Source: an uncultured Spartobacteria bacterium
Lineage (GTDB): Bacteria > Verrucomicrobiota > Verrucomicrobiia > Chthoniobacterales > UBA6821
Assembly (NCBI GenBank): GCA_903868795.1
Contig: CAIPWR010000108.1
Location: 5,589 to 69,588 of the forward strand
Length of the DNA: 64,000 bases
Direction of reading: 5' to 3'
Below the pieces are notes generated by a model that had not been told where the DNA came from, made no database searches, and saw only the letters and a list, made by a program, of their open reading frames with translations. Positions 1 to 64,000 of the stretch are shown here, one piece after another; within the stretch, counting starts at the first letter, position 1, and each line of letters starts with the position of its first letter. Made by a program: the position numbers and the translations under genes.

Positions 1-1264
1 AAGAGTTGGGTTGAGATGCCAGGACGGTATGGAATATGTCGCCCTTTCGTTGGGTATTCTGCGATCAGGTTGTTGTCTTGTACCGATTGCTCCAGAATTG
101 ACTGAATCTGAGAGAGACAATCTTGTCTCAACGATCCAGTTGGACGCAGTAGTTCATCATCAGATCGCCTCAGATGATCAGATCTCTTTTTCAATAGAAG
201 AGCTTCCGGGCGGTCGGGTGAGCGCGGACTTTGATAATCTAAACCCTGCTTTCATTCGGTTTAGTTCCGGAACAACAGGTGCATCAAAGGGTATAGTATT
301 ATCCCACAAAACTCTTCTCGACCGGATTGAAACCGCAAACCGGGGACTAAAGATAATATCTCAAGACCGAGTTCTGTGGGTGTTGTCGATGTCGCATCAC
401 TATGCCGTCTCTATCATGCTGTACCTTTGGAATGGCGCAGCGATTGTTCTGCCAGAAAGTTACCTTCCCGGTGATTTGCTTGCCGCCGCTAATCGTGACC
501 AGGCAACTGTCATTTACGCTGCTCCATGCCATTTTATCTTTCTCACTTCTGGAGAGAATACGGAAAAATTCTCATGGTCTTCCTTGCGGTTGGCGGTTTC
601 TACAACAGCGCCGCTGCTTCAAGAGACCGCAGAAAGATTTACAGCAACTTATGGAGTTCGTCCTCTCCAAGCATTGGGAGTCATGGAAGTCGGGCTGCCC
701 TTTATCAATAACTCTAATGATGGGTTAAGGGATTCTTCTGTGGGGCGCCCATTGCCCGGTTTTGATGTAGAGATTCGAGATACAGCCGGGGTGGCTGTAG
801 GGGCTGGTATTCAAGGAGAACTTTTTGTGAAAGGTCCCGGGATGTTCGACGCGTATATTGATCCATGGCAATTGAGAGAGCAGGTGACTGCACCTGACGG
901 ATGGTTTACTACAGGGGATATCGCGAGGATGGATTCTGCGGGCTATGTCTATCTTCTTGGCCGATCAAGGACGATCATCAATGTGGGGGGAATGAAGTTT
1001 TTCCCAGAGGAGGTTGAAAGGTGCATCGGTACGGTACCAGGTGTCTTAGAATCAAGGGTTATTGCAACCCATCATCCCACTTTTGGATCGGTTCCCATTG
1101 CCGAGATTGTGAAAGCAGATAAAGAGGATGTGCAGATCAAAACCCTTTTGATGCATTGCAGAAAACACCTTGCCCGATACAAAGTGCCGATCGATTTCCG
1201 CTTTGTATCCTCCATCCCTAAGACACCAACTGGAAAAATCAAAAGGACAACATCTTCATTGTAA
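1..1264 (+). CDS. AMP-dependent synthetase/ligase (adenylate-forming aryl/acyl ligase); 5' end lies outside the window
   Basis: The frame of ORF 11..1264 stays open to position 2. Adenylation cores present: SSGTTGASKG, TTGDIARMD, GRSRTIINVGGMKFFPEEVE, PKTPTGKIKR. Confidence 0.9.
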   Translation, partial: RVGLRCQDGMEYVALSLGILRSGCCLVPIAPELTESERDNLVSTIQLDAVVHHQIASDDQISFSIEELPGGRVSADFDNLNPAFIRFSSGTTGASKGIVLSHKTLLDRIETANRGLKIISQDRVLWVLSMSHHYAVSIMLYLWNGAAIVLPESYLPGDLLAAANRDQATVIYAAPCHFIFLTSGENTEKFSWSSLRLAVSTTAPLLQETAERFTATYGVRPLQALGVMEVGLPFINNSNDGLRDSSVGRPLPGFDVEIRDTAGVAVGAGIQGELFVKGPGMFDAYIDPWQLREQVTAPDGWFTTGDIARMDSAGYVYLLGRSRTIINVGGMKFFPEEVERCIGTVPGVLESRVIATHHPTFGSVPIAEIVKADKEDVQIKTLLMHCRKHLARYKVPIDFRFVSSIPKTPTGKIKRTTSSL

Positions 1265-1312
1265 TAATTCATGAATTTACATGAACAATCTTGCGAGATC
1301 TCTTGATCGCAT

Positions 1313-1753
1313 ATGTTTTGGGGTTTACGATTGTGCAGTATGAGAATCATTCTTTTAATTGCTCTTATCGGCTCAGTTTTTTTGCAGGCTGGATGCTCGA
1401 ATGCCGAAAAATATGCCGCTAACCAATCAGCTTCATCTTCTTGGCTGAAGGCTACTGCTGGCACTTCGAGGGTCAGCATTGATGGCACATGGCAATCTTT
1501 AGAGTTCGGATGGGGAGGAGATGGACGATTTGTTCAAACCGGCAACCAGATTACTGGCGCTCTTGGTAATTACTCTGTCCGGGGTGTTATTAACGGATCG
1601 ACCGTCTATCTAACTTTTGATTCGAATGGGTGGACCTACTACACGGGTATTCTGAAAAAGAACGGAAACATGCTTGCCGGCTTTTATTCCAGCTCAGTGC
1701 CTTTTTCATCTCAAAATCAGGGAGTTCTGACTTTGCGTAAAATAGCCGATTAA
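1313..1753 (+). CDS. small putative lipoprotein
   Basis: Hydrophobic N-terminus ending in the lipobox-like LQAGC. No recognisable domain. Confidence 0.5.
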   Translation: MFWGLRLCSMRIILLIALIGSVFLQAGCSNAEKYAANQSASSSWLKATAGTSRVSIDGTWQSLEFGWGGDGRFVQTGNQITGALGNYSVRGVINGSTVYLTFDSNGWTYYTGILKKNGNMLAGFYSSSVPFSSQNQGVLTLRKIAD

Positions 1754-1784
1754 ATAGACGCTTTAGACTGCAATCACTGATTTT

Positions 1785-3032
1785 TTGATGAAGATTGCAG
1801 TCATTGGAGGAGGCCCCTCCGGAAGTGTTGCTGCTGCGTTGCTCGCAGAACGCGGTCACAGTGTCTTTATTTTTGATCAGGGAAGGCGTCCAAATACACT
1901 TGCGGGAGAGTCCTTGGTTCCAGGCGTCATACCGATCCTCCGCAAGCTAGATATTGAGGAGAGGGTTGCAGCAATTAGCGTATTCAAGCCAGGTGTTTCA
2001 TTCTATCCAGGAGGGGGTAAGGAGTTCGCCTTCAGCTTTACCTCGCTGCCAAGGAAGAATCCCCAGTATGCCTACAATGTTCCTAGGCCAGCTTTTGACA
2101 ATCTGCTGCAAAGCCGAGCTTTGGAGTTGGGGGCCATCAAGGTCAATATTAAGGCAGAATTGCATTCTTCAGGAGACAGGCTCTTGTTGTCTCCTGACAC
2201 ACTTAAAAGTGTCAATGCATGGCAAGGAGTGCAACCAGATCTGATTGTTGACGCCTCCGGTCGGCGCAGGATGAGTTCCAAGCTCTTGGACATTCAATCC
2301 GAGACTGGCCCGCGCCGTGATGTTGCTTTCTTCGCCCATTTCCAGGGTTTCTTTCCTGAGACCCCATCAGGTCAGGTAAGGATCAACCGACTTTCGAATG
2401 GTTGGTCTTGGAGGATCCCATTGAGGGATAAAATGTCAGTGGGTGTTGTCATGTCCCAGAAAGACGCCGCTGAACTTGGGACTTCTTCAGCTGAACGACT
2501 CGAGGAAGCAATCAGAAGAGATCCTATACTGAGGAAGGAATCCAAAGACCTTCAACGGGTTTCTGAGGTTCGCACGTATGGGAACTACCAACTGATTGCT
2601 CATCGCGGGAGTGGTAAGAACTGGGCAGCAGTTGGTGATGCATTCGGATTTGTGGATCCCATGTTGTCTCCTGGTATGATGATCGCAATGGACTCTGCTT
2701 TGCTGCTATGCAAGGAGCTAGAGAGATTTCCAATACAGAATGCCTTGGAGAGTTACTCCCAGCGAGTTACTCACGAGTTAAGATCATGGATGGATCTCAT
2801 CTCCTATTTCTATAACGGCAGGATCTTTGAACTTCATGATGCAGGTAAAGCATTCCAGAACCAATATCACTACCTGCCTCTTGAATTTATGGAGTCTTTT
2901 ATGAGCAGGAACATGGCAGGTATGGCCTCGGGCTTTACAACCTCATCTCCATTCAGTCGAGGAGTGCTAAAAAATATGGACCGATGGGTTTTGGGTGAAT
3001 CTGCAACGGATCAAAAATATGCAATCATCTAG
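1785..3032 (+). CDS. FAD-dependent halogenase-like oxidoreductase (copy 1)
   Basis: N-terminal IGGGPSGS dinucleotide fold, GESLVP motif, and the GWSWRIPL (WxWxIP) signature of flavin-dependent halogenases. Confidence 0.7.
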   Translation: MMKIAVIGGGPSGSVAAALLAERGHSVFIFDQGRRPNTLAGESLVPGVIPILRKLDIEERVAAISVFKPGVSFYPGGGKEFAFSFTSLPRKNPQYAYNVPRPAFDNLLQSRALELGAIKVNIKAELHSSGDRLLLSPDTLKSVNAWQGVQPDLIVDASGRRRMSSKLLDIQSETGPRRDVAFFAHFQGFFPETPSGQVRINRLSNGWSWRIPLRDKMSVGVVMSQKDAAELGTSSAERLEEAIRRDPILRKESKDLQRVSEVRTYGNYQLIAHRGSGKNWAAVGDAFGFVDPMLSPGMMIAMDSALLLCKELERFPIQNALESYSQRVTHELRSWMDLISYFYNGRIFELHDAGKAFQNQYHYLPLEFMESFMSRNMAGMASGFTTSSPFSRGVLKNMDRWVLGESATDQKYAII

Positions 3033-3089
3033 TTCTATCAACCCACTCAATAATTAATCCTCGGATGCGAATCCTTTGCTCTTTTTTAG

Positions 3090-4319
3090 ATGAATAACCC
3101 TACAGCTAGTGCTGCGGCTTTTTTTCTCCAGCTTTCCTTGATATTAGCTGCATGCGGGGCCTGCCGTGCGGTCATGCGAAGGATTGGTCAGTCCCCTGTG
3201 ATTGGAGAGATGATTGCCGGTGTTCTCCTGGGCCCATCGCTTTTTGGTATCATTGCCCCAGATCTCTTTCAGGCCGTTTTTTCTGCAGCATCTCGTCCTG
3301 TGTTGTTTGCAGTGGCTCAGCTTGGGCTCTCTCTCTACATGTTTGTAGTAGGCTTAGAATTCCGAACAGATGTCTTTCGCGCAAATCTGAGAACTGCGGC
3401 GCTAGTTTCAGGAGCAGGTATAATCGCACCTTTTATCTTCGCAGGCTTCATAGCATTTTGGCTGGAGCAAAAGGGGGGGTACTTTACGCCGCATGTCTCC
3501 CTAGCTATGGCTGTACTTTTTATCGGCGCTGCTATGTCAATTACGGCATTCCCCATGCTTGCGAGGATTATTCGTGAAAATGGATTGAAGGGCACAACCG
3601 CAGGAACGGTTGCCCTTGCTGCTGGCAGCTTTGATGATGTTGTTGCCTGGATGCTCCTTGCGACTGTGTTGGGGTGTGTTTCTGGAAATCTAATGCTCGT
3701 TGTAGCGGCTCTGGGTGGTGGCCTGCTCTATACATTATTTTGCTTAAAGTTAATTAGCCCTGTCCTTCACCACTACTTCAGAGATCAGAAAAACGATTCA
3801 GCGCTGCTTGGGGTACTGATGCTTCTTTTGGGTTTATGTTCCTGGTTTACTGACTTGATCGGTCTCTATTCTGTATTTGGAGCATTCATTCTAGGTCTCG
3901 CTGTGCCAAGAGGAGGGGCAGCAGAGAAAACCGCAGAGCGTATTAGTCCTGTTACCACGGCGCTACTGCTACCGTTCTTCTTTACCTATTCAGGATTGAA
4001 CACTCGTTTTTCGCTGCTGAACTCTCCCTCGCTATGGCTGATATGCTTGTGCCTAGTCCTGGCAGCAGTAGCCGCAAAACTCGGTGCCTGCTATGGAGCC
4101 GCTCGCTTTTGTGGAAAGACTCATTCCGATGCTCTCACTATTGCGTCACTGATGAATGCGCGCGGGCTTATGGAACTTATTCTTTTGAATATAGGACTTC
4201 AGGCTGGGCTGATCACTCCAACACTTTTCACCATGCTTGTCCTGATGGCTGTTGTGACTACTTTGATGGCAGCACCCGGATTTAATGCTGCGAGGAGACT
4301 CTCAGCCAGTAACTACTGA
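3090..4319 (+). CDS. cation:proton antiporter (CPA/Kef-type Na+/H+ exchanger family)
   Basis: 409 aa and polytopic, with many hydrophobic segments. N-terminal GQSPVIGEMIAGVLLGPS is typical of the CPA family. Confidence 0.75.
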   Translation: MNNPTASAAAFFLQLSLILAACGACRAVMRRIGQSPVIGEMIAGVLLGPSLFGIIAPDLFQAVFSAASRPVLFAVAQLGLSLYMFVVGLEFRTDVFRANLRTAALVSGAGIIAPFIFAGFIAFWLEQKGGYFTPHVSLAMAVLFIGAAMSITAFPMLARIIRENGLKGTTAGTVALAAGSFDDVVAWMLLATVLGCVSGNLMLVVAALGGGLLYTLFCLKLISPVLHHYFRDQKNDSALLGVLMLLLGLCSWFTDLIGLYSVFGAFILGLAVPRGGAAEKTAERISPVTTALLLPFFFTYSGLNTRFSLLNSPSLWLICLCLVLAAVAAKLGACYGAARFCGKTHSDALTIASLMNARGLMELILLNIGLQAGLITPTLFTMLVLMAVVTTLMAAPGFNAARRLSASNY

Positions 4320-5049
4320 AAGGAGTCTTCCCCCAAAGAGGTTTTGTTTCCACTTGGCATCGTTCCTTTTCAAAAGTTGAGATAAGATGTTTAAGTTCGG
4401 GAAAATTAATTGTCCCGCCCTGAATCCATCCCGTCATCCGAGTCCACCATTCTTCAAGTAGGGTCATTATGGATCGCCATCCGCATCCACGGACACCATT
4501 TCGGATTAGCACTGTGCTTCCGTTGCGAGCTGCTGAAGCGAGACGACGAATAAAGAACTCTTGTTCTCTTTTGGGTAGGTAGTGAAGAATATCAAATGCA
4601 CAAATGATCTCCGCGTTGTCCAATGGAAAATTCAAAAGGTTGCCTTGCTGCAAGTCTAGTTGGTGCCCCAGTCGATTAGACGCGTTAATACCCGCTATGA
4701 TTTTCCAGCCCCCCAAGTCACAGCCACGATATTTTGCGTCATGTCCATGAAAATAGAGAAAAAGTCCAAGAAGCCCTAATCCGCAACCGAGATCAACTAT
4801 CATTCCACTAGTGCCTTGCACTGCAGTTAACGCGGTATCAAACACAGGATCAGCTGTGAGTTTACCTTGAATATAGCCCCGAAGCCACCTTCCCCCTGAA
4901 AATGACTGAGCAATCTTTTTGATGACTGCACGCTGCGTAGTCATGAGTCGTTTTTTAGAGAATAACAATTTGATACATGGTGTAAGGTATTTGTCATTAT
5001 CTTGTTGCGAATCAATTGTGACAGGTATGGAAAAATTCTGGGGGAGCAA
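4282..5049 (-). CDS. class I SAM-dependent methyltransferase
   Basis: MIVDLGCGLGLLG glycine-rich SAM motif. The start is uncertain: TTG at 5049 or ATG at 4944. Confidence 0.7.
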   Translation of the reverse strand: MLPQNFSIPVTIDSQQDNDKYLTPCIKLLFSKKRLMTTQRAVIKKIAQSFSGGRWLRGYIQGKLTADPVFDTALTAVQGTSGMIVDLGCGLGLLGLFLYFHGHDAKYRGCDLGGWKIIAGINASNRLGHQLDLQQGNLLNFPLDNAEIICAFDILHYLPKREQEFFIRRLASAARNGSTVLIRNGVRGCGWRSIMTLLEEWWTRMTGWIQGGTINFPELKHLISTFEKERCQVETKPLWGKTPFSSYWLRVSSQH

Positions 5050-5067
5050 CTAGCCTTGAGATGAATC

Positions 5068-5904
5068 ATGGAAAACGGTGAGCCCCAGTTCAAGAACGAA
5101 CCCCTCAGCCATGTTGCTGCAGACTCGAGAGTTCACCTCACGCTTCTAGGAAATCTCAAACAGAAGGGTGCTCACCTATATTTTATCGTTACGGCACTTC
5201 TTTTGGGGGTTCGGTGGCAGATCCTGATCCTCACCGGTCTCAAAAAACACGATCCCTCCAAGGAACGCCTTCGTCTGGGACTTGGATCACTCAAATATAT
5301 CACCTTGCTCGAATCCTGGGGTCTCATACGTACTGAGTTTGTCGGTTTCGACGACGCCTCATCGTGGAGGGGACGGATTATCGCGCCGAATCACCCCTCA
5401 ATGATTGATGCCATATTGATCATGTCCAGAGTCATGCAGACTGACTGTGTGATCAATGCCAAGCTTCTCTCAAACCCACTCACCGTTGGCGCCGCAAGAC
5501 TCTGTAACTTCATTCTTAATGACAGCACCTTGGGGATGATCAAAACCTGCCAGACGAGGCTGGCAGAAGGTGCAAACATTTTGATCTTTCCCGAGGGAAC
5601 ACGTACCCGAACTCTGCCCCTAGGCCGCTTTTACCATTCCTATGCCTTAGCTGCTATCCGCGCTGGAGCCCCAATCCAAACGGTATTCATCGAGTGTGAT
5701 TCGAACTACTTCGGCAGCGAATTCTCTTTCATAAAACCCGCACGTTCAAAAGTCCCCCTTTTATTCAAGATCACTGCAGGCAAGGTCTTCCCCACGACAA
5801 GGGAGCTTTCTCCTCGTGAGCTTTCATCCGAAATCGAAAATTATTTCAGAGAGAATCTAACGAGCAATGGCGTTGGGGTCGCCCGTACAAGGTTTGCAAA
5901 ATGA
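5068..5904 (+). CDS. PlsC-family lysophospholipid/1-acylglycerol-3-phosphate acyltransferase
   Basis: NHPSMID (HX4D) and FPEGTRT acyltransferase motifs. Confidence 0.8.
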   Translation: MENGEPQFKNEPLSHVAADSRVHLTLLGNLKQKGAHLYFIVTALLLGVRWQILILTGLKKHDPSKERLRLGLGSLKYITLLESWGLIRTEFVGFDDASSWRGRIIAPNHPSMIDAILIMSRVMQTDCVINAKLLSNPLTVGAARLCNFILNDSTLGMIKTCQTRLAEGANILIFPEGTRTRTLPLGRFYHSYALAAIRAGAPIQTVFIECDSNYFGSEFSFIKPARSKVPLLFKITAGKVFPTTRELSPRELSSEIENYFRENLTSNGVGVARTRFAK

Positions 5905-6671
5905 AGTCCTTAGATTCACATTGCGTCATCATCCCAAGTTTTAACAGCGGAGATCTGCTGAGAAAAACAGTTCTAGAAGCATTGCAGAACTGTGACAGCG
6001 TTATCGTGGTAGATGATGGTTCTACTGATCAAAGTTGCGAAGGCTTGTGGGGATACCAAGACTCAAACAATGGGCTGACTATACTCACTCACGAAAAAAA
6101 TCTTGGTAAGGGAGCTGCTGTCATTACCGGAATGAGCCATGCCTTACAGAAAGGTTTCTCCCATGCAGCTGTATTTGATGCGGACGGACAGCATTATGCA
6201 GCGGATCTTCGACGCTTCATGGATCAATCTCGCCTGCATCCTGAGGCAATGATTCTGGGAGTTCCGATCTTTGATGCGGAGGCGCCTGCCCTTCGGGTCA
6301 ATGGACGATTAGTGGGTAACTGGTGGACGAACCTCGAGACACTTTGGGGAGGTGTACGAGATTCTCTGTATGGATTTCGGGTTTACCCGATTGAAGCATC
6401 CTTACAAGTCATGCGAAGCATTAAGGGAGGAAGACGTTTTGACTTTGATACCCAGCTTGCCGTCAGGCTCTATTGGAAGGGCATTCCGCCGCTGAATCTT
6501 GATACGCCAGTCACCTACAAGAAGAGGACACAAGGAGGTGTAACGCACTTCAAGTACGTAAGAGACAACCTGCTACTCGTTTATGTACATACTCAGCTTG
6601 CTCTTACCGCCTTTACCATGATCCCAAGGCTGCTTCGATTGCGATCCCGGAGGGCTCTCGATTCCCAGTGA
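5901..6671 (+). CDS. family 2 glycosyltransferase
   Basis: IIPSFNSG, VVDDGSTD and DADGQH motifs. ATGA start/stop overlap with the upstream gene. Confidence 0.8.
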   Translation: MKSLDSHCVIIPSFNSGDLLRKTVLEALQNCDSVIVVDDGSTDQSCEGLWGYQDSNNGLTILTHEKNLGKGAAVITGMSHALQKGFSHAAVFDADGQHYAADLRRFMDQSRLHPEAMILGVPIFDAEAPALRVNGRLVGNWWTNLETLWGGVRDSLYGFRVYPIEASLQVMRSIKGGRRFDFDTQLAVRLYWKGIPPLNLDTPVTYKKRTQGGVTHFKYVRDNLLLVYVHTQLALTAFTMIPRLLRLRSRRALDSQ

Positions 6672-7459
6672 ATTATCTCACTCCAAAACAGAGACGTAGA
6701 ATTGGCTATGTCTCAGCAGGAGCTTTAGGATTTGGGGCGATAAAGACAGGTCTGGCTGGAGCTGCGGGAACAAGTAGCATTCTAGCAGTTGGTAGCGGAG
6801 CCGTCCTGCTGATCCCTTCACTGCTTCGCAACTGTTCATTGTACGGTCAGGTGATCACGAGTTTTGTGCCGGTAGGCAGGCAGGTCTGGTTGACCATCGA
6901 TGATGGGCCCACACCTGAAAACACTCTCGAAATGCTCGATGTGCTCTCTCGGAATAATGCCAAGGCGACTTTTTTTTGCATTGGAAAGCGCATTGCAGAT
7001 AACCCTGAACTTACCACTGCAATTCATTCTGCCGGTCATTCTCTTCAAAATCACACATACAGCCATTCAGTAGGCACTTTTTGGGCTACCACCAGACGCA
7101 GGGCTTTATTGGAAATCAGGGAATGTAGCCGTCTGATCCAAAATGCCTCGGGGATATCCCCTATCCAGTTTAGAGCACCTGCAGGACTTGCAAACCCATT
7201 GCTTCATCGTGCCGTTGAAGACGCTGGGTTGAGCTTTGTCGGTTGGTCCGCTTCCGGACTTGATGGGGTTCCGCGCGACCCCACGGCAGTAATTGAGAGA
7301 ATCATGCACTCTGTAAAACCGGGGGCAATCATTCTTCTTCACGAGAGCTCTCTGAAGAATATGAAGCCAGGAACAAGAGCCAAGACCCTTGAAATACTCC
7401 TGAAGAGGCTTCACCAAGAGGGGTTCACCACCACAATACCGAGCCTGCAATTGAGCTGA
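6668..7459 (+). CDS. polysaccharide deacetylase (NodB/CE4 family)
   Basis: TIDDGP and HTYSH motifs. GTGA overlap with the GT2 gene. Confidence 0.8.
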   Translation: MNYLTPKQRRRIGYVSAGALGFGAIKTGLAGAAGTSSILAVGSGAVLLIPSLLRNCSLYGQVITSFVPVGRQVWLTIDDGPTPENTLEMLDVLSRNNAKATFFCIGKRIADNPELTTAIHSAGHSLQNHTYSHSVGTFWATTRRRALLEIRECSRLIQNASGISPIQFRAPAGLANPLLHRAVEDAGLSFVGWSASGLDGVPRDPTAVIERIMHSVKPGAIILLHESSLKNMKPGTRAKTLEILLKRLHQEGFTTTIPSLQLS

Positions 7460-7509
7460 TCTTTTCTTGTCCGCCGAGGGGCATCTGCTGTTATACTACC
7501 GATCATTTT

Positions 7510-7788
7510 ATGTCAGAAATCACCATTGATGCCCTGAAGACGATTCTGGTCGAGAACTGCATGGTCAAAGTGGATCTCTCGACGATTTCAGAAGAGACTC
7601 CCCTTTTTGGTCCTGAAGGGATCGGGCTGGACTCCCTGGATGCGCTCCAGATCATCATCGCTGTTGAAAAACAGTACGGAGTCATCATAGGAGACCCGAC
7701 TGCTGCTCGGGATGCACTTCAAAGTTTGGGTGTTCTTCGTGATTGGGTCTTGAAAGCCGTAGCCGTACGTCAGTCCGCGATTAACTGA
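7510..7788 (+). CDS. acyl carrier protein
   Basis: 92 aa with the GLDSLDALQ phosphopantetheine-attachment motif. Confidence 0.85.
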   Translation: MSEITIDALKTILVENCMVKVDLSTISEETPLFGPEGIGLDSLDALQIIIAVEKQYGVIIGDPTAARDALQSLGVLRDWVLKAVAVRQSAIN

Positions 7789-7790
7789 CC

Positions 7791-9062
7791 ATGAAACCAA
7801 GCAATCTATACGATGTCGTAATCATCGGGGGGGGGCCTTCAGGTTCTGCTGCGGGGGCACAACTTGCTAAAAGTGGCAAACGTGTGTTGATCCTAGAAAA
7901 GGAGTCGTTTCCTAGATTTACGGTTGGTGAATCTCTGTTGCCTCATGGGAATGATCTTCTTCGAGAGATAGGTGTCTGGGATAAGATGGAACAGGCAGGC
8001 TTCATACGTAAATACGGTGCTGAGTTCTCTACAGGGGATGGAGGAAGACTTCAGCGTTTTTGGTTTGCCAAAAATCTCGGCCAATCCAAGGAATATTCGT
8101 ATCAGGTTGAACGCTCAAAGTTTGATCACATCTTATTGAACCACGCACGAGACCTAGGGTGTGAGGTTTTAGAACAAACGAGAGTACAGGATCTGATTCA
8201 AAATAATCCCGAAAGAATTGAACTGGAATGCACTGGACCTCATGGTGCTCAGAGTTTTTCAAGTCGCTGGGTTATTGATGCTAGTGGAAGAAACTCGTTT
8301 GCAGGCAGTCGTGTGGGCTTGAAAAGAAAAAGCACACAAAAGAATCGGAGAGTTGCCATATATGGTCACTTCGAAGGAGTTTTTCGGAACAGTGGAAAAG
8401 CAGAAGGTCATATTACCATAGCACGATTGGCGGAGGGTTGGTTCTGGTTGATACCTCTTGCAGGCAATCGAACTTCTGTAGGCCTCGTTCTACCTGCAGA
8501 GCAAATGAAAGGAGGATCTCCTGATACACTCAAAGCGATTTTTAATCAGGCAGTTCAAGCAAACACCGAAGTTAAAACACGCATGCACGGGGCAACTCCC
8601 ATTACTCAACTTGCAGCAACAGGTGACTACAGCTGGAAGTTTTCATCATTTGCTTCTGAGAGAGTTATTCTTACCGGAGATGCCGCTGGATTTGTTGATC
8701 CCATATTCTCATCCGGTGTGATGCTGGCATTAAAGTCTGCCATGAGCGCATCTGATCTTATTAATCATGCTGATGCACACGATCGATTCCTTACCAGATG
8801 GGAAAGATTCACGTATACGCGCGAAATCACAGGCTGGATGAACCAGTACGCTCGCATCATCAGAGCATTTTACGACCGCGCAGGATTTGAGGTATTTATG
8901 AACCCTTCGTCGTTCATGAAGATTCCTGGAAGCATTGGCCGCCTTGTAGGGGGAGATGCTGATCCTAGTCTTTCAGATCGAATTCGTCGGGATGCATTTC
9001 ATGTTATCTGCAAAATCCAACGTTTTTTCCCGATTGCACCAGCAATTTCCTCACTGAGGTGA
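7791..9062 (+). CDS. FAD-dependent halogenase-like oxidoreductase (copy 2)
   Basis: IIGGGPSGS, GESLLP and GWFWLIPL (WxWxIP) motifs. Confidence 0.7.
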   Translation: MKPSNLYDVVIIGGGPSGSAAGAQLAKSGKRVLILEKESFPRFTVGESLLPHGNDLLREIGVWDKMEQAGFIRKYGAEFSTGDGGRLQRFWFAKNLGQSKEYSYQVERSKFDHILLNHARDLGCEVLEQTRVQDLIQNNPERIELECTGPHGAQSFSSRWVIDASGRNSFAGSRVGLKRKSTQKNRRVAIYGHFEGVFRNSGKAEGHITIARLAEGWFWLIPLAGNRTSVGLVLPAEQMKGGSPDTLKAIFNQAVQANTEVKTRMHGATPITQLAATGDYSWKFSSFASERVILTGDAAGFVDPIFSSGVMLALKSAMSASDLINHADAHDRFLTRWERFTYTREITGWMNQYARIIRAFYDRAGFEVFMNPSSFMKIPGSIGRLVGGDADPSLSDRIRRDAFHVICKIQRFFPIAPAISSLR

Positions 9063-10073
9063 TTGAGGGTAAAATTCCTCGAGCTATTTCTCAGACTTTT
9101 GAATTTGCCGATGTCTATGAACAGGCACGATCGTGATTATAGGGGTAGGAGTTTTTACCGCTTCCTCTACAATGCATGGTGGTTCGAGTTTGTTCTTTTT
9201 GCATGGCGAATTGTCGGGAAAAGACTGGGTAGGTTTATCTCTCGAGGCATAGGCCTAGCATATTCTCTGACTCATCCAGCAACGGTAAGGGCGATCCGTT
9301 CAAATGTTGCTCTATTGGCACCAGATAAGGCCTCTTTTCGGACTGCCTGCAGGCTACTCATGAACCAGGCTGAATGCTTTTCTATCTACGGAGAGTTGGC
9401 TGCTATCGAGCCTGAAAAAGTTATGGGCCTTCTAGCCAAAAAAGAGGGTTTCCAATTTCTTAAGCAGGCCCATGAAGAAGGGAAAGGGTGTCTTCTGGTT
9501 ACTGGCCACCTGGGGTTCTTCGAGCTTGGTGGCCTCGTGATGAGGCAAATGGATTTCCCTATGACTGCATTGACTCAGCCTGAGCCTTCGCCGGGACTGA
9601 CCCAATGGCGGGCAGACTTCAGGGAAAGATGGGGGGTCAACACCATTGTGGTTGGGGATGATGCCTTTTCAGTTGTTGAAATTGCTAGAACCCTTCGAAA
9701 TGGCGGATTCGTAGCAATGCTTGCTGACCGACCTTACAACAACAGTAACTCCATACCTGTGGAATGTCCCTATGGGCACATGCTGTTTTCGGGAGCCCCA
9801 GTCCTTATTTCTCTTGTCTCCGGGTGTCCCATTATCCCTGTGGGGGTAACAACCCACAGTGATGGGAAGTTCCAAATCACGGCACAACCTCCGATTTATC
9901 CTAAATGGTTACCTGAGGGGAGGGAGCAAAGTCTCGCACACTACACACGGCAGATTGCCAAATCTCTGATCCCGATGTTTATGGAAAACCCTGATCAATG
10001 GTATCATTTCTCGCCGCTAGGATGCACTGCGTCATCCGGGTCGAGCTTAAAACCTGCTTCTACAATCACATGA
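9063..10073 (+). CDS. LpxL/HtrB-type lipid acyltransferase family protein
   Basis: Size and a TGHLGFFE motif resembling the H(x)GNWE box of lauroyl acyltransferases. The start is uncertain (TTG at 9063). Confidence 0.6.
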   Translation: MRVKFLELFLRLLNLPMSMNRHDRDYRGRSFYRFLYNAWWFEFVLFAWRIVGKRLGRFISRGIGLAYSLTHPATVRAIRSNVALLAPDKASFRTACRLLMNQAECFSIYGELAAIEPEKVMGLLAKKEGFQFLKQAHEEGKGCLLVTGHLGFFELGGLVMRQMDFPMTALTQPEPSPGLTQWRADFRERWGVNTIVVGDDAFSVVEIARTLRNGGFVAMLADRPYNNSNSIPVECPYGHMLFSGAPVLISLVSGCPIIPVGVTTHSDGKFQITAQPPIYPKWLPEGREQSLAHYTRQIAKSLIPMFMENPDQWYHFSPLGCTASSGSSLKPASTIT

Positions 10074-10492
10074 GCCAGGGCGCCCTCACTCCGCATGGAC
10101 CAGGTTTTCGCTTTGTAGATCGTTTCGAGAAGTCTAGTGCAGATTCTGGAATCGCATGGAAGACATTCAATGGAACAGAACCATTCTTCGCTGACCACTT
10201 TCCGGATAACCCATTACTGCCCGCGGTTCTTCTTGTAGAATGTGCAGCCCAGGCAGCGGGTATTCTTTGCATGCACGGGTCCACGGAACATCTTGAACCA
10301 ATGTTTCTGGCGAGCATTGACCAGTTCCGAGTTATCGCTGCTGTTTATCCCGGAGATACACTCAAAAGTAGCGTAGCAATCATCAAAACATTCGGGCATC
10401 TTGTTCAGGTAGAAGCAGAATGCCATGTTGGAGACAAAGCTGTTGCAAGGGGGCGGTTGATGCTGAGTCGTCAATTAGGTTCAGCATCTTAA
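10070..10492 (+). CDS. FabA/FabZ-like hotdog-fold dehydratase
   Basis: HFPDNPLLPAVLLVE motif. ATG at 10070 overlaps the upstream stop (ATGA). Confidence 0.75.
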   Translation: MSQGALTPHGPGFRFVDRFEKSSADSGIAWKTFNGTEPFFADHFPDNPLLPAVLLVECAAQAAGILCMHGSTEHLEPMFLASIDQFRVIAAVYPGDTLKSSVAIIKTFGHLVQVEAECHVGDKAVARGRLMLSRQLGSAS

Positions 10493-10519
10493 TGAGATTG
10501 AGCTAGCGCAATCATCAGG

Positions 10520-11221
10520 ATGAATCCATTTGCATCACCTAAAGGTCTACTCTTCCTGATCATTCTCCTGACCATGTCAGTAAACCTGCTCGGAGATACT
10601 CAAAAAGATTCGGTTGGCGACATTTCACCACTGAGGACCATGATCGCCTTACAGAAGTCGATTCATACATTATCTGCTGATTTTTCTCAAAGCCGGTCGT
10701 TAAAGACCCTACGCGATCCAATCATCAGTCACGGAAAACTCTGGATACAACCCCAACAGTTCTTCCGCTGGGAGCTTGGAACTCCACCTAAAACAATCGT
10801 TATAGGAACTCCAACTGAAACAACTGTCATCCAACCATTCAAAAAGACCGCTTCTAAAAAGATCCGCTCATCACCAACTGGGGGTACTGACACCTGTGAG
10901 GCATTTGGGATGATGTCTCTTCCTGGAAATGGAGACTTTGATGATTTTCAACGAGAAGTCCGGATTCTTAAAACTGAGAACTCAGCGGGTATATTCCATG
11001 TGGAGTTTATTCCAAAAAACATCGAACAGGTCCGTGGACTGACCGCAATCAGATTGGATTTTAACTCTCAAACTGGACAGTGGATCCGGCTGGAGTTCCT
11101 GACTCGCGATGGATCATCCATCCGCAACGACTTCACAGATATTAAAATTAACCAGACTTTGGATCCGCACCTCTTCGAGTACAATCTGACTGGATTCAGG
11201 ATCAGCGATGAAAAGAAATAA
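10520..11221 (+). CDS. LolA-like lipoprotein-carrier family protein
   Basis: Signal peptide, size, and position directly upstream of the MMPL gene, as in aryl-polyene clusters. Confidence 0.55.
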   Translation: MNPFASPKGLLFLIILLTMSVNLLGDTQKDSVGDISPLRTMIALQKSIHTLSADFSQSRSLKTLRDPIISHGKLWIQPQQFFRWELGTPPKTIVIGTPTETTVIQPFKKTASKKIRSSPTGGTDTCEAFGMMSLPGNGDFDDFQREVRILKTENSAGIFHVEFIPKNIEQVRGLTAIRLDFNSQTGQWIRLEFLTRDGSSIRNDFTDIKINQTLDPHLFEYNLTGFRISDEKK

Positions 11222-13577
11222 AGCGCTTTGGATTCTGCTATGCCTAGGCGCAACTGCCTACATCGCATTGGGGTTGTCGAGAATCAGCTTCAACGTCGAC
11301 ATCCTACGCCTGCTTCCTTCCCAACTTCATCAGGTTGAGGGGCTCTCTCTTTTCCTAAGGAACTTTGCCCTGCCAAATGAACTGATCATTACCATTAATG
11401 CTTCCGATGCAGAGACAGCAAGTGCCTCAGCGGATAGGGTATCAGAGGCTTTATCAAGCAACCCAAGTCTAGTCAGCCGCGTTGTCGATACTCCTCCATG
11501 GGAGAAAAACCCCGCAACTCTTGCGGAATGTTTGAGCTTCTTGTTGATCAATCAATCATCAGAAAAAACTGATGGTCTAGTTGCGAGCCTCGGGCCTGCT
11601 CAGGCTGAAGAAACCTTAAAGACAACACTACAAGATCTAACCGACTCGATTTCACCACGCGATATGGCCCTGCTGAGTTGGGATCCGTATAGGCTCTCCT
11701 CTTCGCTCATAGAGAACTCAGCACTCAGTTCTTCGCAGCGATCAGCATTCTCATCCCCAGATGGGAGGTTTCGTGTTGTTTATGTAGAGTCTCCCAAGAC
11801 ATTCTCGAACTACAAAGAGACAGCTGAATGGCTCAAAAAAATCAGAGGAGTCGCCACGGCAGCAGTCGTTGGAAAGGATGTGCAACTCGGCTTTACAGGT
11901 GAGCCTGCATTTGTTGCCGAGATATCGACAGGAATGCAATGGGACATGGTTACCTCGGCTGTTACCACCATGGCGCTCATCACGTTCCTTTTTTGGATCT
12001 GTTATCTAGAGATCTCACCACTTCGTTGGCTCCTTTTGCTGCTTCAGTTGATCTTTCTCGTCTCTCTTGCCACAGCTGGGTTATTCCTTAACCAACTCAC
12101 CGCAATAGGTGCTGGATTCGCGTCGGTGATGATAGGTCTTAGTGTCGATTATGGGTACTTTATCTACCAGCAGTCCCTACGACATTCTGGAAGCGTTTCA
12201 GAGTTACAGTGGAAATGCCTCCGGAACATCCTTTGGACATCAAGCACCACCGCTGCGGCCTTCTTTTCGCTGAATCTTAGCAGTCTTCCGGGTCTTTCTC
12301 AACTTGGGAACATGGTTGGTATAGGGGTTTGTGTCGGAGTCATCGTCATGCTTGGGGTCTTTACGCCACTTTGCATTAAGTTTCGGAGTTCTGGGAGCCC
12401 CCTTCCTTCCTCGAAGATTGATCAGATTTTCTCGTCATCCCGTTTCATTAAGTTCGGAGAACTCATGGCTATCACCATGGTGATCGTCTGCCTGGGTACT
12501 TTGATCTTGAAGGGGTTCCCTCATGCGGACTTCTCCCCATCAACTCTTCGCCCTAAAAACAGTCAATCTCATCATGCCCTCGAACAGCTTTCGCATAATC
12601 TTGGAGTCCAGAAGAGCGAACTAAATCTGGTCGTTACTGGTAGAGACGAAACGGAAGTGCTCATCCGGCTACAGAAGACCCAAAAGCATCTTGAGGAAGC
12701 TAAGAGGGGTGGAAAAATACGAAGCTTCATCTCCCCACTTGTGCTTTGGCCTGACTCAGCCAATCAACAAAGGAACCTTTCCTCCCTCGGATCTCTTGAG
12801 AAGGATCTCCCCCGATTGAAGAGTTCTCTTTTCAATGCTGGCTTCAATGAGGGCGCTTTCTCGTTCACTTCAGATGTATTGGGACAGATAGCAGCATGGC
12901 AGACGATAACTCCTCCGATCTGGCCTTCTAACCCAACAAGCCAATGGATTCTTCAACGATTGGCACGCCATACGAATGGAAGCTTTATGGCACTTGGCAT
13001 CGTAGAGCCTGTCCCAGGTTTTGAACGATCTCTTGTTGAAGAATTCAGTAGTGATGGTGTGTATCTCGTAAGTTGGGAAATTTTATCGAAGGAACTTGAA
13101 CAGCTCCTACCCAAGGAAATCATTTTGGTCTCCTTAGGTCTCATTTCTGGGATTCTGGTTATCTTGGCTTTTGGTCTGCGCAGCATCAAAGCCTTGGGCC
13201 TTTTTATTGCTACAACACTCTTGGTTCTCCTCTGCCTTACCGGGGCTATGTCACTTCTGGGGATGACTTGGGGGCTTCTCAATCTTGCAGCAGTTCTACT
13301 GCTTCTAGGTACCGGGACCGACTACAGCATCTTGTTCCTACTAGCACTTCGACGGAATGGAGGCGACATCTCGGCAGCGTATAATGAACTTGGGCTGGTG
13401 ATTTTCCTGTGCTGCACTTCTGCGGCAGTTGGTTTTGGATCCCTTGCATGGGCCAGCAACCTCGGCCTGGCTGCCCTGGGTAAAACCTGTTCTTTAGGTC
13501 TCCTCATTGATGGAGTGATCTCTCTCTTTCTATTGCCCCGACTCTGGAGGTCCCTTTTTACAGAAAAGAAGGCCTGA
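11208..13577 (+). CDS. MMPL/RND-superfamily exporter
   Basis: 789 aa with two blocks of multiple transmembrane segments separated by large soluble domains. Confidence 0.75.
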   Translation: MKRNKALWILLCLGATAYIALGLSRISFNVDILRLLPSQLHQVEGLSLFLRNFALPNELIITINASDAETASASADRVSEALSSNPSLVSRVVDTPPWEKNPATLAECLSFLLINQSSEKTDGLVASLGPAQAEETLKTTLQDLTDSISPRDMALLSWDPYRLSSSLIENSALSSSQRSAFSSPDGRFRVVYVESPKTFSNYKETAEWLKKIRGVATAAVVGKDVQLGFTGEPAFVAEISTGMQWDMVTSAVTTMALITFLFWICYLEISPLRWLLLLLQLIFLVSLATAGLFLNQLTAIGAGFASVMIGLSVDYGYFIYQQSLRHSGSVSELQWKCLRNILWTSSTTAAAFFSLNLSSLPGLSQLGNMVGIGVCVGVIVMLGVFTPLCIKFRSSGSPLPSSKIDQIFSSSRFIKFGELMAITMVIVCLGTLILKGFPHADFSPSTLRPKNSQSHHALEQLSHNLGVQKSELNLVVTGRDETEVLIRLQKTQKHLEEAKRGGKIRSFISPLVLWPDSANQQRNLSSLGSLEKDLPRLKSSLFNAGFNEGAFSFTSDVLGQIAAWQTITPPIWPSNPTSQWILQRLARHTNGSFMALGIVEPVPGFERSLVEEFSSDGVYLVSWEILSKELEQLLPKEIILVSLGLISGILVILAFGLRSIKALGLFIATTLLVLLCLTGAMSLLGMTWGLLNLAAVLLLLGTGTDYSILFLLALRRNGGDISAAYNELGLVIFLCCTSAAVGFGSLAWASNLGLAALGKTCSLGLLIDGVISLFLLPRLWRSLFTEKKA

Positions 13578-13645
13578 AGTCACTTCATAGAGGGCATTTT
13601 GGTCAGAATGACCTCCTCATTGTTTTCAAAATCTGATGTTTTGTT

Positions 13646-14866
13646 GTGATGCCCTCCGTGAATTCATCCAAGCCTGTGATTACAGGATACGGCTGCGTTA
13701 CGCCTCTGGGAGTGGATGTGGAGTCCACGTGGACAGGAATCATTGAAGGAAGGACTGCGAGGAGCCCCATCTCTGCCATCGAGGTTCAAGGGTGCAGAGT
13801 CACTGAAGGTGCGCAGGCAATACTTCCTGAAATACCCTCTCTATCCAAGAAACAGCTTTCTCGTCTTAGTCGTTCCTCCCGACTCGCTCTTCCCGCTGTT
13901 GAAGAGGCACTTCAAATGGCGGGGCTTTTAGACTCCCGAGGAACATCGATCTATCCCCGAATCGAGATGTCGATCAGTACAACTGCATGCGGCATGGAAA
14001 TGGGGGAACAGTTTCTAAACTCTATCTGGCAGGACCATGGCCAAGGGCAAACTGCTAAAGTGGCCCACTATCAAGCCCAACAGCAGGTTAGCGAGATCCA
14101 CCGTCATTTTCGTTTCCACGGCCCCGCAATGATCGTGGCAAATGCCTGCGCTGGAGGGGGCAATGCGATTGGACATGCGGCTGATCTGATCAGGGCTGAT
14201 ATGGCTGATATTGTTCTGGCGGGCGGATATGACGCCCTCTGCGAACTGGTTTACGCTGGGTTTGATTCTCTACAGACACTGGCTCCTGATGCGTGTCGAC
14301 CTTTTGATCGGGGTCGCCGAGGCCTGATGCTTGGCGAGGGGGCGGCTTTTATTGTTCTTGAGAGCGAAGCCCATGCTGAAAAAAGGGGGGCAACAATTCA
14401 TGCTCGTGTTGCCGGTTACGGCCAGACGACTGATACTTTTCATCTCACCCAACCCTCTCAGGATGGAAAACCTCTTGAGAAGGCCATGAGGCAAGCGCTA
14501 CAGGAAGCATCTCTTTCTCCCAGTGATATCGGATATGTGAATGCTCATGGTACCGGTACCCCATTCAATGATGGGGCTGAGGGAAAGGCCTTCGCTAATG
14601 TGTTTGAAGGGCATTCGACCCGACTCAGTTCCACGAAATCAGCCATTGGGCATACTCTTGGAGCTGCTGGTGCTATTGAAGCGCTGATTTGTATTAAAGC
14701 ACTACAAACTGGAATATTACCTCCGCAGATTAATCTCCAAGATCCCGAGCCTCTTGTCTCAAAAGCCTTGGTGAAAATGGACGAACGTGCCGATCTTAAA
14801 GCTGCAATAAGTGTCAATCTAGGCTTCGGTGGCTCTAATGCCGCACTCTTGCTTACCCGGCCATGA
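13646..14866 (+). CDS. beta-ketoacyl-ACP synthase (KAS II-like)
   Basis: Active-site ANACAGG, plus HGTGT and NLGFGGSNA motifs. Confidence 0.9.
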   Translation: MMPSVNSSKPVITGYGCVTPLGVDVESTWTGIIEGRTARSPISAIEVQGCRVTEGAQAILPEIPSLSKKQLSRLSRSSRLALPAVEEALQMAGLLDSRGTSIYPRIEMSISTTACGMEMGEQFLNSIWQDHGQGQTAKVAHYQAQQQVSEIHRHFRFHGPAMIVANACAGGGNAIGHAADLIRADMADIVLAGGYDALCELVYAGFDSLQTLAPDACRPFDRGRRGLMLGEGAAFIVLESEAHAEKRGATIHARVAGYGQTTDTFHLTQPSQDGKPLEKAMRQALQEASLSPSDIGYVNAHGTGTPFNDGAEGKAFANVFEGHSTRLSSTKSAIGHTLGAAGAIEALICIKALQTGILPPQINLQDPEPLVSKALVKMDERADLKAAISVNLGFGGSNAALLLTRP

Positions 14867-15864
14867 GAATTGGAATCCTTTCCTCTGGCGCGGTGACCCC
14901 AGGTTGCATTGGGGTAGAGTCATTGGACTCTCCATGGCCTCAAAAGCTTGTAGTAAGTGGGTCTGGAAAACATTCCTACAATGCCTCCCTCGTAGACCAA
15001 TCTCTGCCTGAGATAACTCGATGGGGGAAAGAACCCCGACTTCGGAGAGCCAGCCCCATCGCCTACTATATGACCGAAGCGGCTTCGCAGGCGCTTTCCG
15101 CTGTCCCTGACATCAATCTATCACGCACGGGGGTCATTGCTTCGTTCTTCCTTGGCTGCCTTGTCTACTCAGTCCGCTTCTACAAGCAAATGACCACTGA
15201 AGGTCGCCGATTTGCTAGTCCGATCCTGTTCCCGGAGACGGTCTTTAACAGCCCTGTAAGTCACCTTGTATCGACTCTTGGAACTTCGGGACCAGTCTAC
15301 TCGCAAGTAGGAGATAAATCCTGCTGGGCCAACTCTCTCCGTACTGCTGAATGTTGGATGCGCAGAGGAAACGTCGACAATGTCCTTTTGATTGGTGCTG
15401 AGGAATTTGATCCCTACCAACTCGATGCTTTTCATTCTGCTGGATGGATGCGTGGAAATGGCTTGGTGCCGGGGGAGGGGGCGGGGGCCATCCTCCTGAC
15501 TTCAAAACCATCTGATCAATCAGTGATACTAGCCGGGCTATCTGACGGTTATTGTTACTCCTCAAAGTCTGAGGCTCTCGCTGCTGGAGTTGAATGCCTC
15601 GCGGCACACCCTCGTGAGTCCAAGGTAATGCCAACGGCAACCGGATGGGTGCAACAGGTCGAATCCAAAGTTGTTGGAGACCGTATGCTTTCAGGTATTT
15701 CTCACCCCTTCTGCGAGGCTTCTACTGCCTCTGCTGTTTGGGATACGATCAGAGCTGCAAAGCTTATTAATCAGGGACTGACTCAGGAGCTAATCGTCCC
15801 TTATTGGGGCCTATCCCAACAGTTTGGTGCAGCCAGACTTACAGCACCTTCATTTACTAGCTAG
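14863..15864 (+). CDS. KS-like chain-length-factor-type protein
   Basis: Thiolase-fold-like sequence that lacks the HGTGT histidine motifs. ATGA-coupled to the KS gene. Confidence 0.65.
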   Translation: MRIGILSSGAVTPGCIGVESLDSPWPQKLVVSGSGKHSYNASLVDQSLPEITRWGKEPRLRRASPIAYYMTEAASQALSAVPDINLSRTGVIASFFLGCLVYSVRFYKQMTTEGRRFASPILFPETVFNSPVSHLVSTLGTSGPVYSQVGDKSCWANSLRTAECWMRRGNVDNVLLIGAEEFDPYQLDAFHSAGWMRGNGLVPGEGAGAILLTSKPSDQSVILAGLSDGYCYSSKSEALAAGVECLAAHPRESKVMPTATGWVQQVESKVVGDRMLSGISHPFCEASTASAVWDTIRAAKLINQGLTQELIVPYWGLSQQFGAARLTAPSFTS

Positions 15865-15867
15865 AGA

Positions 15868-17448
15868 TCAATTTATCGCGCCTGCAAATTCAGGCACTGA
15901 ATCAATCGCGGCAGTCGAGGAATCTGGCGATCGGAACCAGGATTTCCACCCCTCCCGAATCTCGAGGAGGAGCCAACCAAACAAGGAACCAATAATGATC
16001 TTAAGAAGTTGGGAGAGCTTGAAGTTGAAGCCCCCAAAGAGGTCTCTACATCCGTTGTTGTGGCAACCGAAACGGCCATCCTTCCTGCGCTGCATACCCA
16101 TAGCCGCCATCCGACGGTTATAGCAGCGCATCAGCCAGAATACGGGCCATGCGTTTTGGTGACTATATGGAGGCTGGGAAAGTTCTTTTCCACCACTTTG
16201 GAAGATCACTTTAGCAACAAAGAGATAGTAGAGACCCACATCCAGCCTGAATGCGATCTTCATAAGATCGAAGTCACCCATGTAATCGTACTTATTCTGG
16301 TAAAGAGCTTCGAGCATCCGTTGGTAGCTCGTAGTGAACTCCCGATTATGACGGGTCAGTTCTTCGGATAGGTTTTTATTCTTTCTCCAAGACATGATCA
16401 CCTTGACTGCCGAGCTTGTTGTAAAAGCAATCCAGTCCATTCCTGGACTGTAGAACGGATCCAGAAATGCTGAGGCATCTCCAGTAAGCACAAAGCCATC
16501 TCCCGCCTGTACTGTTGAACAGTAAGGAAGATTTCTTCGGAAATGAACGTCGCCTTCGATATATTCGGCACCCTGGAGCATTTCGCGGGCGCCGGCATGA
16601 CGTGAGAGGAAGTCCCTGATTTTTTCGCCTACTGGAGCACGATCATCAGGCCATTCTGCCCGGCGTTGATCGATGACAACTCCGATGCTTGTATCCCCTC
16701 CTTTGAGGGAAATCCACCATGCCCACCAACCATCTCCGATCAGATGATTAGTGGCTGTTCCTCGAATTCCCACAAAGGATCGTGAAAAATCAGATTCGGA
16801 ATCTGAAAGAGATGAGTCATCCCAATCCTTAGCTCCTCTCCAGCGGGACCAAGTGGCGAGCGTTGGATGTGTGGGAGTTGGACGATACCAACCATTTGCT
16901 CTGGCAAGCATGCACTTCAATCCCGAAGCATCAATGACCCATCGGGAGCGAAGAATACTCTCTCCCTTATCAGATTTGATCTTGAGCGTCTGATCTCCTC
17001 CTGCAGCAAGATCAACAGAGGTGACCTGAGCAGGGCGCATAACATCGACCCCCTCACTGCGTGCACGATTGAGGACCTCCTCATCAAGAACTGAACGATC
17101 GACTAAAAATGAGGGTACCGTGGAGAGGTATTTTCCGCCAATTTCAGAACACTCTCTAATCCCGGATGCTTGGTCATTTGAAAACCAAAACCTCAGACCA
17201 TTCTTGCAGATTTGAGATTGGGTCAGAAAGCGGGTGAGACCGAGTTTTCGGCAGAGAAAATATCCACTGACCTCTACGGTGGCTTCCCCGACTCGCCTCT
17301 TAAAAGAAGTATTCTTCTCGATAAGAATGATTCGAAGCGATGGATCTTCCCTCTTCAAAAGGAGGGCCGCCGAAGCTCCACTCAAAGCGCCACCTATGAC
17401 AGCGACATCGTAGCACTTCTCATCATTCTTATGGCTGAGATTGTGCAT
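15868..17448 (-). CDS. FAD-dependent halogenase-like oxidoreductase (copy 3, divergent)
   Basis: VIGGALSGAS, GEATVE, and GWWAWWIS (WxWxIS, a variant of WxWxIP). Confidence 0.65.
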   Translation of the reverse strand: MHNLSHKNDEKCYDVAVIGGALSGASAALLLKREDPSLRIILIEKNTSFKRRVGEATVEVSGYFLCRKLGLTRFLTQSQICKNGLRFWFSNDQASGIRECSEIGGKYLSTVPSFLVDRSVLDEEVLNRARSEGVDVMRPAQVTSVDLAAGGDQTLKIKSDKGESILRSRWVIDASGLKCMLARANGWYRPTPTHPTLATWSRWRGAKDWDDSSLSDSESDFSRSFVGIRGTATNHLIGDGWWAWWISLKGGDTSIGVVIDQRRAEWPDDRAPVGEKIRDFLSRHAGAREMLQGAEYIEGDVHFRRNLPYCSTVQAGDGFVLTGDASAFLDPFYSPGMDWIAFTTSSAVKVIMSWRKNKNLSEELTRHNREFTTSYQRMLEALYQNKYDYMGDFDLMKIAFRLDVGLYYLFVAKVIFQSGGKELSQPPYSHQNAWPVFWLMRCYNRRMAAMGMQRRKDGRFGCHNNGCRDLFGGFNFKLSQLLKIIIGSLFGWLLLEIREGWKSWFRSPDSSTAAIDSVPEFAGAIN

Positions 17449-17463
17449 ATTGTGCGACTATAA

Positions 17464-18504
17464 GTGTCTCGACCTTACGCCTGCAACGGAGTAATTGGCT
17501 TGTCCTCCTCTATGCGCAAATACTGGCTCGCCATCATACAGGCGGCTTTTTCAGTCTTTCTGATCTGGCACATCTTTTCAAATCCCGCCCTCAGAGGGGA
17601 GGCGTCAAAAGTCTTTTCGGCGGCAAATCCTCAGTGGTTGTTTTTTGGGCTCCTCTTAGCCCTGTTGAATGAAACTCTAGCTGCCGTGAGATGGTGGTTA
17701 GTTCTACGCGCTTTCGGCACGCCGGTCTCACTGGGACGAGTGTTCGTCTTTTGTGGAGCCGGTGCGTTTTTTTCTCTTGGGTTACCCGGAACAGGAGGGG
17801 GGGATGCATTCCGGATTCTTTATATCATTCGACTCTACCCTCAAAAGAAACTCAGGGCATCGCTCACAGTCTTGGCAGACAGACTTTGTGGTCTCGTTGC
17901 CTTGATTCTAGCTCTAAGCATTTCTTTGCTTGTGAACTGGCCCCTTTTTGAGGCCCACCCGATAACCCACAAGCTCCTGACGATCTCAGTATCCATACTC
18001 AGCTCGGCTGTTTTTCTCATTTTCCTGTGGTGGCTTACTACGCTCCCTGGGATTCGCTCTCTATGGGTTCCTGGATTCTTGTCCCCCTTGAGGAGACGAT
18101 TTCATCATTTGGGTCATATCTTTAGTGGCTTAGGGGCACGCCCGATCTTGATCCTCCTGGGAATTATTGCGTCAATCGGAGCGACCCTAGCGCACTTCAG
18201 CACCTATTTCTTCAGCGCAAAAGCCTTTGCCGTATCACTCGGTATGATGGACATCTTTGCGATCATGCCGGTAGTGGATACCTTGGTTGCTATTCCAATC
18301 ACTCTTTTTGGGATAGGCCTTCGAGAAACTCTCTTTCAAGAGCTTCTCGGAACCATCTATTCAGTTCCAGGAGGGGCTGCTGCCCTCATCTCTCTTGGCG
18401 GGTTTGGATTGCAGGCAACGGTTTCGATTCTCGGTGGGTTACTTGTGCCCTTTACATCGGCCGCATCCAGATCAACGGAACATACTGCTTCGGATCAAAC
18501 TTAA
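17464..18504 (+). CDS. polytopic membrane protein, flippase-like/LPG-synthase TM-region (UPF0104-like) family
   Basis: About 8 hydrophobic segments and a GTGGGDAFR motif. The assignment is tentative. Confidence 0.5.
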   Translation: MSRPYACNGVIGLSSSMRKYWLAIIQAAFSVFLIWHIFSNPALRGEASKVFSAANPQWLFFGLLLALLNETLAAVRWWLVLRAFGTPVSLGRVFVFCGAGAFFSLGLPGTGGGDAFRILYIIRLYPQKKLRASLTVLADRLCGLVALILALSISLLVNWPLFEAHPITHKLLTISVSILSSAVFLIFLWWLTTLPGIRSLWVPGFLSPLRRRFHHLGHIFSGLGARPILILLGIIASIGATLAHFSTYFFSAKAFAVSLGMMDIFAIMPVVDTLVAIPITLFGIGLRETLFQELLGTIYSVPGGAAALISLGGFGLQATVSILGGLLVPFTSAASRSTEHTASDQT

Positions 18505-18516
18505 AACACGGTAATT

Positions 18517-19809
18517 TTATCTCAGCAGATCTCCTCTGATCATCTGCTCCATGGTTGTGACCTCCTCCGTGGAAATCACTCCAACGCGCCAACACAGAGT
18601 TCCAGTAAGGCGCCCGTCCCTTTCGCTAAAAAACAAGCCGGTGCCAGGAGGCTGAGAGACTGAGGGCACATGCCACCCATCCTGAATAGCTCCTCCGCAG
18701 AAGCTCTGAATTCCCGACATGAATGTCGCAGTATGAGCGTGGAAAAACGAAGAAATCTGTCCCGAAGCCTCTCTCTTCATAAATATCCGGTAGATATTCA
18801 GGGGAAGTCGCCTCATCCAATTCGTCATGATTAAAAAGGCTTCATCGAAGCCCGATTTGGCCATGGAGCTGTACTGATCTAGGAGCATTCTTGCAGCAGT
18901 TTCCAAAGACTCCGTCTCAGACAGCTTCAACGAGAAAAACATTTGGGAAACCTGATTCTGGAAAATTGGTCCATTCGCTCCCCTCTTTCTTTTTTGTAGG
19001 GAGATGGGGCACTCCAAGGATCCATTGTGTATTCCTCTTTCAACCAGCACCCGCCTATGTCCTCTCATCGCAACTGCGAGGAAATAAGGGAGAAGAAAAA
19101 TCCCCCCTGTGAGTTGTTGAGCCTTCTGCCTAATGATCTCTGATTCCTTTTCTGTAAACCTGATCAGTAAGAAATCAGAAACATTAGAACCTTTTGCTTC
19201 TTCCCCGGCCGATCTGACCTGTTCATTACGCAGGATCCAGTATCTATCGATGAACGGCTTTACGGCTTTCAACTTATCTCTCAACCCCATTGGCCGAACA
19301 TCGGGGATGCTGTGCGATGAAGTCCGGCTATCTGGATTACTGGAGCTAGCAGACAGTCGCGAGATCTCTGCTAGAGCCAATTCTGCGCCCTTTCCATCAA
19401 AAATGAGATGACTCCAGCTCATCAGCACCACGGTATCCTCGCACACCGAAACCACATCAATCCGCATCATTCCCCTCCATTCAGTAGTCAGAAGCTTTTT
19501 TGCCAAGTCGAGTGGATCCCTTTGCTGAGAGTGTTCCTTCACCTCGATCTCTGGAACACCGGCTTTCTTCCAGCAAGGGACGGCTCCCGGATAAGCGCGA
19601 CTAATCCTGGCGTGAAGCATTGGATGGCTTGCTGCAAAACGGTCTACTCCAGACTTAAGAGCTGAAATGGAAAACCCTTTGCCCACCGCAACCATGGTGA
19701 CGCATCGGTGGTGCCCCTGTCCGGACTTAGTCATGTAATCGTCCAGAGCTGCAATATAGCAGTCACACCCACTAAGTGGTGCGTTCCATGTAGTGTCTTC
19801 TAAAGACAT
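18517..19809 (-). CDS. condensation-domain-like acyltransferase
   Basis: WSHLIFDGKG matches the HxxxDG condensation/acyltransferase motif. The start is taken at the internal ATG (19809) to avoid overlapping umuC. Confidence 0.5.
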   Translation of the reverse strand: MSLEDTTWNAPLSGCDCYIAALDDYMTKSGQGHHRCVTMVAVGKGFSISALKSGVDRFAASHPMLHARISRAYPGAVPCWKKAGVPEIEVKEHSQQRDPLDLAKKLLTTEWRGMMRIDVVSVCEDTVVLMSWSHLIFDGKGAELALAEISRLSASSSNPDSRTSSHSIPDVRPMGLRDKLKAVKPFIDRYWILRNEQVRSAGEEAKGSNVSDFLLIRFTEKESEIIRQKAQQLTGGIFLLPYFLAVAMRGHRRVLVERGIHNGSLECPISLQKRKRGANGPIFQNQVSQMFFSLKLSETESLETAARMLLDQYSSMAKSGFDEAFLIMTNWMRRLPLNIYRIFMKREASGQISSFFHAHTATFMSGIQSFCGGAIQDGWHVPSVSQPPGTGLFFSERDGRLTGTLCWRVGVISTEEVTTMEQMIRGDLLR

Positions 19810-19835
19810 ATTAAGAAGGTGGCAGATGACATGGG

Positions 19836-21110
19836 TTATACCTGTGCCACTGGTAGTTGCTTCCAATTGGTCGTGTAGTGCGGGGAATGCCTCTCTGATC
19901 TCATCTTCCAGCCCTTGACTGAGCCTTCAGTTCCTTGGGATGCACGGGTGATTACAGGATTCTTGGGATCACCCATGCGGCGGTTGATCTCATCCACGAT
20001 CTTGTCCACATCGATCCGGGCCTTGGGCTGATCAAATAGGCCGGGCTGGTACTCATCCTCGCTCACCAGATTTACAAGCTGCACTCCAGTTTTCTTGTAG
20101 CGGTAGCCGGGCCGGTAGATCTGTTGGAGGAGATCTCGGGCCACAGTCATGAGTTCCGCTGAAGAATGAGTTGGTCGATCCAGCGTGATGGCAATCCCAC
20201 GGGAATACTGGGGCTCATCCCTCATGAAGCGGTTGGTCTGGAGGAAGACCTCTATTCGGGTAGCAAGCAGACCAAAGCGACGGACTTTTTCACTGGCGCG
20301 GGCCACATGATTAGCAAGGGCCTCTTCCAGCTCCTCTAGGAGCTCTACAGGACTTCCAAAGGACCTGCTGGCCATGACTCCCTTCCGGTCTGGAGGCATC
20401 TCTTCCAGCTCTAGGCAGGAGATTCCGTTCAGCTCACGCAGGAGACGCTCCCCGATCACTCCCATGCTCTTCCTGATGGCTGCGGGATCAGCTTGTTTGA
20501 ACTCTAGGGCTGTCTTGACACCCATACCCCTGAGCCGTTGCGCGAGGTTTTTACCAACGCCCCAAAGGTCGCCTGTTTCCATCCCTGTCAGAATCCCATC
20601 AGGATCCCAGTAGCTCGCGAGATCGAAGACCCCGCCAGTGAGATCCTTGTTCTTCTTGGCATGGCGGTTGGAGAGCTTGGCAAGGAGCTTGGTTGAGCCG
20701 ATGCCGATACAGACGGGAATGCCGGTCCACTGAAGCACCTTGGCCCTTAGTACTCGGGCCTGCTCCTCCGTGAATCCCTCTGGAACCTGAAGGAAGGCCT
20801 CATCAATGGAGTAGACCTCGATGGCTGGCACCTCCTCCCGGAGGATCGACATCACTCTGGCACTCATGTCGCCGTAGAGGGTGTAGTTCGAGCTGAAGAC
20901 CTGAACCCCATGCTTTCGGATCACTTCCTGCTGTTCGTGGAGTGGTGCGCCCATGGGAATACCAAGAGCCTTGGCCTCTTCGCTCCGTGAGATGATGCAC
21001 CCGTCATTGTTGGAAAGCACTACGACCGGCTTGTCCTTCAGGGCAGGGTTAAAGACCCTCTCGCAGGAGCAGAAGAAATTGTTGCAGTCGACCAGAGCGA
21101 GGCGGTTCAT
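19836..21110 (-). CDS. umuC: Y-family DNA polymerase V catalytic subunit UmuC
   Basis: MNRLALVDCNNFFCSCERVFNP and VVVLSNNDGC motifs. Start placed at the ATG at 21110. Confidence 0.9.
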   Translation of the reverse strand: MNRLALVDCNNFFCSCERVFNPALKDKPVVVLSNNDGCIISRSEEAKALGIPMGAPLHEQQEVIRKHGVQVFSSNYTLYGDMSARVMSILREEVPAIEVYSIDEAFLQVPEGFTEEQARVLRAKVLQWTGIPVCIGIGSTKLLAKLSNRHAKKNKDLTGGVFDLASYWDPDGILTGMETGDLWGVGKNLAQRLRGMGVKTALEFKQADPAAIRKSMGVIGERLLRELNGISCLELEEMPPDRKGVMASRSFGSPVELLEELEEALANHVARASEKVRRFGLLATRIEVFLQTNRFMRDEPQYSRGIAITLDRPTHSSAELMTVARDLLQQIYRPGYRYKKTGVQLVNLVSEDEYQPGLFDQPKARIDVDKIVDEINRRMGDPKNPVITRASQGTEGSVKGWKMRSERHSPHYTTNWKQLPVAQV

Positions 21111-21126
21111 GAGCTTAATCAAGCAA

Positions 21127-21570
21127 CTAGGACAAGGAAGCGGACTGCTCGCGGAGTAACTTGTCGGCAATTGGGGCAATAGCGGCCAAGTGCGTTCTCA
21201 CTTCAAAGTAGCCACTCTGAATCTCAATCTCCGTCAGAAAACCTACGGATCTTAGAGCATCTAGATACTTCGCCTTTGTAATGGTGATGGCTGCAAAGCG
21301 TTCAGAAACATTATTCCAGTCCCTTTCAGCTCCGCCAAAGTAAGGGGATCCTGCTCTCGTTTCCATCGTCATTGCCAGATTTCCGAGAGAAGCATTATCT
21401 CCACCTTGGTTGAATGTTCGCTCAGTCATGGACTGAATCAAATCGAGAGCGCTCTCTAGCTCCACCCGATCTTGCTGGGGTAGATTTATGGTCATTGAAG
21501 CAATATTGCCCCACTGGAGTGGGTGTCTTAGATCCCAGCATAGATATTCAAAGTAGGTTCCTGACTGCAT
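21127..21570 (-). CDS. hypothetical protein inserted between umuD and umuC
   Basis: 147-aa ORF that fills the umuD-umuC gap with 3-nt and 16-nt spacers. No recognisable motif. Confidence 0.5.
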   Translation of the reverse strand: MQSGTYFEYLCWDLRHPLQWGNIASMTINLPQQDRVELESALDLIQSMTERTFNQGGDNASLGNLAMTMETRAGSPYFGGAERDWNNVSERFAAITITKAKYLDALRSVGFLTEIEIQSGYFEVRTHLAAIAPIADKLLREQSASLS

Positions 21571-21573
21571 AGC

Positions 21574-22002
21574 TTATCTCGCTTGATGGATGATGAAGGT
21601 GACGGCTCCCCAGATAGTGAGCTCCTGATTCTCACCCACCTCAATGGGTGAGAAGGAATCATTGGCTGCTTCTAGGAAGATCCTGCCATTCAGCTTGCGG
21701 AATCGCTTTACGGTGAATTCTCCGTCTATCATGGCCACCACGATCTGACGGTCAGCTGGGCTGACTGACTTGTCCACGATCAGGGTATCGCCAGTGTGGA
21801 TCCCCGCATCGCGCATGGACTCCCCCTTCACCCTAACGAGGAAGGTCGCGGCGGGGTTACGGATCAGTTCCTCATTGAGGTCGATCCCGCGCTCCAGATG
21901 GTCATCAGCGGGCGACGGAAAACCGGCTTCCACCGATGCTGAGACTAGGGGAAGTCGGATGCTGGTGCGTTTTTCTAAGGGAATAGGTGCGGAGAGAGAC
22001 AT
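21574..22002 (-). CDS. umuD: UmuD / LexA-like S24 peptidase
   Basis: VEAGFPSPA (Ala-Gly cleavage site), the GESM serine motif and a TVKRF lysine region. Confidence 0.85.
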   Translation of the reverse strand: MSLSAPIPLEKRTSIRLPLVSASVEAGFPSPADDHLERGIDLNEELIRNPAATFLVRVKGESMRDAGIHTGDTLIVDKSVSPADRQIVVAMIDGEFTVKRFRKLNGRIFLEAANDSFSPIEVGENQELTIWGAVTFIIHQAR

Positions 22003-22009
22003 GCGATTT

Positions 22010-22903
22010 TCAGGGCATTCTCTCACTGGAGATCTTGTTGGCAAGTTGCCTCCCCAGAACAGTGTTCATGTACTTCGCATCAGGGATGATTCCCACCCTT
22101 CCTAGATCCAATCGGTCGGCATCCCAGCAGGTGCCGATCGTTGGGTTGGCATTGTGAGTGGTCTCCGTGTGCCAGGTGCAGGCAAACTCCAGAAGTTCAA
22201 ATTGCTCGTCGGTGATCTGAAAATAAGTGCCTCGAAGCTCATGGGCATAAGCCGCACCTCTTCTGCCATGATCTGGGTCTGAGAATTCGTTCTCCCGCCT
22301 GCTGTCATGGAAGAGGGCAAAGAGTCGCACTACGACGGCATCAGCGCCGGAGCTTGCGGCTAGCATTAGTCCGTTCTGCTCGACCCTTTTCCAGTGATCC
22401 GGGCCATGGTCGGAATGCTCGTCCAATGGAAACTGACTGGTGACAATCCGCCAGAGTTTCTCAAAGTCGATTCCTTGGTCAGAAGATTCAATCTTTTCCA
22501 GATTTTTGGATTCTTCATCGGGAAGGATTCTCTTTTCCCAAGCCTCGATCCTGATCCTCTCACCGGAGAGGCATCCGATCACCGAGAGGATTCCGTCTGT
22601 CACGCTGAAGATGGCGTTCTGACCGTGCTTTCTTCCCATCGTGAGAGCCTCCTCATCGGTCAATCCGGCCACTCCCCAGCCTTCCTCGCGATGCGTGAGA
22701 TCCGGAGAACATCCCGTGATTCGGAAGCAGCGAGAGCCAGCAAGATTCAGTTCTTTTCTGAGTTCCTCATCAGCTTTGGCATTGAGTTCGGCTCCGAGGA
22801 TGATGCCGGGGTTATACGCCGTGATGATGTGGAAATTCCGAGGCCACCCACCGGATGGAGGAGAGGCTTGAAAGACTGTCTCGAGATATTCTGGATGAAT
22901 CAT
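22010..22903 (-). CDS. DUF3293-like N-terminal domain fused to an HD-type phosphohydrolase-like domain
   Basis: The N-terminus has IITAYNPG...EGWGVAG...GQNAIF. The C-terminus has HWKRV...LFALFHDSRR...DPDHG. The ATG at 22903 overlaps the upstream stop (ATGA). Confidence 0.55.
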   Translation of the reverse strand: MIHPEYLETVFQASPPSGGWPRNFHIITAYNPGIILGAELNAKADEELRKELNLAGSRCFRITGCSPDLTHREEGWGVAGLTDEEALTMGRKHGQNAIFSVTDGILSVIGCLSGERIRIEAWEKRILPDEESKNLEKIESSDQGIDFEKLWRIVTSQFPLDEHSDHGPDHWKRVEQNGLMLAASSGADAVVVRLFALFHDSRRENEFSDPDHGRRGAAYAHELRGTYFQITDEQFELLEFACTWHTETTHNANPTIGTCWDADRLDLGRVGIIPDAKYMNTVLGRQLANKISSERMP

Positions 22904-23628
22904 TGCGTGTCCTTCGTGACGGCTAAATCTTCTTTTGTGATCGTGGCTGGAACGCTCGGGACGTGAATAACCTCCTTGATTCCAGTGCTCCTGAGAATAG
23001 TCCAGACGGGATCGTCTTCTGAGATGCGGGTCTTGAGGCAAATGACGTGAGGTCCGAGGGCCATGAATCCGAAGCCAAGTGTTCCAAGATCACTTCTGCG
23101 CCTCACATCCAATCCAATCACTGGAGAGAGGGTGATCCCTGATTCTTTTGAGCTCTTCTGCAATGCCCTGATGAAGCTCGTCATCATGGTGGTAAATCCA
23201 TGACCGAATTGGCCATCGTAAGAGCCTTGGTAATCGTATTCGAGAGCCTCGCGTCCTGTCTTTGATGGGAAGCAGAAGTAAGCGATTCCGGACTCATAAA
23301 CAGGACCTGGCTTGGTTCGGATATAGGGACACGGCATGAATACACCAGAGAACCCATATCCGAGGTATTCCACAAAGCTGTCGGCAATCAGAATGCTGTT
23401 GGCCTGATAGGAGACCAAACTCTGCTTCTCATCACAGTCGGTGGGTTGCTGTTTGACGCCGAAAACCTCATCCTCCCCACACTGCATCACTAGACCAAAG
23501 TCAGCTCCATTGTGTGTTTCTGGAAATCGAAACGCTCCGTAGGGAAAATAGGATCTTATGGCTCGAAGTATCTCTACGGGGGGCTCTAGCAATGTTACTT
23601 CGCCTTGGGGTGTCTGAACGGTTTTCAT
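22900..23628 (-). CDS. hypothetical protein
   Basis: 242-aa ORF, translationally coupled to the downstream gene. No motif recognised. Confidence 0.5.
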   Translation of the reverse strand: MKTVQTPQGEVTLLEPPVEILRAIRSYFPYGAFRFPETHNGADFGLVMQCGEDEVFGVKQQPTDCDEKQSLVSYQANSILIADSFVEYLGYGFSGVFMPCPYIRTKPGPVYESGIAYFCFPSKTGREALEYDYQGSYDGQFGHGFTTMMTSFIRALQKSSKESGITLSPVIGLDVRRRSDLGTLGFGFMALGPHVICLKTRISEDDPVWTILRSTGIKEVIHVPSVPATITKEDLAVTKDTQ

Positions 23629-23688
23629 GATGGATGATTATACCAGTGAAAGTAGACACAGGGTGTCCTAGGCCAGAGAAACAAATAA

Positions 23689-25383
23689 CTACGTGTTTAC
23701 AGTTAGCTGGTAGCTTTCAAGTTCGTTCGGATGAACGCATCTGATCATCGAGACATAGCCGTTTCTATGTTTTCCGCTACTGAAGAAAGTGCATCCACCC
23801 GGCTCCTCCTGATCATCTTGAAATGAGAAAGCAAAATACCTTAAGACGCCTTCATGGACGCCCGTTCCAGCCTTGAAGATTGACATTTGAGACTTTGTCT
23901 TTTTCCCGCTGATATGCCTCCCCAAAAAAGACAACAGATCATGTCTGCCTCGTATAATAACCTTGGAAGGTGCGTTTATATACGAGACATCTTCAACGAG
24001 CAGCCTGGAGAGACCCGATAAATCGCCCTCATTAAGACCTCTCACGTAGCTTTCCACCGCCTTAGCATCATCAAAAGGGAGTTCACGTATCTCCTCCAAT
24101 TTTTCATTCATTGAGGCGGGATTAAGAAACTCCGGTCTCCGAGCGAAAGAGAGGGGGGAAATCTCATCACTGAACTCCTCAAGTCCTTCCACAGAAATAT
24201 TGAATCCGTCATCTACTGGATCCAATAGGACGCTTAGATGAAGGCAACCCATTCCCTGATCTAAGGCCTCTAGTCTATTGATCTGGCGCTGCTCCTCGGA
24301 AAGCGACTCCCGGTTACTGCATGATTCACTCTTTGTATCAACATATAGTAGAAGGCGCTGATCACCCTTTCTCACCGAAAAAGCAGGATGTTTTTTTCTG
24401 AATAGTACTCCCTCCAGGCAATCCACTTCCCATCCATCAGTCAAAAACGCAGCTCCGACAATTTGGAGAGCAAGTGGAAGCTGTGGGTTCGAGTACAAGT
24501 AGGAAATCCCGGCCAGAAGTCCATTGGGCATTCCCGATGCATCGTTCGGGAGTTCAATGTCCATCAATGAAGTTTGGTCCTCGGAGGGACCGATTGGCCC
24601 TCCCTGCAACCAGGCCGTCCCCGCCACGGAATCCCCCTCGGCTGGCTTGTATGAACCGAGGACCTTGTTACTGGCATATATCCTGACACGTATCGGTTCA
24701 TCGCCATCGGGTCTAAGATTCAACTGAATGATGCATCCTTCCCCATAAAGACCTTCATATGGGAGTACCTCCTCCACGACGGACTGAAATTCAAAATCTG
24801 CGTCTCCCTGATCTACATAATACCTTCCACCCTCCATCTGGAGGCGAATTGATCGGAAGTCAGAATGATCGCTGTCCGAATCGCCTTTCTTTTCTTGTAT
24901 CTTGGGCCCCGCAGAAAACATCTTCTGATCCAACTCAGGGCATCCCTCCACCTTACTAAGCGTGTAAGCGAAGGCTGCGAGGCCCCAGATGTAACGATGC
25001 CCGTTGGTTAGTATCGATTGAAGGCAATTGTAGACCGCACAAAAGACCTCAATCTCAAAACCATCTTTAGCGAGCAGGCGGACGATGCCTTCGTGCGATG
25101 ATCCGTCCTCTTCCATGATTGGCTTCAGCGTATGTACCTGAAACTCGTTCTTAGTTTCCCTTTCGGGTTCCTCAAGGATTGGATAGGAAGATTCTGGCTC
25201 CTTGTCGGGATGAGTTCGGATGGTGACTGCTGAGACCGGCTCTTCATTCCCCACCAGATACTGTCCCTCTGCCATGTATTCTCCGTCCCAAAGAAGATTT
25301 CCCGTTTTGAGCACATGATCGATGTGCCTTTCGATTGTAGCTTCATCGCCCAAAACAGTAAGCCAATGCCTTGTGTGATTCAT
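23689..25383 (-). CDS. hypothetical protein (564 aa)
   Basis: Long uninterrupted ORF with no motif recognised. The C-terminal ~110 aa may be NTF2/SnoaL-like (weak). Confidence 0.55.
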   Translation of the reverse strand: MNHTRHWLTVLGDEATIERHIDHVLKTGNLLWDGEYMAEGQYLVGNEEPVSAVTIRTHPDKEPESSYPILEEPERETKNEFQVHTLKPIMEEDGSSHEGIVRLLAKDGFEIEVFCAVYNCLQSILTNGHRYIWGLAAFAYTLSKVEGCPELDQKMFSAGPKIQEKKGDSDSDHSDFRSIRLQMEGGRYYVDQGDADFEFQSVVEEVLPYEGLYGEGCIIQLNLRPDGDEPIRVRIYASNKVLGSYKPAEGDSVAGTAWLQGGPIGPSEDQTSLMDIELPNDASGMPNGLLAGISYLYSNPQLPLALQIVGAAFLTDGWEVDCLEGVLFRKKHPAFSVRKGDQRLLLYVDTKSESCSNRESLSEEQRQINRLEALDQGMGCLHLSVLLDPVDDGFNISVEGLEEFSDEISPLSFARRPEFLNPASMNEKLEEIRELPFDDAKAVESYVRGLNEGDLSGLSRLLVEDVSYINAPSKVIIRGRHDLLSFLGRHISGKKTKSQMSIFKAGTGVHEGVLRYFAFSFQDDQEEPGGCTFFSSGKHRNGYVSMIRCVHPNELESYQLTVNT

Positions 25384-25502
25384 GGGGCCATTCTTTTACC
25401 ACGGAATAATTCATAGAGCTACAAACGTTACCTTTATGACACATGAAAGGTTTGTCTCGAGGGAAGTCCTCTGCTATAAAATTCACAGCATCAGGAACGT
25501 CT

Positions 25503-25620
25503 TTGGGTAACACCAAGGGCTGCCAACCTAGGAAGGAGAAATATCCTAAGGTGGCTGGGTGAGGAAACTCACCCTTGGATAGGGAAACCTATCCGATGTG
25601 CAGCGGGGAGAAATCCCGCT
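25503..25620 (+). ncRNA. candidate structured RNA (unknown class): tandem GAAA-tetraloop hairpins
   Basis: gggtgag-GAAA-ctcaccc (25557-25574) and ggatagg-GAAA-cctatcc (25577-25594), each a 7-bp stem. Also agcggg..cccgct (25602-25620), cctagga..tcctaagg (25527-25551) and ttgg-gtaaca-ccaa (25503-25516). Lies in a 354-nt ORF-free gap. The strand is inferred from the GNRA loops. Confidence 0.4.
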
Positions 25621-25737
25621 GAACAACTATCTCTCCGGCTTTCTAAAGCGCTCTTCCTGATCATCCGATCAACGGGGGGCTTTTTTTATTGCCCGGGTTC
25701 CTGGTGTTTCACCTCAAACGAGAAAGGAAACACCAAC

Positions 25738-25950
25738 ATGAGTCACAAACCCACCCTGGCAGTAAGGATCACCAAGAATCCGTTCCATCATCTTTGGAAC
25801 AACAACGGCACCTGGTGGTGCCACTACACCGAGCACCTACAGGATTACACCAAGTGGCGTGTCCGTCGCAGCCTCCACACGAGCGATTCATCGCTCGCCC
25901 GCGTTCTCCGGGATTCCCTCCTCTGCGAGGCGGCCCATTACGAAGCCTAG
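25738..25950 (+). CDS. small basic hypothetical protein (70 aa)
   Basis: ATG ORF downstream of the RNA candidate. The segment HLWNNNGTWWCHYT...RVRRSLHTSD loosely recalls N-terminal arm regions of tyrosine integrases. No catalytic domain follows. Confidence 0.35.
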   Translation: MSHKPTLAVRITKNPFHHLWNNNGTWWCHYTEHLQDYTKWRVRRSLHTSDSSLARVLRDSLLCEAAHYEA

Positions 25951-26152
25951 GACGCCCAGCGACCTACAACCCAAGCCATACTGCGACCATGCACGGACTC
26001 CAGGAAATCATCTACGCCAATAGGGAAGTCGCCCGAAAGCATAAGGCACGTGCTCTCAGGAAACGAGCTGAACGCGCACAGCAAGTCATTGCCGAGTGCA
26101 TCGTAAGCAGCAGGGGCATTTCGTTCACAACCTCCAAATGTCGATCCAAACC

Positions 26153-26854
26153 ATGAGCACTGAATTCACAAGTCCCGTCGATCTCCCCATCACCCGTTCC
26201 CAGTTCCTTCTCGGAGGGCTAGGTACGATTGCCTTGGCATTGCTTCCTTTTCGGAAGTCAGTGAACACAGTCGCCAGCACAACGTCACCATCGACCCTGC
26301 TTGTTAGGAGGGAGAGTTTAGAGATCCCGGATTACTCATTGGATCAAGCTCGTGAGAAGCTCGATCTCTGGAACATCAAACACCGAGAATCTGCACGCTC
26401 TCTCAAGTGTGAACCCCCTTTATCAGTCATCCTGGGGTTGCTTTTATTTAAGGATCGTCATGACGGCATCGAACGAGATGGTTGGAGGAACAATCCCCTT
26501 AATAAAGAGCTTAGGGAGTTTTTTACCCAAAATAGAATCAGGAGGATCCTTGTGGTAATTGCGAGCGGGGAAGCTGGCCAGCCAATACATGACATCCTGC
26601 AAAGGGAACTACACAAGACCGGAGGATTCGGACCAATCATGAGCCAAATGCCTCTTCATCTGCACTATAGAGCATATATCAAATCTCGGGTTCTCGATTG
26701 CTACGATCCCGCAGATCTCGATTCCACAACTGAGGGATGCAGGCTGAAAGGATTGAGGCGGAGTTTAGCCTCTTGCGGAGAGGTCAATCTCGATGAGTTG
26801 CTTGCGTTGCCATTCCAAGATGCTTTTCGGGAAAGGATGGATGATTTCGTCTGA
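26153..26854 (+). CDS. hypothetical protein with N-terminal hydrophobic anchor/signal
   Basis: The ATG at 26153 overlaps the stop of a 55-codon upstream ORF (25989..26156, ATGA). N-terminus is TRSQFLLGGLGTIALALLPF. Confidence 0.45.
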   Translation: MSTEFTSPVDLPITRSQFLLGGLGTIALALLPFRKSVNTVASTTSPSTLLVRRESLEIPDYSLDQAREKLDLWNIKHRESARSLKCEPPLSVILGLLLFKDRHDGIERDGWRNNPLNKELREFFTQNRIRRILVVIASGEAGQPIHDILQRELHKTGGFGPIMSQMPLHLHYRAYIKSRVLDCYDPADLDSTTEGCRLKGLRRSLASCGEVNLDELLALPFQDAFRERMDDFV

Positions 26855-27209
26855 AGCTATCTAAACGGCAAGAAATCTCACGTAGGTTATCTGGAAACAC
26901 GTTTTTTCGGACCTCCACAATGACGGGTGTGGTGGGTTTGAGAGAGTCTCGGGTCCCGGCAGCCCTCTGTCTGTGGATCAGCCTTGGGCACACTCCTCCA
27001 AATACTGGGGGGAGATCATGACTGACTGCCTAGTCTTTGGAGAGTTCCGACTTGGAGAGACCCAGTGACTTCCCAGGGAACGAGTGGAGCCATTCCTCAA
27101 GGACCTCTTGAAGAAGAGTAACTTCAACAGGATGGGGGGAGGGGAAGGGCCTACTTTGGAAGAATGGATCATGAGGGAATACGATACCTCCAAGTAAGCC
27201 CTTAACGAA

Positions 27210-27482
27210 CTACCCTCCGGCAATTGCTGGAACGATGGAAATCACGTCGGAGTCTTTGACGGGCGTTTGCTTCTCCTGAAGGAAGCGCACGTCCTCGTCG
27301 TTGAGGAAGATATTCACGAAGCGGCGGATTTCTCCCTGCTCGTCCACAATGCGCTCGGCGAAGCCGGGATAGGTTCTGTTAAGTTCGTTGAGAATGTCAC
27401 CGAGGGAGGAGCCCGTTACGGGAACCTCCTCCTGATTGTCGGTGAGCTTCCTGAGAGGGGCGGGGATGCGGATTGTTGCCAT
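27210..27482 (-). CDS. ThiS/MoaD/CysO-family ubiquitin-fold sulfur-carrier-like protein
   Basis: 90 aa starting MATIRIP. Contains RFVNIFLNDEDVRF and ends in IVPAIAGG followed by the stop (C-terminal Gly-Gly). Confidence 0.8.
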   Translation of the reverse strand: MATIRIPAPLRKLTDNQEEVPVTGSSLGDILNELNRTYPGFAERIVDEQGEIRRFVNIFLNDEDVRFLQEKQTPVKDSDVISIVPAIAGG

Positions 27483-27505
27483 GGTCGTGGAATGAAAGTG
27501 GGGGG

Positions 27506-27796
27506 TTACTTGGAGGATGCAGTTTTCTTCGGGTGACGGAGCTTCAGGACCTTGGACCTCAGATCCTCCTCGGAGATCTCGCTGGTGGCGGCCCAGCCTC
27601 CCTGGCCGTCGACGGCATAGACCTAGATTGGTTTGCCGGGAGTATTGCCAGGTTCGTTGAGATAGGTTTTGTGAAGGACGCCGAGACGACACGGCTTTCC
27701 CTGTGCGTTGACGCCCCAGGCCTCGCTGAGTGGCTCAAGGGGTTGGAAACCCCATCCGGAGGCAGGGATGGGACGGAAGGTTATGTTCTTGCTCAT
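27506..27796 (-). pseudogene. small ORF interrupted by an in-frame TAG (27623-27625)
   Basis: MSKNITFRPIPASGWGF...GKPI-TAG-VYAVDGQGGWAATSEISEEDLRSKVLKLRHPKKTASSK-TAA, all in one frame. It lies directly upstream of the ThiS-like gene. Confidence 0.4.
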
Positions 27797-28125
27797 GGGT
27801 GTCTGTGGTTGGTTGGGGTTGGGACACCGGGAATCCGGAAATGCATAACCGCCGACTCCTATCAGAAAGCGGCGGTTGGATCCGGGAGACTGATTTTGTT
27901 CGGAGGATTTCTCCCGCCGCACATCGGATGAGTTAACTCATCCAGCCACCTTGGGTGTGTCTCCTCCCAGGTTGGCACCGCCCGCTTTCGCGGAGGAATT
28001 CCTGAGGTCTGCCACATTACCAGAACACTCATTTCCAAGGAAAACTCTCGGTGTGTCATACGCTCATCATTGTGGGATTTCTCGTCCTTTTCCTTTCCCT
28101 TGCAGAGGAGACAGGCGCACGCTAG

Positions 28126-29316
28126 GTGAGAGGAATGCCCAAGCGTTCCTCTCCCAAATCCTCCTCTTCCCCGAAGCAGAAAAAATCTTCCGTCGTTGAA
28201 AAGACGGTGCCTGTGATGCAGAAAGCTGCAGAAGCTACCAAGGCGAAGGCCAAGCTATCGGCCGAGAAACCATCCTCACAGGGAATCATTCAGGGAAACA
28301 CATCCCGTGATCATATCTATCGGATCTTCGTGATCTTTTCTGAGGTTCAGAATGAGCGTTATCCCACACCAAAAAAGCTGGCAGCTCTTTGCGACGTCAA
28401 AGACAGGACAATCCTTCGTGACATCGATCAGATCAATGGACTTTTGAGCAATTTTGAGACCACTCATGAAAAAGTCGGAAGGGTCGACACCAACGCAATA
28501 GAGTTCGATCACCAGAAAGGTGGGTACCGCCTCAGGCATAAACTCAACCACTTCCCGATCATCCGTGTTGAGGACCCTGATCTGTTAACTCTTCATTTTC
28601 TTCGCCAGTGCCTGGAGCCCTACAAGGACACGGGTATCGGAAAGAGCATGATCGAGTCCTTTAACCGCACCTTCGGTATCCTAACAGGAACGACAGACTG
28701 GAAGCAGTGGGAGCGGATCGTCCACTTCCGGTTTGAGGGTAAGCCCGAGGTTGCCAAGGAGGATGTGAAGCTCTTTGACCTCCTGCACAAGGCTATCAGG
28801 GAAAACCTTCAGGTATCGCTCGACTACAAGCCTGCCAAGGATCCCAAGAGCACACGCATCATCGAGCCTCACTTCCTCTTCATGCGTAACGGTTCCTGGT
28901 ATCTCTATGCCTCAAAGGCCGGCAAGCCCGAGAAGCGTACCCTGAAGTTCGCCCGCATCAGTAATGCCAAACTCACCGGCGAGAAGTTCACCCACGTCCG
29001 GATGGATCCCAAGGACTGCTTTGAATACAGCTTCGGAGTCGTCCCCTCCCAATCCAAGGCTCTCAAGAATCCTGTCGTATTGGAGTTCACCAAGGAGTCC
29101 GCCCAGCGAGTTTCCGAGACACTCTGGCATCCCGAACAAAAAGTGAAGGATCTCCCTGGAGGCGGAGTGCGCCTGGAGCTTCCCTTCGACGAACCGACCT
29201 ACCTGGAACTGAAGCCATGGATCCTCAGCTGGGGTGCCTCAGCCAGAATCATCGGACCGAGAGAACTCAAGGATAAAGTGGCAGAGGATGTGCGGGCGAT
29301 GGCTGCTGGGATTTGA
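28126..29316 (+). CDS. WYL-domain transcriptional regulator
   Basis: Lys/Ser-rich N-terminal tail, an HTH-like YPTPKKLAALCDVKDRTILRDIDQI segment, and the NGSWYLYA WYL signature, followed by a C-terminal extension. Confidence 0.8.
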   Translation: MRGMPKRSSPKSSSSPKQKKSSVVEKTVPVMQKAAEATKAKAKLSAEKPSSQGIIQGNTSRDHIYRIFVIFSEVQNERYPTPKKLAALCDVKDRTILRDIDQINGLLSNFETTHEKVGRVDTNAIEFDHQKGGYRLRHKLNHFPIIRVEDPDLLTLHFLRQCLEPYKDTGIGKSMIESFNRTFGILTGTTDWKQWERIVHFRFEGKPEVAKEDVKLFDLLHKAIRENLQVSLDYKPAKDPKSTRIIEPHFLFMRNGSWYLYASKAGKPEKRTLKFARISNAKLTGEKFTHVRMDPKDCFEYSFGVVPSQSKALKNPVVLEFTKESAQRVSETLWHPEQKVKDLPGGGVRLELPFDEPTYLELKPWILSWGASARIIGPRELKDKVAEDVRAMAAGI

Positions 29317-29370
29317 GCCAAAACACCAGCCCTATTAATCCGAGCATATACCGCCTCCCTGTCCTCTTCC

Positions 29371-30042
29371 TCAAAGCTTACAGAAGCCGCTGTCTCCTTT
29401 CGAATTCTGGAGAAAGCCCTTGATCTGAAAGTCGGAACCAGCGGCGGAGGGTAGATCTTTCGAACTCGCTATGGATGTCCCAATTATCAAGACACGATCG
29501 GATATTTTTCGATTTTCTTCCCAAATGTGTTTACGGATAAAAAGTTGTATCGACTTCTTTTGATAGAGACCCAGGGCATTTTGAGTGAAGGAATTACTTT
29601 CATCGTAATACTCTAAGCCGTAGATGAAATCCAAAACAATCACACCGATTGCGCTCGGGTTTTCAAAATAGCGGATCCAGTCCCCGTAGTCGATGAAGCC
29701 TGGGCCGATTACTAAAACTGCAAATGTAGTAGACGGGTCTTCCTTCAAGAGGTCATTGAATTCACCTTCAGGGCGATTATTTGCTCTCTGACCTATGTCA
29801 ACCAAGTTGATGTAGTTACGATTTTGCCCAAATCTTTCAGGAGCATCCGAAAGTCCCAACTCACACGCCATTTCAGAACAAAACTCTTTTATAAAAAAAG
29901 ACTTACCAGCGCCAGTATCTCCCATCACCAAAACCGAGTGAGGACCCTTTCCCTCCATTTGTGCTTTGAAAGCACTCCGAAGTGTTGTTTTGAATTCATT
30001 AGGAGTCCAGGAGGGAAATCCGTTGTTTATTGGCTTTGTGTT
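29371..30042 (-). CDS. P-loop NTPase of unknown family
   Basis: Walker A motif VMGDTGAGKSFF. Start taken at MNTKPINN (30042). Low-GC gene. Confidence 0.6.
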   Translation of the reverse strand, partial: NTKPINNGFPSWTPNEFKTTLRSAFKAQMEGKGPHSVLVMGDTGAGKSFFIKEFCSEMACELGLSDAPERFGQNRNYINLVDIGQRANNRPEGEFNDLLKEDPSTTFAVLVIGPGFIDYGDWIRYFENPSAIGVIVLDFIYGLEYYDESNSFTQNALGLYQKKSIQLFIRKHIWEENRKISDRVLIIGTSIASSKDLPSAAGSDFQIKGFLQNSKGDSGFCKL

Positions 30043-30065
30043 CATTGCTAATGAATGAGTTGAAA

Positions 30066-30272
30066 TCACGCATATGATCCATCCCATTCTCTCTTTTTTA
30101 GAGTAGGATGGGTTGGGCATTTGTAGCATTTGTGCAAGCCCTTGGCCTCTCGACATTTTAGGCAAAATCGATGGTCTTCAGGACAATACCAGTATTTGCC
30201 ACCAAGGAAATCATCGCAAACATCACATTTTCTAAAAGCCTCCTCAATTGTTAAAAACCCAAGCGGATTCAT
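30066..30272 (-). CDS. 68-aa zinc-binding protein with C3HC4 (RING-HC-like) cysteine/histidine spacing
   Basis: C16-x2-C19-x10-C30-x3-H34-x2-C37-x2-C40-x8-C49-x2-C52, read directly from the translation. Confidence 0.55.
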   Translation of the reverse strand: MNPLGFLTIEEAFRKCDVCDDFLGGKYWYCPEDHRFCLKCREAKGLHKCYKCPTHPTLKKREWDGSYA

Positions 30273-30306
30273 GATTGTTTGGTTTTTAGATTTGGTTTTG
30301 TTTTTA

Positions 30307-31107
30307 TTACGAATTAAATAATCCTATCAGTTTCTTTAGTTCTCGATCCAGCACCGAACCTGCCGTGTAGTCGGCTGGGGAGATCAGGTTGACGCGGCCT
30401 TCTTCGAGTAGCAGCTTGGCCTTCTTTTTTGCGGCTGATCCGGGCTTGTGGACGGCGACGGAGTAGCCGCCCATGTTTTTCACGAGGCTCATGCAGGGGA
30501 CATCGGTCTCCCCGTCACCGATAAAGATCATCCTCTCGAAGGGAATGGGGCGTTTTTCCATTGGCTTGTAGGCGTTGATCCCGGCTGTGTCCCAGACATC
30601 CAGGCATCCCTTGTTGATGCGGAAGAGGAACTGCGTCTTCGTCGTGTAGTTCACGGCCATGGAGGGCCACTTTGCGATGCCGTTCTGGTCATACAGGAAC
30701 GACGAGGCATAGATGGTCTTGAACTCTTTCCCGATTTTGCACCCCTCGATCATCTCCTTGATTCCTGAGGAGATAATGTAGTGCTCGAGCTTCACCCCCT
30801 TGCTCTTGGCAAAGCGGTTCATCCTGCCGAACCAAGTCTCCACGCCCGGGAAGAAATCAATATCCCTTCCATGGTTCTGGAAGGACTTGCGTGTTAGCTC
30901 CACCCCGTTCTGCATCCCGGCCTCGCGGACCATTAAAAACATATAACAAAGGATCGGGTCCGCGTTCTGGGTCTTTGCCAGATCCAGAGCCATCTTCCAG
31001 AACTGCTTTGGCTTCACCCCAAGCTGCGGAATATACCCGTACTCCTGCATGTAGCGGGGACAGAGAGTCCCGTCGAAGTCGTAGCAGAGGGCAACAGTGC
31101 CTTTCAT
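30307..31107 (-). CDS. HAD-superfamily hydrolase
   Basis: CYDFDGTL (motif I) and IGDGETDVPCM (motif IV). Confidence 0.8.
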   Translation of the reverse strand: MKGTVALCYDFDGTLCPRYMQEYGYIPQLGVKPKQFWKMALDLAKTQNADPILCYMFLMVREAGMQNGVELTRKSFQNHGRDIDFFPGVETWFGRMNRFAKSKGVKLEHYIISSGIKEMIEGCKIGKEFKTIYASSFLYDQNGIAKWPSMAVNYTTKTQFLFRINKGCLDVWDTAGINAYKPMEKRPIPFERMIFIGDGETDVPCMSLVKNMGGYSVAVHKPGSAAKKKAKLLLEEGRVNLISPADYTAGSVLDRELKKLIGLFNS

Positions 31108-31165
31108 TGCTGAAGATCTAACCGATACATCTTTCGTGCGACAAACGAAAAGACCTGCCTCAAGA

Positions 31166-31558
31166 TCAAAACAGTCCCTGAAGGCCCTGAAGGCGGATGA
31201 GGGTACTAGTCAGGATCAGGGCCAGCGGTGTTCGGGCTTCTCGTTTCGCTGGCGGATACGGTACCAGAGGTGGTGGCATTCGAAGCAATGGAAAATCAAC
31301 GTCTTCCTTTTTGGTGATGCGCCCCCGAGATGCTGTCGGTTTCCGGCGACGCTTTTTCCCTTCCAGAGCTGCATTCTTTTCGGTCCATCCCTCCTCTCGG
31401 ACATAATCACTGACTTTCCTCACCTCCTCCTCGGTGATCTTCCATCCGTCATGGCGGCGCACGCCGATCACCTTCTCTGGGGTAATCACGAAGGCATACT
31501 CCATCCCGTTCAGGGTGAGGCGGACTTGCCCTTCGGCAGCGTGTTTGAAGGTGTTCAT
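31166..31558 (-). CDS. hypothetical protein with a basic tail
   Basis: 130-aa ORF. The N-terminal 60 aa look globular and the rest is Lys/Arg/Pro-rich. Confidence 0.45.
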   Translation of the reverse strand: MNTFKHAAEGQVRLTLNGMEYAFVITPEKVIGVRRHDGWKITEEEVRKVSDYVREEGWTEKNAALEGKKRRRKPTASRGRITKKEDVDFPLLRMPPPLVPYPPAKREARTPLALILTSTLIRLQGLQGLF

Positions 31559-31587
31559 CTGGATAAATCGATTCGGCAGATTAATCT

Positions 31588-32403
31588 CTAGGCTGCCTTG
31601 CGTTCCTCCCCTTCGTTTCCCTGCTCGGTTGTGGGCACATCACTTTGAGAGGTCGGAGAGACGGGGGAAATCCCGGCGTCGGGATCCTGAGGCTTTTGAA
31701 GTGGTTGTTCAGGAGCGCTCTGGAGGGCTTCCGATTGGGATAAGGGCTTCTGGGTTCCCTTGCGGTTCGACTTTTTCTTTGTAGGGGCAGGGGTGCTGCC
31801 GCTGTCGACTGATGTAGGAGTTGCTTGGGCTTTTGTTTTTCCAGAGCTCTTCGCTTTGGAGCCGGCATCCTTGGAAACCTTCCTACCTTTTTTGGTAGGT
31901 TCCTCGACATGGGCGGCATGGTAGTCCAGTTCTGCGAGATAGACGGCATCCTCAGGAGTCGTTCCTGCGTAAAGAACCTGCATCAGTGCTGGGTAGTAGC
32001 GGTCAGCTGTTCCAAGGGCGGTTCCAAAAAGGCGACGGATCATCCCATCCTCCAGCTTGCCCTCGGGCATCACATGGGATGCATGGAAGCGAACTTCCCC
32101 ATCCTTCCAGTCCATCTCGAAGTTCCCGACAACGAGACCGTAATTGGCACGGGTGATGAACTCCGCGGCAATGGCACGAAAGGGTTCCTTCACCATCACG
32201 GGGTACTCGATGAAGATCTGAAGAACGTCGCCGGTCTTGTCGAAGTTGAAGCGACACTTCTGCACGGCATTGCCCGAGTTCATGGAGAACCAAATACGGC
32301 GCTCCTCGCGTTTGCAACTGTAGCGGATGCCAACTGCCTCAAAATGGTCGAGCAGGGCTTGGAAGGGATCGCCGTAGATGGGGTTATGGTTTTCGTCGTT
32401 CAT
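31588..32403 (-). CDS. YbjN-like (T3SS-chaperone-fold) protein with disordered Lys-rich/acidic tail (copy 1)
   Basis: FITRANYGLVVGNFEMDWKDGEVRFH and YAGTTPEDAVYLAELD. Paralogous to 41936..42682. Confidence 0.65.
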   Translation of the reverse strand: MNDENHNPIYGDPFQALLDHFEAVGIRYSCKREERRIWFSMNSGNAVQKCRFNFDKTGDVLQIFIEYPVMVKEPFRAIAAEFITRANYGLVVGNFEMDWKDGEVRFHASHVMPEGKLEDGMIRRLFGTALGTADRYYPALMQVLYAGTTPEDAVYLAELDYHAAHVEEPTKKGRKVSKDAGSKAKSSGKTKAQATPTSVDSGSTPAPTKKKSNRKGTQKPLSQSEALQSAPEQPLQKPQDPDAGISPVSPTSQSDVPTTEQGNEGEERKAA

Positions 32404-32525
32404 GGGTGTTTTCGGGGTTGGGGAATTGGTTATGGGTTATTGGGAAATCCGGGGGCGGGACAAAGATCCGCGTGTGTCATGAATTCATCTTGGATGGGGC
32501 TGGTGTCAGCATCTGTCGTGACGTT

Positions 32526-33380
32526 TCAATTCATCGCATATCCCGTCTCAGCGAGTTCCCCGAGGCACTTCGGGCAGAGGGCCATTCTCCATGATCGGCC
32601 ACACTCCTTCCGCCAGGTCCAATTGGGACTGTTCAGTGAGGCCCGCACCGCCCTGACCGGTCCATCGATTGGGCAGAGGAATGGGGCCTCTTTCGTGGCT
32701 TGGGTATCCGGGAAATCAAAGAAGCGTCGTGCATAGAGACCCTCAAGGAGGGGATCTCTCCCCTTGTGGAGTGGATGATGCAGGCTTGCCGCAAAATCCC
32801 AGAAGGGTTGGTCCCCCCGGCTTCCAGCATGGCGGATCTCGATCCCCCCGATGGAGTAACACCAGTGTGAGCGTCCTGGCTTGGAGAGCGCTTTACGAAA
32901 ACCGAAAAAGCACTCTTTGAAGAGCCGGCGCACATGGTTTGAGGAGAGCCGTTGCTTCACTGTGTATCCGTCTGGTATCGGGTTGCGCTCGCTTTCGGGC
33001 AAATAGATCCACTCCTCCGTCTTCCCTCGCGGGCCACACTGGAGGATGTAGTCGGCTTCATGGGAGCGCTCCAGAAGGGCAGCAAGGAAAAGAAAATCCT
33101 TGGTATGAGAAAGCTTGCTTCCCCATTGCGGTGCGAGTTGCGTTTCGGAAGGGATCTCACACGGAGTGTATTTTGCATGAAACTCCTCATCCATCGGTTC
33201 TAGAAGGGAAAGATCCGCCAATTCTTTTAGGCGTTGTTCCCTGCTTTCGTTAGCGCAACGGATGTTCTCCAACTTGTCCTCCACAATCCGTTCATCACGC
33301 AGTTTCAAAAAATGGGCGCGTTCCTCCTCATCGAGGTCATCCATTGCGAGGATCGCATCGTAGGCGTTTTCGTATTCCAT
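32526..33380 (-). CDS. hypothetical protein with C-terminal Cys pair
   Basis: 284-aa ORF lying 12 nt downstream of the AAA+ gene. The C-terminal CPKCLGE suggests a zinc-binding knuckle. Confidence 0.5.
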   Translation of the reverse strand: MEYENAYDAILAMDDLDEEERAHFLKLRDERIVEDKLENIRCANESREQRLKELADLSLLEPMDEEFHAKYTPCEIPSETQLAPQWGSKLSHTKDFLFLAALLERSHEADYILQCGPRGKTEEWIYLPESERNPIPDGYTVKQRLSSNHVRRLFKECFFGFRKALSKPGRSHWCYSIGGIEIRHAGSRGDQPFWDFAASLHHPLHKGRDPLLEGLYARRFFDFPDTQATKEAPFLCPIDGPVRAVRASLNSPNWTWRKECGRSWRMALCPKCLGELAETGYAMN

Positions 33381-33392
33381 GGTGATTGGTGT

Positions 33393-34502
33393 TCAGGCGG
33401 CAAAGCCGAGAATCTTGCTTTCGGAGGAGTTTGTTCCCTCCTGCTCATTGAAAATCTCCGCAAGGGAGTAATCCTCCGGCCCTCCAGGTAGAGAGAGTCC
33501 ATGGTGGGCTGCGAGGCGGCGGGCGTCGGTGCGGGAGAGGCGTCCGAAGTGACGGCGTGCCATGAGGCGTCCGGGTCGAAGCAGGGCGTCGTCGAGATCG
33601 GAAGCGCGACAATTCACCGTCGCGATGATCTGCAGGCGGAGGAAGTCGGCCAACATTCCGTCCGAGTAGTTTAGGACAACCTGCACAAGCGAGCGGTTAT
33701 CATTGGCACGGGCCATGAGTGCCTGCTCGGCATCCTCGATGATCAGCGCGAGTTTTTTGTCCTGATGGAGTTCCCTCTGACGGGCCCAGAATGAGATGAA
33801 GTCACTATCGACCAAGCAGCCGATCTCATGAGGAGCGATATAATAGAAGCAATGAGTCTTCGCGTGCTGGGACACCAGATGCCTTAGGAAGGTCGTCTTC
33901 CCGGTTCCAGGAGGTCCCTCCAGAATCGTCAAGCCAGACGGTTTGTCCTCAAAACGATGCATAAAATCCGCATGCCAGCCGTTGAAATCCTCGCCATAGA
34001 GGAGTGATAATTCCTGCGCATCGGGCACCTTGACACCCTCCAGTGGGACGGTCTCCGTCCCGATACATCCGCAGGAACGTTCAATCAGATAGTAGCATGG
34101 CTTGATAGGCTTAACCAAGGACCACGCCATTTTGTAAAGCCGCCGTGCGAGCTTAGCCGTCGACTTCCAGTCGCGACCATAGGCACGGATGGTCGAGCGA
34201 TAGCAGGTGGCGAACATGCCGCTTCGGGTTCGTAGGATAAGAGCTTGGGCGGTGAAAACTCCCTTGCAGTCCCACTCCGAATCGGTACGCAGGAGTTTCT
34301 TTTCAAGACGCTTGCCGAGGGCCTTGAGATCGTATTTGGGAGGAGTGACCTCGACGCGGTGCAGGGGGCCGCTGCCCAGCTCCTCCATGAGACAAAGCGG
34401 AAGTCCCCCACCCTCCTCCATATAAACGGGAACCATGGTGAGTGGAAAGGTTTGCTGCGGAGCGGGCATCAGTGGCTTCTGGTTGAAATCGAAGGTTTCC
34501 AT
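33393..34502 (-). CDS. BCS1-like classic-clade AAA+ ATPase (paralog 2)
   Basis: Walker A GPPGTGKTTF, Walker B LIIEDAEQAL, and ATVNCRASDLDDALLRPGRL. The C-terminus is KILGFAA. Confidence 0.85.
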   Translation of the reverse strand: METFDFNQKPLMPAPQQTFPLTMVPVYMEEGGGLPLCLMEELGSGPLHRVEVTPPKYDLKALGKRLEKKLLRTDSEWDCKGVFTAQALILRTRSGMFATCYRSTIRAYGRDWKSTAKLARRLYKMAWSLVKPIKPCYYLIERSCGCIGTETVPLEGVKVPDAQELSLLYGEDFNGWHADFMHRFEDKPSGLTILEGPPGTGKTTFLRHLVSQHAKTHCFYYIAPHEIGCLVDSDFISFWARQRELHQDKKLALIIEDAEQALMARANDNRSLVQVVLNYSDGMLADFLRLQIIATVNCRASDLDDALLRPGRLMARRHFGRLSRTDARRLAAHHGLSLPGGPEDYSLAEIFNEQEGTNSSESKILGFAA

Positions 34503-34554
34503 GAGTTGTGTGTAAGAGTTGGTTTGATATGCCGGACAGGGTCAGCGTGCAGGC

Positions 34555-35052
34555 TTATCGATGGACGGTGCCGCTATAGGAGCGTCCGCCAGCTGTGGTC
34601 CCCGAAACCGAGTAATTCCCACCGCCGGTGTAGGTGACATTCCCTGATCCGCCCCGATAGGTGCTGTAGCTGGCGCTGCCATTACCATTGTAGGTTCCAC
34701 TGCCGTAGCGGCCGTAGTAGGTCCCGTTCCCGCCACAGTAACCATACGGGCGATAGTAGTTCCCATAGCAACCTCCATAACCGGTATATCCACGATAGCA
34801 CCCGCCCCACCAACCGAAGAATCCGTAGGGTGCATAGCCTCCGTAATATCCGTAGGGATTGTAATAGGTCGCGTAAGGATTTCCGTAATATCCGGGATAA
34901 TAGGTAGTATAAGTAGGCGCAACCCATGGAGTGGTCACCGTGGTTCCATTTGGGTAAGTTATTGTGGCACAGGAGCAAAGTGCTGATGAAATCAGTGTAA
35001 AAAGAATAATGTTATATAAATTAAATGATTTCATTTCTACTATATTAGACAT
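34555..35052 (-). CDS. secreted/lipoprotein-like Gly/Tyr/Cys-rich protein (GY-1)
   Basis: N-terminal signal FTLISSALCSC, followed by an extreme G/Y composition that includes GNYYRPYGYCGG. Confidence 0.65.
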   Translation of the reverse strand: MSNIVEMKSFNLYNIILFTLISSALCSCATITYPNGTTVTTPWVAPTYTTYYPGYYGNPYATYYNPYGYYGGYAPYGFFGWWGGCYRGYTGYGGCYGNYYRPYGYCGGNGTYYGRYGSGTYNGNGSASYSTYRGGSGNVTYTGGGNYSVSGTTAGGRSYSGTVHR

Positions 35053-35138
35053 AGCGATTATTTCTGTTAATTACGAGCTGAAACGCGGAAAGCGTATGAG
35101 ATCGGGATGACATTTCCTGTCGGTTCCAGATGAGGGGA

Positions 35139-36218
35139 TCATGCGGCGAATCCGATGCGGCAGGGTGTAGGTTCCACATCACGGATGGGCTCCGCCGAAA
35201 AGATCTCCGCAAGGGAATAATCAGTGCGCAAAGGGAGCTCCTTCCCGAGCGAACGTGCGAGGCGGTGGCCATCCTGATGGGAAAGGCGACCGAAGGTGCG
35301 TTGGGCGGTCAGGCGACCGGGGCGGAGAAGTGCCTGATCAATATCGGTCGTGGCACAGTTCATGGTCGCGACGATGTGCAACTGGAGGAAATCCGCCAGA
35401 AGGCCATCGGTGACATTCAGGATCGCGGAGACTTCGGAACGATTGTCCATGGCGCGCGGGGCAAGGGCCGCCTCAGCATCCTCCAGAACCATGACGAGCT
35501 TTTTGCCTTCGGCCTCTTGCTTTTGGCCGTTCCAGAAGTCGATGAAATCTGGATTGGAGACGATCCCGACCGTCGAAGGTGGAACGAAGTAGAAGCGGTG
35601 CGAGGTGCGAAGCTCCACCATCAAATGGCGAAGATAGGAGGTCTTTCCGCAGCCTGGAGTCCCGTCAAGGATCGTCAGCCCGTGGGGGCGCTCGGAAAGG
35701 GCCTTGATAAAACCGGTATGCCAATCGAGGAATTCGGAGCCGTAATTGAGCGCCAGCTTCTCCTCGGCGAGACCGAACTCGGCCTTCATCGTGACTGCAA
35801 AGGTGTTGAGATCCCCGCGGCTCACGCGAAGAAGGTGATAGGTGCCGAACTCCGGCGCCTCCTCCTCGTTTGCCACAAGGTAACGTTGCAGGAGACGACC
35901 CAGCAGATGGCATGCACGAAGAGTTGGTCCGTAGACCTTGAGACACCCTTCGTCAAAATGAATGAAGAGCCCGCGATCCGAGCCGAAGATCACATGGAAC
36001 CAATGCTTCTCCTCTCCCATCCCCCCGCTGTCCGAGCGGAGGATGCGTTTGGAGAGATTTTTGGCCATCGAATTGATGTTCCAGCGTGAATCGCGGCAAC
36101 GTAGGCGGAGTCGGTGAAAGTCACGTGTTCCGTAATGTGAGAGAACCGGTTGAGGTGGGTTTTCCCCCGATTCTTCGAAGGCGTAAGAGGTCGAGACGAT
36201 CTGGTTGATGGTATTCAT
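35139..36218 (-). CDS. BCS1-like classic-clade AAA+ ATPase (paralog 1)
   Basis: GTPGCGKTSY, MVLEDAEAAL and ATMNCATTDIDQALLRPGRL. The C-terminus is CRIGFAA. Confidence 0.85.
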   Translation of the reverse strand: MNTINQIVSTSYAFEESGENPPQPVLSHYGTRDFHRLRLRCRDSRWNINSMAKNLSKRILRSDSGGMGEEKHWFHVIFGSDRGLFIHFDEGCLKVYGPTLRACHLLGRLLQRYLVANEEEAPEFGTYHLLRVSRGDLNTFAVTMKAEFGLAEEKLALNYGSEFLDWHTGFIKALSERPHGLTILDGTPGCGKTSYLRHLMVELRTSHRFYFVPPSTVGIVSNPDFIDFWNGQKQEAEGKKLVMVLEDAEAALAPRAMDNRSEVSAILNVTDGLLADFLQLHIVATMNCATTDIDQALLRPGRLTAQRTFGRLSHQDGHRLARSLGKELPLRTDYSLAEIFSAEPIRDVEPTPCRIGFAA

Positions 36219-36274
36219 GGAATGAGTCGAAGGGTCTGGATTGTCAAAAAACTGGTGGATTCCGGTGCGGGGGA

Positions 36275-36673
36275 TCAGTTGATTCCTGCAGCGCGGAGAG
36301 CATTGATGGTTAGGTCACGGGCACCCTCTTCTTCAGGTACAAACTGCTCCACCACCATGCGGATCACCTGCGCCGGGGTGAGGGGACGGAAAACCCGCAG
36401 ACTGCGGCGATGCTCGCGCAGTGCGGACTCCGATTCCTCGTTGGTCGCCGTGGTCCAGATGCTTCCATCCCAAATCTGGATGATGGTTCGCGCAATGTAG
36501 AATCCATGCTCATCCGAGTGGTGCAGCATGCTGTCCACATCGAGGAAGTTTCCCTCCTCATCCTTGTCTAGGAAGAGTGTGGTGATGTAAGTGTCGTTGG
36601 AGGGGTCGTACGTGGGCTTGGATAAGAGCATATGGGTGATTGGCGTGGGGAGTGAATATGAGTTGATTGACAC
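36275..36673 (-). CDS. hypothetical protein (first gene of the minus-strand arm)
   Basis: 132-aa ORF with a GTG start at 36673. No motif recognised. Confidence 0.45.
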   Translation of the reverse strand: MSINSYSLPTPITHMLLSKPTYDPSNDTYITTLFLDKDEEGNFLDVDSMLHHSDEHGFYIARTIIQIWDGSIWTTATNEESESALREHRRSLRVFRPLTPAQVIRMVVEQFVPEEEGARDLTINALRAAGIN

Positions 36674-36694
36674 ATAAACCCTCCTTAATCACCC

Positions 36695-36709
36695 CGACAC
36701 GGAGTGTCG
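36695..36709. promoter_or_regulatory. palindrome CGACAC-gga-GTGTCG (motif site a)
   Basis: Perfect 6-3-6 inverted repeat in the divergent intergenic region. Confidence 0.4.
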
Positions 36710-36736
36710 TTGAAACATCTGCCGTAAATAACAGAC

Positions 36737-36751
36737 CGACACTCCCTGTCG
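36737..36751. promoter_or_regulatory. palindrome CGACA-ctccc-TGTCG (motif site b)
   Basis: 5-5-5 inverted repeat with the same CGACAC..GTCG core. Confidence 0.4.
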
Positions 36752-36962
36752 TTCGCAGGCTTCTTAAGTATCGGCTATGACATCGAACTGTATTACATCT
36801 GATACTGTCGTGATTTTCTCAATTCCAACGTACTCAAAAAGCCGGAAGCCAGGTAGCGGAGGAAAACGTAGGGAGTCATTTTTTCAAACCCTCTTGACCG
36901 GATCCCATTTTATGCAATCTTCCAAAACGATGAATGAACTGTTGACACGCCGAAGGCGAAGA

Positions 36963-36980
36963 CCCGACACAACCGTCGGG
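36963..36980. promoter_or_regulatory. palindrome CCCGAC-acaacc-GTCGGG (motif site c)
   Basis: Ends 14 nt upstream of the ATG at 36995. The 21-mer cccgacacaaccgtcgggacc is identical to the one at 45507. Confidence 0.45.
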
Positions 36981-36994
36981 ACCCTGCGCTTTAG

Positions 36995-37429
36995 ATGTCC
37001 TCTAATTCATTCCCATGTTTACACAGCGATCTAGTTGATCTTGACGAAGCGGCTTCTGGCCGTGTCGCCCACCTTTCGTTGCCGAATTGTCGGTACGAGA
37101 TTCCTCCCTCCCGCAAGAAACGGAACAAGGAGTGGCACCGCTTGCTTAGCTTACGGCGTGCCATGCGCCTTCAAGACCACCTTAGCAAAAAATCGTACTC
37201 CTTTAGCAAACAATGCAACGAGCGCGGGGCATTGGAGTCCGAGATCGACCATATCGAAAAGTTTCTTGAGGCCCACTTCGCCTGGGATCTGCTCGGTGGA
37301 CGTTTCTTTGCCTGCAAGGAACGTGATCTTTCCTTTGAAAAAGTAGCGATCCTGAAGCGTCTGCATTTGCAGGAAATGCGTGAAACAACCCTTGAGCTTT
37401 TTTCTTCGGGCTACCGGAATTTTTGCTGA
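36995..37429 (+). CDS. hypothetical protein (first gene of the plus-strand arm)
   Basis: 144-aa ATG ORF lying 33 nt upstream of AAA+ paralog 3. Confidence 0.45.
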   Translation: MSSNSFPCLHSDLVDLDEAASGRVAHLSLPNCRYEIPPSRKKRNKEWHRLLSLRRAMRLQDHLSKKSYSFSKQCNERGALESEIDHIEKFLEAHFAWDLLGGRFFACKERDLSFEKVAILKRLHLQEMRETTLELFSSGYRNFC

Positions 37430-37462
37430 GCTCCTGTCTTTGGAAAACCTCAATCTCAACCC

Positions 37463-38644
37463 ATGAAAACGCAGAAACCTTCAAACCCTCTTCATCCACT
37501 CACCACGCTCGATCTTAACGCTAACAAGAAAAGTGTTTCTAGAAGCCGTAGCAAGGTCATGATGAACATCGACCTTGCGGATATCGACTCTTGGGGGGCA
37601 GATGCCTGCACTCCTCCTCTTCCTGTCCTTGCCTTTTATGGTGCTGATCCACTTCATCGGTTTGCTTTGCCGCGTGGACGTTTTGATATTGCCCGCCTGA
37701 CGAAACAATTTGCCTCACGAATCGTACGCTCTGACAGTCGTCCCGGAGGAAAATCCGATTCTGAGGATCAGGATGGTTGGAGGAGCGTCCTCTTCCATTT
37801 CAAGGGATTTGGCGCATGGCTGCACTATGAGCACGGCACGATCAGCACCTATGCGGCGACCCGTCGAAAGGCGATGCTCTTGGCTCTGAAGATGGAACGT
37901 TACCATCTCAAGGATAAAGAGACTGGCGGAAGCTTTGAATTGATCTCCCTGGAGAATGGATCGATCGATACCGAGACAGTCACCCTAGGGATGGAAACAA
38001 TCCTTGAAGATCGGATTCTCTCCCTGCATTACGGCGAGGACTTTCCTAAATGGAGTCGCGATTACGAAAGCATAATCACTTCGAAAAAGAGCGGTTTGAG
38101 TATCCTGGATGGGCCTCCCGGCACGGGTAAGAGTTCTTTCATCCGCCACCTGATGGGGAAGTTAAAGAGCTCGCACAGATTCTTTTTTGTTCCCCCGAGC
38201 GTGATCGATGTCGTGAGCAACTCCTCTTTCGTCAGCTTCTGGAGTCGTCAACAGATGAGTCACAAGGGACGCCAGTTCGTTCTTGTGCTGGAGGACTCCG
38301 AAGCTGCATTGATGAAGAGGGCTGCGGACAACCACTCGCTTGTGAGCAGTCTGCTCTCGGTCACCGATGGCCTTCTGGGGGACTTCATGAAGATCCAGGT
38401 AATCTGCACGATCAATTGCAAATACCAGGACATCGATCCTGCTCTTCGTCGTGCGGGACGCTTGGTTGCTCACCGCCACTTCCCTCGACTGAGCTACAGC
38501 AAGGCCTGCTCTCTCGCTGATAAGATCGGTCGTCCCGTTCCGAGCAGGGAGGAATTCTTCGATGGGGACTTCTCCCTCGCCGAGATCTACAACGCCGACG
38601 CCGCTCCCCAGCAGGAGTCGAAAATCATCGGCTTCGCCGCATAA
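37463..38644 (+). CDS. BCS1-like classic-clade AAA+ ATPase (paralog 3)
   Basis: GPPGTGKSSF, LVLEDSEAAL and CTINCKYQDIDPALRRAGRL. The C-terminus is KIIGFAA. Confidence 0.85.
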   Translation: MKTQKPSNPLHPLTTLDLNANKKSVSRSRSKVMMNIDLADIDSWGADACTPPLPVLAFYGADPLHRFALPRGRFDIARLTKQFASRIVRSDSRPGGKSDSEDQDGWRSVLFHFKGFGAWLHYEHGTISTYAATRRKAMLLALKMERYHLKDKETGGSFELISLENGSIDTETVTLGMETILEDRILSLHYGEDFPKWSRDYESIITSKKSGLSILDGPPGTGKSSFIRHLMGKLKSSHRFFFVPPSVIDVVSNSSFVSFWSRQQMSHKGRQFVLVLEDSEAALMKRAADNHSLVSSLLSVTDGLLGDFMKIQVICTINCKYQDIDPALRRAGRLVAHRHFPRLSYSKACSLADKIGRPVPSREEFFDGDFSLAEIYNADAAPQQESKIIGFAA

Positions 38645-38698
38645 TTAACCCGGCGATCAGCGACTCCTCCTGACGCATCTTCCCTATAGAAAAAGGGC

Positions 38699-39154
38699 AT
38701 GAAAAGAATTCTAATCCTGATCACGATCGTCCTCATTACTGCCACTGCTTCTCCCTCTCTTCATGCCAATCCTGGTTGGAATGGCGGATGGAACGGGGGA
38801 GGGGGCTATTCTCATAGCGGAGGCGGTGGACAATATCACCATGGAGGTGGAGTTCAGCATTATCAGGGCGGCGCCAGGTGCTACCCCGGGTGGAATGGAG
38901 GATACTACCGCCCCACTGCCTGCAGTTACGGTGGTGGCTATGGCCATGGTGGAGGGTACGGCGGAGGTTGTGGTTCTGCAGGAGGATGGTATGGCACCGG
39001 AATTCCGAATGGCCTGGGGTGGGTGCTTTGCGGACTCGGACTCGGAGGTCTCTTGGGAGTGGCTACCGCGCCGATGATCGTTGCTCCCCAGCCCGTCTAT
39101 GCTGCTCCTGCGCCCGGCATCTATTCGGCTGCCTACGGCACGCCGGTTTACTAA
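38699..39154 (+). CDS. secreted Gly/Tyr/Cys-rich protein with glycine-zipper hydrophobic tail (GY-2)
   Basis: Signal peptide ending SLHA|NP, a GGYYRPTACSYGG core, and a GLGWVLCGLGLGGLLGVA segment. Confidence 0.65.
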   Translation: MKRILILITIVLITATASPSLHANPGWNGGWNGGGGYSHSGGGGQYHHGGGVQHYQGGARCYPGWNGGYYRPTACSYGGGYGHGGGYGGGCGSAGGWYGTGIPNGLGWVLCGLGLGGLLGVATAPMIVAPQPVYAAPAPGIYSAAYGTPVY

Positions 39155-39181
39155 GACGTCAAGAAGTCGCGCGGTTTTCGT

Positions 39182-40078
39182 ATGAGTTCATTACCTCCAC
39201 CCATGCAGACAGAGTTGTCATTCCGTGGCGAAGAAGATGATTTCCTTCGCGAGTGGCTTCGTGAACGTCGCAAGACGCGTCTGCAGCGTCTAGGTGAATG
39301 GCTGGAGATGTCGGTCCTTCTTCCAGTTATTCAGGGTCTGCTAGCAGTAATCAGGGTAGCCGAGCCACTCCGAGTTGTCCCGGCACCCGTATGGACGATT
39401 GGCTCCATGCTGATCTCGATCGCAGTCTACTCTTCCAGGATGGGGTGGAAACTGGCACTTGGCTTCATCACCCTCTTGATGATCCACGAGAGCGGGCATC
39501 TGCTTGCGGCACGCTATTACGGGGCGCGCATGAGCGTTCCGATCTTCATCCCCTACATCGGGGCGATTATTGACATGAAGGAGCCGATGCGGAATGCCTG
39601 GGAGGAGGCCGTCTTCGGCATCTCGGGGCCGCTTTTGGGGACCCTTGGAGCCTGCCTCTGCTGGATCACGGCAGGCATCACCGGCAGCTTCTACTTCGCC
39701 GAGCTGGCACTCTTTGGTTTTTTCCTCAATCTCTTCAACCTCATTCCACTTGGCTTTCTTGACGGAGGACACGTCGCAGTCGTGCTCACTCGTTGGCTCT
39801 GGATTCCCGGCTACCTCATGATGGGCGCCTTCGCATGGTATGTGCATTCGCCTGTCGTGATTATCTCGCTTGTCGTCATGCTTCCAATGGTCCTCTCCCT
39901 CTTCCGGAAGAAACCACATAAAGACAATCTCTATGACCGCGTGCGGCTCGGGAAGCGTTTCGCCATGGGTGCCATCTACCTGGCCCTTGTCTCTTTCCTC
40001 GCCTGCTCCATGTCCTGGATTTTCATCAAGGACATCTACCCCGGCCTCAAGCAAGGCAAGAGCCTTATCAAGCTTTAA
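39182..40078 (+). CDS. M50 (site-2-protease-type) membrane metalloprotease (copy 1)
   Basis: HESGHLL (HExxH) and NLFNLIPLGFLDGGH (the NxxPxxxLDG motif). Polytopic. Confidence 0.75.
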   Translation: MSSLPPPMQTELSFRGEEDDFLREWLRERRKTRLQRLGEWLEMSVLLPVIQGLLAVIRVAEPLRVVPAPVWTIGSMLISIAVYSSRMGWKLALGFITLLMIHESGHLLAARYYGARMSVPIFIPYIGAIIDMKEPMRNAWEEAVFGISGPLLGTLGACLCWITAGITGSFYFAELALFGFFLNLFNLIPLGFLDGGHVAVVLTRWLWIPGYLMMGAFAWYVHSPVVIISLVVMLPMVLSLFRKKPHKDNLYDRVRLGKRFAMGAIYLALVSFLACSMSWIFIKDIYPGLKQGKSLIKL

Positions 40079-40104
40079 TCCGACGTGTGCGCCGATCTCA
40101 ATAA

Positions 40105-40458
40105 CTAAGAGTGTATGATCAAGCTGGTTCGATTAATCTCCACGTGCGAAGCGATCTCGAATGCCGACTCGATCGCTTGAAGATTTCGTCGAAGTAAATT
40201 CCTTAGTTCGGAATTTGGAATATTTCCCGTTGAGATTTGGAGAAGTCTCCGGGGGGTGCCTTTCAGAAGCAGGGAAACGACAAAGTCGGAATCCTTGCTC
40301 ACAACGATCAAGCCCTCCGAATCTGCCATTGCTGATATTAAAGTGTCGGGAGTCCTATTGCCCATCTCGAGATCCAAGGTATGGATCACCTCATGCCCCG
40401 CGTTACTGAATACGCTGCGAAGCGTACCGGGCAGTTGGGCATCTAACAGGAACCTCAC
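40105..40458 (-). CDS. DUF5615-like (PIN-like) toxin
   Basis: MRFLLDAQLP...VVSKDSDF pattern. Overlaps the DUF433 gene by 4 nt. Confidence 0.65.
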   Translation of the reverse strand: MRFLLDAQLPGTLRSVFSNAGHEVIHTLDLEMGNRTPDTLISAMADSEGLIVVSKDSDFVVSLLLKGTPRRLLQISTGNIPNSELRNLLRRNLQAIESAFEIASHVEINRTSLIIHS

Positions 40459-40697
40459 GCCGCGATCGGTTCAAGCCGCTTCACACGGCTCATCCTTGCA
40501 GCGTACGCAAATACAGCCTTGAGATCATCGGCTTCAAGATCCGGGTAATCGACAAGGAACTGTTCCACCGAGGTCGGGCCGCTAAGCATTTCCAGCACAA
40601 ACTCCACTGGGTATCGCATCCCCCTTAGGCAAGGCTTGCCATGACAGATGTCAGGATCCGTTGTGATTCGGGCCATTAATTCTGCTTCAGACATCAT
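40455..40697 (-). CDS. DUF433 antitoxin-like protein
   Basis: The ITTDPDICHGKPCLRGMRYPV motif is typical of DUF433. Confidence 0.7.
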   Translation of the reverse strand: MMSEAELMARITTDPDICHGKPCLRGMRYPVEFVLEMLSGPTSVEQFLVDYPDLEADDLKAVFAYAARMSRVKRLEPIAA

Positions 40698-40716
40698 GTT
40701 ATCTTATTCTCTATGA

Positions 40717-40923
40717 CTGGCATTTGCAAGTTCACCGGCATCGTGGAATGGCACCGGTATCCCGAATGGTCTCGGGTGGACCCTCTTTGGCCTCCAGGCA
40801 GTCGCTGCCATTGCCTGCCCACCGGTAGTTGTCGCCCCCCAGCCCGTCTACACAGCTCCCGTCTACATCCCCCCGCAGCCTGTGTATTACCAGCCAGTCT
40901 ACGCCAGCCCCGTCGTTTACTGA
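40717..40923 (+). pseudogene. 3' fragment of a GY-family gene (no start codon)
   Basis: The open frame begins right after a TGA at 40714. It encodes ..SWNGTGIPNGLGWTLFGLQAVAAIACPPVVVAPQPVYTAPVY..VVY*, which matches the C-terminus of GY-2 (WYGTGIPNGLGWVLCGLGLG..VAPQPVYAAP). Confidence 0.6.
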
Positions 40924-40935
40924 GCATTTACCTCC

Positions 40936-41661
40936 TTGTACAAGCGAGCGCCTGAAGGACGAAACCCTGACACACCAATCCGGATGACTCCGTTAATGCA
41001 ACTCTCTGCCATCGAGCGATGGGTCGATCCTCGGCGTATCTTCCACACGGTTGATCTCCTGCCGGAACCTCCAGCGTTGCTGGACATGCGACACCTCCTT
41101 ACGCCCAAGCAGGCCGCGGCTTGCGTGCCCGGCATTTGCCTCACGGTAACACCTCCTGCGGCCACCAAATTCAATGCCCAACTCTGTTTTTGGATCACAC
41201 GTGATGGGAAGAAGTCGGCTGTCTGCTCGTTCGCCGAGGGTGATCAGGAAATCTGTGCCGAATGGTTTCCGGATTTTGAGAGCACCAGCGAGATGACGGA
41301 CTTCATCGAGGAGAGGACGACCCGTTTTCTGCTGGAGCATCTCTTCGGACCGGCTTTGGACGAATGGGCCGCCTCAAAAGGGATACGCTGCGAGGAGTGT
41401 GCCAAGCCGTCGTCAGTTTTTGAGTTGGGGGCCAAGGCTTGCCACTACAGCTCAAGCAGCGGGTTTGATGACTGGCTCTTCATCGAGGTTGAGGACGGGG
41501 AAGGCTATGGCGTCACCCTTGGCATCTCGGGACGCGGAGAGTCAGCCACATTCACCTGTGACGAGGAGGGTTTTCTAGAGTTTGATCTTCGTGCCAACGG
41601 ACTCAAGACCGGCACGGAACTCATCGTCTGGATTGAGGGGGCAATCAGTAAGCACGCCTGA
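40936..41661 (+). CDS. hypothetical protein
   Basis: 241-aa ORF with a TTG start (an alternative ATG lies near 40984). No motif recognised. Confidence 0.45.
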   Translation: MYKRAPEGRNPDTPIRMTPLMQLSAIERWVDPRRIFHTVDLLPEPPALLDMRHLLTPKQAAACVPGICLTVTPPAATKFNAQLCFWITRDGKKSAVCSFAEGDQEICAEWFPDFESTSEMTDFIEERTTRFLLEHLFGPALDEWAASKGIRCEECAKPSSVFELGAKACHYSSSSGFDDWLFIEVEDGEGYGVTLGISGRGESATFTCDEEGFLEFDLRANGLKTGTELIVWIEGAISKHA

Positions 41662-41774
41662 TCTTTTTCCTCACATTTCTGATTTTCCACACGTCTGCTT
41701 CACCTGTCCGAAAGGCTACAGCCTGTATCGCTCAAGCCTTTCGCTTAATTTTATCACCAATTTTTCTCACCCAG

Positions 41775-41789
41775 CGACACCTCTCGTCG
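41775..41789. promoter_or_regulatory. palindrome CGAC-acctctc-GTCG (motif site e)
   Basis: The same CGACAC..GTCG core, about 145 nt upstream of the YbjN-like gene at 41936. Confidence 0.3.
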
Positions 41790-41935
41790 CCGCCCTATGT
41801 CAGGATTGCTTCAACTTCAGAATCGATGAACCCAATCCCCGCATCACCATTCCCCGATACGGGAAGATCCCCCCTTTTATACCTTCCACCTTCTAACCTT
41901 CACCCATTCCCTAACTCCTAGCCCCTATATCACCC

Positions 41936-42682
41936 ATGTCCGACTCCAATACCCCGTTTGAACCCGCAACCGGCCCCGACTTCGGAGGGCCCTTCAAGAC
42001 CGTGTGCGATCACTTCGAGGAACACATGAAATCCGTGAACATCGATTGGGAGAAAAAAACCCTCCGTTTCCAAGTTTATGGCGACCACGCGAACATGGAT
42101 GTCCGGATTCGTGTCTGCGAGGAGGATCATGTCCTCCAGTTCTTCATCACGCTACCCTTCCGGGTGGCGAACGAGAAGATGCGACCCATCGTGGCCGATT
42201 TTGTGGCCAGGGCAAATTGGGGTCTCGTCGTCGGATCGCTGGAATTTGACATGAGGGACGGGGAACTCGTCTACCACATGACGCAGTTGCTTGAGAACCA
42301 CACGATCGGTGATCAACTCATAGGACGTCTGTTTCGCACAGGCATGTCGACGTTCGACAGGTACATCCCCGGCATCTTTCAGATCATTTACGGAGGGAAT
42401 ACCCCGGAAGACGCCGTCTACCTTTGCGAATTGGACATGCATTCCTCCCAAGATGCCGACACCCAGTCCTCATCCGTCGCGCCGAAGAAGAAAAAGCCGG
42501 CACCGCGTCGAAAGAAATCCACCAGCAAGGACGCCGGTAAGGAAAGCGGACAGGAGAGTCATTCCTCTGATTCCGGAAACCATGCAGCTCTCGAATCCCC
42601 AGCACCTCAGGATCCCATGGGTAACAATCAGGCAGAGGATCGTGGTACATTTTCTGCAGAGGCCGAGGAGGATGAATTTTAG
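41936..42682 (+). CDS. YbjN-like protein with Lys-rich/acidic tail (copy 2)
   Basis: FVARANWGLVVGSLEFDMRDGELVYH and YGGNTPEDAVYLCELD. Paralog of 31588..32403. Confidence 0.65.
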   Translation: MSDSNTPFEPATGPDFGGPFKTVCDHFEEHMKSVNIDWEKKTLRFQVYGDHANMDVRIRVCEEDHVLQFFITLPFRVANEKMRPIVADFVARANWGLVVGSLEFDMRDGELVYHMTQLLENHTIGDQLIGRLFRTGMSTFDRYIPGIFQIIYGGNTPEDAVYLCELDMHSSQDADTQSSSVAPKKKKPAPRRKKSTSKDAGKESGQESHSSDSGNHAALESPAPQDPMGNNQAEDRGTFSAEAEEDEF

Positions 42683-43136
42683 ATTTTCCAAAGTGGGGAA
42701 TCTAGCTTTCAGCTCCCCTCATTACTGAAAAGTGCTACAAGCATGACATTCCTCCGATGACGACCGAATCCGTTCTTGAAGAGGATTTGAAGTTTTCCCA
42801 AGCGTATGGTTCGTCTATGCCAACGGATGTAAGGATCGCCCGGGCTTCGATGATAGGCTGGAATTCCGCATCAGCCTTCTGTCCCACCAAGGGAGCGGCG
42901 ACTGGGTGGAGGAGACCCTCACGGAGGCCAAGCAGGTGCTCGATGCCGATTCCTCGCCTGTATCGGATCCAGAGTGCAAGTACTGCGGGTATGTGGAGAA
43001 AGCCTCCCAACTGATGCGTTTAGCCGTTTTTGGATGCTGATTGTTCAATAAAGTGCTACAAAAATGATGATCACTCACAATCAAAAAATAAACACAACTT
43101 CGGTTAAAAAATCCGTTTTCAACTAGAGTCCATATT

Positions 43137-43523
43137 ATGAGGGAAGAATTGCGAATTGAGTTAAGTGAGTTATGTGAAGGCAATCCAGGTGTACGTAAAC
43201 TCATGCTCCATTTTTCCACATCTGAAGATGTGGCTTTTACTTCCATAAGTGATTTGGCAGCTATCGTGGGAAAGGATCCCACTGATTCAGCTGTCCGCGA
43301 AGTTGCCGATGAGCTCCTGCGGTATTTTTCCGATCAGCTAGATCTTGGTAATCCCCGCACACGGGCAAACCTTTTTGAGACTTTCCGTGCTGTCAGGAAT
43401 TCCAGAAGGACTTTTGAAGAAGAGGTCGCCGTTCGCCGAGTAAGATTCTTAAAATATCCGCTGGGTGCTCTGGTGCGGGCGACGGGCCTCCATCATCGGT
43501 TCTGGTCTTTGATTTACCCGTAG
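43137..43523 (+). CDS. hypothetical protein
   Basis: 128-aa ATG ORF following an AT-rich spacer. Confidence 0.4.
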   Translation: MREELRIELSELCEGNPGVRKLMLHFSTSEDVAFTSISDLAAIVGKDPTDSAVREVADELLRYFSDQLDLGNPRTRANLFETFRAVRNSRRTFEEEVAVRRVRFLKYPLGALVRATGLHHRFWSLIYP

Positions 43524-43583
43524 AGGATTCCCCGCTGGATGATGGAGTCTGCCCATCGCTTCAGAACGCGAAGCGCGGCAGTA

Positions 43584-44327
43584 TTACGGAGACGATTTCG
43601 ATGCAGTTGCATTTGCATGAAGGTTTTTCCTGAGGAAGAGGTGTTGAGATCCTGGCATCGGGGCGTAATTTTCCAAGGTCATCCCGTGTGTTCCGAGTGT
43701 GGACAGAAGCCTCTCCTTGGGCCAGCAGCGGATCTGGAACTGATCACGGTAACGGATTCGGGCACCGTTCCGAAGGTCATACGAGTCCTCGGTGTAGCGG
43801 TAGAGTCCGTTGCCGAGTGGCTCGACAACCATGTTGCGCTCCATGCGGCCGGTTTTCTTGGACATGGAGCCAAAAGCCCCTTCGCTTGGGGCATCCAGAA
43901 TCAGAAGTCCTCCGGGTTTCAGCGATCGGGCCATGACGGAGCAGGCAAGTTCCAGCTCATGCTCCTCGGTCGTATAGGCGATGACCGTGAAAAGACAGAG
44001 GGCGAGATCCTGATCTCCCTCGGGAATGAAGCCCTGGATCTTTTGGGTGAAATGATTGATCGGCACCTCTGCATCCCCGGCTTTTCGGAGAAGGACCTGC
44101 ATCATGGATGTGGAGGGTTCGACCGCTGTGACTTGATGGCCCTCGAGTGCAAGAGGTATGGCGACACGTCCCGTCCCGGCACCGAAGTCGATGATTTTTT
44201 TCCTGCCATCAGCGTTCCTGGTGATGTGGGAGAGGGTTTCCCGTGTGAAGCTCCCGTACATCGCACCGAAAGTTTCCTCGTAGAAGAAATCGTAGACCTC
44301 GGCCCAAGGTTCATGAGGTAATGGCAT
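43584..44327 (-). CDS. class I SAM-dependent methyltransferase
   Basis: IIDFGAGTGRVAIPLALEGHQVTAVEPS motif. Confidence 0.75.
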   Translation of the reverse strand: MPLPHEPWAEVYDFFYEETFGAMYGSFTRETLSHITRNADGRKKIIDFGAGTGRVAIPLALEGHQVTAVEPSTSMMQVLLRKAGDAEVPINHFTQKIQGFIPEGDQDLALCLFTVIAYTTEEHELELACSVMARSLKPGGLLILDAPSEGAFGSMSKKTGRMERNMVVEPLGNGLYRYTEDSYDLRNGARIRYRDQFQIRCWPKERLLSTLGTHGMTLENYAPMPGSQHLFLRKNLHANATASKSSP

Positions 44328-44473
44328 GTGAAAAGTACTTCACAAGCCTTTCATGCAAGTCAAAGCATATTTCAGTTGTACTGTTCGCGGAATTGACACC
44401 AATGTTGGATTGCCATGTGTCGAGTCAGTTGAGAGAAGAGGATATCTTTTTGATTTTCTAAAAATTCCATCAA

Positions 44474-45394
44474 ATGACTGTTGAACAACTAGCTTCCATG
44501 TTTCCCCTGATCCCCGACGATTTCCGCGAGGATTTGTCCGGTGGACCTTTCAGGGTGGCCTGGTATGCCTCCGCGGGGAACGATCTCCGCCCTGTCGAAT
44601 TACTGAGCCACACAACGGCCCGTCCACAACCGAGTGAAGGAATCAGGGTATTCCTCTACACCGGCATCAATCCGGACTTGAGGAGGCAACTCTGCCGCCA
44701 ATCATGGCCGGGCCATGTGAGCAGGAATCACTGGATATACATGACCCCGAATGGAACTCCGCGATACGAGAGGCCATACGGGGACGCATTTCTTGCCTTT
44801 CACGCCGATCTGATCGTTTTCACCCCCGAGGTTGATCCCCCCGTGCTTTTCAAGACAAGGCGAGGATGTGATTTTAAGCGAGGGATATTTGGTCCTCTCT
44901 TGGAGATATATCACGATTTCTTCGGGGATCAGGAAGCAACCTACAATGTGGAAATGGACTTCGTTTATTCGATTCAATCGATAAACGGAGTTAATAGCAT
45001 TGGTGATTTCGTTGGCTGTGAAACTGGGCTTGTTATTAAAAATAAACAAAATGGCGATACGCTTGATGTAGCTGGACTGCATTCAAGTCCCCGGGAAATG
45101 GAATACTGCAAAATTCTTTATTCTTTCATCTTTCGTGAATGCAAGAGGGAGCCGAGCCTCCTTCTTCAATCGGAAAGCATGCCTTATCCCTCGGGATACC
45201 ATACTCCCCGGAACATCTACATATTCTTCACCAAGATCTCGGATGAACACTTCAGGGATCAACTCCTTGAAAGAGGCATACGAATCACCGCAGGCTGCTT
45301 TGACTCGAATCACGTGCTCGATCAGTTTCGTGGTCTCCGGATGGACTATCCAAAGGATCTCAGGGATCCCGACCGTGTCATTGATGTGCATTGA
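44474..45394 (+). CDS. hypothetical protein
   Basis: 306-aa ORF. The N-terminal WYASAGNDLRP loosely resembles FYPGCERDASA in 46596..47603. Confidence 0.5.
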   Translation: MTVEQLASMFPLIPDDFREDLSGGPFRVAWYASAGNDLRPVELLSHTTARPQPSEGIRVFLYTGINPDLRRQLCRQSWPGHVSRNHWIYMTPNGTPRYERPYGDAFLAFHADLIVFTPEVDPPVLFKTRRGCDFKRGIFGPLLEIYHDFFGDQEATYNVEMDFVYSIQSINGVNSIGDFVGCETGLVIKNKQNGDTLDVAGLHSSPREMEYCKILYSFIFRECKREPSLLLQSESMPYPSGYHTPRNIYIFFTKISDEHFRDQLLERGIRITAGCFDSNHVLDQFRGLRMDYPKDLRDPDRVIDVH

Positions 45395-45506
45395 TCAAAT
45401 CTAGCAACGAATGCTGTCTTACACCGAAAGATTCCTTGCAATAGCCGGAGGTTCTACGCAACTTGCTCACATGATTCACTTGTACAACACGCGTTTTAGA
45501 TGCGCG

Positions 45507-45524
45507 CCCGACACAACCGTCGGG
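45507..45524. promoter_or_regulatory. palindrome CCCGAC-acaacc-GTCGGG (motif site d)
   Basis: The same 21-mer as at 36963. It ends 16 nt upstream of the GTG start at 45541. Confidence 0.45.
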
Positions 45525-45540
45525 ACCGCCATCTTAACAC

Positions 45541-46254
45541 GTGAACAACACAATCAATGACACAGTAACCCCCGTTTCTAACACGCTCCGCAGTCTGGCG
45601 GGGCGGATCGCGCGGGTCCTCCCGTATTTCAAATCCCTACGCAGCACGGAGTGCAGGGCGAGGCTGCTCTTCAACCCTCTCGAGAATTCCACGAGGTTCT
45701 ACCTCTCGGTGCGTGATGCCATGGAAAGGCTCGCGAAGGCTTCTCAGCCCTCGCTTTTGGAGATCGAGATCATCGATTCCTGCGGCGTCGAACCGGAGCT
45801 CATCCTTGCCTTTCACGATCTCCTCTCGAACCGCCCTTCCCGCGTGCGTCTGCGCGTGGTGACCAGGTTCAACCTGATTGACGGATTGATTCTTTTGCCG
45901 ATCTTGGCAGACGAGGTGCACATCGGTGCTCACTGCTGGTGGGAGTGTGTTGATCCCTTAAAAATCGAAGAGGAAAAAGACTGCATTGATGGAGATGAGT
46001 GGAAGAAACCGGTGCGCCGCGGCGCAGGGTCTACCGACGAGCCGGCTCCTCTGGCAGACCATCGCACGCTTCGTGCACTCCTCGGACAGTATCTGCCCTA
46101 TGCGGAATATTCCGGCCGGCGCGTACCGCTAGCAGCAACGTTGAGGGATTTCGGTCTCATTCCAGGAGATCAAGCCGATTTTCTCACCCGCTGCCTCACT
46201 ATGCCGATGCCCACGACACCTGCTGTCTCTGCACCGTGCAACACTCTGAGGTAA
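45541..46254 (+). CDS. hypothetical protein, possibly a degenerate ClpP/crotonase-fold protein
   Basis: By eye, EIEIIDSCGVEPELILAFHDLL...RVVTRFNLIDGLILLPILAD...HIGAHCWW aligns with the ClpP INSPGG...GxAASMG...MIHQP region, but has no Ser/His at the catalytic positions. Confidence 0.35.
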   Translation: MNNTINDTVTPVSNTLRSLAGRIARVLPYFKSLRSTECRARLLFNPLENSTRFYLSVRDAMERLAKASQPSLLEIEIIDSCGVEPELILAFHDLLSNRPSRVRLRVVTRFNLIDGLILLPILADEVHIGAHCWWECVDPLKIEEEKDCIDGDEWKKPVRRGAGSTDEPAPLADHRTLRALLGQYLPYAEYSGRRVPLAATLRDFGLIPGDQADFLTRCLTMPMPTTPAVSAPCNTLR

Positions 46255-46258
46255 TGCC

Positions 46259-46555
46259 ATGAAGAAACTCATCCTTTGCTCGTTGTTCTCCGTCGGCATC
46301 GCCCATGCCCAGCCCTGCGGTTGGGGTGGCTATGCGCGCCCTTACTCTGGGTGGATCTCCACCACTGGAGCCTGTAACGGTGGCGGCTGTTATGCCCCCG
46401 TGCTCTACGGGAACCCCTATGCCTGCGGTTACTATGCGGCTCCCACCGTTCCGGTCACCATCGGCCCACCCACGGGCATCGGCATCTCGTTCTTCGGCCT
46501 GAACATCCTGTCCATCAACCCGACGCTTCCCCAGGCAACCTTGATTACCCGCTGA
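46259..46555 (+). CDS. secreted Gly/Tyr/Cys-rich protein (GY-3)
   Basis: Signal peptide ending IAHA|QP, then CGWGGYARPYSGW, NGGGCYAP and ACGYYAAP. Confidence 0.6.
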   Translation: MKKLILCSLFSVGIAHAQPCGWGGYARPYSGWISTTGACNGGGCYAPVLYGNPYACGYYAAPTVPVTIGPPTGIGISFFGLNILSINPTLPQATLITR

Positions 46556-46595
46556 ATCCACCATCTCCGCATCCAACCCAACCAAACTTATTCAT

Positions 46596-47603
46596 ATGAC
46601 AAAAGAACTCCCTCAGCAAACCGCGCCCGAATGGCTAGAGAACATGACCCAGGAGAACATCCGCGAAAGGTTTTGCCTCGAGGACATCCTCAAGGGCTCG
46701 CTGTTCTATCCCGGATGTGAACGCGATGCCTCGGCATTCGACATTTTCTCCGGGAACTATCACAGCTTTGTATTCGCGGATCCGACAGTCCGCGAAAGCG
46801 ACCTCACTCTCTGGCTCAACGGAGCCGAAATTCCCCACATCCTTCCACAGCACTACAGGCCCGTCGCTTCGACCCGTCTGAGGGATAGCGACCTTTCTAC
46901 CGTGTTCTGCTGGGATGACAAGGACCGTGAAATCTCCCGCTACGGCAGGGTGGGGAGCGAGTTTGTCCAGCGCTGGCGTCATCTTGCAGGTTCGCCGATC
47001 TTTGCTCGGGACGTCTTTTCAACCGGTGAATCCATCACGAAGATTCTCGATGTAGAGATCGAGCCGTACCTGCGCTTGATGGAGAAATCACGTGATGAGT
47101 TTGCGTCATCAATCACGTTCATCAATCGGCGGTTCCGCTATCTGCAGGAGAAAGCGCGTGCCCTTCAGGCCCAATTCGATCCGTTTTGGAATCCCGAGCC
47201 CCCATATGCCCATTGGTTTGTCATGGAGAAGTGTGATACGGCAGCGGAGGAACTTCCCGCCCGGGTCTCACTGCTCTTCCTCGGCGAGGAAGCCTCACTG
47301 GCCTACCGCGCTCTTTACACGGATCGCGGCATTTCCCCCGCGATGATTCTGATCAAGAACTGGAAGAATGGTCATGGAGACAACCGTCCCTGGAGCCGTG
47401 GGGATGTGGACTCTTCTCCCTTCTACAAGGCTGTGACCGAGTGCAGAGAAGCCCCGATGCCGGACATCGCGTTCAAGATTTACCAAGAGGAACCGGACTG
47501 GGAGGGATGGGAGGAGTTTGCGAAGATCCCTCTGGACGACAACTACCGGGGCGAAGCCCCCCTGAGGCTTCTTCGCCATGCCGGAGGAACTCTGGCAAAA
47601 TGA
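46596..47603 (+). CDS. hypothetical protein
   Basis: 335-aa ORF. Its stop overlaps the next start (ATGA at 47600). Confidence 0.5.
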   Translation: MTKELPQQTAPEWLENMTQENIRERFCLEDILKGSLFYPGCERDASAFDIFSGNYHSFVFADPTVRESDLTLWLNGAEIPHILPQHYRPVASTRLRDSDLSTVFCWDDKDREISRYGRVGSEFVQRWRHLAGSPIFARDVFSTGESITKILDVEIEPYLRLMEKSRDEFASSITFINRRFRYLQEKARALQAQFDPFWNPEPPYAHWFVMEKCDTAAEELPARVSLLFLGEEASLAYRALYTDRGISPAMILIKNWKNGHGDNRPWSRGDVDSSPFYKAVTECREAPMPDIAFKIYQEEPDWEGWEEFAKIPLDDNYRGEAPLRLLRHAGGTLAK

Positions 47604-48472
47604 ATAATCGTTTCGCCATCGCGGGTGACGAGCCCGTGTCCTTTGCCCCGCCTGCGCCTCCTGAGATTTGCTGTGAGAGGGATTGGAGCGGTGCGCCGCC
47701 GATCCGTCTCCAACCCTCCGCGCACTACTCATCCGCGCAGACGGATCGAATCATCAACTACTGGCGACCGCGGATTGCGAATCTTGTGGAGAGCGCCATC
47801 GGAATGGTCGGTGATTTTCGTCAATATCAAGAAGGTGGAAAACTCGGTATCGACTGGCAGACCAATGGGAATCCTTATCCCTGTCTGCCGTTTCTGCGTG
47901 TGGTTGGCCCCCCCGAATCGGGAAGAGACATGAGGCACTTCACCGACGAGTCCTGCCACGTCCTGCTTCAGACCTCTACGAAAGAGGAGGCTCAAGAAGC
48001 CTATTGGTTTAAGGGAAGGATTCCCGACGCTCGTGATATCATGGAATGGATAGAACGATGGTCCGTCTGGCTTCCAAACGAGAGCAGTCAGTTTGAATTC
48101 TGGAGCGTTTTCTTGCCAAGCGGGACGTTCGAAAGGTTCTGCCATTATGTGCATTCTCTCGTCCACGACTACTATCTGGAAATCCTTGAGCGCCACACGC
48201 TTTGGGAAGAAAGGATGGAGTGCGAGGGCTGGCCTCCCCCGGCAGAGGATTCACTGCCGACCGCCAAGAATCTCCCCACGTCTATCCGCTACTGGCACCC
48301 AAGACTCCTCCTTGACGAGGAGGAATTCCGCCTCACGGTGGAGAATGCAGCCGAAGTCTTCGCCTTTACTATGGACATGCTGCAACGCTACAGGCATTCG
48401 CTCGACCAGGAGGCCAAAGATGCGCTGGAAATGGCCGCTTACGAGGCGTATCTGCTTGGAAATCCCAGATGA
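47600..48472 (+). CDS. hypothetical protein
   Basis: Start placed at MNNRFAIAG (47600). Its stop overlaps the M50 copy 2 start (ATGA at 48469). Confidence 0.5.
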   Translation: MNNRFAIAGDEPVSFAPPAPPEICCERDWSGAPPIRLQPSAHYSSAQTDRIINYWRPRIANLVESAIGMVGDFRQYQEGGKLGIDWQTNGNPYPCLPFLRVVGPPESGRDMRHFTDESCHVLLQTSTKEEAQEAYWFKGRIPDARDIMEWIERWSVWLPNESSQFEFWSVFLPSGTFERFCHYVHSLVHDYYLEILERHTLWEERMECEGWPPPAEDSLPTAKNLPTSIRYWHPRLLLDEEEFRLTVENAAEVFAFTMDMLQRYRHSLDQEAKDALEMAAYEAYLLGNPR

Positions 48473-49335
48473 ACACTGCGACCACTTCCTTTGCTTTTCG
48501 TAGGCGCCGGCGAACGCAATCCTACATGCACCCTCCTCTCAGATTTGGCGGGATTGCAGGGATTATCATGACTCTTTCCCGCGTCCCAGGACCTTTCTGG
48601 TCGGCGGCCAGCCTTCTTATGTCCCTCGCTTATTATGGTTGCCGGCTGGGGTGGGGCCTTGCCGCTGGATTTTTGGTTCTCCTTTCCGTTCACGAAACAG
48701 GGCATCTGTTGGCGGCTCGCCGTTATCGGCTTAGGACCTCCTGGCCGCTGTTTGTCCCGGGTCTGGGCGCGCTGATCGACATTCAGGAGGCGCCGGGAGA
48801 CCGTTGGCAGAACGCCGTCATCGGTGTTTCGGGACCGGTCTTCGGGACCATCGGAACATTGGTCTGCTTGTTCCTGGCTCATGTCTCGGGTTGCCGTCTC
48901 CTGTATGAAGCCGCTTTTGCGGGGGCCGTCATGAATACCTTTAATCTGATCCCTGTGGGGCCAATGGACGGTGGCCGTGTGGCCGAGCTTTTCTCGCGAT
49001 GGCTCTGGATTCCCGGATACCTGATGCTTGCGGTGATCGTCTGGTATTTACGGGCTCCGGCGGCGGTCCTTCTGCTCCTGCTTATGTTGCCGATCATCGT
49101 CACGCTCTTCCGCAGGAAGAAGTCCTTGAAAAGCGACTCTCCCGACTTGCGGGAACAGTCGCGGGTCTCGCTCGGCAAGCGCCTCGCCATGGGCTTCCTC
49201 TACATCGGGCTCGTCATCATTCTGGCCTCATCGATGTGCTGGATCTTTGTCAAAGACATCGCCCCGAGGCTCCATGCTGGGAAAAGCCTTACTCATTCAA
49301 TTCCCGGCAACAAAACCGCCGGAGTGGACCACTGA
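48469..49335 (+). CDS. M50 (site-2-protease-type) membrane metalloprotease (copy 2)
   Basis: HETGHLL and NTFNLIPVGPMDGGR. The C-terminal KRLAMGFLYIGLV..WIFVKDIAP parallels copy 1. Confidence 0.75.
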   Translation: MNTATTSFAFRRRRRTQSYMHPPLRFGGIAGIIMTLSRVPGPFWSAASLLMSLAYYGCRLGWGLAAGFLVLLSVHETGHLLAARRYRLRTSWPLFVPGLGALIDIQEAPGDRWQNAVIGVSGPVFGTIGTLVCLFLAHVSGCRLLYEAAFAGAVMNTFNLIPVGPMDGGRVAELFSRWLWIPGYLMLAVIVWYLRAPAAVLLLLLMLPIIVTLFRRKKSLKSDSPDLREQSRVSLGKRLAMGFLYIGLVIILASSMCWIFVKDIAPRLHAGKSLTHSIPGNKTAGVDH

Positions 49336-49512
49336 ACGGGAATGATGCCCTGGAACTCCCCCTGCATGGACTTGCCTTCTCGGCTTCCAGCCCTTTTCTG
49401 ACGGGCAAGCCCTCTTGGGGATATGCTCCCTGGATGCTTTTCTGGGAAGCGTCTCTGATTCAGACGACATTTCCTGACGGATTCCTGCGGCAGGCTTTTT
49501 GAACTCAAGCCC

Positions 49513-50154
49513 ATGAAGCCAAAGCTCACCATTCACGCATCACAGCGTATTTCCGAGCGATGCTCCTTACGCCCGGAGGTCCTGATTGGAATGATCGTCT
49601 GCGGGGCGACTGCAGTGATTGAGATGCTCTCCGCCGCGAAGTACGCACACCATCTCTTCTACTCACCAAAAGACATGGAGTGGTTTGTGGCGATTGTCAA
49701 AAACAGCCGCCAGATCCTCACTGTCATGCCGGCCGATTGGGAGCAAGACCGTGTCTTGATAACGAATGCCCAGAAGCGCAGTGTTCGCAAGAAGGCTCTG
49801 GATTGGGAAAGAAAAGGTGCTTCAAAGGCATCGGCCAGCGGTGAAGCGATGAATATAAAGCTCGGTGAGTCGATGGGTCTGCCCGGATGGAAGGTCATCA
49901 TCAGCTACACGCGGAACGGCCATCCTCATACCAAGAACCTTGGCCGCACCGCACCGGAGCATGGGACTCCGGATGACTGGAGTTGGCCCGGACAAGTTCA
50001 TGATTGGGTCAAAGAGCGCCTTGTGGAATCAGGGATTTCCATCCGCACCATCAAGGGGATCCGCTTGGAGAAAAAGTCTGATGGACCGATGGATGGTTGG
50101 TCGCTGCTTGAGAATCTTCCCATGACCCAAGAGGAAATCGCCGCCTGTGCTTGA
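49513..50154 (+). CDS. hypothetical protein
   Basis: 213-aa ATG ORF with no motif recognised. Confidence 0.45.
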   Translation: MKPKLTIHASQRISERCSLRPEVLIGMIVCGATAVIEMLSAAKYAHHLFYSPKDMEWFVAIVKNSRQILTVMPADWEQDRVLITNAQKRSVRKKALDWERKGASKASASGEAMNIKLGESMGLPGWKVIISYTRNGHPHTKNLGRTAPEHGTPDDWSWPGQVHDWVKERLVESGISIRTIKGIRLEKKSDGPMDGWSLLENLPMTQEEIAACA

Positions 50155-50477
50155 AGATATGGGTCCTGTGAGTGATCTGAATATAAGCAAAAAGCATCTT
50201 ACTTATATTCACCGATGTCTGTGGTGTGATCGGGAAAACAAAAAAAGAGTGTAATACAAAATAAACATTTTATCCCTGAGTCAAAAGCGGTTAATCATGA
50301 AAAGATGCTTGAATCTATGTCTTTTAAAAGAGAGAAGGCATTCAGATTCTAAAAACTCATTATGAAGAAAGAATGTATTACACGTGGAAAGATCTTGACG
50401 GAGGCGTATAAATGCGCTACAAAAAACCGCAATATCAATCGATAGTTTGCAACAGGAATCTAACAAAACATTCAGAT

Positions 50478-52010
50478 ATGAACACTAAAGACGAATCCAA
50501 TACCATCCAGTGCCCGAAGTGCTCCCATGACTTCGCCATGAACGAGGCTCTTCTTGCCCGTGTCACCCAGCAGGCCCAGGTCGAAATCGAGACACGCCTC
50601 CAGTTTGAGCGTGAGAAGATCTCCCGTGAGGCCGAGGTCCGTATCGCAGAGGCTGCCAAGACCGCCGCCGTGCAGCGCAAGGCATCCGAGGAGTCTGCCC
50701 GTCTACTCCGTGAGGAGGCAGTTGCCGCCGCCGTGCGCCTCGAGCAGGAGCGTCAAGCACAGCAGTCCACGCTCCAGGCTCAGCGCGAGCAGTTGAATCG
50801 CCAGTCCATCGAGGCCCTCACCAGGCAGTTGGGCGAGATGCAGGAGCAGAACCAGCGCCTTGCGGAGCGCGAACGCCTTGCGGAGATCAACGCCCGCCAG
50901 CAGGCCGAGGCGGCCGCCCAACAGCGCCTCGCCGCCGTCTCCGCGGAGATCGAACAGCGCCTCAAGCAGGAATCCGAGCTCCGCGTGCAGGAGCTGAACC
51001 TCCAGCTCAACACCCTTCGCGATCAGGTCGCCGCCGCAAACAACCGTGCCAACCAGATCAGCCAGCAGAACCAGGGAGCCGCACTGGAGGCCTCCGTCGA
51101 GGAACAGCTACGCACGGCATTTCCACATGATCTGGTCTCCGATGTGCCCGCCGGTGTGAATGGTGCCGATATCATGCTCGACGTGCACAACGACGCTGGG
51201 GTCCACTGCGGACGCATCTTGTTCGAGACAAAAAGAACGGCGCAGTGGTCCAATGACTGGACCCGCAAGCTCGGCGAGGACTTGCATCGTGCCAAGGCCG
51301 ACATCGGGGTGATCATCACCCAGACCATGCCTCGTGACATGAAAACCACAGGGATAAAGGACGGCGTCTGGGTTGCCGATTTCGCCTCTGCCATGACACT
51401 GATCCGCTCAATCCGTTGGGGCCTCCAGGAGTCCCATCTTCAGAAGCGCATCGCCGGACAGTCCGGTGAGGCCTCTGCCATGCTCTACGACTTCGTCACC
51501 TCCAACGACTTTCGCAACCGCGTCCAGACCATCCTCAAGACCTACGCCTCAATGCGTGAAGCACTTCTCAAGGAGCGCCGCTCCATGGACAAGATGTGGA
51601 AGATCCGCGAGGCCCAGCTTGACCTCCTTGCCGGCCACACCACGCACGTCATTACCAACATCGAGGTCAAGACCGGACACCAGCTTGAGGATGACGACAA
51701 CCTGGAGCTTGGAGAGGGGAACGATGACATCGATGTCGACTTCGAGGACGCCGCCCCGGTGACACGCGCCGCACTTCCTCCTTCGTTAGGCGAGGATCTG
51801 GAGCAGCTCGGCGAGATCTTCCTTAGCAAGCTCCGCAAACTAGGTAGTTCCGCTGGCAACAAAGCCATGCGCTTCGAGCTCATCTGGGATGCCGAGAAAT
51901 TCGAACGCGTTAAACAGTACCTCATCGAGGAGGAGCTGATCATCCCCGGACGTGGTCGGGGAGGGAGCGTCAGCCTTCCTGGATACGAAAAGAACCCCGC
52001 AAACGATTGA
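50478..52010 (+). CDS. DUF2130-like protein (Zn-ribbon, long coiled coil, PD-(D/E)XK-like core)
   Basis: CPKCSHDF at the N-terminus, a Q/E/A/R-rich coiled coil, then GADIMLDV...ILFETKRT (a D..ExK-like pattern). Confidence 0.65.
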   Translation: MNTKDESNTIQCPKCSHDFAMNEALLARVTQQAQVEIETRLQFEREKISREAEVRIAEAAKTAAVQRKASEESARLLREEAVAAAVRLEQERQAQQSTLQAQREQLNRQSIEALTRQLGEMQEQNQRLAERERLAEINARQQAEAAAQQRLAAVSAEIEQRLKQESELRVQELNLQLNTLRDQVAAANNRANQISQQNQGAALEASVEEQLRTAFPHDLVSDVPAGVNGADIMLDVHNDAGVHCGRILFETKRTAQWSNDWTRKLGEDLHRAKADIGVIITQTMPRDMKTTGIKDGVWVADFASAMTLIRSIRWGLQESHLQKRIAGQSGEASAMLYDFVTSNDFRNRVQTILKTYASMREALLKERRSMDKMWKIREAQLDLLAGHTTHVITNIEVKTGHQLEDDDNLELGEGNDDIDVDFEDAAPVTRAALPPSLGEDLEQLGEIFLSKLRKLGSSAGNKAMRFELIWDAEKFERVKQYLIEEELIIPGRGRGGSVSLPGYEKNPAND

Positions 52011-52049
52011 TCCCCAATTGTACCTCAATCCCTATATATCCTTCCCAAA

Positions 52050-52289
52050 ATGAAATCCCAACTCGCCCGCCTTCAGCAGACACTCTCTACCCAATCCGAA
52101 CTCATTCAGTCCATGGTTCAGGAAATGGACGTCATTCGCCAAGAGATGGGAATGTGCCGTGACGTGACCGAATTTATGCTCTCCGTGATCTTATCCGGGA
52201 GCGATGCCCGCAAGACGCTCATGGATCAGCCCGTACCTGCATCCCGATCAACCGGCTACTACGGGCTCAACCCCTCCAGGCTCCCATAA
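52050..52289 (+). CDS. small hypothetical protein
   Basis: 79-aa ATG ORF between the DUF2130 and Z1 genes. Confidence 0.3.
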   Translation: MKSQLARLQQTLSTQSELIQSMVQEMDVIRQEMGMCRDVTEFMLSVILSGSDARKTLMDQPVPASRSTGYYGLNPSRLP

Positions 52290-52362
52290 AAGCATCCGAA
52301 TAACTGCCGGATCCCCTGATTTTTATCGCCCAACTATAATCTTACAACATACCAACATTACT

Positions 52363-54570
52363 ATGCCCCTAGAACTCAACGGACATTTCTACACCAACTT
52401 CACGGCTGACCCTGAAGTCTACAATGACGAGCTGAAGGGCTGCATTGTCGAGACAATGGAGAAGATGGAGGACAAGCCGGCCGATGACAAACACCCCATC
52501 ATGCTGCTTGGCAAGATCCAGAGCGGTAAGACCCGTACCTTCGAAGGAGTGATGTCCTTGGCATTCGACAACGGATTTGATGTCTGCATTGTGCTGACCA
52601 AGGGGACCAAGGCCCTGACCAAGCAGACCTTCGAGCGCATCCGTCAGGACTTTGACCAGTTTATCCCTAGTAGAATGCAGGTCTATGATATCATGAGTAT
52701 GCCCACGCTTTCTCGGTTCGTCTTGGGGAGGAAGTTGGTTTTCATCGTTAAGAAAGAGGACGACAATCTCCTCCGCCTGCAGGAAGCCTTATTGCTGGAC
52801 TATCCGGAACTGGGAGAGAAACGCATCCTCATGATTGACGACGAGGCTGATTTTTCCAGCGTTGGATACAGCGGGAAAAAACGAGATGTTTCAGCGATGC
52901 GCGTTGTCGCGAAACAGATCAACGATATCCGCTCCCGTCTTCCCAACAGCCTATTGCTTCAGGTGACAGCCACGCCCTACACCCTGTACCTCCAGCCGAA
53001 GGACATCGTGATCCGTGGAAATGAGTTTTTGCCGGTTAAGCCTTCTCATACCGTTCTGGTGCCCGTGCATGGCGAATATATCGGCGGGGATGTCTACTTC
53101 CCTGAGGTAGATGCAGATGATGGCGAGATCAACCACGCCGACCACATACATGTCTCTGTTCCTGACAATGAGCTGCTTGTCCTGAAGAAAAGGGATCTTC
53201 GTCGCCTCAATCTTCAGCAGACACTGACAGCGCCTTCGATCGAGGTACTCAGGAAAGCCATTGCCACATTCATTATTGGAACAACCATTCGCCGCATTCA
53301 GACCGAGAATCTTGGGAGGGAAGCCGATTTCTACAGCTTCCTCGTTCACACCCAGACCGGCCGTAGTGCACATGACTGGCAGGAGGAGGTCGTATACAAC
53401 CTTCGCAAGGCAATGACCGAAGCGGCGGAGAACCAGGATCCCATACTTATGGAACTCTTCGAGGAATGCTATGCAGACCTCACCCAGTCGGTGACCGCCG
53501 CCGGCTTTCCGACGCCTCCATTGGATACAGTCATCCAACATGCCATCCAGGCATTGCAGGATGAATACCTGAGCATCAGTAAAGTCAACTCCGACGAGGA
53601 GGTGCTCGCCATGTTGGATCTCTCGGGACAACTCAGTCTCACATCACCCATGAACATCTTCATTGGGGGCCAGATTCTCGATCGCGGAATCACCATTTCC
53701 AACCTGATTGGTTTCTACTACGGCCGCGCTCCCAAGAAGTTCCAGCAGGACACAGTACTGCAGCACTCGCGTATGTATGGCTTCCGCTCCCTAGAGGATA
53801 TTGCCGTGACACGCTTCTATACCACGGTCGACATCCACTCAGCGATGAGGCGTATGCAGGAGAGCGATGCCGCCCTTCGCCGCAGGCTTCAGCCAGGTAA
53901 CGAGGACCCCTCCGTGATCTGCATCCAGATCGCAGCGGACAACTCCATCATTCCCTGTAACCCCAACAAGATCCTTCTCTCGCAGGTCACCACGCTGCGT
54001 CCCTACAAGCGCCTCCTGCCGGTGGGTTTCCAGAGTGGATACCGCACTCACATCGCAGGCACGGTTACTATGATTGATGGGTTGATTGCAGACCATCAGG
54101 TCGAGGGAAATCCCAACGCTCCCTTCCTCATGCCCCTCCAAGCAGTTGTCACCATCCTGCGCCGCATCTACGGCACCTTGGAATTCGAGGAAGCCGGCTA
54201 TCCGAGCAACCTCGACGAAATGATCGGAGCGCTCACTCACCTCAGTCAGAATTCCCCGAATGAGGCCGAACGCGGACTGGTCTGGGTACTTTGGCGTGGT
54301 GATCGTGAAATCAACCGATTCAAGGCCAACGGACGCTTCAGTAATGCCCCCGATACCTCCACTCAGGAGGGGCGTGCTGCCCGGGACGTTGCAATCGACA
54401 CCCCAGCGCTCATGCTCTTGCGTCAGAATGGACGCGCCGAGGATAACTGGCGTGGTACACCTTTCTACTGGCCGGTTCTTCTTACGCCTCTTCACACGAA
54501 GACGGCCCTCTTTGCCAACCAAGTCATCGAAGATGATCTGGCTGGTCACAATGATGATGATCAGGATTGA
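52363..54570 (+). CDS. Z1-domain protein (P-loop, methyltransferase-associated defence family)
   Basis: LLGKIQSGKTRTF Walker A and MIDDEADF, in a Z1-like layout. Start placed at the ATG at 52363. Confidence 0.65.
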   Translation: MPLELNGHFYTNFTADPEVYNDELKGCIVETMEKMEDKPADDKHPIMLLGKIQSGKTRTFEGVMSLAFDNGFDVCIVLTKGTKALTKQTFERIRQDFDQFIPSRMQVYDIMSMPTLSRFVLGRKLVFIVKKEDDNLLRLQEALLLDYPELGEKRILMIDDEADFSSVGYSGKKRDVSAMRVVAKQINDIRSRLPNSLLLQVTATPYTLYLQPKDIVIRGNEFLPVKPSHTVLVPVHGEYIGGDVYFPEVDADDGEINHADHIHVSVPDNELLVLKKRDLRRLNLQQTLTAPSIEVLRKAIATFIIGTTIRRIQTENLGREADFYSFLVHTQTGRSAHDWQEEVVYNLRKAMTEAAENQDPILMELFEECYADLTQSVTAAGFPTPPLDTVIQHAIQALQDEYLSISKVNSDEEVLAMLDLSGQLSLTSPMNIFIGGQILDRGITISNLIGFYYGRAPKKFQQDTVLQHSRMYGFRSLEDIAVTRFYTTVDIHSAMRRMQESDAALRRRLQPGNEDPSVICIQIAADNSIIPCNPNKILLSQVTTLRPYKRLLPVGFQSGYRTHIAGTVTMIDGLIADHQVEGNPNAPFLMPLQAVVTILRRIYGTLEFEEAGYPSNLDEMIGALTHLSQNSPNEAERGLVWVLWRGDREINRFKANGRFSNAPDTSTQEGRAARDVAIDTPALMLLRQNGRAEDNWRGTPFYWPVLLTPLHTKTALFANQVIEDDLAGHNDDDQD

Positions 54571-54640
54571 TCAACAGCGCCGCTTTTCAGATCGCCGAAC
54601 CTCATCGCCCTGTTAACAATTCTTAATTCCCTATAACCTT

Positions 54641-57600
54641 ATGTCTGAATTTTTTGAAAAACCGATTCTGAATTCACCCTATGAGCGTCCTGCAAAGCAC
54701 TGGGAACTCGATCAAGACGGGCAGCCGACTCAGAAAATCATCGATGAACGTCGTAAGGTCAAATTCATCACGCCGATTCCGAAGCCGAAAAAGCGGCGTC
54801 GCGGACAGCGTGAGTTGGATCTTCATGCTGGTACTGAAGAACAGAGGTACTCGGAGGATCTGATCAATGAGATTCGTCGTTTGGTGGACGAGTGGAGGGA
54901 GTATCCGCGTAACCTTTGGCAGGTGACTCCTGAAACAGCTCGTCTATTGGAGCATTGGAGGCACCATAATTTTGCCTCTGTGAGACCATTTTTTTGTCAG
55001 ATCGAGGCCGTCGAGACACTGATCTGGCTCACAGAGGTTGCGCCGAATAGTGAACGCGGAAAGAAACTTATAAAAAGTTTAGAGGCATCCAATGAAGAGT
55101 CCAATCCGGGGCTCTATCGACTGGCACTCAAGCTTGCTACTGGCGCCGGGAAGACAACGGTCATGTCGATGGTGATCGCCTGGCAGACCGTGAACGCAGT
55201 CCGCCGTTCTACCAGCAAGCAGTTCACCAAAGGTTTTCTCATCGTCGCTCCCGGTCTGACCATTAAGGATCGCTTGCGCGTCCTGCAGCCGAACGATCCA
55301 GATAATTACTATTCTACTCGTGAGATCGTCCCTCAGGACATGCTGGGCGACATCCAGAAGGCCCGAATTGTTATCACGAACTATCATTCCTTTAAACTTC
55401 GTGAGCGCTTGGAACTTTCCGCAGCTGGACGAGCACTCCTCACCGGACGCACAGGTGAAGCTCTTCAGACCAAGGAGTCCGAAGGACAGATGCTTCAGCG
55501 CGTCATGCCAGAGCTCATGGGAATGAAGCATGTCTTGGTGTTGAATGACGAGGCCCACCATTGCTACCAAGAGAAGCCACCGGAACCTGACGATGAGGAG
55601 CTTAAAGGAGAGGACAAAAAAGAGGCTGCAGAATGTAACGAGGAGGCTCGCCTCTGGATATCGGGCCTCAAAATTGTTCAGGAATATCTCGGGATCAACA
55701 GGGTGATTGACCTCTCCGCTACCCCTTTCTTCTTGAAGGGATCCGGTTATGCGGAAGGAACTCTCTTCCCATGGACGATGTGTGATTTCTCACTCATGGA
55801 TGCCATTGAGTGCGGTATCGTGAAGCTTCCTCGTGTTCCTGTTGCGGAAAATATCACAGGCCCGCAGCAGCTCCCAATTTACCGGGATCTTTGGCCCCAT
55901 ATCGGAAAAGAACTGCCCACCGGCAGCAGTCGCGGCAATGCGGAGCTCGATCCACAGCAGCTACCTCCACTCCTGACTACGGCACTGGAGTCTCTGTACG
56001 GTCATTACAAGAAGACCTTTGACCTGTGGGAGGATAAGGGAATCGAAATTCCTCCCTGCTTTATCATCGTCTGCCAGAACGTCGATATCTCGCGTCTGGT
56101 ATATGAGTACATCTCCGGCTACTACCGCACGGATGATAGGACTGGTACATCGACACTTGTAAACGGCCACTTTGAGCTCTTTCAAAATTTCGACAAGCAG
56201 ACCTGCAATCCTCTTGCCAAGCCTAATACTCTCCTGATCGATTCCCGGCAGCTGGAGTCGGGAGAGGCACTGGATGACAAGTTCAGGAAGGTCGCGGCGG
56301 ACGAGATAGAGCGCTTCCGCCGTGATAAAATTGAACGTAGCGGCGATCCTCGTGCTGGGGAGAACATCTCTGAGCAGGAACTCCTTCGTGAAGTTATGAA
56401 TACAGTGGGTAAGCCTGGTAAGCTCGGTGCCGGGATCCGCTGCGTGGTGTCTGTATCCATGCTGACAGAGGGATGGGACGCCAACAACGTCACCCATATC
56501 CTGGGAGTCAGGGCCTTCGGAACCAAGCTCCTCTGTGAGCAGGTCATCGGTCGCGCACTTCGCCGACAGTCCTATGAACTGAACGAGGAGAACCTCTTTA
56601 ATGTCGAGTATGCTGATATCTACGGAATCCCTTTTGACTTCACGGGCAAGCCCGTCGTGGCAGAACCTCAGCCACCTCGGCAGACCGTGTTGGTTCAGGC
56701 GGTTCGCCCAGATCGCGATCCACTGGCGATCAGTTTTCCTCGCGTAGACGGATACAAAATCGATCTTCCCGAGGAGAACCTCACGGCGAGTTTCGATGAG
56801 AATAGCTACATGGATCTTAATTCCACAATCGTGGGCCCAACCGAGGTCCAGACATCCGGCATCATCGGGCAGACGGAGGAAATGACCCTTGAGCACCTTC
56901 GTGAGGTGCGCCGTTCAACAGTCATCTACCGGTTGACTCAGCATCTATTGATGAACAAGTTCCGAGACTCAGGGGGAGAGCCGAAGCTTCACCTCTTTGG
57001 ACAGCTCTCTAGGATCGTTAGGGAATGGCTGGAAGGCGGCTACCTACGCTGCAGCGGTGATACTCAGGAGGGACTACTACTTCATCTTTATTTGGCCGAC
57101 CGTGCCTGCAATAAAATCGAGCGCGCCATTACCAGCAGTCTCCTTGGAACCCGACCAGTGAAGGCAATCCTGAGCCCCTATAATCCAGTGGGATCCACTT
57201 CCAATCTGAAGCCATTCCCTACATCGAAGCCGACTTGGGACACGGTTGGGAGAGGAAACCCCAAGAACCATGTCAACCTCGTCGTGCTCGACAGCGATTG
57301 GGAAGGTGAATTCTGCCGTGTGGTTGAGAATCACCCTAAGGTCATCGCCTATACCAAGAACCATAATCTTGGTTTCGAGGTGCCCTACCTGTTGGGTTCT
57401 GATGTCCATCGTTATCGTCCGGATTTCATCGTTCTGGTAGATGATGGTCGCGGCTCCAAGGATCCACTCCATCTCATTGTCGAGATCAAGGGATACCGTG
57501 GGGAAGATGCCGTTGAGAAAGCCGGCACTATGAAGACCTACTGGATACCAGGAGTGAACTACCTTGGAACCCATGGTCGCTGGGCATTTGCGGAATTTCG

Positions 57601-57715
57601 CAATGTCTTTGAGATCAACCGAGATCTCAAAGAGGAGATTCAGGCCCACGTTGACAGCATCATCGCTGATGCCGTTGCTGGAGTGATCGTACCACCTGAT
57701 ACTCCAGCGGAATGA
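54641..57715 (+). CDS. res: Type III restriction enzyme Res subunit (SF2 helicase plus PD-ExK nuclease)
   Basis: ATGAGKTT, LNDEAHHC, SATPF and QVIGRALRR helicase motifs. The C-terminus has RPDFIV...IVEIKG. Confidence 0.85.
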   Translation: MSEFFEKPILNSPYERPAKHWELDQDGQPTQKIIDERRKVKFITPIPKPKKRRRGQRELDLHAGTEEQRYSEDLINEIRRLVDEWREYPRNLWQVTPETARLLEHWRHHNFASVRPFFCQIEAVETLIWLTEVAPNSERGKKLIKSLEASNEESNPGLYRLALKLATGAGKTTVMSMVIAWQTVNAVRRSTSKQFTKGFLIVAPGLTIKDRLRVLQPNDPDNYYSTREIVPQDMLGDIQKARIVITNYHSFKLRERLELSAAGRALLTGRTGEALQTKESEGQMLQRVMPELMGMKHVLVLNDEAHHCYQEKPPEPDDEELKGEDKKEAAECNEEARLWISGLKIVQEYLGINRVIDLSATPFFLKGSGYAEGTLFPWTMCDFSLMDAIECGIVKLPRVPVAENITGPQQLPIYRDLWPHIGKELPTGSSRGNAELDPQQLPPLLTTALESLYGHYKKTFDLWEDKGIEIPPCFIIVCQNVDISRLVYEYISGYYRTDDRTGTSTLVNGHFELFQNFDKQTCNPLAKPNTLLIDSRQLESGEALDDKFRKVAADEIERFRRDKIERSGDPRAGENISEQELLREVMNTVGKPGKLGAGIRCVVSVSMLTEGWDANNVTHILGVRAFGTKLLCEQVIGRALRRQSYELNEENLFNVEYADIYGIPFDFTGKPVVAEPQPPRQTVLVQAVRPDRDPLAISFPRVDGYKIDLPEENLTASFDENSYMDLNSTIVGPTEVQTSGIIGQTEEMTLEHLREVRRSTVIYRLTQHLLMNKFRDSGGEPKLHLFGQLSRIVREWLEGGYLRCSGDTQEGLLLHLYLADRACNKIERAITSSLLGTRPVKAILSPYNPVGSTSNLKPFPTSKPTWDTVGRGNPKNHVNLVVLDSDWEGEFCRVVENHPKVIAYTKNHNLGFEVPYLLGSDVHRYRPDFIVLVDDGRGSKDPLHLIVEIKGYRGEDAVEKAGTMKTYWIPGVNYLGTHGRWAFAEFRNVFEINRDLKEEIQAHVDSIIADAVAGVIVPPDTPAE

Positions 57716-58728
57716 GCGTAGGCAGGCTACCATCGCTCTTCCTGTTATCTACCGATCCGGTCGGAGGGATCTGGTTTCCTCCGCGTGCCAAGGATCAAGC
57801 TAATAAACTGCGCAAATGGCACTGGGATGGGAAGCGGATACACTGGTCTCCGGATAAGCCCGAAGGAGCTGATCTTAAGGAGGAGTTCATGGGACGACTT
57901 CTTGATACAGTTGAGAAGTACCGAAAGGCAGCCCCTCAGTCTTTCCTGAAACTCAGCGGGACTTCGAAGACCGGTGTTACCTGGTCCCTGCCTGCCGTGG
58001 GTGCCTGCCCACAGGTCGATGAAACATGCGGCACCTGCTATGCGCTCGACGGATTCTACCGGACCAATATCGCGGCACAAGTTGGGCGTGTCATGAGGCT
58101 GGAATATCTAAGGGATCTTATCGCAAAGAAGCGTCTTGGAGAGTGGATCGATTGGGCCTCCGATACAATAGGACGGCTTCGTCCGATCGAGGCTGTTCCA
58201 AAGAAGATCTCACTCGATGCGCCACTGAGTGAAGCCATACCAGCCAACCACAAAAGAGTGTCCTACATGAGATGGCATGACTCGGGAGATCTCTTTCATG
58301 CGGAGTATGCCAAGGCGGTGCTCGAGGTCTGTAGGAGGACACCCGAGGTATTGCATTGGATGCCCACCAGGATGGGATCTCTCTTGGCAGGCTTACTGGC
58401 TAAGGGAGAGAGGCTTCCACCCAATCTCGCGGTCCAGGTGAGTTGTCATCGGGGAGGCATTCTTGAGAAGGCCCAGCACGCCGCGATCAGTGAGATCCGG
58501 TCCCACCAGCCCACGGCTAGGGTCGGAATGACTTATGCCCATACTGGGAGTAAAAGCAGGATGGTTACTCCCGCAGAGGTTCGATCTTCCTATGGAGAGA
58601 CGGCGTCTCTCTGTCCCGCCACAGTTGCTAAGAAGAGTGAAGATCGTGTCTGCACAGGGTGCAGACGTTGCTGGGCTCAGGCTCAGCCCGACTCTCCCAT
58701 CATTTATGCTATTCACCTAGCAAACTAG
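57712..58728 (+). CDS. three-Cys-motif protein (phage Gp37/Gp68- or GP88-like; uncertain)
   Basis: TWSLPAVGACPQVDETCGTCYALDGFY gives the pattern C-x7-C-x2-C-Y-A. ATGA overlap with res. Confidence 0.45.
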   Translation: MSVGRLPSLFLLSTDPVGGIWFPPRAKDQANKLRKWHWDGKRIHWSPDKPEGADLKEEFMGRLLDTVEKYRKAAPQSFLKLSGTSKTGVTWSLPAVGACPQVDETCGTCYALDGFYRTNIAAQVGRVMRLEYLRDLIAKKRLGEWIDWASDTIGRLRPIEAVPKKISLDAPLSEAIPANHKRVSYMRWHDSGDLFHAEYAKAVLEVCRRTPEVLHWMPTRMGSLLAGLLAKGERLPPNLAVQVSCHRGGILEKAQHAAISEIRSHQPTARVGMTYAHTGSKSRMVTPAEVRSSYGETASLCPATVAKKSEDRVCTGCRRCWAQAQPDSPIIYAIHLAN

Positions 58729-58739
58729 GTACCAACAAC

Positions 58740-59810
58740 ATGCCATCGGAAAAAATAACCCCCACTAGCAAGAGCAAACGAAAACTCGGAATTGTCTCTC
58801 TCTACGCAGGTGCAGGTGGCCTGGATATTGCGGCCTGCCGTACAGGGATGGTCGAGGCAATTGTCTCTACGGATGCGAATGCGACATTCCTATCTACCAT
58901 AGAGAAGAATCTTCCCGTTCATTTTCCAGAGGTGCGTCATGCCTCCATCGTGGAGGACGGCACGACGATCAAAGGATCAGTTCTGAAAAAACTCCTTGGT
59001 TACACCCCAGATATTGTTATGGGAGGTCCTCCATGCGATGATTTTACATCTTTAGGTAAAAAAAGAGGGCTTGCTGGTGAAAAAGGAAATCTTATATATC
59101 AATATTTGAGAGTTGTTAATGAAATAAAACCCAAAGTTTTTATTTTCGAAAATGTTCCTAATCTTGCGAAGCAGTTTAGAAGAGCCTTTGAGACTTTTCT
59201 ATCGGATGCAGAAGGTATGGGTTACCATATTAAATGGGCTCTTTTAAAAGCCTGTGACTATGGTGCTCCAACATCAAGAACAAGAATTTTTGTAGTTGGT
59301 TGGAAAAGCCAAATTAATAATAGTCGATACCAGTTTCCAAATGTAACTCATAGAGAACTTAATTTAGAGCAAGCTGAGTTGTTAAATAGCGATGAAACTA
59401 TGCCGATGGTTTACATTAGAGACATCCTGCAGTCATTGCCTGATGTTGGAACAAATGAAGCTGAAAAGTTTTTAAATCATGTTGGAAGGCCTCATCGGCC
59501 AGAAACAATAGAGCATTTAAAAACGGTGCCAATGGGTAAAAGTGTAAAGAAGTCTTATAGATACAGGTCTCCTTGGGATGGTTTAATTCAGTCTCTTACT
59601 GCAGGAGTTGATTATGCCACTAAGTCATATATTCATCCGATATATCATCGTGAAATGTCAGTGCGAGAGTACGCTAGAATACATGGATTCGCTGATTCAT
59701 GGGACTTTTCAGGAACTCACCACAATGGAATTAAACAAGTAGCAAATGCAGTTCCAATTCCACTTGGTAGTGCAGTTATCAAATCTGTTGCACAAATGCT
59801 TTCTAAATAA
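58740..59810 (+). CDS. DNA (cytosine-5)-methyltransferase
   Basis: Motif I LYAGAGGLD, motif IV GGPPCDDFT, motif VI FIFENVPNL, and motif X QVANAVPIPLG. Confidence 0.9.
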   Translation: MPSEKITPTSKSKRKLGIVSLYAGAGGLDIAACRTGMVEAIVSTDANATFLSTIEKNLPVHFPEVRHASIVEDGTTIKGSVLKKLLGYTPDIVMGGPPCDDFTSLGKKRGLAGEKGNLIYQYLRVVNEIKPKVFIFENVPNLAKQFRRAFETFLSDAEGMGYHIKWALLKACDYGAPTSRTRIFVVGWKSQINNSRYQFPNVTHRELNLEQAELLNSDETMPMVYIRDILQSLPDVGTNEAEKFLNHVGRPHRPETIEHLKTVPMGKSVKKSYRYRSPWDGLIQSLTAGVDYATKSYIHPIYHREMSVREYARIHGFADSWDFSGTHHNGIKQVANAVPIPLGSAVIKSVAQMLSK

Positions 59811-59813
59811 AGT

Positions 59814-62591
59814 ATGAAAAAGAAAAACGATAAAAAGAAGATTGAAGCACTAACTCATAAAGAGGCTAAGAGAGCTAATATTCCTACAGTTGAACATCAA
59901 TCGGTAATATCTGACGAGACCTCTATTATAAAAAAACGCACATACAAAAGAAATGCGGAATTAGATCCTCAGCTTTTATGGCATGGAAAAGATGAACAGA
60001 ACTGGAGTGATCTAGTTGTTGATGCACCACCAATCTTTATACAAGAAAAAATACATCCCAAGGCGCTAATTGACGACCTTCAAAGAGTTGCTAGAGCGAC
60101 AAAACATGAAATTGGGGAGATAACTGCAGATCTCTTTGAAGATTTTGATGGAATACCTCACGGGGTTGATAAAACGGAGTTTTATTCTCATGACCAAAAC
60201 TGGTCTAACAGGATGATATTAGGAGACTCTCTCCAAGTTATGGCTAGTTTAGCCGAACGCGAGGGTTTGCAAGGCAAAGTTCAATGCATCTATTTTGATC
60301 CCCCTTACGGGATAAAATTTAATAGTAATTTTCAGTGGTCTACAACAACACGCGACGTCAAAGATAATAAAGCTAATCATATAACGCGAGAGCCAGAAAT
60401 GGTTAGAGCCTTCCGAGATACTTGGCGTGATGGAATACATAGCTATCTTACTTATCTAAGAGATAGAATGACCGTAGCTCGCGACCTTCTTTCTAATACG
60501 GGGTCTATTTTTGTTCAGATAGGTGATGAGAACGTGCACTTAGTTCGATCATTGCTAGATGAAGTCTTTGGTGAACAAAACTTTGTGAGCCAGATTGCAT
60601 TCAAAAAGAATCTACCTCTAGGTTCGAGAACTCTACCCGGAATATATGATATTATTCTTTGGTATGCAAAAGACATAGACCAAGCAAAAATTAAGAAGCT
60701 ATATGAGCCAAAACCAATTGGATTGGGTACGGGATATACTTGGATCGATGATGGTAATGGTAGAAGAAGAAAAATGTCTTCGGAAGAAAGGCGGGATTTA
60801 ACACTATTACCAGAAGACTGTCGGCCATTCTTTACCAGCGATTTAGCGTCATCTGGTTATACGCCTACATGCTTCTTTGATATCGATTTTAAGGGAAAGA
60901 TATTTAGAGCAACCAAGCGAAGCTGGAAAACTAATAAGACTGGTATGCAACGATTAATCAAAAGTGATAGAATATTAGCGCCTGCAACTCTGCCAACGTT
61001 TGTTAAATTCTTTGATGATTTTCCCGCTAAAGAGATTCACAACTTGTGGGATGATACACATGGTGCAACTGATCTAATATATGTAGTTCAGACTTCTAAC
61101 AAAGTAGTCCAGCGGTGTATACTTATGGCTTCTGATCCAGGCGACTTAATTTTGGATCCTACATGTGGTTCCGGAACTACCGCGTATGTTTCAGAGCAAT
61201 GGGGTCGTCGTTGGATTACAATTGATACTTCGCGGGTGTCACTTGCATTAGCGCGCAGTAGAATAATGGGTGCACGCTATCCATTCTATCTTCTTGCCGA
61301 TTCACCCGAAGGACAAATCAAGAAAGGAGAATTGACTGATACAGCTCCCAGTACCCAGCTCACGCATGGAAATATTCGTCACGGGTTTGTTTATGATAAA
61401 GTTCGTCATGTTACGCTTAGATCCGTTGCGACAAATACAGAGATAGATTTTATATGGGAAAGCTTCGAGGAAAAGCTAGCTCATCTAATGCAAGAAATTA
61501 ATAACATTCTTGGTACATCGTGGCAGGAATGGGATGTTCCAAGAGATGCAATTATTTCATGGCCTGATAATGCCAAAAAGCTTCATGCCGATTGGTGGAA
61601 AATCAGAATTAGTCGCCAGGAAGAAATTGATGCCTCAATTCTAACAAATGCTGAGTTCGAGGATCTTGTTGATAAACCATTCGTAGACGAGAAGCGAGAT
61701 CGCGTAGCTGGACCTTTTTCTGTTGAGAGCCTTAGCCCACATCGGGTTCTGGGAGTAGATCATGATGGGAGCCTGATTGATCCGCTCAAGATTGCCGAAC
61801 AGGCACCTGGCTATGGGGAGCTTCGGACCTTTGAGCAGATGATCTTGGATAATTTACTCAAGGCCGGAGTCCAACAGCGTGATAAGAAAGACCGTATCAC
61901 TTTCGAGTCGATCGAGGCATGGCCAGGGGGACGCTACCTTTGCGCCGTTGGCACCTTTAAGGAAGGCGATGCAGAAAAACGCGCTGGTATCTTGGTGGGG
62001 CCGGAATTTGGAACTGTTTCTAGGCCTGATCTTGTTGAGGCAGCAAGGGAGGCGGGTGATGCGAAGTTCGATGTGCTGATCACCTGTGCCTTTAACTACG
62101 ATGCAATGGCCACGGAGTTCAATAATCTAGGTAAGATCAAGGTGCTCAAGGCCAGGATGAATGCCGATCTTCATATGGCAGGAGAACTCAAGAACACAGG
62201 GGCAGGGAATCTCTTCGTGATCTTTGGGGAGCCGGATATGGATGTTATTGATGAGAAAGACGGCCTCATAAGAATCCATGTGAAGGGAGTCGATGTATTT
62301 GATCCAACTTCCGGAGAGGTTCGTAGTGATGATACCGACGGCATCGCTTGCTGGTTCATTGACACGGACTACAACGGAGAGAGCTTTTTCGTGCGCCATG
62401 CCTATTTCCTGGGACAGAAGGATCCGTACAAGGCGCTCAAGACGACGCTCAAAGCAGAAATCGACAAGGAGGCATGGGAGACCCTGCATAGCGACATATC
62501 CAGGCCCTTTGAACGGCCCAAGAGCGGCCGTATTGCCGTGAAGGTGATCAACCACCTCGGCGATGAAGTGCTCAAGGTGCTCAAGGTCTAA
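59814..62591 (+). CDS. mod: Type III-like Mod DNA methyltransferase (beta-class N6A/N4C)
   Basis: IYFDPPYGIKF (motif IV) precedes DPTCGSGTTA (motif I). 925 aa. Confidence 0.8.
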   Translation: MKKKNDKKKIEALTHKEAKRANIPTVEHQSVISDETSIIKKRTYKRNAELDPQLLWHGKDEQNWSDLVVDAPPIFIQEKIHPKALIDDLQRVARATKHEIGEITADLFEDFDGIPHGVDKTEFYSHDQNWSNRMILGDSLQVMASLAEREGLQGKVQCIYFDPPYGIKFNSNFQWSTTTRDVKDNKANHITREPEMVRAFRDTWRDGIHSYLTYLRDRMTVARDLLSNTGSIFVQIGDENVHLVRSLLDEVFGEQNFVSQIAFKKNLPLGSRTLPGIYDIILWYAKDIDQAKIKKLYEPKPIGLGTGYTWIDDGNGRRRKMSSEERRDLTLLPEDCRPFFTSDLASSGYTPTCFFDIDFKGKIFRATKRSWKTNKTGMQRLIKSDRILAPATLPTFVKFFDDFPAKEIHNLWDDTHGATDLIYVVQTSNKVVQRCILMASDPGDLILDPTCGSGTTAYVSEQWGRRWITIDTSRVSLALARSRIMGARYPFYLLADSPEGQIKKGELTDTAPSTQLTHGNIRHGFVYDKVRHVTLRSVATNTEIDFIWESFEEKLAHLMQEINNILGTSWQEWDVPRDAIISWPDNAKKLHADWWKIRISRQEEIDASILTNAEFEDLVDKPFVDEKRDRVAGPFSVESLSPHRVLGVDHDGSLIDPLKIAEQAPGYGELRTFEQMILDNLLKAGVQQRDKKDRITFESIEAWPGGRYLCAVGTFKEGDAEKRAGILVGPEFGTVSRPDLVEAAREAGDAKFDVLITCAFNYDAMATEFNNLGKIKVLKARMNADLHMAGELKNTGAGNLFVIFGEPDMDVIDEKDGLIRIHVKGVDVFDPTSGEVRSDDTDGIACWFIDTDYNGESFFVRHAYFLGQKDPYKALKTTLKAEIDKEAWETLHSDISRPFERPKSGRIAVKVINHLGDEVLKVLKV

Positions 62592-62594
62592 AGA

Positions 62595-63860
62595 ATGAGT
62601 GTTACGGCGACTGTTCTCTTCGGCAAACCACAGCATGAGATTCAGAGTCTCATAGAGGAGAGCATCTCTAAGTCTCTCACTACGAGTATCGTAACAGGGT
62701 TCGCCACACCTGGAGGGCTAAAAGCAATTGAGGAGCCAATTAAGGCGGTGCCCGGGAAGATCTCAACAATAATTGTTGGTGCTGCTACATACCCAGGCTT
62801 TGTAGCGCTTGATGACCTTAATGCAGCCGGGGTTCCTCTAAACCGTCTTTTTATCCATCTGGGTCATACTCGAGAGTCGGGAACCTACAAAAATCCTGTA
62901 GTGCGTTTTCACCCGATGCTGCACAGTAAGATTTTCTACATGGAGTTTCCGGACGCCAAGGCTTGCGCCTTTATTGGCTCCCATAATATGACGTCATTTG
63001 CTCTCAAGGGACTGAATGGGGAGGCAGGTGTGATGCTGGAGGGGCCATCAAAATCACCAGAATTTCAAAAAGTCAGGGATCATATCGAAGAGGCAAAGAC
63101 TCAGGCGGTTAACTATTCTCCTGGTATGAAGGATGCCTACGCCTGGTGGGCACGCGAGTACCTGGATGGAATGAAAGCGGAGATGAAAATACCGATTGAG
63201 TCCACAATGGGGAGGACGATTCTGATCTTTGCGAAGGTCGAGGGCAAAGAGCGCCCTCAAGATGGGCATAACGTCTATTTCGAGATTCCGGCAGGTATTG
63301 ATCAAATCGAGTCGATGAAGACGGAGATGCATTTGTTTCTCTTTGCAACACTACCGGCTGACCCCTGGACGGCGTTGAATACTGTTCCCGAAGAGTCCTA
63401 CACTTGCCAGATCCAAGGTGTGGAAAATGAACAAGGTAACAGAGAGGTAGCAGCTGACTGGAGAATTACAGGAACAACTCCCCCTGTGTTGCATGATGTG
63501 CCGACAAAACGATATCGCCCCTTAACGCGAAAAGGAAAACAACAGGTCAGAGCAAAGGTTATGAAGAGTGGTGTCACTTCATACGAATATTTCTTTGAGC
63601 AGAAGAAGGACCGATGGGAACCGTTGTACTCAGATGCTCCTGCAATCTATGGCTATAGGAACTCCCTCAAAGGTAATCCCAATCAGAAGGTCTCACCAGA
63701 TCCTGATGATCCTAAAGCCGAAAATGGATGGAAGCTGGTCACGGGACTTGTATCCCATGACAGATCAAATAAAGAAAAGGATATGAAAGCTCTGGAGCTT
63801 GTACTGCCAGACTCTGGATCATTCATCCTCGTCTCCCTTAGGAAAAGCAAGAAGGCCTAG
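62595..63860 (+). CDS. PLD/HKD-superfamily nuclease-like protein
   Basis: A single HKD-like motif, HSKIFYMEF...FIGSHNMT. Confidence 0.65.
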   Translation: MSVTATVLFGKPQHEIQSLIEESISKSLTTSIVTGFATPGGLKAIEEPIKAVPGKISTIIVGAATYPGFVALDDLNAAGVPLNRLFIHLGHTRESGTYKNPVVRFHPMLHSKIFYMEFPDAKACAFIGSHNMTSFALKGLNGEAGVMLEGPSKSPEFQKVRDHIEEAKTQAVNYSPGMKDAYAWWAREYLDGMKAEMKIPIESTMGRTILIFAKVEGKERPQDGHNVYFEIPAGIDQIESMKTEMHLFLFATLPADPWTALNTVPEESYTCQIQGVENEQGNREVAADWRITGTTPPVLHDVPTKRYRPLTRKGKQQVRAKVMKSGVTSYEYFFEQKKDRWEPLYSDAPAIYGYRNSLKGNPNQKVSPDPDDPKAENGWKLVTGLVSHDRSNKEKDMKALELVLPDSGSFILVSLRKSKKA

Positions 63861-63887
63861 TACCTAAGAAAAGAACACTCTAAATCA

Positions 63888-64000
63888 TGAAATTCCTGAT
63901 TGCAGATACTTTTACATCAAGTCTGGCCCGTTTGATGGCTGACGAACAGAAGGCCGTCAAGACGACGGTCTTTGATCTGCAGACAAACATCGAGCATCCA
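63888..64000 (+). CDS. hypothetical protein, N-terminal 37 codons only
   Basis: An ATG ORF (MKFLIADTFTSSLARLMADEQKAVKTTVFDLQ) runs off the window. From memory, it resembles N-termini of helicase-type defence proteins, but I could not verify this. Confidence 0.4.

Follow-up and report, generated by a model that had tools for sequence, protein, structure and literature searches.

A probable SAM-I/IV-class riboswitch with a doubled P4 hairpin in the leader of an uncharacterised gene from a Spartobacteria bacterium

We identified a structured RNA element, termed E1, at positions 25488-25636 of the plus strand in a 64-kb stretch of DNA from an uncultured Spartobacteria bacterium (64,000 nucleotides; hereafter, the window). 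E1 does not represent a new class but an as yet unannotated case of the known SAM-I/IV class, and we put the probability that it is a SAM-I/IV-class riboswitch (SAM clan, RF01725) in the 5' leader of the downstream gene, X, at roughly 0.8. Homology at the level of the class, covarying helices, a conserved alternative pairing and a link with gene X were observed, and SAM is the presumed ligand, judging from the sequence. E1 lies in a 354-nt gap (25384-25737) between a minus-strand ORF of 564 amino acids that ends at 25383 and the plus-strand 70-amino acid ORF of gene X. A first-pass annotation had read this ORF-free gap from the sequence and placed a plus-strand structured RNA in it, possibly a leader or riboswitch for the ORF at 25738; both proposals agree with what we found, namely a SAM-I/IV aptamer on the plus strand and a cis-acting leader that combines this aptamer with an expression platform. 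The aptamer has the following parts.

25488-25636, plus strand: SAM-I/IV-class aptamer E1, recognised by RF01725, our covariance model R1, covariation and the pseudoknot
25488-25492 with 25595-25599, plus strand: P1, GCAUC paired with GAUGU
25493-25496, plus strand: J1/2, AGGA
25497-25521, plus strand: P2, 9 bp with a single bulge and no K-turn
25522-25555, plus strand: P3
25557-25574, plus strand: hairpin 1 (P4a), GGGUGAG-GAAA-CUCACCC, the extra copy between P3 and P4
25577-25594, plus strand: hairpin 2 (P4b), GGAUAGG-GAAA-CCUAUCC, abutting the P1 3' strand like P4 in all homologs
25601-25621, plus strand: 3' hairpin P5, AGCGGG-GAGAAAT-CCCGCT at 25602-25620, extending to 8 bp in the predicted fold
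25535-25539 with 25632-25636, plus strand: pseudoknot, GGAGA in the P3 loop paired with UCUCC in the 3' tail

The hairpins at these positions together exceed chance. Perfect 7-bp GAAA hairpins on both strands of the window were limited to hairpins 1 and 2, and dinucleotide-shuffled windows contained a mean of 0.3 perfect 7-bp hairpins with GNRA loops. The fold z-score of the 354-nt gap was -7.2 for the plus strand and -5.3 for the minus strand. The individual stems had already been listed in the first-pass annotation: the two GAAA hairpins, 2 nt apart, can be read directly from the sequence; the third stem, of 6 bp at 25602-25620, is the 3' hairpin P5 of the class; and those at 25503-25516 and 25527-25551 belong to P2 and P3. 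The complementarity between CCAAGGG (25513-25519) and CCCTTGG (25572-25578) is also present, but the competing fold proposed for it lies about 19 kcal/mol above the minimum free energy structure and is not preserved in a related locus, L079; this pairing is probably incidental. A long-range stem in the fold of the whole gap (GAGGGA/UCUCUC) was discarded as well, with its 5' arm lying upstream of the predicted transcription start and its 3' arm being the pseudoknot strand.

A search with cmscan against Rfam at gathering thresholds gave no match in the whole 64-kb window. In a permissive scan of 25300-25800, E1 matched the full RF01725 model (positions 1-99) at 31.9 bits (E = 0.0027), which counts against the SAM-I/IV reading in that the curated gathering cut-off, an operational criterion and not a structural feature, is 41.1 bits. 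E1 falls below this cut-off because P4 is scored as inserted sequence in the 99-position model; in the RF01725 alignment, the two GAAA hairpins fall into an insert between P3 and the P1 3' strand. All capitalised consensus positions of RF01725 are matched by E1, whose core reads CAUCA.GA / GCCAACC / AAGGUGGCU / GAUG. The defining core motifs, comprising P1 ..AUC/GAU.., J1/2 ending in GA, and P3 GCCAACC...AAGGUGGC, are present in E1 and in at least 30 homologs, including loci that were fetched through protein X with no DNA pattern. Against our own covariance model, R1, E1 scored 89.4 bits (E = 8e-21).

Other known RNAs gave a poorer account of the region. IMES-4 (RF02037) resembles E1 in its adjacent hairpins with GGAAAC-type loops, and was rejected on score and coverage: it reached 22 bits against a cut-off of 48 (E = 0.3), and its match covers the hairpins and P5 only, whereas SAM-I/IV explains the whole region. 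A weak match to mir-427 was rejected on the same two grounds, and ARAGORN found no tRNA or tmRNA in the window.

The periphery of E1 was compared with published descriptions of the SAM clan. In the 'SAM-I/SAM-IV variant' alignment of Weinberg et al. (2010), many rows, but not all, carry a hairpin at the P4 site, between P3 and the P1 3' strand, and the SS_cons lines annotate this stem together with the 3' hairpin and the P3-loop/tail pseudoknot (PMC2864571). The internal loop found in P2 of SAM-I and SAM-IV is missing from P2 of SAM-I/IV, where a pseudoknot at the P2 tip may be absent too (PMC2864571); SAM-I/IV is likewise described with an unsplit P2, no PK-1 and a P4 helix (PMC6890682). In E1, P2 is a continuous helix with neither K-turn nor internal loop, P5 follows P1, the P3-loop/tail pseudoknot is present, and the two GAAA hairpins sit where the class alignment places P4. 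E1 and SAM-I/IV therefore have in common the core, the form of P2, a P4-site hairpin, the 3' hairpin, the pseudoknot and a 5' leader with an expression platform. They differ in that the class has one or no P4-site hairpin, whereas E1 has two in tandem; in the sub-threshold Rfam score of E1; and in the company of E1, an uncharacterised gene X with variable non-metabolic genes. The class has also been described as mainly marine, whereas the element here occurs in freshwater Verrucomicrobiota and Planctomycetota. Because E1 has every structural feature of SAM-I/IV and fails only the Rfam score cut-off, we assign it to this class.

A single ligand pocket is common to SAM-I, SAM-I/IV and SAM-IV, and the SAM-I residues within 5 Å of SAM have been listed (PMC6890682). 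E1 shares with SAM-I (RF00162) the nucleotides of the ligand pocket and a junction that includes a P4 helix; the P2 K-turn and the P2-loop:J3/4 pseudoknot of SAM-I are both missing in E1, whereas the extra 3' hairpin and P3-loop/tail pseudoknot of E1 are both missing in SAM-I. When the 5-Å residues were mapped onto E1 through what we take to be the SAM-I sequence, AUC, GA, CAAC, UG and the A of GAUG were all kept. With SAM-IV (RF00634), E1 shares the pocket, the 3' hairpin P5 and PK-2, the P3-loop/3'-tail pseudoknot, but SAM-IV has no P4 and a P2 split into P2a and P2b with PK-1, in contrast to the doubled, covarying P4 and unsplit P2 of E1.

We collected homologs from species-representative genomes with the search pattern TCAGGAA..GCCAACC..AAGGTGGCT. 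Eight of the 36 pattern matches were true members, from Chthoniobacterales, Spartobacteria, other Verrucomicrobiota, a Kuenenia MAG and Planctomycetota, and a tighter pattern added about 30 members from metagenomes; viral contigs gave no match to the core pattern. The eight genome members scored 32-43 bits against RF01725, one of them (L009, 43.2 bits) above the cut-off. The R1 model, built from 14 homologs, gave 34 matches across the homolog loci, exactly two in the window, and none among the 22 chance pattern hits included in the search.

Covariation across these homologous regions, which the first-pass annotation had named as a check, was strong. In the R1 alignment of 33 distinct sequences, 96.1% of pair cells were standard pairs, versus 76% in shuffles, and 25 of 36 pairs had changed on both sides; all seven pairs of P4 and all six of P5 covaried. 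None of 500 shuffles reached any of five covariation measures, and sliding the partners by 1-3 columns lowered pairing to 33-46%. The pseudoknot GGAG(A):(U)CUCC is family-wide, with the compensatory variants GGAGU:ACUCC, CCGGAGAG:CUCUCCGG and GCGGAGAG:CUCUCCGC, whereas the P2 loops vary (GUAACA in E1, GAAA in the second copy, E2, and others elsewhere) and are not complementary to the junction. The alignment was fitted to our own model, which favours the modelled structure, and for most homologs the core motifs were fixed by the DNA pattern, making core invariance there partly a product of construction; the covariation evidence therefore rests on the variable stems. The 12 loci fetched through protein X are free of this pattern bias.

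The P4 site is where E1 departs from its relatives. About 40 relatives carry a single hairpin at this position, between AAGGUGGCU and GAUG, with highly varied sequence, whereas two hairpins were found in the window and L079 only. L079 was reached through protein X (84% identity) and is probably the same contig as L080, which has the same layout (JGI and ENA entries). Its P4 site reads GAAAGAG-GCAA-CUCUUUC UG GGAUGGG-GAAA-CCCAUCC, so that, relative to E1, hairpin 1 has three compensatory pair changes and hairpin 2 has one. Given these compensatory changes, and given that the loops are still GNRA, both helices are under selection. The single P4 of the E2 type (GGAUGAG/CUCAUCC) is one compensatory pair away from hairpin 1 and two away from hairpin 2, and tandem duplication of P4 would be the simplest origin of the pair. 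Hairpin 2 would then take the usual place of P4 against P1, and hairpin 1 would be a tolerated, structurally maintained addition in the P3-P4 junction.

The genes behind the riboswitch and the second copy are arranged as follows.

25738-25950, plus strand: gene X, the putatively regulated gene, encoding a 70-amino acid protein of an uncharacterised family (from the ORF list and homologs)
26096-26854, plus strand: gene Z, a 252-amino acid ORF as listed, with no Pfam match
28013-27879, minus strand: E2, second riboswitch copy found by a P3-core search, with a single P4, GGAUGAG-UUAA-CUCAUCC
27796-27509, minus strand: gene Y, after E2, in which an in-frame TAG (27625-27623) replaces the Trp of homologs
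27482-27210, minus strand: intact ThiS/MoaD/SAMP1-like protein, after E2 (Pfam ThiS, E = 6e-16)

The riboswitch lies directly upstream of X in all 12 loci fetched by the protein alone (9 distinct sequences). The X family comprises 124 clusters at 90% identity, 62-121 amino acids long and all annotated as hypothetical, with the invariant residues H17, H18, N21, N22, G24, T25, H29 and T31 (motif HH..NN.GT..H.T). An AlphaFold2 model (pLDDT 83.5) predicts strands followed by a C-terminal helix and had no significant neighbour in the PDB. The protein matched Pfam DUF6538 weakly (E = 5e-4, below the cut-off), and on this match X was considered as an integrase-gene remnant; we rejected this, as X forms a conserved stand-alone family that always follows the riboswitch.

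The cargo that follows X is variable. It includes a MoxR AAA+ protein, a 155-168-amino acid protein, an HExxH/VWA (DUF2201-type) protein and a divergent MetK (174 bits versus a metK cut-off of 309), and in other loci Metallophos, SelO or a TPR protein with Kinase-PolyVal, or Y and Z with a ThiS/SAMP1-like protein. Of this set, X, Z, Y and ThiS alone are present in the window, where tblastn searches with the MoxR, VWA and MetK-like proteins found none of these three. Z, which is probably in the same transcription unit as X, is 42% identical to a 229-amino acid protein directly after the riboswitch in L031 and L060, and in L079 an operon of X, a 54-amino acid protein and ThiS ends with a 251-amino acid gene. 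The ThiS-like protein of the window scored 58.9 bits for SAMP1 and 51.6 bits for MoaD_arch in NCBIfam. X, Y and Z are not recognisable SAM, methionine or sulfur genes, which we counted against the SAM-I/IV reading; links to a sulfur/SAM theme are the ThiS-like protein in the window and the divergent MetK in related loci.

This atypical cargo (X, MoxR/VWA, Metallophos, SelO and kinase in place of met/cys genes) raises the question of whether the same fold binds another ligand, such as SAH or another SAM-related metabolite, with the gene-X subgroup being a specificity variant within the SAM clan. J1/2 of E1 is AGGA where the Rfam consensus has AAGA, and L079 has GCCUACC in place of GCCAACC, both of which would fit such a variant. 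AGGA is, however, frequent as a natural variant among the sequences of the original class alignment (PMC2864571), and AAGAG occurs in L071 upstream of the same gene family. Every position matching the SAM pocket is kept, and the divergent MetK and the ThiS-like protein are encoded in the same operons. We therefore consider a ligand other than SAM distinctly unlikely.

A cis-regulatory position with an expression platform is apparent around E1, consisting of a promoter-like site, a terminator, a hairpin at the AUG and two complements of the aptamer.

25452-25480, plus strand: promoter-like site, -35 TTGTCT (25452-25457), 17-nt spacer, -10 TATAAA (25475-25480)
25645-25687, plus strand: intrinsic terminator, composite stem (-15.1 kcal/mol) with a run of seven U after it (25681-25687)
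25697-25707, plus strand: second switching sequence, GUUCCUGGUGU, complementary to the aptamer 5' side
25702-25710 with 25727-25735, plus strand: AUG-side hairpin, ending 2 nt before the AUG at 25738, its 5' arm overlapping GUUCCUGGUGU

Homologs have a TTGA/TTGC-type -35 and a TAnAnT-type -10 at equal distance from CAUCAGGAA. Our promoter consensus scan, which requires T at the last -10 position, missed the site at 25452-25480. Transcription is predicted to start at about 25485-25488, at the foot of P1. Within the extent originally given for the structured RNA (25450-25690), 25450-25482 is promoter-like DNA outside the RNA; the T-run reported at 25681-25687 belongs to the intrinsic terminator.

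Two sequences in the platform can pair with the aptamer. Within the terminator, UUCCUGAU (25654-25661) is the exact complement of AUCAGGAA in the aptamer 5' side, and enforcing the AUCAGGAA:UUCCUGAU pairing cost only 3.9 kcal/mol and abolished the terminator. The alternative-pairing duplexes have energies of -18.7 and -10.5 kcal/mol, the former being that of GUUCCUGGUGU with the aptamer 5' side, compared with -7.0 kcal/mol for the P1 3' strand; the two states of this AUG-side switch differ by 1.4 kcal/mol. Motifs of the UUCCUGAU type lie in or beside the terminators of homologs, and nearly all members conserve the second motif (z values typically -4 to -7 versus shuffles), with no such signal in non-riboswitch pattern hits. 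In L071, where AAGAGU faces ACUCCU, the aptamer and the second motif have changed together. Planctomycete members lack a terminator and have only the element adjoining the AUG. Counted against our best explanation, the first switching motif of E2-type relatives lies in the terminator loop and not in the stem.

These pairings suggest a SAM-bound OFF switch acting on both termination and translation initiation, with its direction and ligand proposed from sequence comparison. In the folded RNA, P1, P2, P3 and P4 would meet in a junction, with the 3' hairpin after it and the P3-loop/tail pseudoknot locking the structure. With SAM bound, P1 would hold the 5' strand (GCAUC, then AGGAA), so that the terminator at 25645-25687 could form; in any read-through RNA the hairpin beside the AUG at 25738 would form too, leaving X OFF. 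When SAM is scarce, the 5' strand would first pair with UUCCUGAU in the terminator and then, just ahead of the start codon, with GUUCCUGGUGU; the two blocking hairpins would open and X would be ON.

The strong terminator after the aptamer leads one to expect a stable short transcript at high SAM, and the terminated leader (25485-25687, about 200 nt) could in principle act mainly as a trans-acting sRNA, with cis control of X being secondary. We judge this to be very unlikely, given that all 12 independent loci have the riboswitch linked to the start codon of X, that the second switching sequence overlaps the AUG-side hairpin, and that the Planctomycete members dispense with the terminator and keep the AUG-side element only.

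The second copy, E2, scored 27.0 bits against RF01725 and 134.7 bits against R1. Alignment columns of E1 and E2 are 71% identical on average, and P5 and the tail are nearly identical. P1 of E2 has CCUC in place of CAUC, making it the only one of the 33 sequences that breaks the A-U pair at columns 8/157; its terminator U-tract is interrupted, compared with L037/L038-type terminators; and gene Y behind it has a nonsense codon. From these defects in P1, the U-tract and Y, E2 appears to be a decaying copy. We also considered whether E1 and E2 could be the terminal inverted repeats of some mobile element, and rejected this in view of their 71% identity and of each copy being a promoter-proximal leader that faces its own genes.

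With a neighbour in this condition, and with an unusual extra hairpin of its own, E1 could itself be a decaying, non-functional relic. Its P1, core, pseudoknot, terminator, both switching motifs and the X ORF are all intact, however, and compensatory changes keep both hairpins in L079. We regard a relic as very unlikely. The proposal of the first-pass annotation that E1 belongs to a new class, unrelated to known families, had the empty result at Rfam gathering thresholds in its favour and is almost certainly wrong, given the full-length sub-threshold match to RF01725, the homologs that reach the RF01725 threshold, and an architecture identical to the published class alignment down to the hairpin position.

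Accepting E1 as a SAM-I/IV-class riboswitch, we considered what its association with X could mean. The cassettes occur in variable islands adjoining AIPR, SNF2/PLD, WYL and UmuDC genes. PADLOC assigned no known defence family to X, Y, Z, the MoxR, VWA and MetK-like proteins or their neighbours, and in the literature we found nothing relevant on a link between a riboswitch and MoxR/VWA/MetK or on SAM-riboswitch-controlled defence. The idea that the riboswitch and X form a SAM-level sensor module heading variable conflict- or stress-type cassettes is speculative, and we hold it to be unlikely. If it were true, the OFF-switch module would turn the cassettes on at SAM collapse, for example when the pool is drained by a phage SAM lyase (PMC7877911), and SAM depletion would serve as an alarm for infection or stress and not as a homeostatic signal. 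In that case X, in view of its small size, its modelled strands-then-helix fold and its weak likeness to an integrase N-terminal domain, might be a DNA-binding regulator that passes the signal on.

For the class as a whole, these results indicate that the Rfam SAM-I/IV model under-calls P4-bearing members, which scored 27-43 bits here against a cut-off of 41.1. Such members therefore remain unannotated in Verrucomicrobiota and Planctomycetota. The doubled P4, kept through compensatory changes in two lineages, indicates that the P3-P4 junction of the class tolerates an extra helix, a point of use in engineering and in studies of the peripheral architecture of the SAM clan. The RNA finding itself is ordinary, with low to moderate interest, and the more interesting lead is the X family together with the varied genes that follow it. 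The tight link between the riboswitch and X points to undescribed SAM-dependent biology.

The 70-aa protein X, whose gene at 25738-25950 of the window is headed by E1 (the SAM-I/IV riboswitch with a doubled P4), belongs to a family of 124 clusters, every one of them annotated as hypothetical, with the invariant motif HH..NN.GT..H.T. A SAM-I/IV riboswitch preceded X in all 12 of the loci fetched via the protein (among homologous loci L069-L081). X headed operons whose cargo differed widely between loci, and one cassette recurred 3' of X, comprising a MoxR-type AAA+ protein, a protein of 155-173 aa, a DUF2201-like protein with both HExxH and VWA, and a divergent MetK paralog.

Loci carrying the MoxR/VWA/MetK-like cassette
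L041:1-3816
L037:1206-6883
L070:4445-8261
L074:1798-3288

The divergent MetK paralog scored 174 bits, against a metK cut-off of 309, and in L037 the cassette was followed by 576-aa and 259-aa proteins. The cassette gave no PADLOC match and was not found in the window.

At another homologous locus, L071 (1-8219), X and its riboswitch adjoined SNF2/PLD and AIPR genes, with TPR proteins and a Kinase-PolyVal protein encoded downstream of X; these surroundings look like a defence-island setting. In the window, a UmuD-like Peptidase_S24 gene (21574-22044) was located a few kb away from X. Peptidase_S24 and Y-family polymerase (IMS) genes lay close to X in L069, as did two IMS genes in L073, and a DUF3293 gene was near X in both the window (22010-23041) and L079, the ortholog that also has two hairpins at the P4 position.

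The window contains a second riboswitch copy, E2, in convergent orientation to E1, followed by two genes.

Window 28013-27879, minus strand: E2, SAM-I/IV riboswitch with a single P4 hairpin
Window 27796-27509, minus strand: ORF Y, with an in-frame TAG at 27625-27623
Window 27482-27210, minus strand: ThiS/SAMP1-like gene, intact

E2 carries an A-to-C change in P1 and a broken terminator U-tract, and it looks like a copy in decay. The TAG in Y occupies the position of a Trp in more than 10 homologs (GKPIWVYAIDG); either Y is a pseudogene, or the TAG is an error of sequencing or is read through. Directly past E2, in divergent orientation, is a regulator with WYL plus WCX domains (28126-29316, plus strand).

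Variant features were also observed in other SAM-I/IV members. L063:41-211, L064:568-733 and L067 contain an extra conserved domain of ~40-45 nt within the 3' hairpin P5 (GCGGUGCUCUCC..GGGGAA.UAGACCCCACUGGAAUGAGGCCA). P3 of L079 (L079:1246-1405) reads GCCUACC, whereas GCCAACC is invariant elsewhere, and the change falls at a position mapping to the SAM pocket. Besides the two hairpins of E1, the window holds a single further perfect 7-bp GNRA hairpin, at about 16433-16450 (minus strand).

The first 55-60 residues of a 242-aa ORF in the window (22900-23628, minus strand) were near-identical to those of the 242-aa gene of the Chthoniobacterales MAG L031 (L031:~730-1460), which comes after the riboswitch and the ORF Z homolog. 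This near-identity suggests that the window derives from a close relative with a rearranged gene order.

Follow-up and report, generated by a model that had tools for sequence, protein, structure and literature searches.

The two-gene cassette at positions 29371-30272 of the window, by which we mean the whole 64,000-nucleotide stretch of DNA that was analysed, is best explained as an AT-rich, horizontally acquired passenger that is decaying or, at best, accessory. We give this explanation a probability of about 0.55, a joint figure for the whole of it, including the proposal that the smaller gene product, ZnF68, would be a genuine small metal-binding protein, presumably of zinc. Both genes lie on the minus strand between convergent WYL and HAD genes. 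Their surroundings are a defence/conflict island in the genome of a freshwater bacterium that is Chthoniobacterales-like (Verrucomicrobiota). The cassette is real, yet ordinary as cargo of that island, and its RING-like zinc finger is an orphan. The relevant features, with the basis of each in brackets, are the following.

29317..30324, no strand: strain-specific, low-GC insertion of ~1,008 nt that separates the convergent WYL and HAD genes (alignment against junctions without the block)
30066..30272, minus strand: ZnF68, orphan protein of 68 aa containing 7 Cys and 3 His, with C3HC4 (SIAH-like) ligand spacing (ORF, pattern)
30046..30065, minus strand: spacer of 20 nt from the ZnF68 stop to the NTPase start codon (read from the sequence)
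29371..30045, minus strand: NTPase, an AAA+ core domain of 224 aa (HMMER, alignments, AF2 model, Foldseek)
30307..31107, minus strand: HAD-family hydrolase, PADLOC candidate defence gene PDC-S34 (PADLOC, Pfam HAD)
28126..29316, plus strand: WYL-WCX transcriptional regulator, convergent with the cassette (Pfam, PADLOC)
27210..27482, minus strand: ThiS-family Gly-Gly protein (Pfam ThiS, E = 5.7e-16)

A separately acquired block at the WYL-HAD junction

The HAD gene, which is the final conserved gene of the same-strand run upstream of the cassette, matches PADLOC PDLC05002 (PDC-S34) at E = 2.4e-116, and the WYL gene is recognised both by Pfam (WYL, 9.5e-14; WCX, 1.9e-15) and by PADLOC (WYL, 4.1e-29). 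Across relatives, the two proteins are 89-92% and 80-89% identical, respectively. In three related Chthoniobacterales/Verrucomicrobiota loci (L014, L015 and L026), whose HAD and WYL proteins are 91-92% and 82-88% identical to those of the window, the syntenic junction lacks the block 29317-~30324, and the WYL and HAD genes stand tail to tail with their stop codons ~28 nt apart. Alignment against such junctions sets the boundaries of the insert, which provides the HAD stop codon together with the last 5 codons of that gene; no convincing direct or inverted repeats (target-site duplications, terminal inverted repeats) flank it. Given that these three loci do not have the ~1,008-nt block at their syntenic junction, the cassette is a separately acquired insertion, as the original prediction had suggested from base composition.

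The compositional argument itself held in direction and was too strong in degree. The counts of 23/60 and 24/60 given for the two cassette genes are correct, while the 39/60 given for the HAD gene is actually 37/60, and gene-wide values are milder, at 42.0% GC for ZnF68 (GC3 36%), 43.4% for the NTPase (GC3 45%) and 53.9%, not 65%, for HAD (GC3 75%). The cassette is GC-poor nonetheless, with 42.8% at 29371-30272 and 43% over the whole ~1.0-kb block, compared with a window mean of 51% and flanks of 53-56%. A GC content this low occurs in only 3.9% of 902-nt windows, and the cassette GC3 of 36-45% compares with 60-75% in the neighbouring genes.

Other low-GC cargo occupies the same junction in four further loci (L016, L029, L011 and L027), including, in L016, a different small CxxC protein in the same post-HAD position. 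The WYL-HAD (PDC-S34) junction is a variable cargo hotspot, with unrelated low-GC genes coming and going. Derivation of the window NTPase from an L011-type gene by deletion was considered and rejected, as there is no nucleotide homology beyond the WYL gene. The arrangement resembles the defence-island hotspots beside WYL (BrxR/CapW-type) regulators, in that WYL-WCX and PDC-S34 HAD genes flank variable low-GC cargo, but differs from them in that the regulator is convergent with the cargo rather than upstream of it. WYL regulators are reported to co-localise with diverse defence systems (PMC9122601), and PDC systems are candidates that have had no test so far (bioRxiv 10.1101/2024.01.29.577857).

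We propose that a horizontally acquired, AT-rich block of ~1 kb landed at the tail-to-tail WYL-HAD (PDC-S34) junction of the defence/conflict island, and that the two cassette genes would be passengers on that block. Their expression, if any, might come from read-through from the HAD gene, which lies 34 nt upstream of ZnF68 on the same strand. By reading of the sequence, no Shine-Dalgarno motif is visible before either cassette start codon; promoter-like and terminator-like sites show no enrichment over shuffles, and no Rfam families occur in the window.

A truncated AAA+ core protein

The larger gene had been assigned to an NTPase of unknown family; HMMER, alignments, the AF2 model and Foldseek identify its product instead as an AAA+ domain that is C-terminally truncated and catalytically degenerate. 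The 224-aa form, the start of which is backed by homolog N-termini (alignments A2 and A6), has an intact Walker A motif, GDTGAGKS. Relatives were found by phmmer at E = 1e-9 to 2e-6 among proteins matching the phrog_1297 ATPase and AAA_5. Three proteins (P0004, P0005 and P0008) match phrog_1297 at E = 1e-34 and share with the NTPase its N-terminal helix, Walker A region and core strands, at 30-39% identity over partial stretches. Additionally, tblastn with one NTPase relative gives matches to phage MoxR-like and N4 gp24-like ATPases. The NTPase itself has no PHROG match and only sub-threshold Pfam P-loop matches; its MoxR-like/AAA_5 (phrog_1297) kinship is transitive, because it is seen only through these three proteins. 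Two other HMMER matches, a fish NACHT-repeat protein (P0006) and a repeat protein (P0010), were set aside as P-loop-only or spurious. The AF2 model (pLDDT 71.6, pTM 0.75) has ORC/Cdc6, TRIP13, RuvB and phage AAA proteins as its top Foldseek matches, with a probability of ~0.99 and TM scores of 0.3-0.5, and a scan with alignment A3 found no relatives in JGI metagenomes, GTDB genomes or IMG/VR. The NTPase is the AAA+ core of a rare family that is distantly related to phage MoxR-like/N4 gp24-like ATPases.

Compared with those phage AAA+ proteins (phrog_1297, AAA_5), the NTPase has an insertion after Walker B and lacks the Walker-B Glu, the Arg finger and the C-terminal domains. In alignment A2, its Walker B VIVLDF aligns with LFLDEL, leaving no catalytic Glu, and its AAGSDF aligns with GLKRRF, so that the Arg finger is replaced (SDF vs RRF); both losses are common to the whole P0003/P0009 clade. 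The protein ends 12 residues past the conserved F-x-x-K-G-x-L strand, whereas all five relatives run ~100-150 residues further and keep a C-terminal domain of ~140 residues, and no remnant of the C-terminal domain was found elsewhere in the window. The lack of the Walker-B Glu, the Arg finger and the C-terminal domain makes ring assembly and hydrolysis unlikely, and the NTPase is probably inactive as an ATPase. Since the P0003/P0009 clade persists in several genomes despite these losses, function without hydrolysis is possible; the alpha/beta core of the window NTPase, with its Walker A intact, may still bind nucleotide and might keep some function.

ZnF68, its ligands and its possible folds

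The small ORF encodes the 68-aa sequence MNPLGFLTIEEAFRKCDVCDDFLGGKYWYCPEDHRFCLKCREAKGLHKCYKCPTHPTLKKREWDGSYA, in which eight ligands (C16, C19, C30, H34, C37, C40, C49 and C52) follow the pattern C-x2-C-x10-C-x3-H-x2-C-x2-C-x8-C-x2-C. Two spare histidines, H46 and H55, are also present, and an alternative last pair, C52-P-T-H55, is possible. As had been noticed originally, the intervals are exactly those of RING-HC spacing (C-x2-C-x9-39-C-x1-3-H-x2-3-C-x2-C-x4-48-C-x2-C). The corresponding regular expression has 1 match in the six frames of the window and none in 37 further loci except for the same element in L001 and L002. It is likewise absent from ~286,000 random ORF segments (24 Mb of Markov-simulated DNA, six frames), so that ZnF68 is not a chance ORF. 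We give almost no credence to the reading in which the 68-aa ORF is no gene and the real gene is a longer NTPase, of 261-264 aa, that overlaps it in another frame. It is true that the ENA assembly gene call (P0002, 261 aa) runs across the ZnF region without calling the small ORF, and that neither start codon has a Shine-Dalgarno motif ahead of it. But the eight-ligand pattern was never seen in the random sequence, the independent gene call of the Logan assembly includes the 68-aa ORF, and the N-termini of homologs fall at residue 2 of the 224-aa form, leaving the 37-residue extension without a counterpart. As the NTPase start is fixed by these N-termini, the ZnF68 frame is left free. The small ORF thus lies directly upstream of the Walker-A protein, at the predicted distance of 23 nt with the stop codon included, or of 20 nt without it.

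ZnF68 was searched for by a word-seeded search of 5.8-billion clusters and by tblastn against phages and against plasmids, methods that can miss remote homologs, as well as by an IMG/VR pattern scan, and the NTPase by exhaustive HMMER. For ZnF68, only the same element or chance matches were recovered, the best phage match, a serine recombinase zinc ribbon, being counted among the latter. Its three top Pfam matches are all RING families and all below their curated cut-offs: Sina_RING (20.7 bits, cut-off 29.3; 35/35 profile positions covered), zf-C3HC4_IRF-2BP1_2 (14.2 bits, cut-off 26; first 32 of 72 positions only) and zf-C3HC4_2 (12.8 bits, cut-off 27; 39/40 positions). The native Sina_RING score is higher than those of all 19 ligand-preserving shuffles, the maximum of which is 14.0 bits. 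Such shuffles also reach E = 3.5e-4 against unrelated Cys-rich families, with 21.1 bits against EGF_laminin, and the native E = 4.6e-4 is therefore not significant in itself. Prokaryotic RING fingers were reportedly described by Burroughs, Iyer and Aravind in 2011; their Pfam profiles, Prok-RING_1/2/4, give no match to ZnF68 even at E <= 10, a result that mainly excludes stronger matches, because HMMER speed filters drop most matches above ~E = 0.1.

The single-sequence AlphaFold2 model of ZnF68 is of low confidence (pLDDT 47.3, pTM 0.25), and Foldseek retrieves with it only unrelated folds (E > 3). At noise level, a PDB sequence search with the ZnF68 core returns Stc1 (E = 0.062), the TRIM31 RING (E = 1.2), with which the H-x-F-C-x-x-C motif aligns, and an FHL2 LIM domain (E = 9.4). 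Matches to BaDTF3/YD-repeat entries in the PDB (E ~0.04-0.1) were dismissed as chance, as they are based on the C-terminal LKKREWDGS and leave the cysteines unaligned. An HNH nuclease, in which a DH motif is framed by two CxxC pairs, was likewise rejected, since ZnF68 contains neither Asn nor C-x2-C-H and gives no Pfam HNH match.

The RING of SIAH has the spacing C-x2-C-x10-C-x3-H-x2-C-x2-C-x6-C-x2-C. When ZnF68 is compared with eukaryotic RING-HC domains of this SIAH/Sina type (PF21362, PF13923), the order of the ligands is identical and the spacing nearly so, and the H-x-F-C-x2-C core and the Val of the C-x-V-C knuckle are present as well. Unlike them, ZnF68 is a stand-alone bacterial protein that appears to lack the E2-contact hydrophobic residue after C6 and the linchpin, and it has no ubiquitin machinery nearby. 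The E2-binding surface of RING domains comprises a hydrophobic residue in the first knuckle, another after C6 or in the helix and, following C7 and C8 respectively, a Pro and a basic linchpin. Read at these positions, ZnF68 would have the first (V18), but C6+1 is Arg, Pro follows C52 and not C49, and the residue behind the last ligand is Pro. Of the predicted RING, the ligand spacing stands, while the profile scores fall below the Pfam cut-offs and the E-values are no better than those of shuffles; a RING/E3 fold is not established. Most likely, ZnF68 would chelate two zinc ions in a RING-like binuclear treble-clef cross-brace, with putative sites C16/C19/C37/C40 and C30/H34/C49/C52, and it may serve as a protein- or nucleic-acid-interaction module rather than as a ubiquitin ligase.

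The main alternative for the fold, on which we would put somewhat less than even odds, is that ZnF68 is not cross-braced and has either sequential sites (C16/C19/C30/H34 and C37/C40/C49/C52) or a tandem finger of LIM-like or zinc-ribbon type. It would then be a small nucleic-acid- or protein-binding protein, and this alternative, which concerns the fold only, is compatible with the view of the cassette as a cargo fragment. The presence of Stc1, with its tandem LIM-like fingers, and of the FHL2 LIM beside the TRIM31 RING among the PDB matches points in that direction, as do a spacing of C-x2-C-x17-C-x2-C-x8-C-x2-C that is the same in the aligned FHL2 segment, a weak Pfam double zinc ribbon (DZR) match (E = 1.2) and the sub-threshold scores of the RING profiles. 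In addition, LIM and tandem LIM-like fingers (FHL2, S. pombe Stc1) share with ZnF68 eight Cys/His ligands in four pairs and a two-residue middle spacer. By contrast, the top three Pfam matches are RING families, and the C-x3-H second pair and the H-x-F-C-x2-C motif are hallmarks of RING domains and atypical of zinc-ribbon knuckles. The LIM signature H-x2-C-x2-C-x2-C is missing from ZnF68 because residue 43 is Ala, and its loops are of 10 and 8 residues, compared with 16-23 in LIM. With loops of 14 and 8 residues as the full consensus (C-x2-C-x16-23-H-x2-C-x2-C-x2-C-x16-21-C-x2-[CHD]) counts them, and without Cys43, ZnF68 does not conform to it, and no Pfam LIM match was found.

The pair, the ubiquitin question and a role in defence

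The co-occurrence of homologs, which had been put forward as a check of the original prediction, was not observed: there is no Cys-rich ORF upstream of the NTPase relatives P0003, P0009 (six contigs), P0011 and P0012. The ZnF68 and NTPase pair is known from a single lineage only, and it is not a conserved system. Both frames are uninterrupted in three assemblies; the only variant copy (L002) has 8 differences, all of them transversions and likely sequencing error, and comparison with it gives no evidence of purifying selection on the cassette. In PADLOC-DB v2, ZnF68 has no match and the NTPase has P-loop-level matches only, at E of at least 0.003, and PHROG has no meaningful family match for either protein. 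With its restriction to a single lineage and with a truncated, degenerate ATPase, the cassette probably carries little biological weight.

A connection to a ubiquitin-like system had also been hinted at. The Gly-Gly ubiquitin-fold protein located 2.6 kb away is real, and it is MoaD/SAMP1-like, matching MoaD-arch and SAMP1-like models in addition to ThiS; its gene is not part of the insert, from which the WYL gene separates it, and it adjoins WYL in L031 as well. A Pfam scan of ORFs of at least 130 aa over ~18.5-50 kb (~10 kb to the left and ~20 kb to the right) revealed no E1, E2, JAB or vWA, in agreement with the earlier remark that no E1 or E2 was visible. Given these results and the loci of NTPase relatives, which have no comparable ZnF ORF, the cassette being part of a bacterial ubiquitin system is not supported. 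We regard it as very unlikely that ZnF68 is a prokaryotic RING E3 working with a ubiquitin-like modifier (e.g., the MoaD/SAMP1-like Gly-Gly protein) and the ATPase, in the manner of RING-containing MoxR-vWA conflict systems. That reading would account for the RING-HC spacing and for a Gly-Gly-ending neighbour, and the literature describes operons in which MoxR AAA+ is combined with a prokaryotic RING-type E3, E1, an E2-Ubl fusion and JAB (PMC7159879). In the MoxR-vWA ternary conflict systems that include a RING-type E3 (Kaur et al. 2020, PMC7159879), one operon also encodes E1, E2-Ubl, JAB, vWA and an effector. The cassette is like them in placing a small bacterial RING-like domain by a MoxR-related AAA+ protein in a conflict/defence island, but it has none of these partners and no Prok-RING match in Pfam. 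Moreover, the usual E2 contacts (the hydrophobic residue at C6+1 and the basic linchpin) appear to be missing, and the ATPase is truncated and without catalytic residues, whereas the MoxR proteins of those systems keep the Arg finger.

It is unlikely that the two genes form a functional accessory module of the defence island. ZnF68 would then recruit a target as a zinc-dependent sensor or adaptor, and the AAA+ core would act as a nucleotide-bound switch and not as a motor, with expression tied to the HAD/PDC-S34 operon and possibly also to the WYL regulator. Such a module is consistent with the close packing of the genes on one strand (34 nt from HAD to ZnF68, 20 nt from ZnF68 to the NTPase), with the intact frames and Walker A, and with the different small CxxC protein that holds the same post-HAD position in L016. 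The AAA+ family also recurs in related islands by homologs of the PF00004 AAA proteins of the window and a 70-aa ORF, and the hotspot adjoins a WYL regulator, a class known to co-localise with defence systems (PMC9122601). However, the pair occurs in one lineage only, no ATPase relative has a ZnF partner, the ATPase lacks the C-terminal domain that every relative keeps, neither protein has a meaningful PADLOC or PHROG match, and evidence of purifying selection is absent. We consequently prefer the passenger explanation, under which the ZnF68 and AAA+ pair is a fragment, probably in decay or accessory at best.

It is improbable that ZnF68, as a minimal cross-brace RING without ubiquitin machinery, and a non-hydrolysing AAA+ "switch" together constitute a new conflict module after the PDC-S34 HAD gene. 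If that were true, ZnF68 would be among the smallest stand-alone prokaryotic RINGs, with a function other than that of an E3, and a RING cross-brace in ZnF68 would bear on the use of binuclear treble-clef fingers before or outside ubiquitin signalling. The WYL-HAD (PDC-S34) hotspot of freshwater Verrucomicrobia is, for its part, a useful place in which to search for new defence and anti-defence genes.

Acquisition of the cassette at a variable-cargo junction

The zinc-finger gene ZnF68 and the NTPase gene next to it (the cassette, 29371-30272) lie between a WYL-WCX regulator gene (WYL), which has Pfam and PADLOC matches, and a gene of the PADLOC candidate family PDC-S34 (HAD).

Genes at the junction and their base composition (window mean, GC 51.2%)
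28126-29316, + strand: WYL
29371-30045, - strand: NTPase, 224 residues, Walker A GDTGAGKS; GC 43.4%, GC3 45%
30066-30272, - strand: ZnF68, 68 residues, MNPLGFLTIEEAFRKCDVCDDFLGGKYWYCPEDHRFCLKCREAKGLHKCYKCPTHPTLKKREWDGSYA; GC 42.0%, GC3 36%
30307-31107, - strand: HAD; GC 53.9%, GC3 75%
Six other nearby genes: GC 52.8-56.9%, GC3 60-73%

When WYL was used as a probe for syntenic loci, it recovered L014-L016, from Verrucomicrobiota/Chthoniobacterales MAGs, and L026-L031, from JGI metagenome contigs. In L014, L015 and L026, whose WYL and HAD proteins are 82-88% and 91-92% identical to those of the window, the two genes are convergent and separated by about 28 nt, and no counterpart of ZnF68 or the NTPase is found at the junction. 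Boundary alignments delimit a foreign block from 29317 to ~30324 (~1,008 nt), and the final five codons and stop of the window HAD (...LKKLI-GLFNS*) come from it as well; neither flanking repeats nor a mobility gene was found at this block. Other loci carry different cargo.

Cargo at the same site in other loci
L016, 3741-4052, - strand: unrelated 103-aa CxxC...CxxC ORF, 41% GC
L029, 1117-1548, + strand: 143-aa ORF, PD-(D/E)xK nuclease-like in appearance, 39% GC
L011, 6-590, + strand: full-length NTPase-family member, 42% GC
L027, 3474-6600, + strand, downstream of WYL: zinc-ribbon-SAM and zinc-ribbon-caspase-like genes

The tail-to-tail WYL|HAD junction is, then, a variable-cargo hotspot, and the combination of empty junctions and varied cargo strongly supports the separate acquisition that had been proposed for the cassette. 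Regarding composition, the contrast with the surroundings is real but smaller than the "40 versus 65%" of the original prediction, as gene-wide values are 42.0-43.4% against 53.9% in HAD; the 60-nt counts of 23/60 and 24/60 are correct, while the 39/60 reported within HAD is 37/60. Of all 902-nt windows, only 3.9% have a GC content as low as that of the cassette, and further low-GC patches exist, for instance at 59-61 kb (36-40%). The cassette lies 3′ of HAD, on the same strand and after a 34-nt gap; no enriched promoter or terminator signal was detected in this setting, and transcription by read-through from HAD is plausible.

A AAA+ core and its relatives

A word-seeded search with the NTPase recovered the same gene alone, and exhaustive phmmer over 1.84 billion representatives yielded nine matches. 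P0003 (361 aa) is 45% identical across residues 2-212, and three proteins of ~600 aa (P0004, P0005 and P0008) match with E = 1e-9 to 2e-6. These three weakly match Pfam AAA_16 and AAA_5, only some above the cut-off; P0004 and P0008 match the PHROG 'ATPase' family phrog_1297 (E ~1e-34), and tblastn with P0004 finds phage 'MoxR-like ATPase' and 'N4 gp24-like' genes. AlphaFold2 was run with the homolog alignment A6, and the resulting model (pLDDT 71.6, pTM 0.75) has AAA+ proteins as its best Foldseek matches, at probability ~0.99 and TM-scores of 0.3-0.5. The PDB entries among them are ORC/Cdc6, TRIP13/PCH-2, RuvB and Rubisco activase, and those from BFVD are phage AAA and dynein-related AAA proteins. 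What had been described as an NTPase of unknown family is consequently assigned to AAA+.

Read from alignments A2 and A6, Walker A is intact, but Walker B is VIVLDF instead of the LFLDEL of the phage-like proteins, so that the catalytic Glu is missing. Additionally, Thr/Ser stands in place of the sensor-1 Asn, and AAGSDF in place of the arginine finger GLKRRF. The sequence stops 12 residues beyond the conserved F-x-x-K-G-x-L strand, where all five close relatives (P0003, P0009, P0011, P0012 and P0013) continue for ~100-150 residues, and no remnant of the missing domain was found elsewhere in the window. Together with the Foldseek matches, these losses indicate that the NTPase is a AAA+ core without the elements that hydrolysis and ring assembly require. 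The whole P0003/P0009 clade likewise lacks the Glu and the arginine finger, and its proteins may work as nucleotide-binding switches; the shortened C-terminus is peculiar to the window.

The survey of co-occurrence suggested for the two genes was carried out in L003, L004-L009, L010 and L012, and no Cys-rich ORF lies upstream of the NTPase relative in any of them. GC content is lower in every member of the family than in the DNA flanking it. A 73-aa ORF occurs in L004-L008 and L010 and has 55-63% identity to a 70-aa window ORF (25738-25950, + strand, containing …HLWNNNGTWWCHYTEH…), which has no Pfam match and which we take to resemble an integrase arm-type N-terminal domain. L005-L007 encode a AAA protein homologous to three PF00004 paralogs of the window; the near-full-length L005 copy, adjacent to the NTPase-family gene, is 37-41% identical to them. 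This survey shows that the AAA+ family travels in islands of this type and that the pairing with ZnF68 is unique to this window. In L004-L010 an ORF of 247-248 aa resembling a degenerate paralog lies ahead of the NTPase-family gene, which suggests that two degenerate AAA-like proteins normally work together in this family. By appearance, this ORF (e.g., in the distant relatives L005:1095-1841, + strand, and L010:2795-3538, + strand) is AAA-like and devoid of Walker A (…GAVGLLLLSEFTRAD…ILVVATGYIPA…).

ZnF68 and the RING question

The ENA call P0002 (261 aa; window 29371-30165, - strand; L001:7351-8136) stretches the NTPase over ZnF68 in another frame, and owing to it the ENA protein set lacks ZnF68; the Logan assembly calls the 68-aa ORF. 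Homolog N-termini align with residue 2 of the 224-aa form, so the short NTPase start is right and the ZnF68 frame is free. The 23 nt reported between the two genes are 20 nt after the stop codon, or 23 counting it. The Logan copy (L002) differs from window 29530-30125 at eight positions, all transversions; seven fall in coding sequence, six of them nonsynonymous (among them Y50N in ZnF68), which looks like read or assembly error rather than natural variation. With L002 as the only variant copy compared, no selection signal was seen on the cassette.

The translated ORF reproduces exactly the RING-HC spacing claimed for it, with candidate ligands C16, C19, C30, H34, C37, C40, C49 and C52; H46 and H55 are spare, and C52-P-T-H55 is a possible alternative fourth pair. 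The RING-HC expression matches once across the six frames of the window (ZnF68). In 37 related loci its only occurrences are the same element in two other assemblies, and none of ~286,000 ORF segments obtained by Markov simulation of 24 Mb of DNA contains it. Consequently, the pattern is not due to chance.

Whether the two putative zinc sites are cross-braced, as in RINGs, or sequential has to be judged from the motif. The three best Pfam matches are RING families (Sina_RING, the IRF-2BP1/2 C3HC4 finger and zf-C3HC4_2), all RING-family scores being below curated cut-offs; Sina_RING aligns over all 35 profile positions (E = 4.6e-4, 20.7 bits). When all non-ligand residues were permuted, three of 19 shuffles matched unrelated Cys-rich families (EGF_laminin, Zn_ribbon_10) with E-values between 3.5e-4 and 4.6e-3, so E ~5e-4 means little at this composition. 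The native Sina_RING score nevertheless exceeds all 19 shuffles (maximum 14.0 bits), from which non-ligand residues would add roughly 7-11 bits; this excess (about p <= 0.05) is suggestive and no more. H-R-F-C-L-K-C aligns with H-N-F-C-L-K-C of the TRIM31 RING, and ZnF68 has a C-x3-H second pair, which is unusual in zinc ribbons. PDB sequence searches returned noise-level matches, among which LIM-like fingers (Stc1, FHL2) occur alongside the TRIM31 RING. No match was obtained with NCBIfam or PHROGs (E <= 0.01), PADLOC (E <= 0.1) or Prok-RING profiles, no homologs for an alignment were found apart from the same element, and the single-sequence model (pLDDT 47) is so poor that its Foldseek matches are meaningless. 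On motif grounds, cross-bracing is slightly favoured over sequential sites.

An E3 role is unlikely. Several of the residues by which RINGs usually contact the E2 are absent from ZnF68: C6 is followed by Arg, and the last ligand is not followed by a basic residue. The Gly-Gly-terminated ubiquitin-fold protein noted nearby is real (27210-27482, - strand): a stand-alone ThiS/MoaD-family protein (Pfam E = 5.7e-16) ending in AIAGG, which passes the NCBIfam moaD_arch cut-off (51.6 against 49.5 bits) and falls just under that of SAMP1 (58.9 against 60). Its gene, however, lies beyond WYL, outside the inserted block; it adjoins WYL in L031, no copy was detected in the L014-L016 flanks, and the ~640 nt upstream of it hold no convincing ORF or Rfam match. 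As originally stated, no E1 or E2 is visible, nor are JAB or vWA domains, among ORFs of at least 130 aa at ~18.5-50 kb; MoaE and ThiF genes are likewise absent from the scanned ORFs. Bacterial operons described as pairing MoxR AAA+ with a RING-type E3 contain, in addition, E1, E2-Ubl, JAB, vWA and an effector (PMC7159879), none of which is seen here.

The account that we prefer, with a probability of roughly 0.55, is that a foreign fragment was captured at the cargo hotspot, that ZnF68 would be a real two-zinc interaction module, probably RING-like and devoid of an E3 role, and that the AAA+ remnant would bind nucleotide at most, the pair being in decay or marginally accessory. The cassette would be of greater interest if ZnF68 were a true cross-brace RING that, together with the AAA+ core, formed a module independent of ubiquitin machinery, which we regard as improbable. 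Precedents exist for prokaryotic RING-like fingers, for degenerate AAA+ proteins and for hotspots in defence islands, and the ZnF68 cassette is a new orphan member.

Other genes of the island

Repeated modules and left edge of the variable island
33393-34502 (-), 35139-36218 (-), 37463-38644 (+): three paralogous PF00004 AAA proteins
31588-32403 (-), 41936-42682 (+): two YbjN-domain proteins
39182-40078 (+), 48469-49335 (+): two M50 peptidases
21574-22044 (-): UmuD-like S24 peptidase, left edge
19836-21179 (-): UmuC/ImpB polymerase, left edge

The island repeats AAA, YbjN and M50 modules, between which lie proteins matching no family, and this repeated set may constitute an undescribed multi-gene system. 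Halogenase/FAD and MMPL genes lie at 7.8-17.4 kb, to the left of the UmuD/UmuC pair.

Follow-up and report, generated by a model that had tools for sequence, protein, structure and literature searches.

A previously undescribed gene module of freshwater Verrucomicrobiota with BCS1-like AAA+ ATPases, an M50 intramembrane protease, and paired promoter palindromes

Gene content and distribution of the module

The locus at ~28.1–52.0 kb of the window, the 64,000-nucleotide stretch from an uncultured Spartobacteria bacterium analysed here, is a genuine, previously undescribed gene module of freshwater Verrucomicrobiota. The same module was found on ~25 independent contigs, and its neighbourhood was recovered independently from three starting points, namely the ATPase, orf132, and the M50 protease. 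On these contigs, one arm runs from orf132 through a G/Y-rich lipoprotein, a BCS1-like ATPase, and orf284 to a YbjN-fold protein, beyond which a HAD hydrolase and a WYL regulator usually lie. In the opposite arm, a specialised M50 protease of the site-2 type, headed in some loci by a second ATPase, is followed by variable orf241-type cassettes and a DUF2130 protein. The features of the window are summarised in Table 1.

An earlier note had delimited the locus as 31588-42682. All open reading frames that it listed were recovered in place, and profile searches of each (Pfam) assigned three AAA, two YbjN, a Peptidase_M50, and a DUF5615/PIN-like plus DUF433 pair. The association of the core genes stood, as their co-location was seen on ~25 other contigs; the WYL regulator, the operator palindromes, the ubiquity of orf132, and the jumbo-phage relatives were missing from that account. 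Its boundaries were too narrow: the unit extends leftward through orf130, HAD, and WYL (28126-31558) and rightward as far as DUF2130 (50412-52010), taking in variable cassettes and a second M50 (48469-49335). The mirror-image architecture with an ATPase trio, by which the system had been defined, turned out to be lineage-specific, the usual layout in relatives being asymmetric with one or two ATPases. The window lineage has added AAA1, GY-2, orf144, and YbjN-2, of which AAA1 and orf144 are present too in close relatives, e.g., L087. Searches of PADLOC, NCBIfam, Pfam, and the literature gave no known system, as the note had supposed. The module is described in none of the curated defence sources, NCBIfam, or the literature searched, and PADLOC returned no known defence proteins, only P-loop-level noise.

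Table 1. Features of the module locus, in order of position in the window
Feature	Position	Strand	Description and basis
WYL/WCX transcription regulator	28126-29316	+	HTH-WYL-WCX type, candidate module regulator; Pfam WYL, WCX
HAD-family hydrolase	30307-31107	-	most conserved gene of the block; Pfam HAD
orf130	31166-31558	-	small protein after YbjN-1
YbjN-1	31588-32403	-	YbjN-fold domain, disordered K/S/P-rich tail of ~100 aa, RKAA end; Pfam YbjN (PF10722)
orf284	32526-33380	-	orphan protein; conserved four-Cys C-terminus (FLCP.DGPV ... CPxCLGELAxTG)
AAA2	33393-34502	-	BCS1-like ATPase, arm slot after GY gene; Pfam AAA (PF00004)
GY-1	34555-35052	-	conserved, lipoprotein-like, G/Y/W/N/C-rich
Operator-like palindrome TGACATTTCCTGTCG	35108-35122		upstream of GY-1; matches YGACA-N5-TGTCR
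AAA1	35139-36218	-	extra BCS1-like ATPase paralogue; Pfam AAA (PF00004)
orf132	36275-36673	-	small acidic soluble protein
Paired operator palindromes CGACACGGAGTGTCG and CGACACTCCCTGTCG	36695-36751		42 bp apart; divergent promoter region
orf144	36995-37429	+	lineage-specific, upstream of AAA3
AAA3	37463-38644	+	BCS1-like ATPase heading M50 arm; Pfam AAA (PF00004)
GY-2	38699-39154	+	signal peptide, G-rich, C-terminal TM segment, PXPV-like tail; composition, hydrophobic segments
M50-1	39182-40078	+	short site-2-protease-type intramembrane metalloprotease; Pfam M50, E = 4e-14
Toxin-antitoxin pair	40105-40697	-	inserted; DUF5615/PIN-like toxin, DUF433 antitoxin; Pfam E = 2e-20, 1e-21
GY-2-like remnant	40717-40923	+	C-terminal half only; translation
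orf241	40936-41661	+	fast-evolving family, variable copy number
Operator-like site	41775-41789		one mismatch; upstream of YbjN-2
YbjN-2	41936-42682	+	second YbjN paralogue, window only; Pfam YbjN (PF10722), 39.8 bits
Variable cassettes	43137-48472		orf128, methyltransferase (minus strand), orf306, o237, o335, o343
Operator-like site	46214		within variable cassettes
M50-2	48469-49335	+	second, more divergent paralogue of module protease; Pfam M50
o213 with preceding operator-like site (49465-49479)	49465-50154	+	after M50-2, the position held by orf241 after M50
DUF2130 protein	50412-52010	+	conserved end of M50 arm; Pfam DUF2130

Promoter palindromes and a candidate regulator

The divergent promoter region holds two exact sites of the palindrome consensus YGACA-N5-TGTCR, against 0.03 expected. 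The pair occupies the same place in orthologous loci, with a background of 6 sites per 1.03 Mb, and in an intergenic alignment of 13 loci the palindromes are essentially the sole invariant columns, i.e., a phylogenetic footprint. The copy upstream of the GY gene recurs at the same position in L082, L089, L092, and L094. Single, degenerate operator copies precede the GY, YbjN, orf241, and o213 units; sites with at most one mismatch occur at a background rate of 0.13 per 10 kb.

The WYL protein belongs to the PafBC/BrxR/CapW type, with PafBC as its top PDB sequence match (E = 3.7e-10), and defence systems gated by WYL regulators are known (PMC9122588, PMC4012209). Its gene is adjacent to the module, at 68-83% identity, in L024, L033, L082, and L089, and lies within 4 kb in L092. 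In 17 of 86 loci, from the two phyla Verrucomicrobiota and Bacteroidota, a WYL gene stands beside a member of the ATPase family; none was found within 10 kb of the L085/L086 variant. The gene is oriented convergently with HAD, not divergently from the operons, and because no operator copy was found near it, the WYL protein is only the most economical guess for the regulator. The HAD protein is 90-92% identical in seven related loci, and HAD and WYL could both be just conserved chromosomal neighbours.

BCS1-like ATPases

The three ATPases are true paralogues, as had been claimed, with full-length pairwise identities of 39-42%; the Walker A (G[PT]PG[TC]GK[TS]), Walker B (hhhhED[AS]E), and RPGR/RAGR arginine motifs were all found. 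Their N-domains are 23-32% identical, compared to 48-50% for the AAA cores. The proposed BCS1-like fold was borne out by the AlphaFold (AF2) model of AAA3 (pLDDT 84), which along its full length matched BCS1 best among solved structures, with B. subtilis YjoB second; a comparison by sequence only ranked Cdc48/AFG2 above BCS1. Like Bcs1 and YjoB, the module ATPases probably each have an N-terminal chamber domain, here strongly diverged. YjoB is a substrate-specific chaperone of the chamber type (PMC9565160). Inspection of sequence motifs revealed no aromatic pore loop in the module ATPases. A C-terminal I-G-F tail is family-wide and common to the BCS1-like ATPases of Pseudomonas jumbo phages, and AAA3 matched a PA5oct-type jumbo-phage ATPase with E = 1e-24.

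Orthologues of AAA3 are 80% identical in L081 and 56% in L082 and L092. AAA2 shares 73% identity with its counterpart in L024 and merely 35-45% with the same-slot genes of other loci. AAA1 is a separate lineage, 34-43% identical to every other full-length module ATPase. In related loci with a complete arm, orf132 and GY are not separated by an ATPase; an AAA1 orthologue follows orf132 in L087 (91% over the partial gene), and L097 holds a partial match (68%).

Other components of the two arms

orf132 was found in 23 of 23 module loci examined, i.e., in every module variant, at 44-76% identity, and has no Pfam or PDB match and no TM segment. In L024, L033, L082, and L088, orf284 comes directly after the arm ATPase gene, whose stop codon it overlaps; only 25 orf284 clusters were retrieved from a database of 5.8 billion, all lacking a Pfam domain, and the AF2 model was poor, with no fold match. 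Both YbjN proteins exceed the Pfam gathering score (YbjN-1 with 29.2 bits, cut-off 22), and YbjN-1 has orthologues in at least eight loci. In eight of nine module orthologues including the window, or seven of the eight other loci, the tail contains a PPPIPP motif and has (E/D/G)RKAA as its end. YbjN-2 is 31-38% identical to the YbjN-1 orthologues and has no positional orthologue in other loci. orf130, for which Pfam gave no match, shows ~30% identity to a 132-aa gene after YbjN in L089 and L092.

The GY-1 family was detected by HMM in seven loci of the first set and seven more of the metagenome set. It shares an ILCSC lipobox-like motif followed by TT[VI]TYPNGT.VTTPYVAP, and GY-1 has one hydrophobic segment, at the N-terminus. 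GY-2 was found only in the window and its near-identical metagenome copies, and is missing between ATPase and M50 in L081, L082, and L092. Contrary to their pairing in the note, no homology between the two was detectable (HMM E = 1). The GY fragment reported earlier is real: frame +1 of ~40717-40923 reads WNGTGIPNGLGW...APQPVY..., matching the C-terminal half of GY-2.

M50-1 has intact catalytic motifs (HESGH at residue 102, NLIPLGFLDG at residue 186) and ~6 hydrophobic segments; its closest solved structures are MjS2P, SpoIVFB, and RseP, and its orthologues in module loci are 47-70% identical. M50-2 matches it with E = 1.6e-75 and carries the motifs HETGH and NLIPVGPMDG. No orf144 homologue was found in most loci compared; L087 has at this position a 272-aa gene that shares with orf144 the N-terminal 50 residues and the C-terminal region. 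orf241 has no Pfam match and occurs as three tandem paralogues in L024 and two to three in L092. Among the variable cassettes, o237 has a match of 39% identity amid the orf241 paralogues of L024, and an o335-like gene was found in L087; whether the methyltransferase and orf128 belong to the module is uncertain. No homology was detected between o213 and orf241. The DUF2130 protein is 45-50% identical to that of a 407-aa gene after orf241 in L024, L082, L089, and L092.

Diversification and genomic surroundings

Between loci, HAD is 90-92% identical, whereas most ATPase comparisons give 35-45% and orf241 32-38%. Seven ATPase lineages were distinguished, with mutual identities of no more than 51%, and three of them share one slot. 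At fixed slots, one ATPase lineage is exchanged for another while the flanks stay conserved. Gene content varies as well (one to three ATPases, presence or absence of orf284, one to three orf241 copies). The ATPases and orf241 cassettes are being replaced or are diversifying far faster than the flanking genes.

The toxin-antitoxin insert, already recognised as such and now typed by Pfam, is missing from related loci; in L089, the same junction between M50 and orf241 is occupied by an AbiEii toxin. The L085 variant is surrounded by TIR-NLR, NACHT, and DndB genes, and an SMC/SbcC-like ATPase adjoins the module in L088. Elsewhere, the same ATPase family is found beside RNase T-like exonuclease, GmrSD, and MoxR-VWA genes, and inside RtcB-Ro60-Band7 repair operons.

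Proposed function

Among the three roles suggested in the earlier note, the one with most circumstantial evidence in its favour is a conflict system. Our best reading, tentative and based on association, is an accessory, inducible, operator-gated conflict/stress module in which the ATPases capture folded clients and are coupled to intramembrane proteolysis. The module is confined to a narrow clade (25 clusters for orf284, 15 loci for orf132 in the metagenome scan, and 48 representatives of the ATPase N-domain among 1.84 billion proteins), and such a restriction would fit a lineage-specific housekeeping function too.

In a conflict/stress module, a regulator acting as a dimer, with the WYL protein as the likeliest candidate, would sit on the palindromes, and its WYL domain would sense a nucleic-acid-derived signal of infection or damage and thereby switch the regulon on or off. 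Each ATPase ring would capture one particular folded client, be it a protein of the invader or a damaged one of the host, as suggested by the lack of a canonical threading pore loop together with the diverged Bcs1/YjoB-like N-terminal chamber domain. The absent pore loop argues against an unfolded chain being fed to a protease. orf132 and the YbjN protein may act as adaptors or co-chaperones, and the I-G-F tail may dock the ring onto a partner, either M50 at the membrane or the housekeeping ClpP. M50 may not be this partner, because members of the ATPase family in other contexts have no adjoining protease. M50 would then cleave a substrate anchored in the membrane, the obvious candidate being the lipoprotein or its signal anchor, and the resulting output at the envelope would stop either the invader or the infected cell. 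Having one to three ATPase paralogues would widen the range of clients that the module recognises.

Gene content and layout of the module

All open reading frames that the earlier note had named in this block were found where it had placed them (see table). Related loci were recovered from three sides (ATPase, orf132, and M50) and then mapped with family HMMs. The DUF2130 gene of the window was 45-50% identical to the DUF2130 genes downstream of orf241 in other loci, and the plus arm therefore extends over ~37.0-52.0 kb, taking in the second protease paralogue M50-2 and several variable cassettes.

Coordinates of the module features in the window
Feature	Coordinates	Arm or strand	Pfam match	Remark
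WYL	28126-29316	+		HTH-WYL-WCX regulator
HAD	30307-31107	-		hydrolase
YbjN-1	31588-32403	- arm	YbjN	
orf284	32526-33380	- arm		
AAA2	33393-34502	- arm	AAA	
GY-1	34555-35052	- arm		
AAA1	35139-36218	- arm	AAA	
orf132	36275-36673	- arm		
orf144	36995-37429	+ arm		
AAA3	37463-38644	+ arm	AAA	
GY-2	38699-39154	+ arm		
M50-1	39182-40078	+ arm	M50	
Toxin-antitoxin insert	40105-40697	strand opposite + arm	DUF5615/DUF433	
GY-2-like remnant	~40717-40923	+ arm		
orf241	40936-41661	+ arm		
YbjN-2	41936-42682	+ arm	YbjN	
M50-2	48469-49335	+ arm		second M50 paralogue
DUF2130 gene	50412-52010	+ arm		right end

A recurrent gene order was observed in the relatives. To one side of the divergent promoter region follow (an AAA3-type ATPase), M50, one to three copies of orf241, and DUF2130; to the other side lie orf132, a GY-1-type lipoprotein gene, an ATPase, orf284, YbjN, a 132-aa gene, a ~250-aa gene, and HAD, and then WYL. 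The common form of the module is thus asymmetric. The mirror-image layout described by the earlier note is present in the window but does not hold as the general form, because AAA1, GY-2, orf144, and YbjN-2 were added in the window lineage and create this appearance. One ATPase per locus was found in L024, L033, L088, and L089, two in L082-84, L092/93, and L085/86, and three in the window alone. The locus L081 is devoid of orf284 and of the arm ATPase, while L085/86 and L097 carry M50, orf132, and the ATPase(s) on a single strand, without GY, YbjN, HAD, or WYL. Across all variants, the invariant set consists of M50, orf132, and at least one ATPase. The gene orf144 is real yet young; a 272-aa version occupies the same position in the close relative L087.

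The module is known from a narrow clade, chiefly from metagenome assemblies, and the window M50 is 100% identical to ENA 'BUCK21-1' metagenome scaffolds. Scans for consensus promoters and terminators performed no better than chance, and no tRNA genes were found in the window.

The ATPases form a BCS1/YjoB-like subfamily with an I-G-F tail

The three ATPases had been called paralogues, and this assignment stands: AAA1, AAA2, and AAA3 are 39-42% identical to one another over their whole length and have in common an N-domain specific to the family, a Walker B of the ED type, and the C-terminal ending ...GFAA. The Pfam family AAA (PF00004) matched all three with 31-39.5 bits (cut-off 21.2), and Walker A, Walker B, and the arginines of the second region of homology are present. 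A search by sequence alone returned Cdc48/AFG2-type modules as the best solved matches, with Bcs1 scoring weaker. The AlphaFold model of AAA3 (pLDDT 84, N-terminal 30 residues disordered) was compared with solved structures by Foldseek; Bcs1 was the best full-length match, N-domain included (E ~1e-12), followed by YjoB. Against Bcs1 chains, ~350-394 columns were aligned with E = 6e-13 and a TM-score of just 0.36-0.46. Pfam BCS1_N did not match the window ATPases at E <= 0.1. The ATPases appear BCS1/YjoB-like by fold and belong to a small, distinct subfamily: the search with the N-domain alone retrieved just 48 cluster representatives among 1.84 billion proteins. Obvious fragments aside, nearly all carriers are ~350-420 aa long with the domain at the N-terminus. 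The N-domains of the window paralogues are 23-32% identical, the AAA cores 48-50%.

An N-terminal transmembrane anchor is absent, AAA3 showing no hydrophobic segment, and none of the three paralogues has an aromatic pore loop 1 ([YFW][VILM]G) between Walker A and Walker B. Both features make action as a holdase or translocase more plausible than threading.

Nearly every member, in Verrucomicrobiota as well as among more distant relatives in Bacteroidota, carries [I/L/V/M]-G-F within its last 3-12 residues. The tripeptide is usually preceded by basic residues and also occurs in the homologues of Pseudomonas jumbo phages. It resembles the ClpP-docking tripeptide of Clp ATPases; in ClpX, ClpA, and ClpC an exposed [ILV]-G-[FL] docks in hydrophobic pockets of ClpP (PMC8745299, PMC9035409). 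In contrast to these ClpP partners, the tripeptide of this family sits in the tail rather than in a loop, and the proteins are not members of Clp/Hsp100. The "-AA" of the GFAA ending was considered as an ssrA-like degron and rejected, as I-G-F and not AA is the conserved element.

M50 proteases and accessory proteins

M50-1 matched Pfam M50 with 52.8 bits (cut-off 27.2) and contains HESGH at 102 and NLIPLGFLDG at 186 among ~6 hydrophobic segments; MjS2P, SpoIVFB, and RseP were its matches in the PDB. Generic short M50 relatives are 40-46% identical and occur in housekeeping contexts without the ATPase, and the module M50 is a specialised offshoot of this common short type. M50-2 (E = 1.6e-75 to M50-1) lies amid the variable genes o237, o335, o343, and o213. 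Operator-like palindromes at 46214 and 49465 join this region to the same regulon, suggesting that window 45541-50154 is a second, divergent protease sub-module within it.

The secreted G/Y-rich proteins GY-1 and GY-2 are not detectably related; the GY-1 family HMM fails to recognise GY-2, and the architectures differ. In the GY-1 family, a lipobox-like ILCSC is followed by TT[VI]TYPNGT.VTTPYVAP. Pfam YbjN (PF10722, cut-off 22) matched YbjN-1 with 29.2 and YbjN-2 with 39.8 bits. The orthologues of YbjN-1 (L024, L033, L081, L082, L089, L092, and L095) end in a disordered tail of ~90-100 aa, rich in K, S, and P, which contains a PPPIPP motif and closes with a near-invariant (E/D/G)RKAA at the extreme C-terminus. 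The tail could serve as a peptide for docking or as a degron like that of ssrA; it is missing from YbjN-2 and from the less closely related YbjN neighbours of the loci L027 and L042.

Searched as profiles against the sequences of the PDB, orf284 and orf132 gave no genuine match; hits of orf284 to Protein A were dismissed as a helical low-complexity artefact. The AlphaFold model of orf284 (22 homologues) reached pLDDT 60 and its best Foldseek match only E = 0.39, so orf284 remains an orphan. An all-against-all hhalign comparison of the accessory families (orf241, YbjN, orf132, orf284, o237, o213, o335, o343, orf128, orf306, the 132/250/148-aa genes, GY-1, and HAD) yielded probabilities <=2%, and orf241 and o213 are thus unsupported as hidden YbjN-like or mutually related proteins. 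With PDB profiles, AlphaFold, Foldseek, and hhalign as run, no fold or family was assigned to orf132, orf284, orf241, or the other cassettes. An N-terminal motif Y-[PA]-[GS]-x-[GE]-x-D...P appears to be common to o335 (46596-47603), orf306 (44474-45394), and a 272-aa gene at L087:2514-3332, which may represent a further variable cassette family. BLAST connects only o335 with the L087 gene (34% across one third of the protein).

Paired operators and a candidate WYL regulator

The divergent intergenic region contains two palindromes, CGACACGGAGTGTCG and CGACACTCCCTGTCG, 42 bp apart. Exact matches to CGACA-N5-TGTCG numbered two in this region, compared to 0.03 expected. Exact copies were also found in the matching M50-orf132 or ATPase-orf132 interval of L024, L033, L081, L087, L088, and L090, against a background of 6 per 1.03 Mb in unrelated loci. 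In an alignment of this otherwise diverged spacer from 13 loci, all 16 invariant columns fall in the two palindromes, whose spacing is 42-43 bp in most of them. Copies with at most one mismatch (background 0.13 per 10 kb) precede individual units in the window, namely GY-1 (35108), YbjN-2 (41775), o335 (46214), and o213 beside M50-2 (49465); in L082, L089, and L092 they stand ahead of GY, orf241, and YbjN. This distribution indicates that the operator-bearing units form a putative regulon.

No DNA-binding protein other than the HTH-WYL-WCX protein accompanies the module. Pfam WYL and WCX were matched, PafBC was the best match in the PDB, and the HTH was recognised by eye only (KKLAALCDVKDRTILRDIDQI). 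The WYL gene adjoins this ATPase family in 17 of 86 loci from two phyla. The WYL protein is thus the candidate that would act on the operator; no operator copy was found near the WYL gene itself.

Diversification and genomic surroundings

Identity of the window genes to those of orthologous loci was highest for HAD (90-92%) and WYL (68-83%, 38% in L088). It amounted to 60-76% for orf132 in canonical loci (45% in L085/L097), 53-73% for YbjN-1, 47-70% for M50, 44-60% for orf284, and 32-38% for orf241. For the ATPases it was mostly 35-45%, which is the level of paralogues. Fifteen ATPases of the module sort into seven lineages sharing no more than 51% identity, and at least three of the seven were found in the slot after the GY gene.

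Synteny stops at WYL on one side of the module; on the other, past orf241, it comprises the DUF2130 gene and a weak o237 match only. Between WYL and HAD, which are adjacent in related loci, the window has an insertion of a 264-aa P-loop protein and a 68-aa Cys-rich ORF (29371-30272). The M50-orf241 junction is occupied by the toxin-antitoxin pair in the window and by an AbiEii toxin in L089 (L089:4385-5584), which are independent acquisitions. The DUF5615 (PIN-like)/DUF433 pair has the traits of a type II toxin-antitoxin system, i.e., adjacent small genes overlapping by 4 bp (40455-40458) and matches to both Pfam families (73.1 and 76.5 bits). The toxin lacks a gene call in some of the metagenome copies of this genome.

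L085 is surrounded by DndB, TIR-NLR, and NACHT genes. Downstream of its single-strand variant M50-orf132-AAA-AAA (L085:11577-14435 and flanks) lie a gene of 97 aa and one for a TIR-NPHP3_N-TPR (NLR-like) protein of 952 aa, and upstream of it DndB and a NACHT-TPR protein. In L088, an SMC/SbcC-like ATPase adjoins the module. Other genomes carry the same ATPase family beside RNase T-like exonuclease, GmrSD, MoxR-VWA-metallopeptidase, and UDG-like genes. In Verrucomicrobiaceae and Prosthecobacter (L006-L018, L021, L025, L028, L036, L037, L051), a ~330-aa protein is encoded upstream of the full-length ATPase, a ~180-aa RNase T-like DEDD exonuclease directly downstream in ~8 of these loci, and a GmrSD or UDG-like gene often next to them. 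This arrangement looks like a separate system using the same ATPase. Related ATPases of Bacteroidota (L054-L080), matching in the AAA core and the I-G-F tail, occur near WYL, RtcB, Ro60/TROVE, Band-7, and RNaseH-like (DUF458) genes, with GmrSD in some; these neighbourhoods look like RNA-repair operons.

Elsewhere in the window, positions 1-17448 hold a lipid/aryl-polyene-type biosynthetic cluster unrelated to the module (an AMP-binding enzyme, three halogenase-like FAD enzymes, acyltransferases, LolA-like, MMPL, and two ketosynthases). A UmuC-type translesion polymerase (IMS, IMS_C, DUF4113) and a DUF3293 protein (19836-23041) are followed downstream by several large ORFs (22900-25383).

Comparison with known systems

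Scans of ten module proteins against PADLOC-DB v2 gave P-loop-local matches only (mad8, MkoA, TRIP13; E >= 2e-5; 20-90 residues), and those against NCBIfam P-loop-level or sub-threshold matches only. A literature search likewise found no account of the module, in agreement with the claim that this gene combination belongs to no described system. The module fits none of the catalogued defence systems tested.

Besides the full-length fold match of AAA3, whose alignment takes in the N-terminal domain at the low TM-score given above, the ATPases resemble Bcs1 in a Walker B of the ED type and in having one AAA module of ~360-390 aa. They differ from it in lacking the N-terminal anchor and a BCS1_N match, in the family-specific I-G-F tail, and in being bacterial, cytosolic, multi-paralogous, and placed with other partners. 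YjoB of B. subtilis (PDB 7w42) is a soluble AAA protein of the sigma-W envelope-stress regulon whose unique N-domain forms a chamber, acting as a substrate-specific chaperone and not as an unfoldase (PMC9565160). It is the best non-Bcs1 solved fold match to AAA3, whereas its N-domain has no detectable sequence relationship, and it is encoded by a single gene, in Bacilli only, without M50, YbjN, or lipoprotein partners. We know of no report of an I-G-F tail in YjoB. The best fold match overall (E = 1e-24) was an ATPase of the Pseudomonas jumbo phages PA5oct, MIJ3, and relatives, for which a role in virion assembly has been proposed (discussed in PMC7824862). These proteins belong to the same subfamily (38% identity over the AAA core), share Y..DF, VEDAE, LLN.SDG.LGD, CT.NC, and LA.IYN, and end in ...KIGFG. 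However, they are phage-encoded among hypothetical genes, have a longer N-domain (475 aa in total), and are accompanied by none of the module partners.

FtsH and Ycf2-FtsHi, the latter among the fold matches of AAA3, likewise combine a classical-clade AAA with a membrane zinc protease. In FtsH, however, the ATPase is fused to M41 and threads via aromatic pore loops, whereas the module has separate proteins, an intramembrane M50, and no such loop. HExxH and NxxPxxxxDG in hydrophobic segments are common to the module M50 and the site-2 proteases (SpoIVFB with BofA/SpoIVFA, RseP, Eep, and MjS2P), its nearest solved sequences. SpoIVFB is known for ATP-dependent cleavage of a substrate delivered from the cytosol. 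The module M50 differs in having no PDZ or CBS domain, no sigma/anti-sigma factor, BofA, or site-1 protease in the locus, and in being paired with separately encoded AAA+ ATPases.

An HTH-WYL-WCX regulator by variable island operons with palindromic operators recalls BrxR-BREX and CapW-CBASS (PMC9122588), and the combination of an NTPase with a protease recalls IetAS-type pairs. No component of BREX, CBASS, or Iet was detected in the module, its regulator gene is not in a divergent position, the motif gives no hint that the regulator controls itself, and ATPase clade and protease class differ. Counter-ADP-ribosylation systems centred on ADP-ribosylglycohydrolases (PMC9503650) resemble the module in WYL, an HAD-type phosphatase, a YbjN/T3SS-fold (TY) chaperone, and variable accreted genes. 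The module has no ADP-ribosylglycohydrolase, though, and BCS1-like ATPases or M50 proteases are not described in those systems there.

Functional interpretation

The functional readings considered here rest on comparative genomics. The one that we tentatively favour, at somewhat less than an even chance, is an inducible conflict or stress module. Its chamber-type ATPases would recognise particular folded clients and would be coupled to intramembrane proteolysis at the envelope, orf132 and YbjN would serve as adaptors, and the lipoprotein would be a candidate substrate. What the analysis shows directly is the gene set, the operator, the diversification, and the fold; the pairing of regulator and operator, the capture of clients, the coupling of ATPase to protease, and the lipoprotein as substrate are inferences. 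Several features point to conflict or stress response: the constant core with accreted variable genes, the non-orthologous replacement of the putative specificity component, the candidate ligand-sensing repressor-type regulator with dedicated operators, the toxin-antitoxin/Abi insertions and island context, and the homologues on phages.

The module could also act in envelope proteostasis or biogenesis. The G/Y-rich lipoprotein would then be a structural or adhesive surface part, M50 would clear or process the signal anchor of this lipoprotein, much as RseP and Eep treat signal peptides, and the BCS1-like ATPases and YbjN would keep an aggregation-prone precursor or other envelope clients export-competent. 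Consistent with this are the conserved lipoprotein-like GY-1 immediately upstream of the ATPase, the origin of M50 from a housekeeping family of Verrucomicrobiota, the secretion-chaperone fold predicted for YbjN (Pfam; PMC9503650), the envelope-stress chaperone YjoB (PMC9565160), and the transport of folded proteins across a membrane by Bcs1 (cited in PMC7824862). We nevertheless consider it unlikely, since L085/L086 lack GY and YbjN genes although M50, orf132, and two ATPases are retained there, and the ATPases have neither a transmembrane segment nor a membrane-association signal. Seven swapped ATPase lineages and variable cassettes between 90%-conserved flanks, toxin-antitoxin/Abi insertions, and a defence-island context are also unexpected of a housekeeping biogenesis factor. 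Similarly improbable is a WYL-controlled damage response rather than immunity as such, in which nucleic-acid damage would induce the module, the chamber-type ATPases would salvage or dispose of proteins that are damaged or modified, the HAD phosphatase would handle a small-molecule by-product, and M50 would tune membrane signalling. The WYL-linked RtcB-Ro60-Band7-RNaseH-like neighbourhoods of Bacteroidota fit such a role, as do PafBC, a DNA-damage-response activator, as nearest solved relative of WYL, the template of WYL, HAD-type phosphatase, and YbjN-fold chaperone described around ADP-ribosylglycohydrolases (PMC9503650), HAD and WYL as the best-conserved genes of the block, and the nearby UmuC-like polymerase gene. 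However, no RtcB, Ro60, ADP-ribosylglycohydrolase, nuclease, or ligase was found in the module, the N-domains of the Bacteroidota ATPases may differ as only core and tail match, and rapid ATPase replacement fits variable foreign targets better than conserved host clients.

Two further explanations carry less weight. A secreted G/Y-rich peptide, bacteriocin-like or matrix-forming, would be matured or released by M50, its precursor handled by the ATPases and YbjN, and the orf241/o237 cassettes would be of the immunity type. Glycine/tyrosine-rich antimicrobial peptides occur in animals and plants, GY-1 and GY-2 combine a G/Y/C-rich composition with secretion signals, and the tandem, fast-evolving orf241 paralogues resemble immunity-gene arrays. 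The locus contains no detected exporter, leader-peptidase domain, or modification enzyme, though; GY-1 appears lipid-anchored and not released, L085/L086 have no GY gene, and the orf241 proteins are soluble without a transmembrane segment, unlike most bacteriocin immunity proteins, which renders this explanation very unlikely. Most improbable of all is a degenerate remnant of a phage or mobile element, with the ATPase derived from BCS1-like assembly chaperones of jumbo phages and co-location due to shared descent on the element and not to a host function. The PA5oct-type ATPase is indeed the closest structural relative, with the same signature motifs and I-G-F tail, synteny with relatives ends at the block edges, and the GC content is slightly raised over 31-43 kb. 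Nevertheless, no integrase, tRNA, structural phage gene, or terminal repeat was found, all genes are intact with catalytic motifs kept, many loci show purifying selection on the operator, and the ATPase family is nearly absent from plasmids (two Bacteroidota megaplasmids only).

Beyond the conflict or stress module itself, the I-G-F-tailed BCS1-like ATPases might be an unrecognised class of rings that capture folded proteins and dock a protease, the module M50 or ClpP, by their C-terminal tails. For ClpP, its seven-fold ring would match a Bcs1-like heptamer. In bacteria, such a new AAA+-protease machine would work as an immune sensor that diversifies and is specific for its client; jumbo phages would put it to uses of their own. 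We regard this as rather doubtful.

The component families (classical AAA with Bcs1/YjoB-like fold, S2P/M50, YbjN, and WYL) are known, and the principle of AAA+ remodeller, protease, and adaptor under a ligand-sensing regulator is familiar; what is new is the particular way in which these families are partnered, the subfamily with the I-G-F tail, and the operator. To our knowledge, bacterial and phage BCS1-like ATPases are almost unstudied, YjoB being the sole one with biochemistry and the jumbo-phage versions being known by annotation alone. The module provides a defined genetic setting for asking what BCS1-like rings do, with candidate partners (orf132, YbjN, M50, and the lipoprotein), a candidate regulator and operator, and ATPases whose specificity varies naturally. 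If it is indeed a conflict system, bacterial immunity would gain a new kind of effector logic, in which intramembrane proteolysis is coupled to a sensor of the chaperone type, and this logic would be linked to a protein family that jumbo phages carry. Should the I-G-F tail dock a protease, the known range of coupling between AAA+ rings and proteases would be wider. Even as a housekeeping system, the module would be an unusual case, from a phylum that has received little study, of cassettes being replaced while their operator stays conserved.
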